Positions 1 to 64,000 of a DNA stretch of 64,000 bases are shown here, in pieces. The stretch is taken from the NCBI GenBank assembly GCA_000146465.1, contig CP001949.1; one strand, written 5' to 3'. A model generated the notes under the pieces. That model saw only the letters and a program-made list of their open reading frames with translations, was not told where the DNA came from and searched no databases. The translations under genes and the position numbers were made by a program. The stretch's first letter is position 1, and every line of letters starts with the position of its first letter.

Positions 1-174
1 AGCTGGAGTTCTGTGTAGAAAACATTTCCTTTATGACCATAACAGATGGATGGGTGTTTGATGGAATTTGCTTTCTGTGTTCCTTGGACGGATTTCTGTC
101 ATCGTTGAGCATGAAAAGATGACTGGGCTTGGATTTAGTGGCGAATATTTGCAAACTGGTTGACAAGCCCCTAG

Positions 175-1263
175 ATGGGGATCCAAGACAAGATTAACGA
201 GATAGAGGCGGAGATGGCTAGAACCCAGAAGAACAAGAAGACCGAACATCATCTTGGGATTCTTAAGGCAAAGCTTGCAAGATACAGGCATGAGCTGGAT
301 GCGCCGAAGACCAAGTCTCTGAAAAATGATGGGTTTGAGGTCTCGAAAAGTGGAGATGCTAGGGTTGTTCTTATTGGGTTCCCTAGTGTTGGAAAGTCAA
401 CTCTTCTGTCAAAGATCACAGGGACCCATAGTAAAGCAGCAGAACACGAGTTTACCACTCTAGACTGCATATCTGGAAAGATGTGCTTGAATGACACATG
501 GATCCAAGTGCTAGATCTTCCAGGAATTGTTTCAGGGGCTGCACAAAATAGAGGGAGAGGACGGCAAGTGATAAGTGTTGCAAGAACAGCAGACTTGATC
601 CTAATGGTTCTTGATCCCCGAAGGCATGAGGACAGGAAGATTCTTGAAAACGAATTATATGAGATGGGCATAAGATTAAACAAGGAGAAGCCTGACATAT
701 CTCTCACATATACAGCAAATGGAGGAATAAACATCGGGGTAACATTGCAGCTCACAAAGACAACTGAAGATACAATAAGAGCCATTCTACGGGAGTACAA
801 AATTAACAATTGCCAGATGTTTATAAGAGAGGATGTATGCGATGATGATGTCATAGACTTGATTAGCGGATCTGCCGTCTATATAGATTGTTTGTATGTG
901 TACAACAAAATAGACGAACTTTCTCTGGAGGACTTCAACAAGATTGCAGAATGTCCCAACAGTACGCCCATAAGCTGCCAAAAAGGCTGGAATATCGATG
1001 CATTGCTTGAAGACATCTGGTCCAAGCTGAAGCTCACAAGGGTTTACACAAAGAAGAAGGGAATACCCCCGGCTTTAGACAACCCTGTGGTGATAAAGGA
1101 AGGAGGAACAGTGAGGGATCTTTGTGTTCAGATCCACAAGGATTTTCTGCAAGGTTTCAAATATGCACTGGTCTGGGGAACTAGTGCAAAACATAGCCCG
1201 CAGAAGGTCGGGCTTGGACACATGCTAGAAGATGAAGATGTGGTTCAGATATTTCTGAAGTAG
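175..1263 (+). CDS. DRG: Developmentally regulated GTP-binding protein (DRG/Rbg1, Obg-family GTPase)
   Basis: ATG at 175 preceded by cccctag. The N-terminus MGIQDKINEIEAEMARTQKNK is the DRG signature. G1 motif GFPSVGKST and G3 DLPG are present. 362 aa is typical for DRG. Confidence 0.9.
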   Translation: MGIQDKINEIEAEMARTQKNKKTEHHLGILKAKLARYRHELDAPKTKSLKNDGFEVSKSGDARVVLIGFPSVGKSTLLSKITGTHSKAAEHEFTTLDCISGKMCLNDTWIQVLDLPGIVSGAAQNRGRGRQVISVARTADLILMVLDPRRHEDRKILENELYEMGIRLNKEKPDISLTYTANGGINIGVTLQLTKTTEDTIRAILREYKINNCQMFIREDVCDDDVIDLISGSAVYIDCLYVYNKIDELSLEDFNKIAECPNSTPISCQKGWNIDALLEDIWSKLKLTRVYTKKKGIPPALDNPVVIKEGGTVRDLCVQIHKDFLQGFKYALVWGTSAKHSPQKVGLGHMLEDEDVVQIFLK

Positions 1264-1264
1264 T

Positions 1265-2587
1265 TTAGTTCTGCATGTATCTATCGAGATATATCTTCAT
1301 GTCGCCATCTGCCTTGGAATAAGCCTGGAGGAATATGGAGTAGACAGCATCCTTTTCTCTTTTCTTGTACATCCTAGCAACATTCTTAAATAAATCGTTT
1401 CTTATGAAGTACCTGTGTGTGAATCTACTGCTGCAAGACACAGTATGAAGGAGTACTTTGGAGACAAACACTTCGTTTACACCATCTCTGTGGTCGGACA
1501 GAAATATCTTCTTCATCAGCCCAGTGTTAATGAGAAATTCTCTTGCCCTGAATCCATGGTTATTAAGCAGGTACAGCAAAAGGTTCTGGAAATCTGGATG
1601 GTGTTCCATAATTCCGAGGAGGTTAAAAACTTCCGTGTAGAATGTATCTAGTTTTTCGGACTTACATACATCCAGTAATATGTACAGTCCCTCGAGTGCA
1701 TACAAAAGACTATCATCCAAGGGCTTTCTGCTAACCAGATCCTTGATCTTGGAGAGGATGTATTTAAAGTCTACAGCCTCGGACATTTTCTCTCGGAATA
1801 TAAAGCAGAGATAGTAGAATGTCTCAAAAAGATAGATGTTTTCTTTAGGTCTGTGGATTCTCTCAAGATACGTCTCCACACTTCCGATCTTATACCCGTT
1901 CCCACTGCATCTCTTGAGGAGGTCCCTTATCTCCTCATCAGACATTTCTGTTATTTTGCTCTCGCTTCTTGCCAATTCTTGCCTGTTTATGATAATGAGG
2001 AAGTCCTCGAAGGTCCTTGCAGTAGAGCCACCAAGATTCTTTTCTATGATTTCCCTATAAAATCCATATGGGGTGACTCTGCTCTTAGAAGGAACCTCAA
2101 ACAGTTCAAAAACCTTCTCTCCATTCTTAAGCAACATCTTAAACAGATGGAGACTCTCCATCTTCAGAAGTTCCAACACTCCATCCCTACTTTCAAGCAT
2201 TTTTTCAAATACAGAGTTGTCTGCGTATTTCCCGATGCCGAGAAGCTCTGCAAAGAGATTTACCTCCTTTCCAAAGGAAGTGCATTCTCTTTCCCTATCT
2301 AATTCCTCGAGGCTCCAGAAGGTCTTTTCCATAAATTCAGCGAAACTATCTCTAATTTCCTCACCTTCAAAACAGATGGCATATTCCTCAAAATCATCAT
2401 ATACAATTGCAACGTTTTTTTCCGATCTTCCACAGTGCTTCTGGCAAAGAGATATTTCAATACACCTTTCAGATCTATCGTCCTCGACAAAGATACAATT
2501 CTTTGCAATGTAGAGTATTGTTCCTGTGCATAGGTCTTCCCACTCGTCCTTCACATTTTTGAAGATCCTAGCCTTTATGAGAGCCAT
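1265..2587 (-). CDS. Hypothetical conserved protein (440 aa)
   Basis: Long ATG-initiated ORF with no overlap to neighbours. It converges on the DRG gene with a 1-nt gap. No motif recognised by eye. Confidence 0.5.
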   Translation of the reverse strand: MALIKARIFKNVKDEWEDLCTGTILYIAKNCIFVEDDRSERCIEISLCQKHCGRSEKNVAIVYDDFEEYAICFEGEEIRDSFAEFMEKTFWSLEELDRERECTSFGKEVNLFAELLGIGKYADNSVFEKMLESRDGVLELLKMESLHLFKMLLKNGEKVFELFEVPSKSRVTPYGFYREIIEKNLGGSTARTFEDFLIIINRQELARSESKITEMSDEEIRDLLKRCSGNGYKIGSVETYLERIHRPKENIYLFETFYYLCFIFREKMSEAVDFKYILSKIKDLVSRKPLDDSLLYALEGLYILLDVCKSEKLDTFYTEVFNLLGIMEHHPDFQNLLLYLLNNHGFRAREFLINTGLMKKIFLSDHRDGVNEVFVSKVLLHTVSCSSRFTHRYFIRNDLFKNVARMYKKREKDAVYSIFLQAYSKADGDMKIYLDRYMQN

Positions 2588-2661
2588 GAGGGATCTATTG
2601 TGTGAAAGATATTCATCAAAAGGTACAAATGTTTATTGTATTTTGGCTCTCTTTGAAGCTA

Positions 2662-3618
2662 TCATAATCCAAAACCAGGATCGATTTTCTTAAGACCTTT
2701 GTATCCAAGTAGAGAGAGCCCGGCCAGAGAAAACATGAGATGATATAAGTCAACTTCGTCTCCAGGTCTATCAGAGAATCCCCCACTCCGTCCTTGGCAG
2801 GACAATATGAAATTCTCCAACCTCTCTTGATTCACACAATTTTCTTTTCCAATAAGCACAAGAGAAGAGTATGCCCAAAACGAATAGCAAACATCTTCCT
2901 TCTTGCTCACCCTTCCAGAAAGACCTCCAGATCTTGCCTGCTTCTTGACTATAAATCTAGAGATACTTTCCTTGTCGACAAGCTCCAAAGCCCCAAGAGA
3001 CCTTAGCGTGCTTAGGCAACAGAACACTTGTGCAGCATGAGATTCAGCACCCTCAACAGCCCCAAATCCCCCATCCAGATTGTAACATTTTTGAATATAT
3101 TGAACAATAGCTTTCAAATCAACCCCAACCTCCGACAAAAACACCTTGCACGCCGGCCTAGACAAACTTTCGGGATCAAAATCTCCCCTTTCCAAAAGAG
3201 ACAGTAACTGCAGCCCCAAGACTCCGCAGCAGCTGATTCGGGTGTCTATCTCTCCATACCTGTCATTGTAGAAATATCCCTCCGGCTGCAGCAGTCCTGA
3301 TATAAATAAAGCAGTGTTCCTGTCACGGTAAGCTATGCGATAGATGTAGAGTATTTGCAGGGCATGGAAGGTACTTGTTATGTTGGAAGGGTATCCCTTG
3401 CATCCTCCAAACCCTCCATCGTCATTCTTACAGTTCATTACATACTCGATTATTCGGTCCTTCATTCTTAGCATCTCCTCCCTTCCCAACATCGATAGGG
3501 AGTTCACAGACCAGTATATAGTGCTGAGTCTGTATGGCTCCGTCAAGTAATACAGGAAGTTCTTTGTGTCTATCATACTTTGGATAAAAGAACAGTGTTC
3601 ATCAACCTTTAAACTCAT
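2662..3618 (-). CDS. Protein prenyltransferase beta subunit (Rab geranylgeranyltransferase beta-like)
   Basis: Repeated GGFGG / DGGF prenyltransferase alpha-alpha toroid repeats. About 318 aa fits GGTase-II beta. The track start is TTG, so I moved it to the first ATG (MSLKVDE...). Confidence 0.75.
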   Translation of the reverse strand: MSLKVDEHCSFIQSMIDTKNFLYYLTEPYRLSTIYWSVNSLSMLGREEMLRMKDRIIEYVMNCKNDDGGFGGCKGYPSNITSTFHALQILYIYRIAYRDRNTALFISGLLQPEGYFYNDRYGEIDTRISCCGVLGLQLLSLLERGDFDPESLSRPACKVFLSEVGVDLKAIVQYIQKCYNLDGGFGAVEGAESHAAQVFCCLSTLRSLGALELVDKESISRFIVKKQARSGGLSGRVSKKEDVCYSFWAYSSLVLIGKENCVNQERLENFILSCQGRSGGFSDRPGDEVDLYHLMFSLAGLSLLGYKGLKKIDPGFGL

Positions 3619-3786
3619 TCCAGGGCCCAAATTTCTTGTCTTCCTTAAAAACTGCTTTGCTTAAAAGAAAAGACACAGGTGCAGAGTCTGGTCCCTCTTG
3701 AATCTGTTGTAGACTCAGGTACAGAGATTTGATAAAGATTGAAATGTCTTTAAAAGTATTTACATTCAATCAAAACAAAAACAAAG

Positions 3787-5466
3787 ATGAATGAAGTTGA
3801 AAGCAACAATCACACTCCTCTTCATCCAGATATTCCCACAGAGGACCAGATAGAAGAGGAAGCTAACAGCAGGCGAGGGATTCTTCGATATTTCAGGGTA
3901 GCAAAAGTAGAGTACACAAAATTCACTGTTTTGGGATTGATGTTTGGAATAATTGGTTTCATATACTCGTTCATGAGGATTCTTAAGGACATGTTTGTGA
4001 TGGTGAGACAGGAGCCTACAACAATACTGTTCATCAAGATCTTTTACATTCTTCCTGTTTCCATGGCCCTTGTGTTCCTCATACAATATATGCTGGGGAC
4101 AAAGACGGTGTCGCGAATCTTCTCCATCTTTTGCGGGGGATTTGCATCTCTGTTCTTTTTCTGTGGTGTTGTGTTTCTGATTGAGGAGCAAGTTGCTCCT
4201 TCCAAGTTTCTCTTCCGTGACATGTTTGTTGACGGGAAGATGTCCACTAGAGGCCTCAATGTCTTCAAATCGATGTTTCTGACCTTAAATGAGCCTCTTG
4301 CCACAATCGTCTTCATCTCGGCCGAGATGTGGGGAAGCCTTGTCCTGTCCTATCTTTTCCTGAGTTTTCTGAATGAATCGTGCACAATCAAACAGTTTTC
4401 GAGGTTTATTCCCCCTCTCATAATCATCACAAACGTGTCGTTGTTTCTTTCTGCAACAGTGGCTGGAGCCTTTTTCAAGCTTCGAGAAAAACTAGCCTAC
4501 CAACAAAATCAGTTTCTACTCTCGGGAATATTCATCTCCCAAGGCCTTCTTGTGGTCTTGGTGATCTTCCTGAAGATATATCTTGAGAGAGTGGCAATGA
4601 AAAAGCCCTTGTTCATCGTCTCCTCCGGATCAAGAAGAAAGAAAGCTAAGCCCAACGTGTCTTTTTCAGAGGGCCTTGAGATCATGTCGCAGTCAAAGTT
4701 ACTTCTTGCCATGTCTCTCATTGTCTTGTTCTTCAACATTTCCTACAACATGATCGAGTCTACATTCAAAGTCGGAGTTAAGGTTGCTGCAGAATACTTC
4801 AATGAAGAGAAGGGCAAGTACTCCGGAAAGTTCAATAGAATTGACCAGTATCTTACCTCGACAGTGGTCATATGTCTCAACTTGTCGCCCTTTTCAAGCT
4901 ATGTTGAGACAAGAGGATTTCTTCTTGTTGGGGTCATAACGCCGATTGTGACGCTTCTGGCCATTACTCTTTTCTTGGGGTCTTCACTTTACAACACCAG
5001 TATGGAAGAGTCTGGAATTGGAATTGTAAATAGCCTCTTTCCAAGAGGAAAGCCACTTTACATTCTTGAAAATTACTCCGGGATAATCTTCATGTCCTTG
5101 CTGAAGATCACAAAGTACTCTGCATTTGACATCTGTAAGGAGAAGCTTGGGATGAGAATCAATCCCACATACCGGGCAAGATTCAAGAGTGTGTACGATG
5201 GGATCTTTGGAAAGCTTGGGAAATCAATAGGATCCATATATGGATTACTGATGTTCGAAGCCTTAGACACCGAGGACCTTAGAAAGGCAACACCCATAAC
5301 TGTGGGAATCATCTTCATCTTTGTTGTTATGTGGATAAAAGCAATCATCTATCTGTCAAGATCCTATGATTCTGCAGTACTACACAATAGAGACGTCGAC
5401 ATCGATATGACTGAGAAGGCCAAGAAAAGTATGGAAACATCCGAGCCTTCAAAAGCTGTAGATTAA
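3787..5466 (+). CDS. NTT: TLC-type ATP/ADP nucleotide transporter (NTT)
   Basis: 559 aa with about 12 predicted TM helices. The hydrophobic/charged layout and overall similarity match plastid/Chlamydia/Rickettsia-type nucleotide translocases, as found in microsporidia. ATG confirmed. Confidence 0.7.
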   Translation: MNEVESNNHTPLHPDIPTEDQIEEEANSRRGILRYFRVAKVEYTKFTVLGLMFGIIGFIYSFMRILKDMFVMVRQEPTTILFIKIFYILPVSMALVFLIQYMLGTKTVSRIFSIFCGGFASLFFFCGVVFLIEEQVAPSKFLFRDMFVDGKMSTRGLNVFKSMFLTLNEPLATIVFISAEMWGSLVLSYLFLSFLNESCTIKQFSRFIPPLIIITNVSLFLSATVAGAFFKLREKLAYQQNQFLLSGIFISQGLLVVLVIFLKIYLERVAMKKPLFIVSSGSRRKKAKPNVSFSEGLEIMSQSKLLLAMSLIVLFFNISYNMIESTFKVGVKVAAEYFNEEKGKYSGKFNRIDQYLTSTVVICLNLSPFSSYVETRGFLLVGVITPIVTLLAITLFLGSSLYNTSMEESGIGIVNSLFPRGKPLYILENYSGIIFMSLLKITKYSAFDICKEKLGMRINPTYRARFKSVYDGIFGKLGKSIGSIYGLLMFEALDTEDLRKATPITVGIIFIFVVMWIKAIIYLSRSYDSAVLHNRDVDIDMTEKAKKSMETSEPSKAVD

Positions 5467-5502
5467 AAGCACAATTCAAGACTGTTTTATTCTTCATGAT
5501 TT

Positions 5503-5769
5503 TCAAATATGGCCTTCGGCCTTGCTAGAGGAGTTGAAAAAGCCATAGCGTGCAATTCTTTCCATATAGGACTTGTTTTCCTTATCACGATTTCTTATCC
5601 TGAATGCCCCGTAGACCGACACAGATAAAATAAACAAACAGGCCAAAATGCATTGGAGAGTTGCATATTCCAAGAAAGATATGGAAGTATACATCTTGGT
5701 TACACATGTAGAGATAAACATGAGTAAAAGCAAACTTCTGGCCATCGGTATACTTTTGGCTTCCTGCAT
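5503..5769 (-). CDS. Small hypothetical membrane protein (88 aa)
   Basis: ATG-initiated ORF with two hydrophobic segments. It lies in an otherwise unusually long (about 365 bp) spacer. No homology recognised. Confidence 0.2.
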   Translation of the reverse strand: MQEAKSIPMARSLLLLMFISTCVTKMYTSISFLEYATLQCILACLFILSVSVYGAFRIRNRDKENKSYMERIARYGFFNSSSKAEGHI

Positions 5770-5831
5770 TTGGGGTCATTCTCTGCCGCTTCAAATGTGA
5801 AATGCAGCAGGTAGTAACGAGTAAGAAGCGC

Positions 5832-6131
5832 TTACGATTCGACTGTGAGCCTGTATCCACATTCACAGGAATAGAAGACTGTTTGGCCCTCGTCGGTAGA
5901 TCTCAGCTGCACTGTATTGTACATCATTTCTTCAGCACCGCACCCGGGACATCGATGCTTTATCTTTGCACCTTCCACTTCTATGACTTCTATATGAGAA
6001 TCTCTTTGAACTTCAATTTCGGTGAAGACAGGCTTTATCATCTCGATACTATTTTCTCTCTTGCATCGGAGGCATTCCACTTTGCTGCTGTTGGATTTGA
6101 TATAGATTAACGTTCCACAAATACAAAACAT
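5832..6131 (-). CDS. RNA polymerase small subunit with N-terminal and C-terminal TFIIS-type zinc ribbons (A12.2/Rpb9/C11 family, closest to Pol I A12.2)
   Basis: N-terminal CxC...CxxC and C-terminal motif QLRSTDEGQTVFYSCECGYR (compare RSADEGATVFY..CGYKF in A12.2). 99 aa. Confidence 0.6.
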   Translation of the reverse strand: MFCICGTLIYIKSNSSKVECLRCKRENSIEMIKPVFTEIEVQRDSHIEVIEVEGAKIKHRCPGCGAEEMMYNTVQLRSTDEGQTVFYSCECGYRLTVES

Positions 6132-6312
6132 ACTGGGCCTAGATTTTGAAGAATCTTATATGGAAAGAAATGAAGATTTGGTGCAGCTGGAGCAGAGCGT
6201 CAGTGCGGAGTGAAACCTACGGCCAGCTTCATGTGGAGGATGCATGAATAGGAAAATCTAGAAATTAATAGATACCTTCTGGAGATAAAATAGTGGGGAA
6301 CCTGCCCTAAAC

Positions 6313-7542
6313 ATGGGGGGAGTTCAAATTGGTGGGAAAATAGGTAGAAGCATGGATGGAAAAATGAAAGAGGGAGATATGAAGAAATCTAGAAATATCC
6401 ACCTGGACTTGGAGGAAGTGGCAATGTGCAGCATAGAGGCTCTTAAAGCCAATCCCTCCAATGTTGAAGCTCTATATAGTCTAGGAAAATACCATATAGA
6501 AAACAAAAATATAGATGAAGTAGAGACTATTGCAAATAAGTTGTTTGAATTAGAGGAGGAATCTTACGAGGCATGTGTACTAAGTGGGCACATAGGTCTG
6601 CAGACAAGTGAGCTAGATAAGAGCTACGAGAACTTTGTGAAGGCATATGGCAAGGTAGAATACAAAGACAAGTTTCTGATATATGGAATCTCGCTTTTTT
6701 ACGAAGCCTTAGGAGACTATGCAAGTGAAAGACCCTGGCTTGTACTTCTGAATAAGCTGGGGGTAGAGGAGTACAAGAGCTATGAAGTTTTGTTTAGAAC
6801 AGGTGTTTGTCTTAAGAAAATGAACAGACTTCAAGACTCGATCAATGTCTTCCGTGTGATCTTGTACGATCCCGTATCGGATACCTATGATCCCTATGCT
6901 CAAATCCAGATGGCACACCTTTACGAGATGCAGTCCAAGCATGACCTTGCAATCGAGATCTTGAGCAGGATAAAGAAGGAAGGAAAGCTCAACCTTATGG
7001 TTTCGAGACTCCATGCATGGATAGACTTCAAGGTTGGGAACTTTCGGAGAGTAAGGAAGCGGCATAAAGAAGATAGTGATACTATTGACGATCCTTATCT
7101 CCTGTATCTAGCCGGAAGGATAAAGTACATGGAGAAGAACTACACAGATGCACTGAGAAAGTATATGAAGGTTATTCAAACAGATTCCATCTGTGGAATG
7201 GTGCACAACTCTATAGGATGCATATACCTTCGGCAAGGAAATCTTGTATCTGCAAAGATTGCCTTCATAAATGCCCTAGAGGCCAATCCAAGGTTTTCTG
7301 AAGCATCAATGAATCTCAAGCATATCGAAAAAATCATACCTAAGAAAACAAAGGAAACCATCGAACCGCTGGAGGACATTCTATACAATCCGAGAGAACT
7401 ACCTCCATCAATCGGGAGAACAAGATACCTTGACTCTGGAGGGGTTTTTTCTGATCCGGTGTATAACATCCACCCTCGGATGTTTAGAATTCTTCTTCCG
7501 ATGAAAACATCTAAACTCGAGTTACTTCCTGGACGATCTTAA
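6313..7542 (+). CDS. TPR-repeat protein (function unknown)
   Basis: Repeated 34-residue helical motifs with the A/Y/L periodicity of TPR repeats (e.g. NVEALYSLGKYH, CGMVHNSIGCIYLRQGNLVSAKIAFINALEANP). ATG confirmed. Confidence 0.5.
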   Translation: MGGVQIGGKIGRSMDGKMKEGDMKKSRNIHLDLEEVAMCSIEALKANPSNVEALYSLGKYHIENKNIDEVETIANKLFELEEESYEACVLSGHIGLQTSELDKSYENFVKAYGKVEYKDKFLIYGISLFYEALGDYASERPWLVLLNKLGVEEYKSYEVLFRTGVCLKKMNRLQDSINVFRVILYDPVSDTYDPYAQIQMAHLYEMQSKHDLAIEILSRIKKEGKLNLMVSRLHAWIDFKVGNFRRVRKRHKEDSDTIDDPYLLYLAGRIKYMEKNYTDALRKYMKVIQTDSICGMVHNSIGCIYLRQGNLVSAKIAFINALEANPRFSEASMNLKHIEKIIPKKTKETIEPLEDILYNPRELPPSIGRTRYLDSGGVFSDPVYNIHPRMFRILLPMKTSKLELLPGRS

Positions 7543-7562
7543 ACAGCTTATTAAATTGAAAG

Positions 7563-8564
7563 ATGTACAGTCATGTCTGTCAAGGTTTTCAATGTATTCG
7601 ACTACACCCCATTTCTCCAGACGACCTGTTGGATAAGCTTCAACCCAGAATCCCGATTGGTGAGCTACAAACTCAAAACAAAGGATCTTCCAGACTAACG
7701 ATGAGGTTTCCTACCATAACAGTGGATAGAGAAAGAGACTTCAACACACACTTTGCATTCCCTCGAGACATATATCTCCTGATGGCTCTTTCTCTGATGA
7801 TTGTGATGGTTAAGAATTTGATGATTCTCCCTATGGCGTCTACCTTAATCAAGAGATTTGGTATGGAAAAGAGTTTAGAGTTTGAGAGAAAGAAGAAGTT
7901 CTCTATTTCTCTTTGGAAGGCTTTGTTTTATTCTTTCACATCGATTTATGGATACTTTGTAATAAGGAGTGAACCAGAAGCTTACACCATGGAAAACCTC
8001 ATAGGAACTTGGGGGATTCACAGGACTCCTTCTAAAGTCTTATTCTATTATTATCTGGAGTTTACATATTACTTTGTTGAGCTATTTTATCTCTTTAGTG
8101 AGCATATGTATAAAGACTTCCTGCAGATGGTTGCTCACCACATTGTGACTATGCTTCTTCTGTTTCTGTCTTATCACAAGGACCTGCTACGCCCGGGTGT
8201 TATCATCATAGCTATACATGACATATCAGACCCATTTTTAGAAATCAGCAAACTTATAAACTACATTCGTTATAAGCCTCTGGCCACAAACATATTCATA
8301 TGCTTTGCCGGGGTCTTTTTTGTTTCTAGGATAGGAATCTACACACCTCTTATTACATTTCCTATATGCATCACCATATGGGAACATGAATTTGGCCGAG
8401 TCCTGACCTTTATCTCTGTGTTATTACAAGGATTGGTATGCATGCATGTTATATGGTTCTGGATAATTCTAAAGATGATAAAGAAGATTGTTCGCAAAGA
8501 AGAGTTTGAAGACATTAGATCTGTCAAGCCCCAGGGCTCTTCCATTCATATCAAGTGCAAGTAA
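7563..8564 (+). CDS. TLC-domain membrane protein (LAG1/ceramide-synthase / TRAM-like)
   Basis: Multi-TM protein with a TLC-like core (HH..T..LL..SY....RPG..I...HD.SD..LE). 333 aa. Confidence 0.5.
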   Translation: MYSHVCQGFQCIRLHPISPDDLLDKLQPRIPIGELQTQNKGSSRLTMRFPTITVDRERDFNTHFAFPRDIYLLMALSLMIVMVKNLMILPMASTLIKRFGMEKSLEFERKKKFSISLWKALFYSFTSIYGYFVIRSEPEAYTMENLIGTWGIHRTPSKVLFYYYLEFTYYFVELFYLFSEHMYKDFLQMVAHHIVTMLLLFLSYHKDLLRPGVIIIAIHDISDPFLEISKLINYIRYKPLATNIFICFAGVFFVSRIGIYTPLITFPICITIWEHEFGRVLTFISVLLQGLVCMHVIWFWIILKMIKKIVRKEEFEDIRSVKPQGSSIHIKCK

Positions 8565-8611
8565 ACACACAAGTTCAGGTTAGATATTCAGGTGGGGTTG
8601 CCCCTCGGTAG

Positions 8612-9358
8612 ATGATCATGGTACTTTTGGTGTATCAGCTAGTACTTGCAATAGAGACTTGCAGGTTTGTGAAGTACTTCTGTGACGAGCAGGGAATAAA
8701 GGTTCCCGAACAAATAATGGACGATTACAACGAAGCAGAAGGAGAGTTTGGAAACGATCCAGAGTCCTTTGATTTCATATTTCACAATGGAGGCGAAATG
8801 GACATTTTCCAATACAAGATTGGAGTAGAGCTGGTTGCGTCGGTGTTCCTGGTCAGAAGGACATTCTACATGATAGTAGATGAAGAACCTGTGGGGAGAA
8901 GTGTTGTTTTGCTTTACACAATGTATGTTTCGAAAAAATATCGAGGAAAGGGATACTCAAAAAGAATCCTGAAGGATGCTTTAGACTCTCTGAATAGCCA
9001 TTACGGAATGAACGGAGACTTCTTGGTGGTCTTACATTTGGATCCAAAGGATAGAGATATGGCCCTTGCCTTTTCTTTATACTACAACCTCAACTTCAGG
9101 AATGGAGGGTTTTCAATGACAGGTCCAGGGGAAAAGCAATATTTCCTGGAGGAAATTCTTGAATATAGAGATCCCTGCGACGCAGTTGATAAATACAATG
9201 AGAAAAGAGATAAAGGGCTACACATGATAATGTTCTGTGAATACTCAAAGCTTTTTACATGTAAGAAGATTCCATATGAGCGATTAATGGAGTATGGATC
9301 AAGGCTGAAGAGCATTTTGAGGAGTAATAAGCCGGTGGAAACCCAATCTATGTCATGA
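8612..9358 (+). CDS. Putative GNAT-family N-acetyltransferase
   Basis: Acetyl-CoA binding motif-A-like segment VVLLYTMYVSKKYRGKGYSKRIL (R/QxxGxG/A). 248 aa. Confidence 0.4.
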   Translation: MIMVLLVYQLVLAIETCRFVKYFCDEQGIKVPEQIMDDYNEAEGEFGNDPESFDFIFHNGGEMDIFQYKIGVELVASVFLVRRTFYMIVDEEPVGRSVVLLYTMYVSKKYRGKGYSKRILKDALDSLNSHYGMNGDFLVVLHLDPKDRDMALAFSLYYNLNFRNGGFSMTGPGEKQYFLEEILEYRDPCDAVDKYNEKRDKGLHMIMFCEYSKLFTCKKIPYERLMEYGSRLKSILRSNKPVETQSMS

Positions 9359-9438
9359 AACAAAGAACAGGGAGACATCAAACTTCTGAAACAGACAAAA
9401 AACAGAAGGATATATAACCTGAGATGAGTTAAACAACA

Positions 9439-9843
9439 ATGAAAGCAATTTTCTTGATTATGTTGTTAATTTATGGAATTCAAGGGATAGAGATAGAATG
9501 GAGTATTTCGGAGAAGGATACTGATTACGAAAAGATCATAAGGGAAGAGAAATGTGTTCTGTTCATCAAAAAGTTCTGCCCTTTCAGTATTAAAGCAAGG
9601 GAGCTGCTGTATAATAAGGGCATTTCCTGTAAGATTATCCCGGTAGACGGGCGGATCAAGCCCTACAATTTCGCGAAGACCTACCAGAGTACATTCCCTG
9701 TCTTCTTCTTCAATGGAACCTTTATCGAAGGAGGCTATCAAAAGCTCAAAGATCTTTCTATTCACAAACTTCCCCCATTTGACCAATCCCCCCTGTTTAC
9801 AGAGGGTAGTTATGAAGCTTCTTTTAGATCAAAGATCAAGTAA
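9439..9843 (+). CDS. Glutaredoxin-like protein with N-terminal signal peptide
   Basis: Hydrophobic leader MKAIFLIMLLIYGIQG. Glutaredoxin fold: VLFIKKFCPFSIKARELL (CPFS active site) ... TFPVFFFNGTFIEGGYQKL (compare TVPQVFINGKHIGG). Confidence 0.65.
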   Translation: MKAIFLIMLLIYGIQGIEIEWSISEKDTDYEKIIREEKCVLFIKKFCPFSIKARELLYNKGISCKIIPVDGRIKPYNFAKTYQSTFPVFFFNGTFIEGGYQKLKDLSIHKLPPFDQSPLFTEGSYEASFRSKIK

Positions 9844-9849
9844 AGTCCT

Positions 9850-10356
9850 TTATTTTTCGTTTGCATCTTTGTTTTCTGTTTTTGTATGCTCCTCCTTGTA
9901 CTTTTTTAAAAAGTCCACAACATTTTCAACCTTCTTCCCGTCCTCGTACAACAAAGGAATCTCCCCGCCGTTTTTAGAAATCGCAGTGCTATAAAGATCC
10001 AGATTCTCCTCCACGTAGAACGGTTGATAAGGCACGCCGAGGCTCTTAAGAGTATCTTCTAATTGTCTACTTTGATTACAGTTCTGCTCAAGCACCGCAA
10101 CAATTCCAGGTCCCTTAAGCTTCTCACCTATGGTACTCGTCTCAAACCCACCTGTACGTTTGGCAGCTTCAAACCCCACAGCTTTTTGCCCTGTGACTTC
10201 CATTGTCTTCGTATATACAACTCCTACACTTACAACCAGTGCAATATAATGGAAAAAGTGGAGAGATTTCATCTTTCCTAATAAGGAAATTGGGGTTAAA
10301 TAAATTTTCTCATACAATGTTTTAATATCTAAAACGCAATAAAATCGATAAGACAT
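9850..10356 (-). CDS. Thioredoxin-fold / glutaredoxin-like protein with N-terminal hydrophobic segment
   Basis: IVAVLEQNCNQSRQLEDTLKSLGVPYQPFYVEE ... GGEIPLLYEDGKKV resembles a monothiol glutaredoxin / Trx fold. Divergently paired with the glutaredoxin at 9439. Confidence 0.4.
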   Translation of the reverse strand: MSYRFYCVLDIKTLYEKIYLTPISLLGKMKSLHFFHYIALVVSVGVVYTKTMEVTGQKAVGFEAAKRTGGFETSTIGEKLKGPGIVAVLEQNCNQSRQLEDTLKSLGVPYQPFYVEENLDLYSTAISKNGGEIPLLYEDGKKVENVVDFLKKYKEEHTKTENKDANEK

Positions 10357-10468
10357 CTATCACCTTACGGAGTTGAGTCAACAGATAAGAAACTCCTACT
10401 CTTAAACGGATTTGATCAGACTGGTTTAATTTATTATTTAATGAATACAGGCTTCTTAAGAAATCATG

Positions 10469-11158
10469 CTAAATCCTCTCACGGGACAAATCCAAGAGAG
10501 CATTAACTGCAATCACCTCAAAATCCTCCAAGTCTATCTCGTGCTCATCTCTTTCTTTTGTTTGCATTTCTATGGCGTCCTTTTCTCGCTCCTCCGAATT
10601 TGATACCTTTTCTTTACCTTCCGATCCAATCATAAATTGTGGAATCTTCCCAGGTCTTTTGTCGAAGTGCCTCCTAATCAAGGACGTTGCGGCTGTGTTT
10701 GTATCGTGTCTATAGTTTCCTCTACTCCCCGAAAGTGTTCTTCTTTCGTCCCTGGGTCCTCCAAAGTCGTCATAGAACACATCCTTATCAGAATCTACCG
10801 ATATAATTTCTCTATTCCGCTTGAAGCCATCGTGTTTCATTTGGTAATCTGATGGCTTTGCTCCCAAGTTCCTTTGGTTTTCCTCTTGGTATATATTGGA
10901 TTGGTCTTGAACTCCGCTTCGATGCTCATGGAGAGTCCATCCAGTCGCTCTGTGGCCATTGCCTGTTTCCTCCACAACTCTTCTGCATCTTACTCTCGAC
11001 TTTCCGGAATCCGCTTTGAAATTTGTAGGTCTCTTCCTCCCGTGTATCTTGTAGTAAAGTCCACATGCATTACAGAGATAGCTTCCATCCTCTGCCCTCC
11101 TCCATAAAGGTGTAGCTGTGGTGTTACAGTTGCTGCAAAAGCCTTGTTTGGATAACAT
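10469..11158 (-). CDS. GATA-type zinc-finger transcription factor
   Basis: [37 protein letters not shown] is a canonical C-x2-C-x17-C-x2-C GATA finger with a basic tail. Confidence 0.85.
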
Positions 11159-11365
11159 TCTTAGGGTGACATCTATTCTATCTGTTTTAGAGAGGGATCG
11201 AGGAAAGATTCATCAGGACATCCCTAGCACATTTGGGTTTTCTTCTTATATTAACTTGTTTTAGAATATCAAAGTTTGACAGCTCGGTGGGCGTTATTTA
11301 ATCCACACATCCGGCTTACAGCAGACGCCTGTACGTTAAATTGGAAATCATACACTAAATTAGAA

Positions 11366-12127
11366 TTACAAGATATGAACTCTTCGTCGTTCACGTCTTT
11401 CTCGAGAATGGCCTGTAGATATCCTGCTTCGGCAGATAGGACAGGCCAAGTTCCTGAGAAACCATTTGTCAACACATTCCTTGTGGAATGCATGGCCACA
11501 GCCAAGATTCCGAACATATCCCCCTTCTTCGAAGTCCTCTAAGCAAATAATGCAGCCTTTGTTGATGAACTCTTGGCTGGAGTAGGGACATAACAGTATT
11601 TTTTCTATTTCTTTGCTGGAGAGTCCTTCTACTTCTTCTATTCCAAAAGATAAAAACAAATAGAACACTATTGCAGCCACCAGAACAATTGGTATGTGAA
11701 GAAAGACCTGAATTGCAAGAGGGATCTTAACCTCAATGCTCTTGATCTTTATTTCTGGAGAATGGCCTAGGTTTCTTTGGCTATCCTGGCTCAGAATTGC
11801 CTTAAGCATAGAAAAGTCAAAGGACATGGTTCCAAAAGTGATGTTTTTCGACATCTCTTCGGTCCTTGAATTTATATTCTCTTTGTCTTCGATCCGGTAT
11901 ATCTCTAGACTATCCATCCAATAGTCCTTTCCCTCTCCCTCCTGCTTTGCTAAGTGTCCAAACAATTTGGGGATGGCTCGGGTCTCTATCTTGACATCTT
12001 TCAGAGTCAGCTTCTCTCCCAAGCAACTTCCCTCATCAATTGCATAAAGCGGCATGTACACACTTACGTCGAACATCTGGAGAATCACATATGCACTTAT
12101 TCTATAGACACTCATCTGTAAACACAT
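11366..12127 (-). CDS. Membrane-anchored RING-H2 E3 ubiquitin ligase
   Basis: C-terminal CIICLEDF...CGHAFHKECVDKWFLRNLACPICR (C3H2C3 RING-H2) preceded by hydrophobic helices. Confidence 0.8.
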   Translation of the reverse strand: MCLQMSVYRISAYVILQMFDVSVYMPLYAIDEGSCLGEKLTLKDVKIETRAIPKLFGHLAKQEGEGKDYWMDSLEIYRIEDKENINSRTEEMSKNITFGTMSFDFSMLKAILSQDSQRNLGHSPEIKIKSIEVKIPLAIQVFLHIPIVLVAAIVFYLFLSFGIEEVEGLSSKEIEKILLCPYSSQEFINKGCIICLEDFEEGGYVRNLGCGHAFHKECVDKWFLRNLACPICRSRISTGHSRERRERRRVHIL

Positions 12128-12292
12128 CCAAAACTCTTTTATTTAGTCTCTGATACCCGGTTTCATCCGCCAGAGTTCTATACCGGATTTCTGTGGCAGA
12201 GGAAGCCCTAGATAATAGTTCTCTATACAGTATGGAAGTACTGCTTGCATCACCAAACAAAGAGGTACAAAATAAAACCCATAAGAAATCCG

Positions 12293-13687
12293 ATGGCAAG
12301 GCTGGTGTACTCGGCATCTTCCAAGAGGATATCATGGGAAACAGAGTCTGGTGTTGCTACGCTTTGCTGTGTAGGAACTACAGATAAAAAGCCCGACTCA
12401 AAACAGATTGAATTCCAGACAATCTTGGGAATTCTCCAGGTGGAGAAAAACGAATACTGCGAGGAGTTCCTTGCATGTGTTACTAAAAGCACACTCACCG
12501 GTTTGTACGATGGGATCGAAATATACAAGATTGACAAAATCAGGTTTCTGAATATCAATGAGCCTGACAGGGCAGATGAGATTATGTCCCAAGTTAAGGG
12601 GTTTATGCAGTCCCATGATTTTTATTACTTTTCGGCATCTTTATTCATAGAAGATGAATTTGTGTGGAACAAACACATGAAAGACAATCTCCTGAAATAC
12701 TTTGGGCCAAATCCTCACCGATGGATCCTTTCACACCGGCCCGAAAGACAGTCTCTTAATCTCGGGATCTCAACACTTTTCTGTGGGTTTTTTGCAGCCA
12801 AGGCATTCAAGGTGTCGGAAGATTTCTATCATATGAAGCTTCTCTCGCTGGTGTCCTCAAGTAGAGTTGGGACAAGGTATTTATGTAGAGGTATTGACAA
12901 TGAAGGAAATGCATCTCTTTTTGTAAAGACACATTTTTTAACAAAGAGGAACAATATTACAATATTTGATTTCACCATAATCAGAGGGTCGGTTCCAATC
13001 TTCTGGAATCAGATGGAGTATGGAATCTCCACAAAAATAAACATTTATGGAGACGAGGATGGAGTGCGAAAGGCATTTGCAAAGCATTTCAAGAAGCTCA
13101 AGAGGGAATATGGAAAAGTACATGTAATCAATCTTCTAGGAGAAAAAAAACATGAAAAGCAGCTTACCTTGCACTTCAATAGACTCTTAGACCTCGAGGA
13201 CATCCCACATACAACGTTTGATTTAAATGCTCATGCAAACAACTACGACGATCTGAAGTTTCTTCTTTACTTCAAGCTGCAAAGTATCGATATGAAGGAT
13301 ACAGTCTTCCGAGTAAACTGCTTGGATTGTTTGGATAGGACAAACGTTGCACAGTCTTTGATATGCATGTTCTATTTCGAAAAAGTCGTAAGGAGCGAGG
13401 AAGTCCTGAAGAAGATGCAGGAATGCTGGGCAGACAATGGAAATTCACTAAGCAACTTATATACGGGGTCTGATGCAATGAAGAGAGAACTGGCTCTTAA
13501 GGGCAGGAGATCGTTTATTGGATACATGGATGATTTTGTCATTTCTGCAACACGGCTTATAAATGGAAGGTTTACCGATAGACAAAAGCACAGCATTATC
13601 AATGTTTTATTGGAAAAGAAGGAGGACTCAGAAGAGATAGGGGCTCTTAGCCTTGATATGGAAATCATTAATAGGCCTATATCTTGA
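12293..13687 (+). CDS. SAC1: SAC1-type phosphoinositide phosphatase
   Basis: Catalytic CX5R(T/S) motif RVNCLDCLDRTN and the overall Sac-domain layout. The track start is TTG, so I moved it to ATG (MARLVYS...). Confidence 0.8.
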   Translation: MARLVYSASSKRISWETESGVATLCCVGTTDKKPDSKQIEFQTILGILQVEKNEYCEEFLACVTKSTLTGLYDGIEIYKIDKIRFLNINEPDRADEIMSQVKGFMQSHDFYYFSASLFIEDEFVWNKHMKDNLLKYFGPNPHRWILSHRPERQSLNLGISTLFCGFFAAKAFKVSEDFYHMKLLSLVSSSRVGTRYLCRGIDNEGNASLFVKTHFLTKRNNITIFDFTIIRGSVPIFWNQMEYGISTKINIYGDEDGVRKAFAKHFKKLKREYGKVHVINLLGEKKHEKQLTLHFNRLLDLEDIPHTTFDLNAHANNYDDLKFLLYFKLQSIDMKDTVFRVNCLDCLDRTNVAQSLICMFYFEKVVRSEEVLKKMQECWADNGNSLSNLYTGSDAMKRELALKGRRSFIGYMDDFVISATRLINGRFTDRQKHSIINVLLEKKEDSEEIGALSLDMEIINRPIS

Positions 13688-13697
13688 TTAAACCCTC

Positions 13698-13970
13698 TTA
13701 AAGATGCTGCTTTACATATTCAATGGCCCTCTCAAGAACGTTTATGTCGACTCCACTCAGTCCGCCAACAAAGATTGTCCTCAGAATCCCAGACCTAAAC
13801 ATTCCATACATACGTACCCATGACCCTATATCCAGCTGCTTCTCGGTGGCCATGATGATGCTCCTCTCCTTGAATACCACCTTGTATCTCCCACTTCCAA
13901 GCCTACTCTCAACCTTTCCAAAGGAGTATATGGTTTTTCCCTCTATAGGTCTGTCCAAAAGGCTCAACAT
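13698..13970 (-). CDS. Small hypothetical protein (90 aa), possible OB-fold
   Basis: ATG-initiated and tightly packed between SAC1 and DHHC. GKVESRLGSGRYKVVFKE is vaguely eIF1A/S1-like. Weak. Confidence 0.3.
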   Translation of the reverse strand: MLSLLDRPIEGKTIYSFGKVESRLGSGRYKVVFKERSIIMATEKQLDIGSWVRMYGMFRSGILRTIFVGGLSGVDINVLERAIEYVKQHL

Positions 13971-14038
13971 CTGAAAGTTTCAAAATAAGGTGATTGGTTC
14001 CAAAATGTTCAAATAGAAGCCATCCCTTTAACAGGAAA

Positions 14039-14836
14039 ATGAGCATCAAAGCCCATGAGTCTTGTTCCGATCAGCTTAGAACAAGGTTTGTGATGTTTTT
14101 GCATATCAAAATGTACATAGGAACCTTGATGTATTGCCTGCTACTTGTCAAAACGTTTTATGGATCCCTGTGTCTTGTGCTCTTGGTTGTGGCCAACTCT
14201 TTGTCGTTTCTGAAGGCGTGTCTGAACGACCCGGGAAGAGTGAATAAAAAGACATATCATAAGTACCTGCCGGATGTGGTTGCATTTGAAAAGAACATCT
14301 CGACGCAGATATGCACCAACAAGAATGGGGATTGGATAAGAGCCATAAGGATCAACGGAACCGAGTATGAGGAAAAGTATTGTTTGGAATGTAATTTATT
14401 TCGTATTGGAGGGATGTCCCATTGTAGAGAATGCAACAGATGCATCTTAGACATGGACCATCATTGCCTATGGTTTGGAAATTGCATAGGCAGAAATAAT
14501 ATAAGGCACTTCCATATCTATCTGTACACTTTGGTTGCTGTTATCTTGGTGAATGCAGCATTGCTGTATAGCTTGATAGCCATATATCCCTGGAGAAATA
14601 CTCCACCCGGGCTAGCACTCAAAACCTTCTTATTTCTCCTTGCAGTGTTATATACCTTGTTTTTCTGTGTTATCTTTCTATTCACGGCCTTCAACATATA
14701 TGTGGCCTTGAATTCTTCAACATCAAAGGACTTCATCAAGAACGGCCTGAAAAACAAAAGGTTCGATCTTAAGAGAGCCTGCAGAAATCTCTCGAGAATC
14801 AGGCCAGAGATGTCTTCTTCTCAGCCATCGGTGTAA
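14039..14836 (+). CDS. DHHC-type palmitoyltransferase
   Basis: CRECNRCILDMDHHCLWFGNCIGRNNIRHF (DHHC-CRD) flanked by four TM helices. Start moved from the track's TTG to ATG (MSIKAHE...). Confidence 0.85.
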   Translation: MSIKAHESCSDQLRTRFVMFLHIKMYIGTLMYCLLLVKTFYGSLCLVLLVVANSLSFLKACLNDPGRVNKKTYHKYLPDVVAFEKNISTQICTNKNGDWIRAIRINGTEYEEKYCLECNLFRIGGMSHCRECNRCILDMDHHCLWFGNCIGRNNIRHFHIYLYTLVAVILVNAALLYSLIAIYPWRNTPPGLALKTFLFLLAVLYTLFFCVIFLFTAFNIYVALNSSTSKDFIKNGLKNKRFDLKRACRNLSRIRPEMSSSQPSV

Positions 14837-14904
14837 GTTGTGGTTTAAATCTCATTGAAGGCCCATTTGTAGTCCCAAATGTATAAAAAGATTTTCTTGG
14901 ATTT

Positions 14905-16806
14905 CTAGGCAACACTTGAATCATTTTCTGTTTCTGTATCATTGGGTCTACCATCGGCCTGGTAATCTCGCTTGTAGAAGAGTTCTCTGGACGTAAGAAG
15001 CATCGAGTCCTTTGACTTGAACTCGCTACAGTTGTTAAGGTGTTCAAATTCCACTCTGAAGATTGTCCATACAAATCTCCGGGTTATTTCCAGGAATACT
15101 ATCCAGAACACTGGGATCTCAAACCAATAAAAGAATACCCACGAAAATCTACACAGCACATTGAATACTATTCCGCAGCTATACGTACATCTCGGATATA
15201 TCATCTTGCTTCGGATAATGCCCCAGTCCATAAATAGATCCCAAGTGGCAGAGTATATCGATGAGATGGTGATAACCATCATCTTATAGACAAACAATTC
15301 CCATGTTCTTTTTGTCGCATATAAAGGAATAGAAAATCCAGTCAGGATGGCAAAGGAGTACTTAAGGGCATTTGCAATGTGCGGAAACTTAAGACGGGTG
15401 TCTCTATAACGCCTAATACATTGCAAGAACCTTATTATTGCAAAGAAAGAGTTGGCATACCCCTCTACCTTCCAATTGAGATGCCTCCCGCAGAAGAATA
15501 TCTTCTTGAAGCAAGGCGTAAAGCTCTGGCCAACATCTGCAAAGTAGAAATGCCTGAATCTGACAAACGACATAGGAAACACAATTATTCTAAACACGAT
15601 AAGAAGAAGATAGAACCTCGACTCGTAGTGGAGTACTTTAAATGGAATCAAAATTATAAGGAGATGGCCCAGAAGTAGATAATATGGATTAAGATGCAAA
15701 AAGGAAATATTGATCCATGTTCCAACCACATTAGCAAATATCGAGAGGGAAACCAGAAATAGATACTTATCTGAAGTCAGTGACGAGCACATATCGAAGT
15801 TGAAAATAAACTTGTAGTTTATGTGGAATCTTTTGAATATAACGAGAGATGTTCCAAAAAGAAATGCCCCGTACTGTAGAAGTACCATAGAAAAAAACAG
15901 CTCCTTATCCATCTGGCTCTTCCCAAAGTTAATTAGCCCCATCATCCCAAGAGATATCCCTCCCAGTGCACCAGACACATAAGAGATAAGGGGGTCTGCT
16001 TTGGTCTTGACCCTTAATTTCTTGAATACCGTCTTTGCTTTGGCTGGGTTGTCTTTCGCAAACACGCTTCTGTAGAGTTCTTTTACAGACCTGTATATGT
16101 CGTCAATCCGCGAGGATTTGTTGAAGTACGACTCATTAACATTTCTAGAAAAATGCTCATGAAATCTTTCCTGAGGATACGCCTTGTCGTATTTCTTTGA
16201 TAGCTTCATTAGCCCTGTGTAGTTCAACTCCCTAAACCTTTTGATGCTGATCACCGCATGAAGAAACTCTTGTATATTCTTCTCCCTTCTTCTTCTTTCC
16301 AAACGCTTGGAGATCTTGAATATCTCTCCAATGCCCTTTTCGTCTGTTCCTTTCCTTACCTTCTTAATCAAATACTCAAATCTACTGTTCCTATCTTCCG
16401 AGGATGTGCTCGACCCTTTGGAATCCTCATCATCTCCTTCCTCATCAAGCTCCATCTTCATATCCGACTTGACCCTTAGCCGATCCTGCTGGTCATCCCT
16501 CCCCATGCCATAGTCGTCACTTAAACACATGGCTTTCTTTTGTGAATCCCTTATTCTCACTCCAGGGTCCTTTGGAGACTTTTCCTCAGGGGATACCCCG
16601 GCATCGGCAAATATCTCCTCCTTTTCAAGCATAGCCTTCTTTTCCAGTAGAAAAAAGAAATCGTTTATCTTCCGAAGCTCACCATTAATCCGAGTTTTGA
16701 ACTCCTCTCTATCCTGGCTCAACAGGGGTTTGAGGGTTTCATAGGATACATAATTATCCTTCCACTCATCGACTTGGTTTGCCCTCAAAGTGTTGGAAAA
16801 TCTCAT
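14905..16806 (-). CDS. SPX-EXS domain membrane protein (SYG1/XPR1/PHO1-like phosphate homeostasis)
   Basis: N-terminal SPX start MRFSNTLRANQVDEWKDNYVSYETLKPLL, then a multi-TM region and a C-terminal EXS-like region. Start placed at the ATG matching the SPX N-terminus. Confidence 0.7.
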   Translation of the reverse strand: MRFSNTLRANQVDEWKDNYVSYETLKPLLSQDREEFKTRINGELRKINDFFFLLEKKAMLEKEEIFADAGVSPEEKSPKDPGVRIRDSQKKAMCLSDDYGMGRDDQQDRLRVKSDMKMELDEEGDDEDSKGSSTSSEDRNSRFEYLIKKVRKGTDEKGIGEIFKISKRLERRRREKNIQEFLHAVISIKRFRELNYTGLMKLSKKYDKAYPQERFHEHFSRNVNESYFNKSSRIDDIYRSVKELYRSVFAKDNPAKAKTVFKKLRVKTKADPLISYVSGALGGISLGMMGLINFGKSQMDKELFFSMVLLQYGAFLFGTSLVIFKRFHINYKFIFNFDMCSSLTSDKYLFLVSLSIFANVVGTWINISFLHLNPYYLLLGHLLIILIPFKVLHYESRFYLLLIVFRIIVFPMSFVRFRHFYFADVGQSFTPCFKKIFFCGRHLNWKVEGYANSFFAIIRFLQCIRRYRDTRLKFPHIANALKYSFAILTGFSIPLYATKRTWELFVYKMMVITISSIYSATWDLFMDWGIIRSKMIYPRCTYSCGIVFNVLCRFSWVFFYWFEIPVFWIVFLEITRRFVWTIFRVEFEHLNNCSEFKSKDSMLLTSRELFYKRDYQADGRPNDTETENDSSVA

Positions 16807-17053
16807 CCTTTTATGGGTGACATATTTTCTCCAATTCAAGTCCAATTGGAAAGAATCGAAAGACAGATGGAAAAGCTTTGCACTGGAATAGGGAGGATGG
16901 TGGAGCAGCATTCCAAGATAGGAAGGTTTCTAATAGCCCAGGAAAAGATATTAACCAGAAGAACACAGACCCTCCAAAACGGAGAGGCGCTTTGAATCCA
17001 GCTCCAAGTTCCATCAAGTTTTTATCTAGCTTCCAAATGACGTCCCACCCCAT

Positions 17054-18346
17054 ATGGAAGACAGCGGATCCAAAGAAACTATTCAAGAAGAGTCTACAAC
17101 AATTATCAAGAACGAACGAACATTCTTCAATCCTGCACAAAAATTCAATCGGGACATATCTGTAGAGATTATCAGGGAATGCTTCAAGGACTCCACTTCT
17201 ATTCGAATTTTGGATGCAATGTCTGCTACGGGGCTACGCGGAATAAGATATCTCAAGGAGATAGAAAACTCCAGAGTTTATCTGAATGACATCTCCCAAT
17301 CTTCTGTCGAGACAATCAAGGCAAACATTCTTCTGAATGGAATCGAGGATGTAGAGTGCTTTGAATCTGTCTTCCAGAATATTAAGACAAGTAAAGATGT
17401 AAGAGCCACTATTACAAAGTCTGACTGCAACGTTTTAATGGCTTCTCTCCCCTGTTTCTTCGATGTCATCGACATAGATCCCTTTGGAAGCTGTTCTGAA
17501 TACATTGACAGTGCGCTACGAGCGATTAGACACAGAGGGATCATATGCCTTACTGCAACAGACAAGGGAGTTCTGTGTTCTAACGAGAGGAAGTGCCTCA
17601 TCAAGTATTCCACAAGTATCATGAAAGGAGTGGGGACAAACGAAGTTCCGTTAAGAACAATTATATCCCTAGTGTCAAGGCAAGCATCTAAATTCGATTG
17701 TAGTGTGGAGCCAGTGGCATCTCTAAGCATTGATTTCTATGTTAGAATATTTCTTCGAATAGTAAGGAGAAATCCAAGGTCCGTGATTGAAAAAAACAGC
17801 CTTTTCTGGATGTGCACCTGCCACAACATCTTTGAAGTTAGAAATGGCGAGGACATTAGCAACAAATGTGATAACTGCAGCAGAAGAATGAAGTTGTGCG
17901 GCCCGTTCTGGAATGGCCCTCTGAACGATATAAATGTCATCCAGGGAGTCTTGAACAGAGCAAAGGAGGATAACAAGAGATTGATTGGAGTGCTAAGGCA
18001 TCTAGAGCAAGAGCTACCAACAATGTTTTATTACGAGATTCCTCGTCTGTGTTCAATACTAGGAATCAGCTCTGTCAAACAATTGAGGGTGATGCATGCG
18101 CTAGCAAATATGGGGTATCGGGTGTCTTACACACATTCGGAGCTGAATGCTATCAAGACAGATGCGCCGATTGGCTTGATAAACAAAGTGCTGTTGCTGA
18201 GCGATGGGAGTAACCAAGAAAAGGCAGAGGTGCTTGGTCTAAAGTTTGAGGGGAATAAAAATATAGAGGCTCTTGAGACCATAGAGTTTTTCAAGGGCCT
18301 TATCAAGTCGGGGATGGGGCCTCTCTCTCTTCCTAAGAAACATTAA
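17054..18346 (+). CDS. TRM1: tRNA (guanine26-N2)-dimethyltransferase TRM1
   Basis: [19 protein letters not shown] ... [19 protein letters not shown] are TRM1 N-terminal signatures. A C-terminal Cys cluster is present. 430 aa. Confidence 0.85.
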
Positions 18347-18390
18347 AGTCTTTTAAGCATACGGGTTTTTCTTTTTCCGATTTCCAGTCC

Positions 18391-18888
18391 ATGGGTATAT
18401 CTCGGCTCTATGTATTGAGTAGGCTAAACAAAACCCTCTGTTATATGTCCTGGAAGTTCCTCAATGTGTTGAAGGAGAGAACAGGAGTGGAAAGCATTAC
18501 TAAAGAACAGGTAAAAGGAATCAAGGAGCTTGTAAGGAAAGCACACGAGTGGGATGAGAAAAAGGCCCGGGAGCATATGAATTTGGTACTGAAGATGCCC
18601 GAGGAGGAGTACTCGAAGCTTTGGAAAATAGACTTATACTCTATAAGCGACTGCGATAAGGAAAAACTCAAGAACCTCGACCAAAAGACGGTGTTCAACA
18701 ATATCATGTGGCTGTCACGCAACGTAGAGAAAATAGATTCAAGTATGAGGAAGTTTCTTGGAATGCATGTCTGGGTGGTAAACTACTGGATTAAAACGGT
18801 TGGGTCGTCAACAGTCCGAAAATTCCTAAGAGAAAACAACTATAGTGGAGAGTTTGTGTACTTCCTGTATAAATACTTTAATCTCTAA
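18391..18888 (+). CDS. Hypothetical protein (165 aa)
   Basis: ATG-initiated ORF filling the spacer between TRM1 and the convergent kinase gene. No motif recognised. Confidence 0.4.
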   Translation: MGISRLYVLSRLNKTLCYMSWKFLNVLKERTGVESITKEQVKGIKELVRKAHEWDEKKAREHMNLVLKMPEEEYSKLWKIDLYSISDCDKEKLKNLDQKTVFNNIMWLSRNVEKIDSSMRKFLGMHVWVVNYWIKTVGSSTVRKFLRENNYSGEFVYFLYKYFNL

Positions 18889-20311
18889 ACACCTGTCCTT
18901 TCCAGTTTATGGCCGCGTCTTTTTCTCCGTCTTGACTAACAAATAGAATGAAGTTCACCACAAAGTCGATAAACTCGATCTTACTTCCCTCTGCAAGCGT
19001 GAGAGTGCATGTAGTAAATGGAATCTTCTCGGAAAGCTCTATCTTCACCAATAGTCCATTGGAATGATGGACGGTATATCCAGACTTCTTTCTAAAGGTT
19101 ACTTTTGGAAATGCCGACAGGGAACGTTCAATGAGGATTCTAGACATCTCCAAACTCAAATTTATGTCCCTCTTCACAGCATACATTTTTCTTCTGTTCC
19201 ATAGAAAAGGTAGAAAGCATCCCCCCCTTATAGGCTTCATTCCACGGAGTATTTCATGTCTCCATGTCCTCCTTTGGTGGGTCTGGGCCGCTTTTTCATC
19301 AACCATAAAGCTGAGGTCGACAATGCTGTAAGGACGGCAAAGACAGACTTCTCCAGGGACAAGGAGGAGGTTTCCCGACAATAACTTTCTGTTAACCAAG
19401 CAGTAGGCCGAGTACTCTCTGGAGTTTTTGTCTGTGATATTATTGAGAACATCTTCTTTTCTGAATCCTATTTCAATCAGCCTTTCGATAACTTTGCCGT
19501 CAATAAAAATTATCCTTTTTCTGTGATCCTCTCTTGTAACATTTATCCAAGGATGCTTCATTATCTGATCTATTTCTATTCTCATGGACCTGTCAGGTTC
19601 TATAATCCTTCTTATTAGGTCCTTTAATTCATCGGACAGAGACCCATCAATCTTCATCTTCGACAAAATTGCATTCCTCCCCATGAGACTTATGTCCGCA
19701 TCTTCAAAAGGCAGTCTTCCATGGACCATTGCATAGAGAATCACACCTAGACACCAAATATCAACCTCAGGGCCAACGTATGGGATTCCCCTCATGATTT
19801 CTGGAGGTGCGCATTGGGGAGTTCCGCAGTAATCCTTTAGCACGGAAGATCTGTCGTAGAATGCCGAAAGCCCAAAATCACATATCTTGACCGACTCCCC
19901 ACTGATCATGATATTTTCTAGCTTTAAGTCTCGATGCACAATAGAGTGGCTGTGGAGATAATCCACTCCATACAACATCTGGACAAACAGAGACCTTGCA
20001 TGTGTCTCGCTCAGTCTCCCGTTTCTTCTTATATACTTGTGAAGATCAATTCCTCTCACTAACTCTAGAACCAGTACCAGGTTTCTCGATGTGCTGATAC
20101 ATCCATAAAGCTTGCATATGTTTTCATGGTCTAGGATCAATTGTATCTTCGGTTCAAAACTATTCTTCCATTGGTCCACATCCTTTTTGGCAAATTTTAT
20201 GGCCACATCCATCCCGGTAATTTTGTCAACGGCCGATAATACATCTCCATAGCTTCCCGAGCCAAGCACTCCAGTTATATCAAAGTTCAAAAACTTTCTT
20301 TGAAGGTGCAT
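18878..20311 (-). CDS. Serine/threonine protein kinase, CAMK-like (Kin1/MARK-type) with non-catalytic C-terminal domain
   Basis: GxGxxG (LGSGSYGDV), VAIK, HRDLKLENIM, DFGLS and GTPQCAPPE are all present. About 200 aa of C-terminal extension. Confidence 0.85.
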   Translation of the reverse strand: MHLQRKFLNFDITGVLGSGSYGDVLSAVDKITGMDVAIKFAKKDVDQWKNSFEPKIQLILDHENICKLYGCISTSRNLVLVLELVRGIDLHKYIRRNGRLSETHARSLFVQMLYGVDYLHSHSIVHRDLKLENIMISGESVKICDFGLSAFYDRSSVLKDYCGTPQCAPPEIMRGIPYVGPEVDIWCLGVILYAMVHGRLPFEDADISLMGRNAILSKMKIDGSLSDELKDLIRRIIEPDRSMRIEIDQIMKHPWINVTREDHRKRIIFIDGKVIERLIEIGFRKEDVLNNITDKNSREYSAYCLVNRKLLSGNLLLVPGEVCLCRPYSIVDLSFMVDEKAAQTHQRRTWRHEILRGMKPIRGGCFLPFLWNRRKMYAVKRDINLSLEMSRILIERSLSAFPKVTFRKKSGYTVHHSNGLLVKIELSEKIPFTTCTLTLAEGSKIEFIDFVVNFILFVSQDGEKDAAINWKGQVFRD

Positions 20312-20483
20312 ATGCTCTGTTATTTCCTCGGAGAGTATTTCAAAAAGTGTTTCATATTATGAAGCATTGCTTTTGTCTTGAATATTCAATACATGAGTAT
20401 TGGAAAGTACCGCTTGGGAGATGCAAACACAGACAGACGTTTCGGAAATTCTGGCCTCGATGAGTATAAAATTCTAATAAATA

Positions 20484-21635
20484 ATGGAAGACAAAGTTAT
20501 GCTATTTATCTATCTAGCATTAACATATGCTATGGAAGAGATGGGATATATATTTTCTGAGGGAAAACAGCGATTCCTGACACGGAATGGAGTGAACATA
20601 GTTGTAGGAAGATCAAAAGACAAGCCGCTCAAGTTTCGAATGGTGGAAATGGATGGCAAGAATTCCCACAACATGCTTCTTTTTCCTGTTCCAAAGATGG
20701 GTGGCAATAAGGTTGCAGATCTTGCACTGAATGGCAGCAGGAAATGGCATTTCTATCCAAAGCATGGAAATTGGAATCAAAGAACGAAGTTTATTCTGTT
20801 ACCTGGAAACGCTTTGAAAATCGTTGTTGGGTCGGAATGTATTGGAGTTAGAGAAGACAACCAAGTGGTTGGAGAAACCTGTAGAAATAACGGAGAAGAT
20901 CTTTTTCAAATCTTTAGCTGGATTCCTATAAGCCAAAAGAAAAAAGTAAAAGCATGGTTCCATAGGAACAGATATGAGCAAGAAGAAGAAAATCAGAACT
21001 TTCCCGAAGACGACAGAGACTCGGGCTCGGAAGATAAGAACTATGGACCAGATAACTCGCCCTACGATAGTGAAACAAGTTCTTCTGATTATTGGAGAGG
21101 GGAAAGGCAATTCTATGATTTCGACTATGATGGGGGATTAGGAGGAGGATATGGTTCGTTTGGGCTTGGAATGGGATCCCTTGGAGGAAGAAGAAGAAGA
21201 TATAGGCGTGACGAAGACCATCTTAAATTCACCGAGGACGGAGAAGAAGACACATACAAGAGCGATGGAGGCAAAGACTATCGCGAAGAAAGGATGTTTC
21301 GGAGAAAGAGGATGGGAAACTATTCCGGACATAGAAAAGGAAGACATCATAAAGGAAGTAAAGAATTGGATGGAGGTTTTCTGCAGGGAAGAGATATGAT
21401 GTTTGGAGATCTTAGCAGCTCTGAGATGATGGACTACTTCGGAAACCTTCAGGAATATGACAGGAAAAATAGGGCACTTAGGGGAAATCCTCCTAATGGG
21501 TGTGGGAATTTGGACGGGATAGTATTTGCAGAAGGTTCCAACAATTGCAATACAGGAGGGCCTGGGGAGAACGAAATATGTAGGATAAACAAAACAACGA
21601 CGGCCTTCCGTAAGATGGTTGGCATTCCTATTTAA
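20484..21635 (+). CDS. Secreted low-complexity (Gly/Arg/Asp/Tyr-rich) protein, N-terminal half possibly beta-trefoil-like
   Basis: Hydrophobic leader (MLFIYLALTYA). The N-terminal 150 aa are globular, with Q-x-W-like motifs (GNWNQ, FQIFSW). The C-terminal 200 aa are GRDEY low-complexity (GGLGGGYGSFGLGMGSLGGRRRRYRRDED). Confidence 0.5.
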   Translation: MEDKVMLFIYLALTYAMEEMGYIFSEGKQRFLTRNGVNIVVGRSKDKPLKFRMVEMDGKNSHNMLLFPVPKMGGNKVADLALNGSRKWHFYPKHGNWNQRTKFILLPGNALKIVVGSECIGVREDNQVVGETCRNNGEDLFQIFSWIPISQKKKVKAWFHRNRYEQEEENQNFPEDDRDSGSEDKNYGPDNSPYDSETSSSDYWRGERQFYDFDYDGGLGGGYGSFGLGMGSLGGRRRRYRRDEDHLKFTEDGEEDTYKSDGGKDYREERMFRRKRMGNYSGHRKGRHHKGSKELDGGFLQGRDMMFGDLSSSEMMDYFGNLQEYDRKNRALRGNPPNGCGNLDGIVFAEGSNNCNTGGPGENEICRINKTTTAFRKMVGIPI

Positions 21636-21797
21636 GGCCTGTACCATGAATAAAGATTTTGCCAATATCAAGTTTTATTTGTGCTTTTTTGATCCACAAA
21701 GCTTTGGCTTCTGTACATAGGTTCAAGTAGGCGTGGGCTGATTGAAGTGTCTGCAAAAAGGAGAAAAAAGTTTAAAAGGCAACTGGAAGAGAGAGCT

Positions 21798-22445
21798 ATG
21801 GAAGCCTGGAAGATGATAAATAAACTTGTGGCATACATAGAGCTTCTTATTGTAACCTTTGTTATCCTTTTGTATCTTCTAGGACTTTACGAGGCTGCCA
21901 TTGTTTCTGGTGTATCGTTCCGCATATATTTGCTTCTGACTTCGTTTTACTACTACGTGGGGTGCCTGGCGAAGTCTCCTGGACAGCTCCTCGACTTTGG
22001 AAATGCAAATGTAAAAGGAATATGCAATAGATGCAACAGGATAGTGGGGACAAAAACAGTCCACTGCGAGATATGTAACAAATGCTATCATAAACGAGAC
22101 CACCATTGCCCAATAATAGGAAGATGTGTTGCATCCAATAACCTCAAGGATCTGTATTTGGCGGTTTTCTTCATGAGTCTTCATTCCCTGGCTGCAGTTC
22201 TGAGAGGTTCGACGAAGTTCGCTTACATGATGTCCATCCACAAGTATCTGCTTGCTATGTCGAGTGCATTTACATGCTGGCTAACACTCCTTATACTCAC
22301 AGGCAAAACAACAAAGGAACTGACCAGAGCCAAGGGCAATATAACCAGCGAAATGAAGATTTCCAGGCTGAAAGACATGTTCCGTAACGGGCTGATGGAT
22401 ACGCTGGTCCCCTATCTAAAGTGGAAGACACACATTGTAAGATAA
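21798..22445 (+). CDS. DHHC-type palmitoyltransferase (second copy)
   Basis: CNRCNRIVGTKTVHCEICNKCYHKRDHHCPIIGRCV plus TM helices. Start moved from the track's GTG to ATG (MEAWKM...). Confidence 0.8.
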   Translation: MEAWKMINKLVAYIELLIVTFVILLYLLGLYEAAIVSGVSFRIYLLLTSFYYYVGCLAKSPGQLLDFGNANVKGICNRCNRIVGTKTVHCEICNKCYHKRDHHCPIIGRCVASNNLKDLYLAVFFMSLHSLAAVLRGSTKFAYMMSIHKYLLAMSSAFTCWLTLLILTGKTTKELTRAKGNITSEMKISRLKDMFRNGLMDTLVPYLKWKTHIVR

Positions 22446-22502
22446 TCAAGATTTATTTGGAACTTCGAGCTCCCAAGCCTCCATTATAAACGTGTTTTTA
22501 GA

Positions 22503-22994
22503 CTAACTATTTTCTCTTCTTCGAAAAATGTTGGCAAGCCTGTTAGCCTCATTTTTCTCGATATTGTTCTTTCTTTGTCTCCTAAGTGCAGACACAGTTA
22601 TTTCTCCATCCTTCACTGCTGCCTTCAGAATCCTATTTTTCTTGCTGTGGGGCCCGTATCGAGGAATATATTCTCCTATCTCCTCGTCGTACACAAGAGA
22701 TCCTTTCTTTCTTCTTTTTATTCCCTTGGCCCTTGCGAATCTCTCCCATCTCGTCTCAACATGCTCTTTTAAGTATTGCTTGGGAAGGACTATTCTGGGC
22801 TCTGGGAGGACAAATACAAGGTCTGAGCCCCTCCTTGCCGACTGGCAGGTCTTTATCTCCTTTACAATCCCCTTCAATAAATTAGATGTTTCCTGATTCA
22901 GATCCGAGCTTCTAACCGCATTACTGTCCACTATCGTTAGAAACTTCAAATGATTCATTTCTCTGAAGGGCTGCCCAACCAAATAAAAAATCAT
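22503..22994 (-). CDS. RRS1: Ribosome biogenesis regulatory protein RRS1
   Basis: TRWERFARAKGI...KKNR, an RRS1-family core. 163 aa. Its ATG overlaps the TGA of the upstream V-ATPase gene (ATGA). Confidence 0.7.
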   Translation of the reverse strand: MIFYLVGQPFREMNHLKFLTIVDSNAVRSSDLNQETSNLLKGIVKEIKTCQSARRGSDLVFVLPEPRIVLPKQYLKEHVETRWERFARAKGIKRRKKGSLVYDEEIGEYIPRYGPHSKKNRILKAAVKDGEITVSALRRQRKNNIEKNEANRLANIFRRRENS

Positions 22995-23983
22995 CGGACA
23001 ACAAACAGATGGTCCATTGCATCCCGTCTATTCTGGACAATGCATTCGGCAACCCATAGTATGTTCTTTATTTCCTGTTCCTTCATCTTGAAGTACGAAT
23101 ACACACAGCTAAGGTCTCCATACATTCTAAACGACTCTTGGTACTTTTGAAGCTCGGCCTTTATAAGGACATTCGAGATGTCGGAGTCAAAGTCATAAGT
23201 CTCGCTCAAGATGGATTTTATGTCATCCAGACTTTCAACATGGGACAAGAGCTCTCGAGTCTTTAGACTCATGGAATGAACGTCGGGAAATAATCTCATT
23301 CTCTTTTTTCCCACTACATCCTTTGAATTGAGCGTGTTTACTGTAATCTCTATTATCTGCCGGTCTCCTTCAAGCTTCAGTATCTCCCTCATATGGTCCA
23401 TGTCGTCATTAAGGTTTCTAAATGTCTCCTCAATATGGAACTTGAAAAACAATGTCTGAAGAATTTGGAAGTTGTTTGCAGAAAACTCCTTCTTGAACTT
23501 GACCTTTCTCTCAAATTTCCTTAGAAAGCTGTTTTCTATGCAATATCTCTGGACATCGTCCATATCGTTGGAAAACTTGATTGTTCTCAATGCACTGAAG
23601 TCTCCTATTTCTATCTTCTCGAAGCTTTTCTCAAGGTTTGGATCTTGGAGTTTACACTGAAGAAGATAAAAGAAGTTCTGTATCTTATGGAAGTCCATGT
23701 AGTAATCGAGGATTGTTCTTATACCTTTATCCTCTGCATCGTGGTAATAATTGAAGTCTGATTTTAAGGCTTCTAATAGCTTCTTCTTCAGCTCAGGCTT
23801 TGTATAGGCAATTCCCTCCGAGAGTCCACGGTATGTCCTCGACAGCTTGATTGCCACTTCTTCCAGGCTCTCACACCTCTTAAGGGCATTGTAATCTTCT
23901 TCCTTCAGCATCTCTTCCTTTTTCCCATTGATTTCAGATATTATGTATCCATACTTCTCCACATGGTTGAATTGTTTTTCCAT
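22991..23983 (-). CDS. VMA6: V-type H+-ATPase subunit d (Vma6/AC39)
   Basis: C-terminus MKEQEIKNILWVAECIVQNRRD matches yeast Vma6 KSKEQEVRNITWIAECIAQNQRE. The N-terminal NALKRCESLEEVAIKLS matches LTQCDTLEDLKLQLS. Start placed at the ATG aligning with the Vma6 N-terminus (MEKQFNH...). Confidence 0.8.
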   Translation of the reverse strand: MEKQFNHVEKYGYIISEINGKKEEMLKEEDYNALKRCESLEEVAIKLSRTYRGLSEGIAYTKPELKKKLLEALKSDFNYYHDAEDKGIRTILDYYMDFHKIQNFFYLLQCKLQDPNLEKSFEKIEIGDFSALRTIKFSNDMDDVQRYCIENSFLRKFERKVKFKKEFSANNFQILQTLFFKFHIEETFRNLNDDMDHMREILKLEGDRQIIEITVNTLNSKDVVGKKRMRLFPDVHSMSLKTRELLSHVESLDDIKSILSETYDFDSDISNVLIKAELQKYQESFRMYGDLSCVYSYFKMKEQEIKNILWVAECIVQNRRDAMDHLFVVR

Positions 23984-24029
23984 GAGTGGGGAAATATGCC
24001 AAAATAAATATGGTATCTGTCGGTTCATT

Positions 24030-24983
24030 ATGCCCATGCCTCTCAGGATGAACGAAGAACATGTTCTCTGCATGGTGGAGAGCATGGTGGGTGCCAATCA
24101 AGGAGAAATGTATGAAAACAAGGTCTATTCAGTAAGTGATGGAAGCAAAGGAAAGATAGACAAGGCAGCATTAAAGAATAGGCTTCCACAAGGAGACTGG
24201 AACTCTCCTTACACAGAGATAATGGTGAGAGTAGAGGACGACGTGAAGATATCGGTGCAGAATAGCCCAATATATATCTATGGAGAGTACACAAAGATGG
24301 ATAGAAACATGACACAATCGCCTTTAGTAGTAGAAGGACGACTCAAATGCAATAGGAGCGTGTCGGATTTTAAGTCCCAAGTCAAGGAGTTCTTTCTAGC
24401 AGATGATGTTATCTTTACTCCTGCAGGAAGAGAAGACTTTGATGTTCGAATGGTTGAAGGAAGGCCCTTTCTCCTTTCTGTAAAAAACCCCCGAAGAAAC
24501 CTCAGCTTTGAGAGGTTGAATCTGGCTCTTTATAAAGAAGTCGAAATAAGAAACCTGAGCGTGGTGAGGAAGGAATGCAAGAGCGTGATCTTTGGGGGAG
24601 AGAACCAATCAAACAAAACATACTCTATATTTCTGTGCTGTAAAAAGGAGCTTGCCCTGCAAAACTATTACATAGTGGAACAGAGGACACCACTGAGGGT
24701 TCTACACAGAAGAGCCAATCTGGCCAGGATAAAGAAGGCTTGGATTCTCGAATCGGAAAAGAGAGAGGTTGAAGGGTGGATATATTACCGGATTGTTCTT
24801 GAAGCCAGTGCTGGAATGTACATCAAGGAGTTTGTGAATGGAGACTTTGGAAGGACAGTCCCATCTCTTGGAAGTAAAGAAAACTACTGTGATTTGCTTG
24901 AGTTGGATGTCCTAAGGGTAGAGAAGAAAAGCATAGAAGACTTTTTGGTGAGGAATATTGAGCTAGATGTTACTAGATGCTGA
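24030..24983 (+). CDS. PUS10: tRNA pseudouridine synthase Pus10-like (N-terminally reduced)
   Basis: AGREDFDVRMVEGRPFLLSV resembles the Pus10 catalytic motif (GREDVDVRMLGxGRPF). The start is uncertain: in-frame ATGs lie at 23943, 23982, 24030, 24036 and 24048. Confidence 0.5.
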   Translation: MPMPLRMNEEHVLCMVESMVGANQGEMYENKVYSVSDGSKGKIDKAALKNRLPQGDWNSPYTEIMVRVEDDVKISVQNSPIYIYGEYTKMDRNMTQSPLVVEGRLKCNRSVSDFKSQVKEFFLADDVIFTPAGREDFDVRMVEGRPFLLSVKNPRRNLSFERLNLALYKEVEIRNLSVVRKECKSVIFGGENQSNKTYSIFLCCKKELALQNYYIVEQRTPLRVLHRRANLARIKKAWILESEKREVEGWIYYRIVLEASAGMYIKEFVNGDFGRTVPSLGSKENYCDLLELDVLRVEKKSIEDFLVRNIELDVTRC

Positions 24984-25026
24984 CCCACCATAGAACAAAT
25001 ATTTTGAATAAAAATCTTAACCGTAA

Positions 25027-25605
25027 ATGTCGGAACTGAATGGTCTTGAGGAGAATAAGCTTGACGGAAGTTTGAAAGAAAAAGATGTTGGCAACGACAA
25101 CTCTGAGAGCGGAAAGACTTATAAGAGCACTAAGAAGAGAATACTGTCGATGAGAGACGAGAGTAAAGAGAATCCCAAACAAGTTAGGATGAGTTCATAT
25201 TATGAAAAAAAGGCTGAAGAGTCTGGGATTCGAGGTGGGGACGAAAAAGGCGGGAAGAATGGTATACTGAAGCAAGCAATATGGAGAAGGGATCTGTCAT
25301 ACATCAGTGAGTTTCTGTTGAGAAAGGACAGAGGTCTAATGCTGAAAACATTGTCGTATGAAGACAAAGAGGTGCTAGGGGAGATACTCCTTGAATTTGT
25401 TGACCAGCCGTTGCGGATCGAGGCACTGGAGACTATGAGAGAGATTGTTTCGAGCATAAAGAATGTCGGATTATTTATTAGAAAGCTGAAGGAGAGAGCC
25501 ATTGATTTCTCAAAGCTGATTTATTTGAAAGGTAAGATCGACTACCTAAGATTTACAGCAGGAAATCAAGAGGAGAAGGAGCCTGAAATAACTGTCAAGG
25601 GATAA
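25027..25605 (+). CDS. Hypothetical protein (192 aa), charged N-terminus
   Basis: ATG-initiated ORF, no motif recognised. Confidence 0.4.
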   Translation: MSELNGLEENKLDGSLKEKDVGNDNSESGKTYKSTKKRILSMRDESKENPKQVRMSSYYEKKAEESGIRGGDEKGGKNGILKQAIWRRDLSYISEFLLRKDRGLMLKTLSYEDKEVLGEILLEFVDQPLRIEALETMREIVSSIKNVGLFIRKLKERAIDFSKLIYLKGKIDYLRFTAGNQEEKEPEITVKG

Positions 25606-25759
25606 CTTTTGCTCGGCCTTATCTAGTGAGGGGTGAAACACAGTAAAAAGTCCAATGGCGACGTTTATGATATGAAACACGTCTGGATCTGAAAGTACTG
25701 GATTGGTTACATGTGTTACAGAATAAATATAAAAGAAGCATTCTCATCTGTATAACAAT

Positions 25760-26083
25760 ATGGCTGACTCAGCAAACGAAAACAACACTTCTGGAGACAG
25801 TGGAAACAACAAAGCCAAGAGAAACACAATAATCGGAATTATTGTATGTGTGGTTGTTATCACAATTATTCTTGCCATCGGTGCCAAGAGAGGATGGTTT
25901 GGAGGAAGCAATGGCGGAGCTGGAGGTTCTCCTAAGGGAGGAAAGGTTGGAGATTTGTCTGAATCATCCAAGTCTAAGCTATCTGAATCCAATAAAAAGA
26001 ACTCAGCCAAGAGCAGTGGAAAGGAAGATGAAGAAAACAGTACCAGCGGTGGTATGGGGCAGTCTTCCAATCTTTATGGATAA
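25760..26083 (+). CDS. Small single-pass membrane protein, Gly/Ser-rich tail (107 aa)
   Basis: One strong TM helice (IIGIIVCVVVITIILAIGA) followed by a G/S/K-rich tail. It was preferred over the antisense Pro-rich ORF 25744..26070. Confidence 0.35.
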   Translation: MADSANENNTSGDSGNNKAKRNTIIGIIVCVVVITIILAIGAKRGWFGGSNGGAGGSPKGGKVGDLSESSKSKLSESNKKNSAKSSGKEDEENSTSGGMGQSSNLYG

Positions 26084-26354
26084 TTGAAGGATGGGAGACA
26101 ATTAAATTGAATCTTCTTTAATTTCTGTTGAGGTATTTCGTATCATAAGTCGTTAAACGGCGGAATGTTGAATCTCTTTTTGATTGTTATTCTTTCCTTT
26201 GAGAACTTATCTTCGATTGTGAATTTTGCAGGATGAGCACTGAAGCTGTCTTCTTCACTCAGTGTATAGACTCTTTCGCCGTCCTTCAGGCGATAAAACA
26301 TCTGGGGTATTGGAGAAAAGGGTAAAATAGGCAGTGCCCTTTAGAGAGCTTCTC

Positions 26355-26963
26355 ATGGCTGCTAAGAAGATGTGGAACATGTTCCTCCTCGGTTTGATAT
26401 CGACCAATGAAAAGAAGAGGAAGTTTCTGGATCGGATGCTCTTCCTCCCTGGAAGGCTTACGAGGATTCTCACAGCTATCAAGTCGTTTGATCAGTCGAA
26501 AATATTCTTAAGAAGGGTTTTGAAGAAAGACGCACCGAACTATTACGAGGTAATAAAGAAACCGATGGACTTAAGCATTGTTCAGAAGAAAATAGGGAAG
26601 TATAGGTCCTTTGAGGAGTTCAAGGCCGATCTTAACTTGATTTGGGATAACTGCCTCAAGTTTAATCAGGAGAAGTACTATCGGGATTGTGCTTTCAAGA
26701 TGAGGGAGGTGGTGAGTACTTTCGAGATAGAAGTGGTTCCTGTGAAAATGGATTCGGAGTTTGCAATGGGCTCGAATGTCTGGGAGGGCGAGGAAAACCA
26801 AGGGCCTGCTATCAAGTGGATGATTAGAAGAATGATTGGAAGAGTCCTTCTTCTTTCTGGATATGGGTTTGTTTCTAAAACAGCACTCTGGGTGTTTTGC
26901 GATGTCTTTCAGCACAAAATTCTGGAGATAGTAAAAGAAGAGTGCAAAGAGAATGGTAAGTAG
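26355..26963 (+). CDS. Bromodomain-containing protein
   Basis: FLRRVLKKDAPNYYEVIKKPMDLSIVQKKIGKYRSFEEFKADLNLIWDNCLKFNQEKYY is a canonical bromodomain (YY..I..PMDL....K...Y......DL.LI..NC..FN). Start moved from the track's GTG to ATG. Confidence 0.8.
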   Translation: MAAKKMWNMFLLGLISTNEKKRKFLDRMLFLPGRLTRILTAIKSFDQSKIFLRRVLKKDAPNYYEVIKKPMDLSIVQKKIGKYRSFEEFKADLNLIWDNCLKFNQEKYYRDCAFKMREVVSTFEIEVVPVKMDSEFAMGSNVWEGEENQGPAIKWMIRRMIGRVLLLSGYGFVSKTALWVFCDVFQHKILEIVKEECKENGK

Positions 26964-27038
26964 ATGGATCGGAATGAAGGCCAAGTCCTTTAGCCCAGAA
27001 GCTTCTATTTTAAGCTAGGAAAAATTTTAACCCTCGAA

Positions 27039-27698
27039 ATGGGAAGAAGGCCAGGAAGGTGCTACAGATATCTGTCGAAGAAGGCATATCCGAAGTCAAG
27101 GTTTAACAGAGGAGTTCCGGACTCCAAAATACAGATTTTCGACCTTGGAAGGCGTAAAGCAGGAGTCCTTGAATTTCCACTACTGGTCAACTGCATCTCA
27201 AATGAGAGAGAGAACCTGTCTGCAGAGGCATTGGAGGCAGCCCGTATATGTGCCAACAAGTATATGGTAAAGCATGCAGGAAAGGACAACTTCCATCTGA
27301 GAGTCCGTGTTTATCCGTTTCATGTTCTTAGGATCAATAAGATGTTGAGCTGTGCAGGAGCCGATAGACTTCAGACAGGAATGAGAGGATCCTTTGGAAA
27401 GCCTTATGGAAGGGCTGCAAGGGTTGTCTTTAACCAGCCTATTCTCAGCATAAGAACAAAGGACACTTTCAAAGATGTGGCCATTGAAGCATTAAGGAGA
27501 GCAAAGAACAAATTCCCTGGACATCAGAAGATCCAGGTTAGCTCGAAGTTTGGATTCACAAACATGTTACGGGATGAATTTACTTCTCTAAACGAGAATG
27601 GGAAGATCATCCTAAGGGGAGGGTCTTTTTCTGTGGTCAAAGAGAAAGGGAGCATTGACAACTTCAAGAAAAATCTCGAACAAGTTGCCAACAATTAA
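27039..27698 (+). CDS. RPL10: 60S ribosomal protein L10 (uL16)
   Basis: [37 protein letters not shown] is the near-invariant uL16 N-terminus. Preceded by aaaattttaaccctcgaa. Confidence 0.95.
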
Positions 27699-27775
27699 AA
27701 CAACAACTTTCTGTGTGCTTTTCCTGTTTTTCAATTCCCTAGAGCAAGGATAAACAAAATGATTGGGAAGGACCC

Positions 27776-28477
27776 ATGGATTTCAGTCGTGAAAAGCCTG
27801 TGACTTTGTTTTCCAACGAAGGGAATCTAGGCCAGTGTGACAATGCCCTCCGAGCTGCAATTAATGGGAGTTTGTCGATTGGAGCAAGCGCAGGAGATGG
27901 AGCTGTTCTGATATCCTTTAAGGATGTGCCTCCTCTTGCTATAAAGGAGGAGGTTAAGAAGGTGTTCAAGATATGCGATACAATAGGATGCACTTATTCG
28001 GGGCTTCAACCTGACTGCAGAATACAGGTTAACATGGGATGCCGGATAGCGGAAGAGTACTACGACGTGTATGGAAGATATCCTGATGTAGATGTATTTA
28101 CTGCACACTTCTCTTCCGTTGTGCAAGAGTACACACAGAAGAGTGGATACCGTCCATTTGGAACGCTTATGATATTTGCAGGTCCTGTGAAAGGGGTTCC
28201 AAGACTATACCAGGTAGATCCCAGTGGGTCTTACCAAACGGCAGATGTATGTTCTTCTGGGATGGGATATAGCGAAGCGAAGAAGTTTGTTAAGAGAAGG
28301 CTGGAGAGTCTTGATGACAACATGGTCAACTGTGTGTCCTCTGTGAGGGAATTTGCGGGGAAAGAAGTGGGTCCTGAGGATATTGACATAGGAGTGTATT
28401 ACAAGGACAAGAATGTATTTAAGACATTCACTCTTGATGAAGTTAAGGAAGTGTTCGACTCTCTGGGCAAGAACTAA
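27776..28477 (+). CDS. 20S proteasome alpha-type subunit
   Basis: The N-terminal FSNEGNLGQCDNALRA is the alpha-subunit signature (FSPDGRLFQVEYA-like). 233 aa. Confidence 0.75.
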   Translation: MDFSREKPVTLFSNEGNLGQCDNALRAAINGSLSIGASAGDGAVLISFKDVPPLAIKEEVKKVFKICDTIGCTYSGLQPDCRIQVNMGCRIAEEYYDVYGRYPDVDVFTAHFSSVVQEYTQKSGYRPFGTLMIFAGPVKGVPRLYQVDPSGSYQTADVCSSGMGYSEAKKFVKRRLESLDDNMVNCVSSVREFAGKEVGPEDIDIGVYYKDKNVFKTFTLDEVKEVFDSLGKN

Positions 28478-28533
28478 TAACTTTTTGAAATAAACTTCTC
28501 TGAGTATCTGGGTTTTTAATATTCACGGCTGTT

Positions 28534-29724
28534 ATGCTCCACGAGGCCAGGGCCCATATGGAAAGGGTCGAGAAAGAGATTTCTAGAAAGATAGATTTGT
28601 GTCTTTACGGCGAAGCACTTCAACTAATCCATTCTTTCCCTTTGTCATATGAATCTGGAATAAGTATCTATCCCTACAAAGGGTATGTTCTATATCTTCA
28701 AAGAAGATACGAAGAATCTGTTACTTTTCTAAAAGATCTTCTGAAGAGGTTTCCATCTAATATCAAGGCCAAGAGATTCTTGTATCTAGGACTTCTAACT
28801 CTAGGAGACTTCGGTTCATCTTTTAGAATTGCAAAAGAATGCTGGATTGATGGGGATTATAGAAGGTCTACACTCATCCGGATACTGGCACATTCTTTTG
28901 TGCTCAAGGATTTTGATTTCCTTGGGAGGCTCGACATGCACTGCGATGAGCCTCTACTCCTGTCAATGGGTTATATATACTCTGGAGAGTTAGAGCGGGC
29001 AGTGGAGTTAATGAGAAAGATCAACGATTCCCACGGCTCGGAAATATATCTTGACTCGCTGATTTCTGCCAAGACTAGGTCTGTATATATGCTGGATTAT
29101 GTAAGGTACTTGGATGAGGAGATTTTCATCAAGGCAATAGAGAGTCTTGAAAACAAACTGAAGGTATTTGAAGGAGTCGAAGGAGAGGGATGTGATTATG
29201 TGGACAGTAAAGTATTACGTATAGCGAAGAAGGTGCTAAGTAGAGGGGAGTACGAAGTTGTAGAGAAAAATATTTACCATGGAAAGAAAATGAAACATTG
29301 CTGCCAAAAGGAATGTGTAATAGGAAAACTTAGAGCCAGAGCAGAAGAGGATATGCTACTCCCTAAAAAGGGTTTTCGGAAACCAAAAGGGAGATACTCC
29401 GAGCTAGAAGGTATATTTGAAGAGATAAGAAATGGAAACATAGAACATGGATTGGAGAGCTTGAAAAGAACATATGGGAAAGAAACGATTGGCGATCTCG
29501 AGAAACACTTAAAAGATGGGCAAAACATACTTGTCCTGAACGAAGTAAAAGAGTCCTATTTGAGGTACAGAAAGAAAGAGAAGGCATTACATTATGCCAA
29601 GCTTGAGAAAGAAGCACAGTCGTTGCGTGTGCGAGACACAATTGAATGTCTGGAGAAGCTCATGGACGAAAGCATGGTTAGAGAGATTATTGAATTTCTT
29701 GAATTAGATTTATTTGATAAGTAA
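28534..29724 (+). CDS. Hypothetical helical-repeat (TPR-like) protein, 396 aa
   Basis: ATG-initiated, predicted helical repeats, charged C-terminus. Function not recognisable. Confidence 0.4.
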   Translation: MLHEARAHMERVEKEISRKIDLCLYGEALQLIHSFPLSYESGISIYPYKGYVLYLQRRYEESVTFLKDLLKRFPSNIKAKRFLYLGLLTLGDFGSSFRIAKECWIDGDYRRSTLIRILAHSFVLKDFDFLGRLDMHCDEPLLLSMGYIYSGELERAVELMRKINDSHGSEIYLDSLISAKTRSVYMLDYVRYLDEEIFIKAIESLENKLKVFEGVEGEGCDYVDSKVLRIAKKVLSRGEYEVVEKNIYHGKKMKHCCQKECVIGKLRARAEEDMLLPKKGFRKPKGRYSELEGIFEEIRNGNIEHGLESLKRTYGKETIGDLEKHLKDGQNILVLNEVKESYLRYRKKEKALHYAKLEKEAQSLRVRDTIECLEKLMDESMVREIIEFLELDLFDK

Positions 29725-29767
29725 ATCTCGTGCTTATCCACCGCCTGGGAAGATAGTAGGACATCGA

Positions 29768-31336
29768 TTATTTCTTCTCAAGGAACACAGAAGGTACCGG
29801 CATTCCATCGACAATAAGGTGGCATATGTATCTAGCAAAGCTTTCATCTGCACAGTCATTAAGAAACAATTCTATGCCTTCGTCGTTGGAATAGCTAAGC
29901 TTTTCTATCTTACAATAGGGACCCATCATGGAAGAAAGATATACCCACTTGTCTGTGTCGAGGAGTTCCTTGTTCAACTTTGCAAGGTAGAATGTGACAA
30001 GGGGATAGATGTACACAAGGCAGGAGAATATGGACTCTATAGCCGGGCGAGGGCCCTTATCAATGGAGATAAGCTTGATGCAGGCATCATGAAATCTATC
30101 TAAAAACCCAGCATCTATAAGCATAGAGAACTTGGACTGGTCTTTGATTGCTGATGAGAGAAATATTGTAAGGGAAATCAAGAGAGGTATATGATCCGGG
30201 TTTCCAAAGAACAGGTCTATAAGTGTGAAATAAACTTCTTTTTGGAATATCTCATCCATAAGGAGATCCAGCTGTCCCACCATTAGTCTTATGTAGAGGA
30301 CTAGCTTGGAGTCCACTCTTTTGAATTCGGGAACTTCTAGCTTAGGGCATCTCCGAGAACAATTTAGGATCTCAATTATGTCGTATATTTGCTTGAATTC
30401 CGAATACGACTCCTCTTTAAGGAACATAGAAATGAGCTTTTCTCCCCCAGACACTATCTCGTCGTGGAAGAAATCTTCTTCATCGCTGGACATCGACCCG
30501 CTGTCGTCGCCTATCCAGTCTGCAAGAAGCAACATCTTTAATGCAACATAACACTTTCTTTCGATAAGGACAGACACAGGACGTGAGTCCTTCAGCAGCA
30601 TGGCCAGCTTCTGCATGTTAAGGCCCTTCAGCCCAAGCAGAATCGAAAAGAGATTCAATGCCGGTTCAAACCAAAGTAAACCCAGAAAGGAGTTGACAAA
30701 GCGACCATCAAGAGCCTCTGTCATGTAATGGGGATGGATCCGAAAGTGAAAAGCTAGAACCTCAAAAAAGTATGCAAGAACCTTTGACGTGGAGTTGAAA
30801 ACAAAATATTCCAAATCTTCCTCATCTCCGAAGTATTCGCTGATTTCGAAATTTCTGAGAATTTCCCTTGTCTTTGTTCTATCATCTGAATCTTCTGTAT
30901 CCGAAGTGTTTTCCCGGAATTCTCCAACAGATCCAAATAAAGCATCCTTGCTTCTTCTTATCCATTCCTCTTTCGTCATAGGATACACGCATTCGGAAGA
31001 GCATCCCAAGGAACGGCTCGAGGCATCTTCAATTGAGAGATCTCCTCTATTCCCCTCGTCCCCACCAGAGCCATTGCTTCCAAAGTCAATTATCCGTATG
31101 AAAACACTCATCTTCTGATAGAACGCAAAGTTGAATCGGCTATTTTCTGTGCATAAGCATTCGCTAACAAGAGCAATGTCTCGGAAATAGCAGAAGTTAA
31201 ACACAAGATAGTCCAAGTGGTAGATCATGTAATTTGTAATCATTGGCTTTTTAAGCTTGAACTGTGTTAAAGATCTTTGGAGAATGTTATGGAATCGCTT
31301 CTGGTCCACGTCAGGATACATCGAACTATTCCCCAT
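29768..31336 (-). CDS. Hypothetical protein (about 522 aa)
   Basis: Long ORF. Start moved from the track's GTG to the first ATG (MGNSSMYPD...). No motif recognised. Confidence 0.45.
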   Translation of the reverse strand: MGNSSMYPDVDQKRFHNILQRSLTQFKLKKPMITNYMIYHLDYLVFNFCYFRDIALVSECLCTENSRFNFAFYQKMSVFIRIIDFGSNGSGGDEGNRGDLSIEDASSRSLGCSSECVYPMTKEEWIRRSKDALFGSVGEFRENTSDTEDSDDRTKTREILRNFEISEYFGDEEDLEYFVFNSTSKVLAYFFEVLAFHFRIHPHYMTEALDGRFVNSFLGLLWFEPALNLFSILLGLKGLNMQKLAMLLKDSRPVSVLIERKCYVALKMLLLADWIGDDSGSMSSDEEDFFHDEIVSGGEKLISMFLKEESYSEFKQIYDIIEILNCSRRCPKLEVPEFKRVDSKLVLYIRLMVGQLDLLMDEIFQKEVYFTLIDLFFGNPDHIPLLISLTIFLSSAIKDQSKFSMLIDAGFLDRFHDACIKLISIDKGPRPAIESIFSCLVYIYPLVTFYLAKLNKELLDTDKWVYLSSMMGPYCKIEKLSYSNDEGIELFLNDCADESFARYICHLIVDGMPVPSVFLEKK

Positions 31337-31381
31337 CAATTCCAAATTTGATGGGCTTTTCCTTCTCACAATAAAACATAA

Positions 31382-32053
31382 CTAGCATATCTCTTCATCT
31401 TCGGGCTCTTCTCTTCTTAATATCAAATATCTTACCTTCTCTTCTTCACATATTTCCTTGAACTTAGGGAAGCACTCGCTTCTTATAATCACGTAGCCAT
31501 CATGCACTTCTCCATTCCTCCTAGCAAACTCCATAATCTTATCATTTCCTCCAACACTGACTCTTATTCCAACCCTTTCAAATCCTATCTTCTCCAGCTT
31601 GCTCAGTATCTCTTGGGACTGCTTCTTACTATTTCCGATGTATATGTTGTGCACTTTGTTTATCGCCTCCCTCAAAGAAGCCTCATTAAGATGCCTTCCC
31701 CCTCTAGTCACTTTGTTCCGAAGAAACTCAATAATCTCCCGCTCCGTCTTTTCTTGCTCGTAAGCCCTAGTCACTTCACTCTTCTGTTCGTGTCCACTAT
31801 TCAATATTTCAAGAACTATCTCTTCGTGCGTCTTATTAAATAAGTCCAGATCCGCTTGCTTAGCTATCTCTCCCTTTGACACACTCCGATAAATCGTATC
31901 CGTAAGAAGAATCTCGCTCAAAGGTGTTGCCATTCCATTTCTATATTCGTAAAGCTTGTTGGGGTAAACTCCTAGTTCATACTTCCTCCCAAACTTTCTA
32001 AGAGCAATGACACTAACATTCACCAGCTTCTTTTGGTTCAGCGGTGTGAACAT
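31382..32053 (-). CDS. SDO1: Ribosome maturation protein SBDS/SDO1
   Basis: MFTPLNQKKLVNVSVIALRKFGRKYELGVYPNKL matches the SBDS N-terminus ([34 protein letters not shown]). Start moved from the track's GTG to ATG. Confidence 0.85.
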   Translation of the reverse strand: MFTPLNQKKLVNVSVIALRKFGRKYELGVYPNKLYEYRNGMATPLSEILLTDTIYRSVSKGEIAKQADLDLFNKTHEEIVLEILNSGHEQKSEVTRAYEQEKTEREIIEFLRNKVTRGGRHLNEASLREAINKVHNIYIGNSKKQSQEILSKLEKIGFERVGIRVSVGGNDKIMEFARRNGEVHDGYVIIRSECFPKFKEICEEEKVRYLILRREEPEDEEIC

Positions 32054-32141
32054 CGTGGGCAGAGGGTCGCCCAGACACAAAACTTTAGAAAAACTAAACA
32101 CTGAAAAGCTTTATCAAGAGAGGAATCTTCCAAACCAAGAT

Positions 32142-33233
32142 CTAAGTAAACATATCTATGACTTCCTTAGCATTGAGCCTCTTTTTGTAGTTCATGTCAA
32201 GCATCAGCTTGCATACTCGGTCAAGTTTGACTCCTCGAAAGTCGTTTCTTCGAAGCCTCATCCAGTTGTCTCCGCTCTTCGGAAGAATGATCTCGGCAAT
32301 AACTTCCAAGTATATCAATCCAAGACTATATATATCACTAGCTTTTGTACATACATCCTGCAGCACCTCCGGTGCCATATACCGCTTGTCTCCATCGTCA
32401 TCTATGTCTTCTCCTTCGTATCTGCTTATGTTGAAGTCGGAGATCTTGAATACAAACGACCCAGGATCCGTGGGAAACATACATTGGCATCTTTCCGGGC
32501 ACTTCTCCCTCGAAATAACACTCTTCATCAGGATATTCTCTGGCTTTAGGTCGAGATGCACTATTCCACATGAATGAATCACTTCCAATCCGCTTGCTAG
32601 CTCGTACATCATCTTCTTTGTTATCCCGGGAGAAAACTTGGACTTTCTGAGAAAATATACCTCATGAATATAATCCCTTAGAGTCCCAATATTACAATAC
32701 TCTAACTCTATAAATAGATATCCCCTGCTCTCCCAGAAGTCATAGTACTTGACCACGTATTCCGACTCGATTCCCTTCAGCATCTCTATCTCCCTCATTC
32801 TGTTTTTTCTATCAAGCTCTCCGGAAATCCTTTTCTTGCTTTTCTTTACAATCGTGTAGTCGGTATCGTACACACAGAGTTTTCTACTTTTGTAAAGCAT
32901 CACCGGCTCCTCCAAATGATGATTTGCTTCTCCTCGCCCATCCCTCTGATTTACAAACACTTCGTAAAATGCCCCCTCTCCGGTTTTACAAATAAAGTTG
33001 CACGTGCTTTCTTTGCCTGTGTCAGAACCTGTGTCCTTGTCTGTGCATCCAAATACATCACACGAGGCTGGATCGTCGGTAGTTAGGGAAGAGTCTTGGA
33101 CATCTGTTACGAAAGGCATTGACGGTATAAACATATCTTTATATGGAATCCTTTTCGAAGGTGTCTTGGGAGAGCTAAACATTGCCTCTTCTCTTTCACG
33201 CTTCAGCATGTATATCTTCTTTAAATAGGTCAT
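32142..33233 (-). CDS. Protein kinase, Wee1-like
   Basis: HLDLKPENILM, ISDFNIS...EGDIDDDGDKRYMAPEVL (Wee1 has EGDxRYxAPE). Kinase core in the C-terminal two-thirds. Confidence 0.55.
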   Translation of the reverse strand: MTYLKKIYMLKREREEAMFSSPKTPSKRIPYKDMFIPSMPFVTDVQDSSLTTDDPASCDVFGCTDKDTGSDTGKESTCNFICKTGEGAFYEVFVNQRDGRGEANHHLEEPVMLYKSRKLCVYDTDYTIVKKSKKRISGELDRKNRMREIEMLKGIESEYVVKYYDFWESRGYLFIELEYCNIGTLRDYIHEVYFLRKSKFSPGITKKMMYELASGLEVIHSCGIVHLDLKPENILMKSVISREKCPERCQCMFPTDPGSFVFKISDFNISRYEGEDIDDDGDKRYMAPEVLQDVCTKASDIYSLGLIYLEVIAEIILPKSGDNWMRLRRNDFRGVKLDRVCKLMLDMNYKKRLNAKEVIDMFT

Positions 33234-33360
33234 CCTAGGTTACTCAGGGCTAATTCATTTGGTAACGAAATAACCATCCTAGCGCCACCAGGGAATTAGC
33301 AAAATTTTCTGTCGATACAACTTTGAACAAACGCACAATAACTTTAATGGCCTGATAACA

Positions 33361-34287
33361 TCACCTGTTAGGCTTTCTATAGCTGTAAGGAACCTTTCCA
33401 TACTCAAAATCCTCTTCGATAAACTCCTCATCTCCCGAGCCTCTACCTCCAATCTGTCTATCACCCAATGCTTCAGAGCTATGGATCCATGCCCCATCCC
33501 CTGTCTTTTGTACTGTCCTGCCATAAGCTCCTGTAAACGAAGATGGACTATCTTGGATATCAAACTCGTCTTCTGGTTTGGAATATTTTCTGTTTATATT
33601 CTTTCCATATCCCCATTCATTCTTCTGTCTATACTCACTGTCCTTTCCCTTAGGATAGGGAGGCTCTCTTACAAATCCTCGTGGGTCTCTTTCTCCATAT
33701 CCCCCCTTATGCCCTCCATAGCTCCCTCTATCTCCAGCCTTGCTTCCTTGAGCCCATCCTGCCCTGGTGTTAGGCTCTCCAGAGCCCCATCCGTGCCCTT
33801 TGTCTCTATATCCCCTGTCCCCAGTAGAGTACTGCCGTGGAGATCCAGAAGATACTCCTGTCCAATTACCATCGCCTCTCCGAGAATCTTTCTGCAAAGA
33901 TCCCGCCCCTTGCTCCCTCATCTGCCTTATCGTGTTCAGCACCCTGCTTACATCAAACGGTGACATAAAGACATCAGGATTTTCTCTAGGATCCACATAT
34001 CTATTGGACACCGACTCAATTCGGGCATCACTTTCGAGAAAATCCATTTCCGCACACAGAGTCATATAATTCCCTATCCAGAAATTATCAAGAACCTCTT
34101 TCATGTCTCCGCACATCAGCGCGAACCGCACCTCTTCCGGCGAAATCTCCATCAGATCAAGCCCTCTGTAAGAGGAATAAATCCATTGAGGCGGATCTAC
34201 CAAAGAAGTGTACCGAACGTGGTCATACTTACACTTCGACCCAAACTTACACTTTCCCTCAATGAAGAAGCGGCATACATTCTTCAT
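33361..34287 (-). CDS. CCCH zinc-finger protein with Gly/Arg/Tyr/Trp-rich low-complexity tail (Nup42-like architecture)
   Basis: N-terminal CRFFIEGKCKFGSKCKYDH (C-x8-C-x5-C-x3-H), then repeated GWG/GYG/RG motifs over about 200 aa. Confidence 0.5.
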   Translation of the reverse strand: MKNVCRFFIEGKCKFGSKCKYDHVRYTSLVDPPQWIYSSYRGLDLMEISPEEVRFALMCGDMKEVLDNFWIGNYMTLCAEMDFLESDARIESVSNRYVDPRENPDVFMSPFDVSRVLNTIRQMREQGAGSLQKDSRRGDGNWTGVSSGSPRQYSTGDRGYRDKGHGWGSGEPNTRAGWAQGSKAGDRGSYGGHKGGYGERDPRGFVREPPYPKGKDSEYRQKNEWGYGKNINRKYSKPEDEFDIQDSPSSFTGAYGRTVQKTGDGAWIHSSEALGDRQIGGRGSGDEEFIEEDFEYGKVPYSYRKPNR

Positions 34288-34442
34288 CTCTGCGTTAGGT
34301 TATAAGGGGTCTTTGTTTTTTGCCTAAATACTCCACCTCAGCTCTCTTCTTAAGGGAGGCCCCTAAATGACGTTTGCAAAATCAACCGAGGAGACAAAAT
34401 ACTTTATTAATTTATATCACCTCCATCAAAGGTTACAGAAAG

Positions 34443-35558
34443 CTACTCATCTCGCACATCCTCTCCAACATTAATACTCTTGATGTACATATCTATTTCC
34501 TCTACAACATGGTCCGGAATCGTTCTCATGTCCACTTCGATCTCATCGTTCTCCACAAACTCCCCGGCTCCATTCTTCAGAACTATCTTTGCAACGCTTT
34601 CGGTTTGGTCCTTACTCATGTTCAATATAGCATTTCCAATACTAACCCTCTCACTCAACGAGTAAGCTCTGCTTGCAGACGTCTCTCCAGTCTGCTCAGC
34701 TAGCTTCGATTCAAGCATCCTAATCTCCCGAGTGTAGGACATGATCTTTCGTTTCAACTCAGATATCCTGCCCTTGATGTCGCCAGGTGGAGATTTCTGC
34801 ATATGAGCCTTCACTGCCTTTTCAAACTCTTGCCCACATTCATATACCTCCGTCCCAGGCGCATTGAATTTCTTACAATTCTCCACAATAAGCTCAAGAT
34901 CCCTTTCAAACTCATCTGTACTCTGGTATTTTCTTTGTTCCAGCTTGATTCTTATAGTCTGCATATCCATGGGCTCCTTAATTATAGAATAGTATCCAGG
35001 AACAAGTTCTGCATCAACAGGCTCTAGAAATGGCCAGTTGTATGCCTTGTGCTTAGGCCTCATTAGATCTGCAAGCACCTCCGAACAGAACTCATAGTCC
35101 TCCGTCTTCATCCCTCCATCAACTGGCTTTACACTCCTTTTTGGTTGTTTCGGCCTTCCTGAAACAGGTGTCTCTGTCTTCTTCCGCTTCTTGGGGACTT
35201 CCTGGGGCATTCCCTCCATCAGCCCGTTATACACCGTCTCAAGTGCCTTTCCCATGTCGTGGACAACAGTTCCAGGAGGATTATATGTATAGCAGTTGTT
35301 GAACATCAGCTTCATATCTCCATCAAAGCCCTCCACTCCTTCATATTCCTTGTGATCCAATTTCTTTCTAATAGTAGACAAATCCATGGGATGCTTTATC
35401 TTTTCCGGATAATCAGGAATCCCCAGCTTCACAGGATCCACAGGCTCTAGAAATGGAGGTGCATTCGAATTCCGCTTAAGCCTGGTCAGTATCTGCGAGC
35501 AATACTTGAGCTGGTACTCAATCAAGATATTCCCAGAGTTTACTTCGTCTTCCTCCAT
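34443..35558 (-). CDS. BDF1: BET-family double-bromodomain protein (BDF1-like)
   Basis: Two bromodomains (PFLEPVDPVKLGIPDYPEKIKHPMDLSTIRKKL...NCYTYN and WPFLEPVDAELVPGYYSIIKEPMDMQTIRIKL...NCKKFN) plus a C-terminal ET-like region. Confidence 0.85.
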   Translation of the reverse strand: MEEDEVNSGNILIEYQLKYCSQILTRLKRNSNAPPFLEPVDPVKLGIPDYPEKIKHPMDLSTIRKKLDHKEYEGVEGFDGDMKLMFNNCYTYNPPGTVVHDMGKALETVYNGLMEGMPQEVPKKRKKTETPVSGRPKQPKRSVKPVDGGMKTEDYEFCSEVLADLMRPKHKAYNWPFLEPVDAELVPGYYSIIKEPMDMQTIRIKLEQRKYQSTDEFERDLELIVENCKKFNAPGTEVYECGQEFEKAVKAHMQKSPPGDIKGRISELKRKIMSYTREIRMLESKLAEQTGETSASRAYSLSERVSIGNAILNMSKDQTESVAKIVLKNGAGEFVENDEIEVDMRTIPDHVVEEIDMYIKSINVGEDVRDE

Positions 35559-35756
35559 TCTTTTCAGGGGGTAAGAAAAATTTTAAAAACAAAAATATCT
35601 TATCCTGTGTATTATACTATAAGAACCATACCTTATACTTCCAGATCTACACCTTGTTACAGCTATAATCTTGGAATCGCCTACTTCGCATCCTTCCTCA
35701 TCACATTAGACGGTATAGGGAAGCCCTTCTAATAACAGATGATTTAGAACCTACCA

Positions 35757-36713
35757 TCAGCTAGTGGTAGTAGTAGCGCTAGAGGAGGTGGAGGTTAGTA
35801 ACTTTTTGATCTCATCCTTGTTTGGCCCAGAAATATATGAGGAAAATGATAGGAGAGATATAAAAATAATAGGAAACAAAGTTAGGTTTTTGTTTCCAGA
35901 ATACCGGAAAAATGGCACCATGTATTGCAATATGGTGGTTGACACTCTAAGTATAACAAAAGTGGGTGTAAGGGTTTTCTTCATGTAGCTGGATCCTCCT
36001 CGAATGAATCCCCAAATAATAAAAATTAACATAAAAACTACCTCCGGAAGAGTAATTACAGGCATTTTAGAAAACGGTTCCTTATCTGCTCCATGTAGTT
36101 CCTTTCCTGAATCTTCAAATATGATCACAACGCCTGCACTGTTTGAGTATGTTTCACGCCTTTGGAAGCCGACAATATACTCATATCCCTGCCGAAAGAG
36201 ATTATAAAGGGAATACAGGAGAGATAGAAGACTGTATAATCCTGAAGAGCAGAACAAACTTTTGGCGATGGCCCCGAAGTCCTGATTATCGCTAGGAAGT
36301 GAAGTTATGTTTATCCAGATCGAAGATATCATGACAGAAATTGCAAAAATCATCAGAAAAATTCCAAAGAAATCTATAACTTCATTTATCTTGTTCCCAA
36401 TCAAAGCTCTACGAAACCTCTCTAACCATCTGATTATTCTTGATTCGGATGCTTTCTTTCTTGTCTTTATTAGGTAGGTTGTAGGAATTTTGTGAAGCCC
36501 ATCTACTACTCCCATTGCAATCAAGATACATGAAACATACTTGAACAATTCACTTTTTATAGGATCATAAGAATGTATTAAACAAATGATTCCTACGAAT
36601 GAATATAGGAAGCATTCCAGGAAGTTTAGGGCTATAGATGCCATGTATCGGAAATCTTCTAATTTTTTCCCTGCTAATTTGATCATCGAGGAAATCTTTT
36701 TCTCTATATCCAT
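35757..36713 (-). CDS. Multi-pass membrane protein, hypothetical
   Basis: At least 6 hydrophobic helices. Start moved from the track's TTG to ATG (MDIEKK...). Confidence 0.4.
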   Translation of the reverse strand: MDIEKKISSMIKLAGKKLEDFRYMASIALNFLECFLYSFVGIICLIHSYDPIKSELFKYVSCILIAMGVVDGLHKIPTTYLIKTRKKASESRIIRWLERFRRALIGNKINEVIDFFGIFLMIFAISVMISSIWINITSLPSDNQDFGAIAKSLFCSSGLYSLLSLLYSLYNLFRQGYEYIVGFQRRETYSNSAGVVIIFEDSGKELHGADKEPFSKMPVITLPEVVFMLIFIIWGFIRGGSSYMKKTLTPTFVILRVSTTILQYMVPFFRYSGNKNLTLFPIIFISLLSFSSYISGPNKDEIKKLLTSTSSSATTTTS

Positions 36714-36816
36714 AAGGGTAATGTGGGAAAACTTTAAGATAAATTTGTCCACTATGGGATAGGAGCAAGCGCTAGTTTTCACCAATAAAGATAAATCCCA
36801 TTTTATATAGGGGTAT

Positions 36817-37167
36817 ATGGAAGAGAAGTTTAAAGGAACTCTAAGCGGAAAGCTCCGTGCATGTCTGGGATGCTCTCAGATAAAGACCTTGAATGGGTTT
36901 AGAAAAGATGGATGTGAAAACTGCCCAATGCTTGAGATGAAGGGAAACCTTTCGAATGTCAATGAATGCACCACAAGCAACTTCAGAGGTGTTGTAGCAC
37001 TTCTACAGCCTTCCAACAGTTGGGTTGGAAAGTGGCAAAGAATAGGAGAGTTCAAAAAAGGACTCTATGCAATGGTTGTTGAAGGAGTTCTCTCGGAAGA
37101 CTTTGTTAAGGACATCGAGCAGGATGGAAGAATATACTATGAAAGAACAGAGTCTTTCAAGCTGTAA
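36817..37167 (+). CDS. SPT4: Transcription elongation factor SPT4 (DSIF small subunit)
   Basis: LRACLGCSQIKTLNGFRKDGCENCPMLEMKGN...WVGKWQRI matches SPT4 (MRACLLCSLVKT..FENCD..LEMKGN...WVAKWQRI). Confidence 0.85.
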   Translation: MEEKFKGTLSGKLRACLGCSQIKTLNGFRKDGCENCPMLEMKGNLSNVNECTTSNFRGVVALLQPSNSWVGKWQRIGEFKKGLYAMVVEGVLSEDFVKDIEQDGRIYYERTESFKL

Positions 37168-37178
37168 GAAAATTAAAA

Positions 37179-37610
37179 ATGGAAATCTTCGTTAACAAGA
37201 TTTTTGTGGTACCCTTCATGGAAAAAATTGATCTTGAAAATGCTGACGATGCCATATTGAGAGAGAAGTTGTTTGTGAAGGTAGCAACCAAGCATCTGCG
37301 TACTTTAGAATTCAAGATGGTTGAAGAAGGGTATGATGGAGAGCTGATGAGGTCTCGAAAGGAAATCGAGGAGGGAGAAAAGGATAGACAACGAAAAGCA
37401 GAGAAGATGATCAAGAGGCATAGTGAGATGAGATTGAAGAAGAAATCCAGAGATAGAGAGCTGGATTCGGACGACATCGAGGGAGAAGAATTCATTGCAC
37501 CTATGTTAAGCAGAAAAGAAACCAGAAGGAAAAATAAAGGTAAGCATTTTGGAAAGAAGTCGTTTAAGAGAAAACAGATGAAGAAAAGACAGAAAAGACA
37601 CAGACACTAG
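37179..37610 (+). CDS. Highly basic Lys/Arg-rich protein (143 aa), likely nucleolar/RNA-binding
   Basis: ATG-initiated. C-terminus KKSFKRKQMKKRQKRHRH. No specific family recognised. Confidence 0.4.
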   Translation: MEIFVNKIFVVPFMEKIDLENADDAILREKLFVKVATKHLRTLEFKMVEEGYDGELMRSRKEIEEGEKDRQRKAEKMIKRHSEMRLKKKSRDRELDSDDIEGEEFIAPMLSRKETRRKNKGKHFGKKSFKRKQMKKRQKRHRH

Positions 37611-37790
37611 CCATCGCAAATACAGAGGGGTGTTGTTTGATTAAAAATTGGCAATAAACATCGTTAGAGTTTATGTTTTGTAACAGATTTCCGGAATAGA
37701 GATGGTTGGTTACGTCTCTGAAACCTAAGATTCTAGGTTGAGACACAAATGGGGAGAGTTGCCTCCTTTAAAACAAATGATAAGGAATAG

Positions 37791-38411
37791 ATGTTGAGTC
37801 CAAGGCTCATGAGCATGGATTACAGAGAACACATGCCGATGAACGATACAACACTGTCGAGATTCAGACAATTTCTTGGAACAAGCATACACGACGGATA
37901 TACCAGACATAGAATATGTAAGAGCTTGAAAAAAAGTCATACAAACCTATACACAATTTTGACCGCAAAGAGTCTTTTTGACAAGATGAAAAGAGATCTG
38001 CCAAACCACATCGAAAGAATGAACAAAAGATCTTCATGGGATGTGAATAAATTTGCGTCCAACAGGAGAGGAAGAGAGTTGGAGAAAATGCTTGGGAATG
38101 AATATCTCCTATTTATCGGATGTATAATAATATCGTCAAAAATATACATGGATCTTTCGTACACCAACTTCTCATGGATCGAAATATGCCATCACGGGAT
38201 CGACCAAATAAACGCTACAGAGAAACTAATCCTACAAGTCCTGGACTATGACGTTAGTCTTCAATGGATAGAGCTGAAAAAAATGTACGACGAATTCGGC
38301 ACCATGCCTGGGGAAATTCTCTCCGGTCAAATAGAGATGAAGCAAAGAAAAGGATTTTTCAAGTGGGCATTTGGCTCTTTATTTCGTCTGATTTCATGTG
38401 TAGATACATGA
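37791..38411 (+). CDS. Putative cyclin-like protein (PHO80/PCL-type)
   Basis: Single helical cyclin-box-like region (LLFIGCIIISSKIYMD...LILQVLDYDVSL). Tentative. Confidence 0.3.
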   Translation: MLSPRLMSMDYREHMPMNDTTLSRFRQFLGTSIHDGYTRHRICKSLKKSHTNLYTILTAKSLFDKMKRDLPNHIERMNKRSSWDVNKFASNRRGRELEKMLGNEYLLFIGCIIISSKIYMDLSYTNFSWIEICHHGIDQINATEKLILQVLDYDVSLQWIELKKMYDEFGTMPGEILSGQIEMKQRKGFFKWAFGSLFRLISCVDT

Positions 38412-38497
38412 ACAGCAGTCAAGGCTAAGTAGATGTCAACAATAAATTGATCTGTGCTCTATGAATCTTCAAATATTTACTCTGTCAACAAGATCTC

Positions 38498-39223
38498 TTA
38501 CATTTTGGAAACATCCCCTTGCTCGGAAGAAAAGTTGTCCTCGCTACGCTTCTGCACCTTCAATGCTCCAAAACCAAGCTTCCTGACATCCGACCCTCTA
38601 TCCTCGACGTTGAATCCCTCTGTTTGGGAGGTCTGGAGAGACGGAAACGAGTTTTTCCTGATGGCTACAGGTTTGTTTATCTTATCTCTAGGTTCCCTTG
38701 GGAGGTCTGGCTGTTTCTCGCTCATTGTGTTCTTTTCTTCCACATACTTTGCATTGGAGTCCGAAAACTTAGGCATTTTCTTCTCCTCTACCTTCCGAGG
38801 CTCTAAAGCCCTTTCGCTTCTCTTGGTCAGATTTTCAATGAAAGAGATCCCTGGCTCATCCTCCTTGTTTTTCTCAGACAGCTCACTAACAGCATCGGAA
38901 TACCATTTGGCTTTTGTGTACTTGGCTCGAAGGTCTGTGTCTTTTCCAAGCTTCGGAGCATTGGAGTTTCCAGACACATACACTCTTCGAAGCTCGGAAA
39001 GACTCCATGTATCCAGAATAGTAGATTTCACCTTGGTTATCCCAACTCCAAGCTCCCTATGTTTTGCAGCGCATTCTGTGCATATGAAGAATCCATAGGT
39101 CACAGTCACCCATATAGGGGATGAGTTGCTGCAGTCCGCACATCTTTTGTTGTTGGATTGCATTCTTGCATACTTAAAGAACTTGTTTACAAGAGACTTG
39201 TCGAGCACTTCATCCCCAGACAT
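38498..39223 (-). CDS. ADP-ribosylation factor GTPase-activating protein (ArfGAP)
   Basis: CADCSNSSPIWVTVTYGFFICTECAAKHRELGVGITKVKS is a canonical ArfGAP C4 finger. Start moved from the track's GTG to ATG (MSGDEV...). Confidence 0.85.
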   Translation of the reverse strand: MSGDEVLDKSLVNKFFKYARMQSNNKRCADCSNSSPIWVTVTYGFFICTECAAKHRELGVGITKVKSTILDTWSLSELRRVYVSGNSNAPKLGKDTDLRAKYTKAKWYSDAVSELSEKNKEDEPGISFIENLTKRSERALEPRKVEEKKMPKFSDSNAKYVEEKNTMSEKQPDLPREPRDKINKPVAIRKNSFPSLQTSQTEGFNVEDRGSDVRKLGFGALKVQKRSEDNFSSEQGDVSKM

Positions 39224-39343
39224 CAGGGCTCTTTTAAGGAATGTTTTTGACTTATGTCCTCCTCTATTAATCCAAGAACACACAGATCGAACCTAAAAGA
39301 CTAGAAGACATTTAATTTACACAATAATCTGTTCAGGATACTT

Positions 39344-40048
39344 CTAATAGGTGAAATATGGCGATTCATGGAGAGAGTAGTGATGGTGGTGATGCCTTCT
39401 TCTTGGAGAAAAATCGGAATTAGAGTCAGAATCGGATGAATGGCTATTCTTTCGCTTTTTCTCGGACTTTTCGTTGAATATGAATATTTGGGGAGCCTGA
39501 GGATTTGGATTTCCGGCATTGAGCTCGGCAATAATATCTTCTGCACTCGAAGCCTTTACTTCAGCAACTGGAGAAGGAGGCTTATACTCGGGATCGTCGG
39601 GTGAATAGACAATATCAAATGTCTGTTGGGCGCTTGATGAGCAAGTGGTTCCATATATATTTCCACTGGCATCATACTCCAAGCATTTGGTGCCATTCTT
39701 AATGGTAAAACCGGTGCCTTCACTTCCTTCAATACTGAACTTCTGCGTGCTTCCATTATTCCGCCCATGAAAAATAAGTTTTGATTGCCCACTTCTTGGA
39801 TTATGGAGGTCTAGAACATCGTTGGATCCACTTACTTTTATGACCTTGATTCCAGAGGATAAGTTTTCGGTCTTAAATTCAACCGGTGTTCCAGATGCAG
39901 ACATGGCTGCTAGTTGATAGTCTAGGTTGTAATCTGGACTACGCCATATTCCCCCCTTTACTAAATGTTTCCTCTGTCCATCCTTTGTAAAGATTGTAAA
40001 TCCAGAAATAACCTTTACAAGCTGAAATACTACAAATATACTTTTCAT
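39344..40048 (-). CDS. Secreted beta-trefoil / ricin-B-lectin-like protein, paralogue A
   Basis: Signal peptide MKSIFVVFQLVKVISG. The core is shared with the downstream paralogue (KCLEYDASGNIYGTTCSS..Q.F.I.Y.P..P.YKPP). C-terminal Pro-rich linker and RRRHHHHHY tail. Confidence 0.6.
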   Translation of the reverse strand: MKSIFVVFQLVKVISGFTIFTKDGQRKHLVKGGIWRSPDYNLDYQLAAMSASGTPVEFKTENLSSGIKVIKVSGSNDVLDLHNPRSGQSKLIFHGRNNGSTQKFSIEGSEGTGFTIKNGTKCLEYDASGNIYGTTCSSSAQQTFDIVYSPDDPEYKPPSPVAEVKASSAEDIIAELNAGNPNPQAPQIFIFNEKSEKKRKNSHSSDSDSNSDFSPRRRHHHHHYSLHESPYFTY

Positions 40049-40165
40049 GGAATCGGAATAGCATTTTTCCTTATAAACCTAATCCAAAACAGATCTCGCA
40101 TGCTGTAACGCTTCTAATAAATCAAATTGAGAATAAAAGATTTTGTAAAACACTTGAAATTTTAT

Positions 40166-49373: not shown

Positions 49374-50117
49374 CTAAATATCTTTTTCTACCAGACTTGT
49401 CTTCAAAATCCTCATGTAAAACACAATCCCTTCTCTTCCTATCTCCTCCGGATGAGGAGTAACCTCATATTTATCTATGGAAATTCTCTTCTTAAACATA
49501 GGACAGTCAAGTATTATGCTTTCGTATTCTCCTCCTTCTCCACAGAAGTTCACTTCCAGACCCTGGACCGCCTCCAGACGGTCATAAATTTCATCAAGTC
49601 CCATGTTTATACATTCTCTTCCTAAGAGAGACGATGCAACCTTCACTATTCTTCCCTCCATCCCATTAGATATCATCTCCCCAAGTAGCTTCTTCTGATC
49701 CATTTCCCAGAGAGGAGACAGACACCTAAGAGACAACCTTTTACACACATCCTCAACTCTGTTCTTTTGGTATTTGGACAAAATAGCCCCAGAAGATACG
49801 CCTTCGAAGTATATCTTTTCTTTTGCCGAGGCAATGGCTTCATAAAGATCTTCAACTTCATCACCTTCTTCCTTTTTATATTGAAGATTCTGATTTATAC
49901 TCTTGCATTTCGTCTCGTAAATAAAAATAGGAATCCCGAGACATTCTCCAAGCAGATCGGCCACCTCGGATCCAACAGTTTGGTACATAAAAGAATCTTG
50001 ATATCCATCTCCGCATCTCATGTGAAGCAGGCCTACAACCTGATGCCCTTCGCGCTGAAGAACATGCATAGCATATAGACTGTCCTTCCCCCCACTGGCC
50101 AGTGCAAGGTATTTCAT
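49374..50117 (-). CDS. DPH6: Diphthine-ammonia ligase DPH6 (ATP-binding PP-loop domain)
   Basis: MKYLALASGGKDSLYAMHVLQREGHQVVGLLHMR matches the DPH6 N-terminus (MKVVALISGGKDSCYNMM...GHQIVALANL). SGGKDS PP-loop. Start moved from the track's GTG to ATG. Confidence 0.75.
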   Translation of the reverse strand: MKYLALASGGKDSLYAMHVLQREGHQVVGLLHMRCGDGYQDSFMYQTVGSEVADLLGECLGIPIFIYETKCKSINQNLQYKKEEGDEVEDLYEAIASAKEKIYFEGVSSGAILSKYQKNRVEDVCKRLSLRCLSPLWEMDQKKLLGEMISNGMEGRIVKVASSLLGRECINMGLDEIYDRLEAVQGLEVNFCGEGGEYESIILDCPMFKKRISIDKYEVTPHPEEIGREGIVFYMRILKTSLVEKDI

Positions 50118-50174
50118 CTTTCGAGGATTAAAAATTTCCCAAGTAAAGAGAAGCAATTCAAGCACAATTACTCT

Positions 50175-51479
50175 CTAATGATCTTTAATTTTTCTGATCA
50201 TTTCTTCAGCCTCCTCAGGCATGTCGATCCCCTTTGAATAGTAAAACAAAGTTTCCTCTTTGTCGGTGGACAATATGGGATCAAACACCTTCCATAAAAG
50301 TTCTACCTCGTCTAAGTTCACACTGTTAAGACTTTTGTTCCTTATAAGACTGTCAAAAATGATTTCATAATCTCGGTATCCCCCGTAACTCTCATGCATC
50401 AAATCGTTGATTCTTTTTTTATCATGCAGAACATGCTTGACGGAATCTCCTCCAACAAGAACCTCGAGAAACACCTCGCACTCTGGATAGATGTTGAACA
50501 CCAGCCTTACCACATCTATCTCGTTGATATGAACAGTTTTGTTAGAAAGCTTCTTTTCCTCGCAGAAAAGCTCAATGCATTTTGAAAATACATCTCTTTT
50601 AAACTCAATAGATATCTCAGTTCTCTTTTCATTCATCCCTTTTCCTGCGACAATGATAAAGGGAACTTTAGACCATCGAGGAGTGTTTACATTGATAGGA
50701 ACTATACAGAATGTCTCAGTGCTCGAATCCTTGTGGATCTCCTTGCTATAGTCATCGTATTGGCCATAAATACACTTCTCCGCATCAATAGTACATGCAT
50801 CAAAGATCTTGGCCCTTTCTAACGCTTCCATAGTCCTCGATGGTTCTGTAACGTCCGATGCAACAACCCCAAGAAGTTCGGCCATGTGGTTCTGAACTAT
50901 ATCCTTTACGATTCCGTTTTTGTCAAAGTAATTCCTTCCCTCCCCTCCAAGAACCTCCTTGGAAATTATCTCAACACTTTTGACATGCCTATTATTCATC
51001 GTCTCCTTCATAGCACTTGACCCCCTTATAATTCCTGGCATTGCTATGACCAATGGTTTCAGAAGATAGTGGTCGATAAACTGAACCTTGCTTAGGTCAA
51101 ACTTTTTCATCTGTGCAAAAGACTCGATGCTCTCTCCATATGGCTTTTCGATACATATTACCTTGTACTTAAGCTTCGAAGCCTCCTTAAGTATACTGGT
51201 GTACACAGAAGGTGGCACAGAAAAGTAAAGCACTGTTTCTGGGTCGGCTATATCTTTAAGCCTCGAAAGGTCGTCATAGGATCCCCTGACGTATTGAACC
51301 TTCGAAAGGAACTCCGGAGAGTAATTCCCAACCTCTTGAAGAACTTCGGAGTATTCAACATCATACTTGGTTCTTGCATATCCAACAACTTCAACATCCT
51401 TGAGATTTATCCTGGAAAGCGCAGGAAAAAGTTTTCTTTTTGCAAGGTCGCCACTGGATCCAAAGATAACGACCTTCAT
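50175..51479 (-). CDS. ZWF1: Glucose-6-phosphate 1-dehydrogenase
   Basis: MKVVIFGSSGDLAKRKLFPALS (GASGDLAKKKxYPAL NADP site) and IDHYLLKPLV (RIDHYLGKE substrate motif). 434 aa. Confidence 0.9.
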   Translation of the reverse strand: MKVVIFGSSGDLAKRKLFPALSRINLKDVEVVGYARTKYDVEYSEVLQEVGNYSPEFLSKVQYVRGSYDDLSRLKDIADPETVLYFSVPPSVYTSILKEASKLKYKVICIEKPYGESIESFAQMKKFDLSKVQFIDHYLLKPLVIAMPGIIRGSSAMKETMNNRHVKSVEIISKEVLGGEGRNYFDKNGIVKDIVQNHMAELLGVVASDVTEPSRTMEALERAKIFDACTIDAEKCIYGQYDDYSKEIHKDSSTETFCIVPINVNTPRWSKVPFIIVAGKGMNEKRTEISIEFKRDVFSKCIELFCEEKKLSNKTVHINEIDVVRLVFNIYPECEVFLEVLVGGDSVKHVLHDKKRINDLMHESYGGYRDYEIIFDSLIRNKSLNSVNLDEVELLWKVFDPILSTDKEETLFYYSKGIDMPEEAEEMIRKIKDH

Positions 51480-51592
51480 TGGGGCACTCTGTCTTATGCT
51501 TAAATAATATTTTTTGTAATCCCAAAGTAATCAATAAGATTTCTGCAATTGCCTTAAGTCAATTTTCCGTCAATTAGAGAGAAGAAGAGTGA

Positions 51593-52225
51593 CTAATAAA
51601 TAACGCTGGAAGCAGAATCCGTTTCTTTTCTCTTCAGAATCCTAACAAAATCCACCTCGACAATTTTCTTGTCCTTCTTGTGGAAATCATGTCTTCTTGG
51701 AAGTTCATACTTAATCTTTGCCAAAACCTCGGCACTTGGATATCTCGCAACTATATATTCTCTAGTGCTTGTCTTATGGAGGGAATATACAACGTCACAG
51801 AGTTCTAAGGCCTTGTCAACAGCCTTTATGTCGGCATGTTTTATCTTTGTGCCAAATGGAGGATTGATTACTGCTGTGTCAAACTTCTCATTGATGAAGG
51901 TAAGATCGTCTATAGAGCACCTTAAAAGATCTACATTAGCTTTAAACTTAAGATTGTTCTGTTTGAATACCGACAGAGCCAAAGGACATAAGTCAACTCC
52001 AAGGATGTATGATGGTGAGAAGTAGCTGCAAGCAAAAGATAGCATTCCGGTCCCACAGCATAGGTCCAAAATGGACTTTCCCTCAATGTCATCATATGTA
52101 GAGTGGATGATGCTAATCATGGATGCGGCTATGTCTGGTGGCGTCATATATTGCTCTAGTCCAACACTCATTTTGGAAAAATCTTCAACTTTGGAAAGCT
52201 CCATCTTTAATTTCTTGACTTTCAT
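51593..52225 (-). CDS. METTL5-like N6-adenine rRNA methyltransferase
   Basis: LEQYMTPPDIAASM (EQYPTPP), DLCCGTGMLS (SAM motif I), INPPFGTK (motif IV NPPF). Start moved from the track's TTG to ATG (MKVKKLK...). Confidence 0.7.
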   Translation of the reverse strand: MKVKKLKMELSKVEDFSKMSVGLEQYMTPPDIAASMISIIHSTYDDIEGKSILDLCCGTGMLSFACSYFSPSYILGVDLCPLALSVFKQNNLKFKANVDLLRCSIDDLTFINEKFDTAVINPPFGTKIKHADIKAVDKALELCDVVYSLHKTSTREYIVARYPSAEVLAKIKYELPRRHDFHKKDKKIVEVDFVRILKRKETDSASSVIY

Positions 52226-52278
52226 GCAAAGTACAGAACACGGGGCATTCATACAGCGATGGTTTGGCTGTGGCAAAA

Positions 52279-52351
52279 AGCCACCACTGGGATTCGAACC
52301 CAGGACCCTTAGCTTACAAAGCTAAAGCTCTACCTACTGAGCTATAATGGC
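52279..52351 (-). tRNA. tRNA-Thr (anticodon UGU)
   Basis: The minus-strand 73-nt sequence GCCATTATAGCTCAGTAGGTAGAGCTTTAGCTTTGTAAGCTAAGGGTCCTGGGTTCGAATCCCAGTGGTGGCT folds as a cloverleaf. Acceptor stem 7 bp (two G-U pairs), D stem GCTC/GAGC, anticodon stem TTAGC/GCTAA with loop TTTGTAA (U33, anticodon TGT, A37), T stem CTGGG/CCCAG with T loop TTCGAAT. No encoded CCA. Confidence 0.85.
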
Positions 52352-52450
52352 TCGCTCTCTAAGGAAAATACACACATCCTGGGTAGAGATGCTCCATTAA
52401 AAGAAGCTGCATCATCAAGTGCAAGCTTTAAAAAGGATTCAACAAAAATT

Positions 52451-53140
52451 TTACTCTTTGTTAAAGTCGTTGACATCATAGGACCCCACCTTGGTCCATC
52501 CTTCCTCATTCATGTAGTAAAGGTTGATGAATCCTCCAGAAAAGGCGTCTCGATGGGCTGCATGGAAAATAGCCTCCTTTCCCAAGTTCAAGGCTTCTTC
52601 CTTACTCATGTCGAACCTATAGCATGAAGAAAGAATTCCATAAGCTATTGTGGATCCGCTTCCTACAGAGAACAAGTTGCCCTTAATTCTTTTTCCAGCG
52701 TCGTCAACATAAAAAATACATGGCTCACTTCCGTCATATCCACAGAGCATAGTCCCCATCGAGAGACCATACCCCTTGTATTTGTATACACAGTTGCTTA
52801 GGTACATGCTTGCTGCAGACACTGTTATTCTTCTTCCGTTTGTGAGCTCATAGTTCTTTGCATACAGACCCACAAGCTTTTCCCAGTAAAAGCAGTCTGC
52901 TGCTCCTCCAGCCATCGTTCCAAGCAAGTTCTTGTTTATCTCAATTACCTTCTTTACGGTCTGAGAAGCTATATATGGCCCAGATGTTGCCCTCGAGTCC
53001 ACCGCAATGACCATTCCCTCTTTAAACACAAAGGCAAGAGTCGTTGTTCCATAGTACGGCTTTATAAAAGACTTGATTAGCTGCTGATCAATGCAGGTGG
53101 TATCAATTCTTCTGATGTCTCTCTTCAATGTTTCTTCCAT
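52451..53140 (-). CDS. 20S proteasome beta-type subunit (beta5/PRE2-like, with propeptide)
   Basis: The mature N-terminus [24 protein letters not shown] carries the catalytic Thr1 signature. Start moved from the track's TTG to ATG (MEETLKRD...). Confidence 0.8.
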
Positions 53141-53155
53141 CCAAGGGGTTTCAAA

Positions 53156-55549
53156 ATGCGAGAAGGAGATAGTATGGTCAATTATAAAGAAAGCCCCGAG
53201 AGAATGGAGGATTTGAAAGAAAAGATCTTTCAATTTGGAATATATGGAGCAAAGCTGGAAAAACTGAGTAAAGACGAAGTAGAAATCGCTATTGGAGAAC
53301 CGTGGGTGGAAATACTAAAAGTCGAAACAATAGAAAATCTGAAAAGAAACTTCATCACCGATTGCTTGAGAACAGAAACGAATGGATATATGGTAGATAA
53401 CTTCCACTGGGACAAGCTGTATGTAAGAATGGGGACACTTGCCTGGAAGGATTATCTAACTGCTGGGACATTTAATTTCACATCGAAAGAGTACTTTCTA
53501 ATAATGAGTCTTCTTATAGAGACCAAGAAGTATGTGGACAATGTGGAGCTCAGGAAGTTGCGGCTTGATCCCAAGAAAACCCACTACTGCATTAAAAGGC
53601 TTGTGAGAAAAGGATTTATAGAATACAGAACATCCGAAGAAACAGAGAAAAAAAACTTTATATACAAAATTAAGGCAATTCTGGATGAAAGAGGATTTAT
53701 AACGCGGAAAGTAGCACAACCATTAACAGACTCGGGGCGGATTGATGTGGTTGGAAGAAGACGCCTGTTTGAATACCGAATCGAAATTGGACTATACGAC
53801 AACGTTCGGGAAATGATCTTGAGCTCTGAGGGAGGAATAATTACAAAGGACTTAAAAGACAAGCTTGGAGTTAGCTCAAAAATAGGATACAAGCTTCTCA
53901 ATAAGATCTACAACGAAGAAAAGGGGATTTTCAAAAGGATTGAGGAATTCCAGGGCCGTATTAGGAGATACAGATACCATGCGGCTTGCAAAGAGCTTTC
54001 CTACCAAGTCCCTGAGGAAGCCGGAACTGTAGAATATATAACCTCGGAAGAAAGAGTAAGAGCTATCAAAAAGCTTATGTCCATGAGTTCTGTTCTTCAG
54101 CTTGATAAGCAGACCTATGAAAAACTTCAGGAGATAACAGGATGGAAATACGAGTTCGACAGAAGAACCATAATCAGATCGGCTATACTTGCAGGGTTTA
54201 AGATATACAAGCAAAAGAAGGGAAGGGAAGGAAAGTGCAGCAGATATATGATAATAAGAAACGAGGTCTCTGAATCGGATATTGAGGCCTTGGATGTGCC
54301 AAGCAATGTCATCCAAGAAGACATGTCCGAATTCCAAAGAAAGATATACAACATCTTTGTTAATTCACCAAAGCTTGTGGAGATGGACAACGGATACATT
54401 CCTCAGAGGGAGGAAAGACTACAGCTGTTCTATAGGTTTCTTGTGGAATATATGGCCTTCCAAGGAGTAAAATCGCTAAGATTTGACTGGGAGGTGGTAA
54501 AAGAAATGGAATTTAGCCTTTTGCTATCGATAGTTCCCTTCGGCAGAATTGGATTCCGAGAGTCTCTCTGCCAATTCATAGACTCAGGAGAGACAGATAG
54601 TAATGCGTTCAGAGCAAAAGAATGCATTTTATCTGGAAAGGCAGAACCTTCAAACATCACTTCTCTTGCCGGAAAGAGGGTCTCCGATGTTGTTGATATG
54701 AAGCTACCCCAGAGCATAAGAAAGCTTATCAGATTAAAAATAGGAGTAGGAAACTTTGTATCCTTACTCAAGCAGATGAAAGACCTCCAAGTTCTCGACA
54801 TTGAGATATCAAGCAAGAAGATAATGATAAAAGAAAACTCCATGGATCTCTCTTCGGGGATAAGGGCTTTTGAGAGGGTAAAGAGATCCAAGAGCAGTGG
54901 AAAGTATGTTTCCCTGGAAAAGAGGCTTGAATTCTACAAAAAGATACGCAATGTCGAGGAGAAGAGATTCTATGACGAGGCATACAGAACCATCTACACG
55001 GAATTCAAGGGCGATGAGTTTGAGGCTATGTTTGATAGATTGAAAATGTTCGGAGATGAAGGGATAGATGATATAAAGCAAACCTCGTTGGAAAGACTGT
55101 ATATAGAATTCAAGAAAAACATAATCGAACTAGGATGGATAGGAGCACTAGATTTCAATTCATACTCCGTTTCGGAAGCCAAAAAAGTACTAAAAGCACT
55201 TTCTCGAGACAAGATAATAGCAAACTATAAGGGCATAAAGAAAGTGGAGTTTGTCACGCCGCACGAGAGCTTTCTCCGGGTAATTAACAAGAAGTACGAT
55301 GTGTTCAAGTTCAAAGGATATAATCAGTACAAAGGAACGGGGTACTTCTCGCATTACTTTGATCTAGTCTATTACACCTTAGCAACATCTGGATCCTTGG
55401 AAGTTACCGAATTAATTTCTCGTGTCAGATTCATAGCTGATTTCGAGATGGAAATGTTTCTTTCTGAGTATAAAAAAGTTTTTAAGGTCTCTAATGTCAA
55501 TAATACCAGAATTATCTCTCTCGGCATATTCATGGATCCGTTTGAATAG
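53156..55549 (+). CDS. Large hypothetical protein (797 aa), possibly winged-helix DNA-binding / transcription-factor subunit
   Basis: ATG 15 bp from the divergent proteasome gene. Repeated short helical modules. I could not assign a family. Confidence 0.45.
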
Positions 55550-55719
55550 AGTTAGTTCTTTTCTTTTTCAAGTCTAAGAAGTTAAGATTCCGATAAAATA
55601 AAAAAGTACACCATGTTTTACCACCTTTATTTGTAACTTTTGTTTTTTGTTTCCTTGTCACGTTTACTTATCATATAGACTGGATTTTCTATAAAATAAA
55701 TTTTTCCCTTTATCTTTTT

Positions 55720-55944
55720 TCAGTCCTCGTTTCCTTCGCCAGAGCCTCCACCTCCTTCCTTTATCATCTCATCCTTCAGCTGGTTAGCTCCTTGAACAAC
55801 TTGTTCAGCTTTTTCACTCACAGCTTGATTAAAAAGAGGCCGAAGTAAATTTCTAGTAGGATCCCCTCCTCCAGAAGCACTAATCTTCCCAAGCATGCGT
55901 ATGGAAACCAAAAACGAGCTCAATCCTATTTTTCCAAGCTTCAT
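55720..55944 (-). CDS. Small hypothetical protein (74 aa), Gly-rich C-terminus
   Basis: The only ATG ORF in a roughly 500-bp AT-rich spacer upstream of midasin. Weak. Confidence 0.2.
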   Translation of the reverse strand: MKLGKIGLSSFLVSIRMLGKISASGGGDPTRNLLRPLFNQAVSEKAEQVVQGANQLKDEMIKEGGGGSGEGNED

Positions 55945-56090
55945 GTTACTCTAGAGATTTTGATCTTATATACTTTTTCGTCTCCTTTTTCCTCCTTTCT
56001 CCTTGGTTTTATTGGAGTGGATTTGGATTGTAAAGGAGAGCTGCTTTCGAAGGATTGAAGAAGGAAAGAACAGGAGGTGGAGTTCAAAAC

Positions 56091-56495
56091 ATGATGTTTT
56101 TAACGATATTTGTATTTTGGATAATAGTCGGTAGCTCGAACGCTGACGAGGAGCTGAAGGAGTTTATAAAAAAGTCTATAAAAGAAGAAGTTACGAAGGA
56201 GATGTATGAAATTGTGGAAAAGACCACAAAAGATATGAAGGAAGATATGGAAAAGAAGATTGACGAATTTATGTCAGAAAAAATCCCGGAGCACGAGGAA
56301 AAGGTTGTGTTAGAGGAGGAAAAGGTTGTATTAGAGGAGGGGCAGGATTTGGAAGAGGAAGAAGAGTCTTCTGCAATGACTATTTTGAAGAAGGCTGGGG
56401 AAGCCCTTGCCATTGTAGTTATATGCATATTGATTGTGTTTTTGGTCTCAAAGATTTTGGAATACTACCGAAGGTTAAAGGACTGCTCTGAATGA
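56091..56495 (+). CDS. Type-I membrane protein, Glu/Lys-rich ectodomain (134 aa)
   Basis: Signal peptide MMFLTIFVFWIIVGSSNA, acidic coiled region with a duplicated HEEKVVLEEEKVVLEE, and a C-terminal TM helix ALAIVVICILIVFLV. Confidence 0.45.
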   Translation: MMFLTIFVFWIIVGSSNADEELKEFIKKSIKEEVTKEMYEIVEKTTKDMKEDMEKKIDEFMSEKIPEHEEKVVLEEEKVVLEEGQDLEEEEESSAMTILKKAGEALAIVVICILIVFLVSKILEYYRRLKDCSE

Positions 56496-56585
56496 CAGTT
56501 GCGGAAGCCAAAACTATATCAACCTCAATAAATAAAGACTCTAAAATTTTGTCTGTTATGATTTTGGATTTTATCTAGGGGTGAG

Positions 56586-59500
56586 ATGAAACATAAGAAG
56601 CAAAAAACGGGCGAGGCCAGAGTTGGATCGTTAGAGAAGTTTGAAAGACTAGCCCGAGAAGCTGTAGATCTCAAGGTTCCGGTTGGAGTGTATGGGGAGG
56701 TTGGAAGATCCTCATTGGTAAGTAGGCTTCATTCAGGGATTTATAGCAAAGGTGGACGGTTGGTTGAGATTGATTCTCGAGAAATAACTGATGCAAGAAC
56801 ATTAGGAGGTTTCTATGCAGTCAAGGAAGGAGATGTTGAGTACATGAAGGGATTACTGATTGAGTCTATGGAGAGAGGAGATTGGGTTTTGTTCAAAAGA
56901 ATTGATAAGAACCATGGGCTGATGCAATATCTTTTTACGGTAGTAAAGTACAGAAGGCTGCTGGGAAACGATGGGAGGGAGGTTCTTGCACATGAAGATT
57001 TTAGGATATTCTTTACTTCCAATGATATATTGGATATGGATGACATTGTGTTTGTAGGGCCACTTGGGTTTATGTTTGAAGAAGCAATGATGATGTTTGA
57101 GATAGCATGTGTTAGACAGCTTCTTATGAAAGTTTTCGAAGTTATTTCTACTCACTGGAAGGGGTGTTCGAAGGAGAAAGGAGAGGAATGCCAGAGAAGT
57201 TGCCTTAAAATTGCATGCAAGAACAACGGATGGTGTTTGTTTAAGGAATCCACAGTTTGTGGAGCCCATTTCCGATCTCTCCAGAGAATTAAGAAGAGAC
57301 TTGAAGGCAGTAACGGAACTAAAACAGAGGAGCGAGTAAAGGTATATCAATCAGTATGCAATGTATTGCTTAGACACGATTCGGATTCTTTAAGATATCT
57401 TCTTGCATTGACTGATATTCCAGATATTTCACTTCATGGATTAGACTTTGCTAAAACTAGTTCTGTTGAATGGGGCATCTTCAATCTTCTATGGAACATT
57501 AAAAACAGAGACCACACCTTATTAATTGGAGATACAGGGGTGGGAAAGACCTCAATGATTCAGTATCTCAGCTCGAAGTCCCATTTCTTCTTGGGAGTAG
57601 CGACCAAGTTAAGGGTTGTAAACATGTCGGCAGACTTTGATGGAACGGATTTAATTGGAGGATATGGGACTCTAGACATCAACAAGGCTATAGAGAGGAT
57701 ATGTAATCAGGAACGGCTAAGCACACCAGTCTGTTATGGAAACAAAGAGAAGCTCGAATATCTGAGGGAGAAGCTTTCTCTTCGAAAAGAAGATGGGTTA
57801 AAACATGAAGGGGCTATCAAAAAGATTGATGATCTTCTCAAACTACTAGAAAAAAAGGTGCATTTTGTCTATAAAAAGGGAATTCTTACAGAATGTATGG
57901 AAAACGGAGAATGGCTGCTTCTTGATGAAATCAACCTTTCCTCTGAAGAGACACTTGACCTGATAGACGGGGTCTTGGGTAAGAAGGAAATACTCCTCTA
58001 CGAAAGTGGAGACTTGAGGCCACTTGAAATTCATCCGGGATTTATGCTATTTGGATGTATGAATCCTGGGGGAGATTTTGGAAAGAAGAAGTATGAGGGG
58101 GTTGAATTTAATAGCGTGCATATTCATGATTTCAGTACTTCGTTGAAGGATATTAATCTTGTGATTCATTCTGTGCTTAAGTATGAGATCTCCGAAGAAA
58201 GAAAGAGCAAGATAGGGGAATTCTTTTTGGAATTGAAGAACAAGGTTAGAAAGGGAGAGCTTGGGAATATAGTTGAGCCCTTGATAAGCGGAAGAAGCCT
58301 TGTTCGAGTTTTAAACTTTATCAGAAGAAGAGCAGAGAAGGGGTTTGAGCAGTCTGTATGGGAGGGATTTGATTTGTTTGTGTTCACACAGCTGGACTTT
58401 GTTAGCCGTTCTATTGCAATTTCTCTCCTGTCGAAGTACTTTGCAACCCAATCCTTGAGTGTTGAAAGGACAAAAGTTAAAGATGGATTTGTTCTAACAC
58501 ACAGGATTCAAACATATCTGAGAATAATGGAGCTAGGGGTTCTATCTAACTGCCCATTGCTTCTACAGGGGGATACATCTACAGGGAAGACAAGCATGGT
58601 TTTGTTTCTATCCAAGGAGATGAATAAGCGTGTTATCAGGATAAACAACCACGAACATACGGAGGCTTCTGATTACATTGGTAGCTTTACTTGCACCAGC
58701 AGAGGAGTTGAATTTCAAGAAGGAGTTCTTGTGACAGCAATGAGAAGAGGATATTGGGTTATTCTTGACGAACTAAATCTTGCATCTAGTGATGTACTTG
58801 AGGTGTTGAACAGACTTTTAGATGACAATAAGCAGATATACATTCCTGAAATAGATGAGGTTGTTGTTCCTCATGAAAACTTCCGAGTGTTCGCTACGCA
58901 GAACATAGGGTATGGAGGTAGAAAAGGATTGAGCAAAGCATTTAGAAATCGGTTTGTTGAAATGTTTTTCAATGAAGGAGGGGAAGAAGAGATACTAGAG
59001 ATTCTTCATGGAGGATCGGGGCTTCCTAAGAGCTTCTGTAAGAAGATGGTTGAAGTTTATAGTGGACTTAGATCGAAAAGAAGTGTTAATGCTCTAGTGA
59101 CCCTTCGAGATCTTTTCAAGTGGTCTGGAAGAGTGCCCAGAAGCTTAAGCGAGGTATGTTTTCTAGGAATGAGTATAATATATGAAAGACAAAGAGAAGA
59201 AAAAGACAGAAGATGGGTATTCCAGGTTTTTTCTGAGTCTTTCGGGGAAGTAGAAGTGGAAAGGTATGGAAGGATTATCACAGGAAAAGAAGATAAGGAA
59301 GAGATAGTAATTGGTAAAAAGGGAACCAACTTGAAGGATTTATCCCTAGCAGCCGAAGAACTTTATGGAAAGAAGCTCGTGTTTACCGATACATTCAGGA
59401 AAATGATTAGTCTGACGGTTCTAGCATGGGAAAGTAAAGAACCAATTTTGATTGTTGGAGAGACTGGAATAGGGAAGACAAAAATATGCGATGTGGTCAG

Positions 59501-64000: not shown

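Follow-up and report, generated by a model that had tools for sequence, protein, structure and literature searches.

A reduced midasin gene crossing the edge of a 64,000-nt stretch of the Encephalitozoon intestinalis genome

What is encoded in the final 7.4 kb of a 64,000-nt stretch of contig CP001949.1 (assembly GCA_000146465.1; the whole stretch is called the window here), where a program-made track of open reading frames (ORFs) is empty on the plus strand? After 56055-56495 the ORF list holds no plus-strand ORF of at least 60 aa, in agreement with a first-pass annotation, made from the letters of the DNA without database searches, which had noted the gap from 56496 to 64000 and placed a very large gene within it. 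Translation bears out the open frame that the annotation had described there (more than 2470 codons, no in-frame stop): from the ATG at 56586 the plus strand is stop-free through base 64000, a run of 2471 codons and two spare bases, and this ATG is the earliest after an in-frame TGA at 56559-56561 that closes the frame 5' of the start codon. Local base composition gives a stop probability of 0.075 per codon and hence a probability of ~1e-83 for a run of 2471 codons with no stop, and the remaining five frames of 56586-64000 contain 60-229 stops each, their longest open run being 177 codons. The gene is missing from the track because its stop codon lies past the end of the window and the lister omits ORFs that run off either source end, a stated rule that matches the earlier surmise that only stop-terminated ORFs were listed and that the largest gene was thereby made invisible. 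The gap is a consequence of the listing rule and not a biological feature, and it carries a methodological lesson: when a track is restricted to stop-terminated ORFs, any gene straddling the window edge drops out of sight, here the largest one.

At a probability of roughly 97%, 56586-64000 (plus strand) is the 5' 88% of a single-exon gene for a reduced midasin, the orthologue of MDN1/Rea1/Mdn1, from the parasitic microsporidian E. intestinalis ATCC 50506, comprising codons 1-2471 of 2818 and truncated at the edge of the window. The gene was known before: along its whole length the translation shows 100% identity to the deposited ADM12117.1 (2818 aa, E. intestinalis ATCC 50506), for which the UniRef name is 'Midasin', and since it has been deposited and named the identification matters little in itself. 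Its 3' end can be read from CP075165.1, to which the window DNA shows 0 mismatches over the 13,415 nt compared. In that record the gene extends 1044 nt past the window, amounting to 347 codons and TAA (stop after codon 2818), the first of these codons beginning with the window's final two bases; the part beyond the window encodes the remaining D/E-rich region and a MIDAS domain, and the domain and stop codon anticipated past 64000 are thus both found. Independent assemblies agree on an unbroken ORF of 2818 codons and differ by a single synonymous change. Identity to orthologues is 73-74% in E. romaleae, E. hellem and E. cuniculi, 56-57% in Ordospora and 31-43% in other microsporidia, and several of the microsporidian orthologues carry the name midasin, that of E. 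cuniculi being 'Midasin' in UniRef.

Comparison with solved structures leads to the same family. In phmmer searches of the PDB the windowed translation matches Mdn1 (6or5) at 1e-187 and Rea1 (5jcs, 6hyp, 6i26) at ~1e-184, the next-best family being the single-module NorQ/CbbQ at ~1e-21, and the full protein reaches 5e-198 and 1.3e-196 for Mdn1/Rea1, with matches that are colinear through AAA2-AAA6, the D/E region and MIDAS. Pfam returns AAA_5 over five stretches (3.4e-109) together with two midasin-specific lids, AAA_lid_5 (PF17865, 4.5e-14, aa 522-620) and AAA_lid_7 (PF17867, 2.2e-09, aa 802-887), both of which exceed their curated cut-offs. The best PDB matches, the lids and the name of ADM12117.1 uphold the original claim that the protein is a midasin.

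Two other ATPase families nonetheless have to be weighed. Firstly, the gene might encode a six-AAA motor of the dynein type, be it dynein heavy chain itself or, for example, RNF213, given secondary Pfam matches to AAA_7 (3.6e-17), AAA_6 (1.3e-10) and Dynein_heavy D6 (1.4e-10). Dynein heavy chain likewise joins six AAA+ modules into a ring, has a linker and uses only part of its sites for catalysis, and the dynein and midasin families arose by independent AAA fusions (PMC5100056). Against midasins at 1e-187, however, the whole-protein PDB search found no dynein chain at E<=0.001, and the AAA6 segment reached dynein 2 only at E 0.2-0.4. The midasin-specific lids are present and all close homologues are midasins; instead of a stalk or microtubule-binding domain the protein has the D/E tether and a C-terminal MIDAS, and the AAA4 and AAA5 P-loops, at aa 958 and 1236, leave no room for the coiled coil of a stalk. 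The PDB search, the homologue set and the C-terminal MIDAS refute the dynein reading, which retains a vanishingly small probability. Secondly, the NCBI product name, 'Willebrand factor type A domain-containing AAA ATPase', suggests an AAA ATPase of the VWA8 or MoxR type that bears a von Willebrand A domain and is unrelated to ribosome assembly, and single AAA modules do resemble the MoxR-class NorQ, CbbQ and CobS (1e-13 to 1e-21). None of these matches extends past a single module, and they fall short of the midasin matches by >160 orders of magnitude, whereas the alignment with Rea1 is colinear over AAA1-AAA6 and D/E plus MIDAS; with the UniRef name shared by the E. intestinalis and E. cuniculi proteins also telling against it, a VWA8 or MoxR identity is extremely unlikely.

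In the midasin thus recognised, six P-loop positions were located in the translation and lay out modules AAA1 to AAA6, all on the plus strand and with approximate bounds. Four have canonical motifs: AAA2 (57486-58505, carrying lid PF17865) has the Walker A sequence GDTGVGKTS at 57528-57554 (GDTGVGKT at aa 315) and Walker B WLLLDE at 57912-57929 (aa 443); AAA3 (58506-59390, carrying lid PF17867) has GDTSTGKTS at 58569-58595 (GDTSTGKT at aa 662) and WVILDE at 58755-58772 (aa 724); AAA4 (59391-60230) has GETGIGKTK at 59457-59483 (GETGIGKT at aa 958) and AFLIDE at 59643-59660 (aa 1020); and AAA5 (60231-60905) has GDPGIGKTS at 60291-60317 (GDPGIGKT at aa 1236) and WIILDE at 60477-60494 (aa 1298). 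The spacing from Walker A to Walker B is 128 aa in AAA2 against ~62 aa in AAA3-5, as would fit an insert that has been retained. Across 21 midasins no Walker A or B residue of AAA2-5 varies, many further ring residues are invariant from microsporidia to animals, and a requirement for the AAA2-AAA5 Walker motifs has been reported in S. pombe (PMC5116814).

The two outer modules have degenerate P-loops. AAA1 (56667-57485, aa 28-300, of which aa 28-144 align to Rea1 306-427) carries GEVGRSS at 56694-56714 (aa 37), two residues shorter than GxxGxGKT and with Arg replacing Lys; AAA6 (60906-61445, aligning to Rea1 2037-2097) carries RGVGRDS at 60978-60998 (aa 1465). When aligned, they read GEV--GRS and R--GVGRD against GKAGSGKT and GPSNSGKT in yeast. 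The first-pass annotation had counted four canonical and two degenerate P-loops, and all six lie where it put them (about 60975 in the case of RGVGRDS); its statement that an hhhhDE Walker B follows each P-loop holds for the four modules AAA2-AAA5 and fails for AAA1, where WVLFKRID has no D-E pair, and for AAA6, where IVVFTGVE (61161-61184) has no acidic pair. The Walker A Lys is indeed absent from AAA1 and AAA6, but to treat this absence as expected of a midasin was mistaken, as midasins from yeast to human retain both Walker A motifs (PMC5116814).

The E. intestinalis protein shares with S. cerevisiae Rea1 and S. pombe Mdn1 (5jcs, 6hyp, 6i26, 6or5) a single chain of six tandem AAA+ modules, with Walker A and B canonical in AAA2-AAA5 and Walker B missing from AAA6, as well as the midasin lids, the D/E-rich tether and a C-terminal MIDAS with DxSxS. 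It differs from them in its length (2818 aa against 4717-4910 aa), in AAA1 and AAA6 P-loops that are two residues shorter and without Lys, and in having no N-terminal domain, a region of ~280 aa in yeast Rea1 that scaffolds the ring-linker junction. AAA1 consequently begins at ~aa 28 rather than ~306, and 36 residues precede its P-loop (27-40 in 13 microsporidia, 144-447 in other eukaryotes). Other Encephalitozoon species, Ordospora and distant microsporidia have the same architecture at 2650-3070 aa, with the N-terminal domain likewise missing. On the comparison of sequences, degenerate AAA1 and AAA6 P-loops are a microsporidia-wide trait, alongside the lost N-terminal domain and a linker of about half length: the two-residue deletions in both loops are common to all 13 microsporidia examined, and the same 13/13 lack the N-terminal domain, show a drifting former Walker-Lys position and have a linker ~half that of yeast. 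At that position in AAA1/AAA6 stand Arg/Arg in E. intestinalis, Arg/Lys in E. cuniculi and Lys/Lys in E. romaleae and E. hellem. Loss of these P-loops is a lineage-specific departure and does not define orthology. Microsporidian midasins, at ~57% of the length of yeast Rea1 and without its N-terminal domain and AAA1/AAA6 P-loops, are of modest comparative interest for the question of which parts of a large essential ribosome-assembly motor are indispensable.

Between the ring and the acidic tether lies a linker-position region (61446-63695, plus strand, aa ~1621-2370), predicted to be all-alpha and ~750-775 aa long against ~1700 aa in yeast (PMC11603028). No similarity of this AAA6-to-D/E stretch to the yeast or animal linker, in sequence or fold, is detectable: whole-protein phmmer against the PDB matched nothing in aa 1620-2383; Pfam gave no match on the region; a profile of 13 microsporidian linkers, run with hmmsearch --max against eight non-microsporidian midasins and reversed sequences, found no matches; and Foldseek of the AF2 model of the linker (pLDDT 77) against the PDB returned no midasin chain and, at E<=0.001, no match of any kind. 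Comparison by hhalign with a three-sequence animal linker alignment gave a probability of 0.1%, against a poor target, as most of the database matches from outside the microsporidia are truncated.

The D/E-rich region starts at 63696-64000 on the plus strand and runs to ~aa 2608 beyond the window, with D+E at >=30% over aa 2371-2543 and 2565-2608; it is ~240 aa in all, the yeast counterpart being several hundred residues long. The final 71 residues within the window are 45% D+E, as the acidic end described in the annotation would have it. Of the C-terminal domain, which lies outside the window in CP075165.1, Pfam recognised nothing: the C-terminal 347 aa gave no match even at E<=1 and no VWA model, and the MIDAS domain was recognised solely by direct phmmer comparison with solved midasins. 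In that comparison the 347 aa align to the MIDAS domain of Mdn1 (6or5 residues 4447-4565, 4e-20) and to 6qt8, a crystal structure of the MIDAS from C. thermophilum (2e-17); the DxSxS motif is DNSKS at aa 2672-2676, with FIDNSKSM aligned to SIDDSKSM and CVDDSSSM of solved midasins.

With its N-terminal domain lost, two P-loops broken and linker halved, the protein could be taken for a decaying, non-functional relic in a parasite whose genome is reduced. Such decay would fit the degenerate P-loops of AAA1 and AAA6 and the unrecognisable linker, and also the Walker-lysine position of the two loops, which in close relatives is freely K, R, T or A and so points to relaxed constraint at those two sites. 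One must set against this the 2818-codon ORF, intact but for one synonymous difference between independent assemblies, the full-length orthologues (2650-3070 aa) in 13 microsporidian genera, the invariance, from microsporidia to animals, of many ring residues and of both Walker motifs in AAA2-5, and the retained MIDAS DxSxS, which together make decay very unlikely.

The reduced midasin comprises six AAA+ modules joined into one ring, a linker-position region predicted to be alpha-helical, the acidic D/E tether and, at the C-terminus, the MIDAS domain. Judged by its homology to yeast Rea1, the ring would dock on nuclear pre-60S particles, the MIDAS would use a metal ion to bind the ubiquitin-like domains of assembly factors (in yeast, Ytm1 and Rsa4), and ATP hydrolysis in AAA2-AAA5 would remodel the linker and pull these factors off, licensing 60S maturation and export. 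Biochemical activity, substrates and a pre-60S role in E. intestinalis can be proposed by that homology only; the mechanism itself has been described in yeast (PMC6920918, PMC5116814, PMC11603028). In S. pombe an AAA6 Walker A mutant does not complement (PMC5116814), and with no N-terminal domain and degenerate AAA1 and AAA6 the microsporidian motor may be regulated differently from that of yeast.

Whether microsporidian midasins, that of E. intestinalis among them, are a naturally 'minimal' form powered by just four nucleotide sites seems to us evenly balanced. As the AAA6 Walker A is required in S. pombe, microsporidia would on that reading have dispensed with nucleotide binding at AAA6; its nucleotide site would then have a structural role that is dispensable, and a motor of 2.8 kaa would be easier for structural studies. 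A narrow search of the literature found no paper describing a four-site minimal microsporidian midasin, and midasin in microsporidia or Encephalitozoon surfaced in passing mentions only, with no experimental data on the microsporidian protein found. The founding midasin paper, that of Garbarino & Gibbons in 2002, reportedly analysed the E. cuniculi protein.

Upstream of the gene, a scan of 55500-56700 for bacterial promoters and terminators stayed at chance level and is irrelevant to a eukaryote. The plus-strand ORF at 56094-56495 was considered as a split-off midasin N-terminus and rejected: its product has no Pfam match and is, by its features, an unrelated small membrane protein, with a start resembling a signal peptide, an acidic repeat and a hydrophobic C-terminal segment.

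The midasin frame, which begins at ATG 56586 on the plus strand and is cut off by the window end at 64000, contains 2471 codons and zero in-frame stops on translation, with two bases left over; it is closed upstream by an in-frame TGA (56559-56561), after which 56586 is the first ATG. Nucleotide frequencies in the region (A 0.32, C 0.14, G 0.26, T 0.28) give a stop probability of 0.075 per codon, which puts the chance of such a run at ~1e-83. Each of the five remaining frames here is interrupted by 60–229 stops, and none stays open for more than 177 codons; the midasin frame is three times the length of the longest other open frame that the window contains. The first-pass annotation had remarked that the supplied six-frame track lists no plus-strand ORF of at least 60 aa here, and indeed none follows that at 56055-56495. 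Its explanation, the lack of a stop within the window, also holds: the listing omits ORFs that run off either end of the sequence, which fully accounts for the unlisted gene, and the missing entry is a listing artefact.

Assignment of this 7.4-kb frame to midasin (Rea1/Mdn1), originally made without database searches, is supported by several lines of evidence: Firstly, a search against all PDB chains placed Schizosaccharomyces pombe Mdn1 (6or5, 1e-187) and Saccharomyces cerevisiae Rea1 (5jcs, 6hyp, 6i26 and 6i27, ~1e-184) at the top, followed by the single-module NorQ/CbbQ/CobS family (1e-13 to 1e-21), with no dynein heavy chain at E<=0.001. Secondly, Pfam places AAA_5 in five stretches of the frame (3.4e-109) and the midasin lids PF17865 and PF17867 at aa 522-620 and 802-887, respectively. 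Thirdly, among 5.8 billion proteins, a 2818-aa protein of the microsporidian Encephalitozoon intestinalis ATCC 50506 (taxid 876142) matches the entire query at 100% identity, and its N-terminus (MKHKKQKTGE) is that encoded at ATG 56586. ADM12117.1 and three KAL accessions hold exactly this sequence, so the gene is already annotated, named 'Willebrand factor type A domain-containing AAA ATPase' by NCBI and 'Midasin' by UniRef. Orthologues occur in E. romaleae (74% identity), E. hellem and E. cuniculi (both 73%), Ordospora (56–57%) and many other microsporidia, several labelled midasin.

The full gene lies at 212122-220578 of CP075165.1 (GCA_024399295.1, 247 kb), which is identical to the window over the 13,415 nt of 50586-64000. 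A second E. intestinalis assembly (JBLUPK010000019.1) differs from both by a single base at window position 58850, the third position of midasin codon 755, leaving the encoded proteins identical. Extension past 64000 recovers the MIDAS domain and stop codon that the first reading had expected there: 347 further codons precede a TAA and complete the D/E-rich region (aa 2371-2543 and 2565-2608, where D+E is at least 30%). The C-terminal domain had no match among Pfam VWA models; it can be aligned with both the Mdn1 MIDAS domain (6or5 residues 4447-4565, 4e-20) and the Chaetomium thermophilum MIDAS crystal structure (6qt8, 2e-17), with its DxSxS motif, FIDNSKSM, in register with SIDDSKSM and CVDDSSSM of solved midasins.

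Six tandem AAA+ modules precede this region. Canonical P-loops in AAA2 (GDTGVGKTS, aa 315), AAA3 (GDTSTGKTS, aa 662), AAA4 (GETGIGKTK, aa 958) and AAA5 (GDPGIGKTS, aa 1236) are followed by Walker B motifs WLLLDE (aa 443), WVILDE (aa 724), AFLIDE (aa 1020) and WIILDE (aa 1298), respectively. The earlier claim that every P-loop is followed by hhhhDE stands for these four modules and fails for AAA1 (GEVGRSS, aa 37, window 56694-56714 (+)) and AAA6 (RGVGRDS, aa 1465, 60978-60998 (+)), whose Walker B positions, WVLFKRID (aa 100) and IVVFTGVE (aa 1526), lack a D-E pair. All matched stretches are colinear with yeast Rea1: aa 386-619 (AAA2) with 770-1012, 654-996 (AAA3 into AAA4) with 1075-1406, 1004-1097 (AAA4) with 1472-1568, 1189-1387 (AAA5) with 1699-1902, 1448-1506 (AAA6) with 2037-2097, and 2433-2725 (D/E plus MIDAS) with 4459-4764. 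As AAA1 (aa 28-144) aligns to Rea1 306-427, nothing in this protein corresponds to the N-terminal domain of the yeast one.

Motif columns read from an alignment of 13 microsporidian and eight other eukaryotic midasins extend this pattern across the lineage. The N-terminal domain is absent from all 13 microsporidian proteins, which have 27–40 residues ahead of the AAA1 P-loop versus 144–447 in fungi and animals. In all 13, the AAA1 P-loop is likewise two residues short (G-x-x-G-[KR] versus G-x-x-G-x-G-K-[TS]), with an equivalent deletion in AAA6. Even within Encephalitozoon and Ordospora, the residue where the Walker lysine once stood drifts: for AAA1, E. romaleae and E. hellem carry K whereas E. 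intestinalis and E. cuniculi carry R, and for AAA6 close relatives variously carry K, R, T or A. The AAA1 Walker B acidic residues (hhhhEDhD in other eukaryotes) become K-R or K-N in microsporidia. The Walker A and B motifs of AAA2-5 are invariant in all 21 midasins. The proposal that the missing lysines match expectation for midasin is thus only half right: the catalytic core is AAA2-5 as expected, but Kawashima et al. (PMC5116814) report that Walker A in both AAA1 and AAA6 is conserved between yeast and human, and that in S. pombe the Walker A mutant of AAA1 complements whilst that of AAA6 does not. Loss of both P-loops is a microsporidian reduction and no family trait. Such minimalisation of the midasin motor across the microsporidian lineage is the sole mildly novel angle.

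Between AAA6 and the D/E-rich region, aa ~1621-2370 (window 61446-63695 (+); 750–775 aa) occupy the position of the linker, which in yeast spans ~1700 aa and is generally poorly conserved (PMC11603028). Neither Pfam nor the PDB sequence search returned a match to this region, nor did a microsporidian linker profile against the longer animal and fungal midasins or hhalign against an animal midasin linker alignment; no sequence or fold relatives were detected outside microsporidia, yeast and animal midasin linkers included. Structure prediction gives a confident all-alpha fold (pLDDT 77). Within microsporidia, D198, Y230-K231-Y232 and R264 (numbered within this segment) are invariant.

Yeast Rea1 docks on pre-60S particles through its AAA ring and uses its MIDAS domain to bind the Ytm1 and Rsa4 UBL domains; ATP hydrolysis remodels the linker, transmitting force to the MIDAS domain that strips both factors (PMC6920918; PMC11603028). 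By homology, E. intestinalis midasin would remove pre-60S factors in the same manner, and its invariant AAA2-5 Walker motifs, D/E tether and MIDAS DxSxS are consistent with such a mechanism. Its regulation may differ, given a shorter linker-position region, no N-terminal domain and dead AAA1 and AAA6 sites.

Encephalitozoon genomes are compact and intron-poor, and the window shows this organisation, with ~90% occupied by open frames of at least 150 aa. Among the neighbours of midasin are G6PD, a methyltransferase, a proteasome subunit, a 781-aa HTH_micro protein (PF17007, 6e-141; 53204-55549 (+)) and, downstream, ribosomal protein L23. The short spacer between the methyltransferase and proteasome-subunit genes holds a tRNA-Thr (anticodon TGT, 52278-52352 (-)), the sole tRNA and sole Rfam match in the 64-kb window. 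Directly upstream of midasin lies a 133-aa ORF (56094-56495 (+)) that both public assemblies annotate as a gene. Its product has an N-terminus resembling a signal peptide, an acidic region containing the direct repeat EEKVVLEE, a C-terminal hydrophobic segment and no Pfam match; it was considered as a detached midasin N-terminus and rejected, being an unrelated small membrane-type protein. GC skew tends to track the coding strand, most clearly at 56001-64000: it is +0.22 to +0.34 over plus-strand midasin, where C forms only 14% of bases, and negative over minus-strand gene blocks (e.g. 30001-36000 and 46001-52000). This is a transcription/coding-strand bias, not a replication signal. Upstream signals of AAATTT-like and CCC/GGG-like type have been described for Encephalitozoon genes; the midasin 5' flank (56540-56585) carries putative elements resembling these, with AAAATTTT ~40 nt ahead of the start codon and GGGG at positions -9 to -6.
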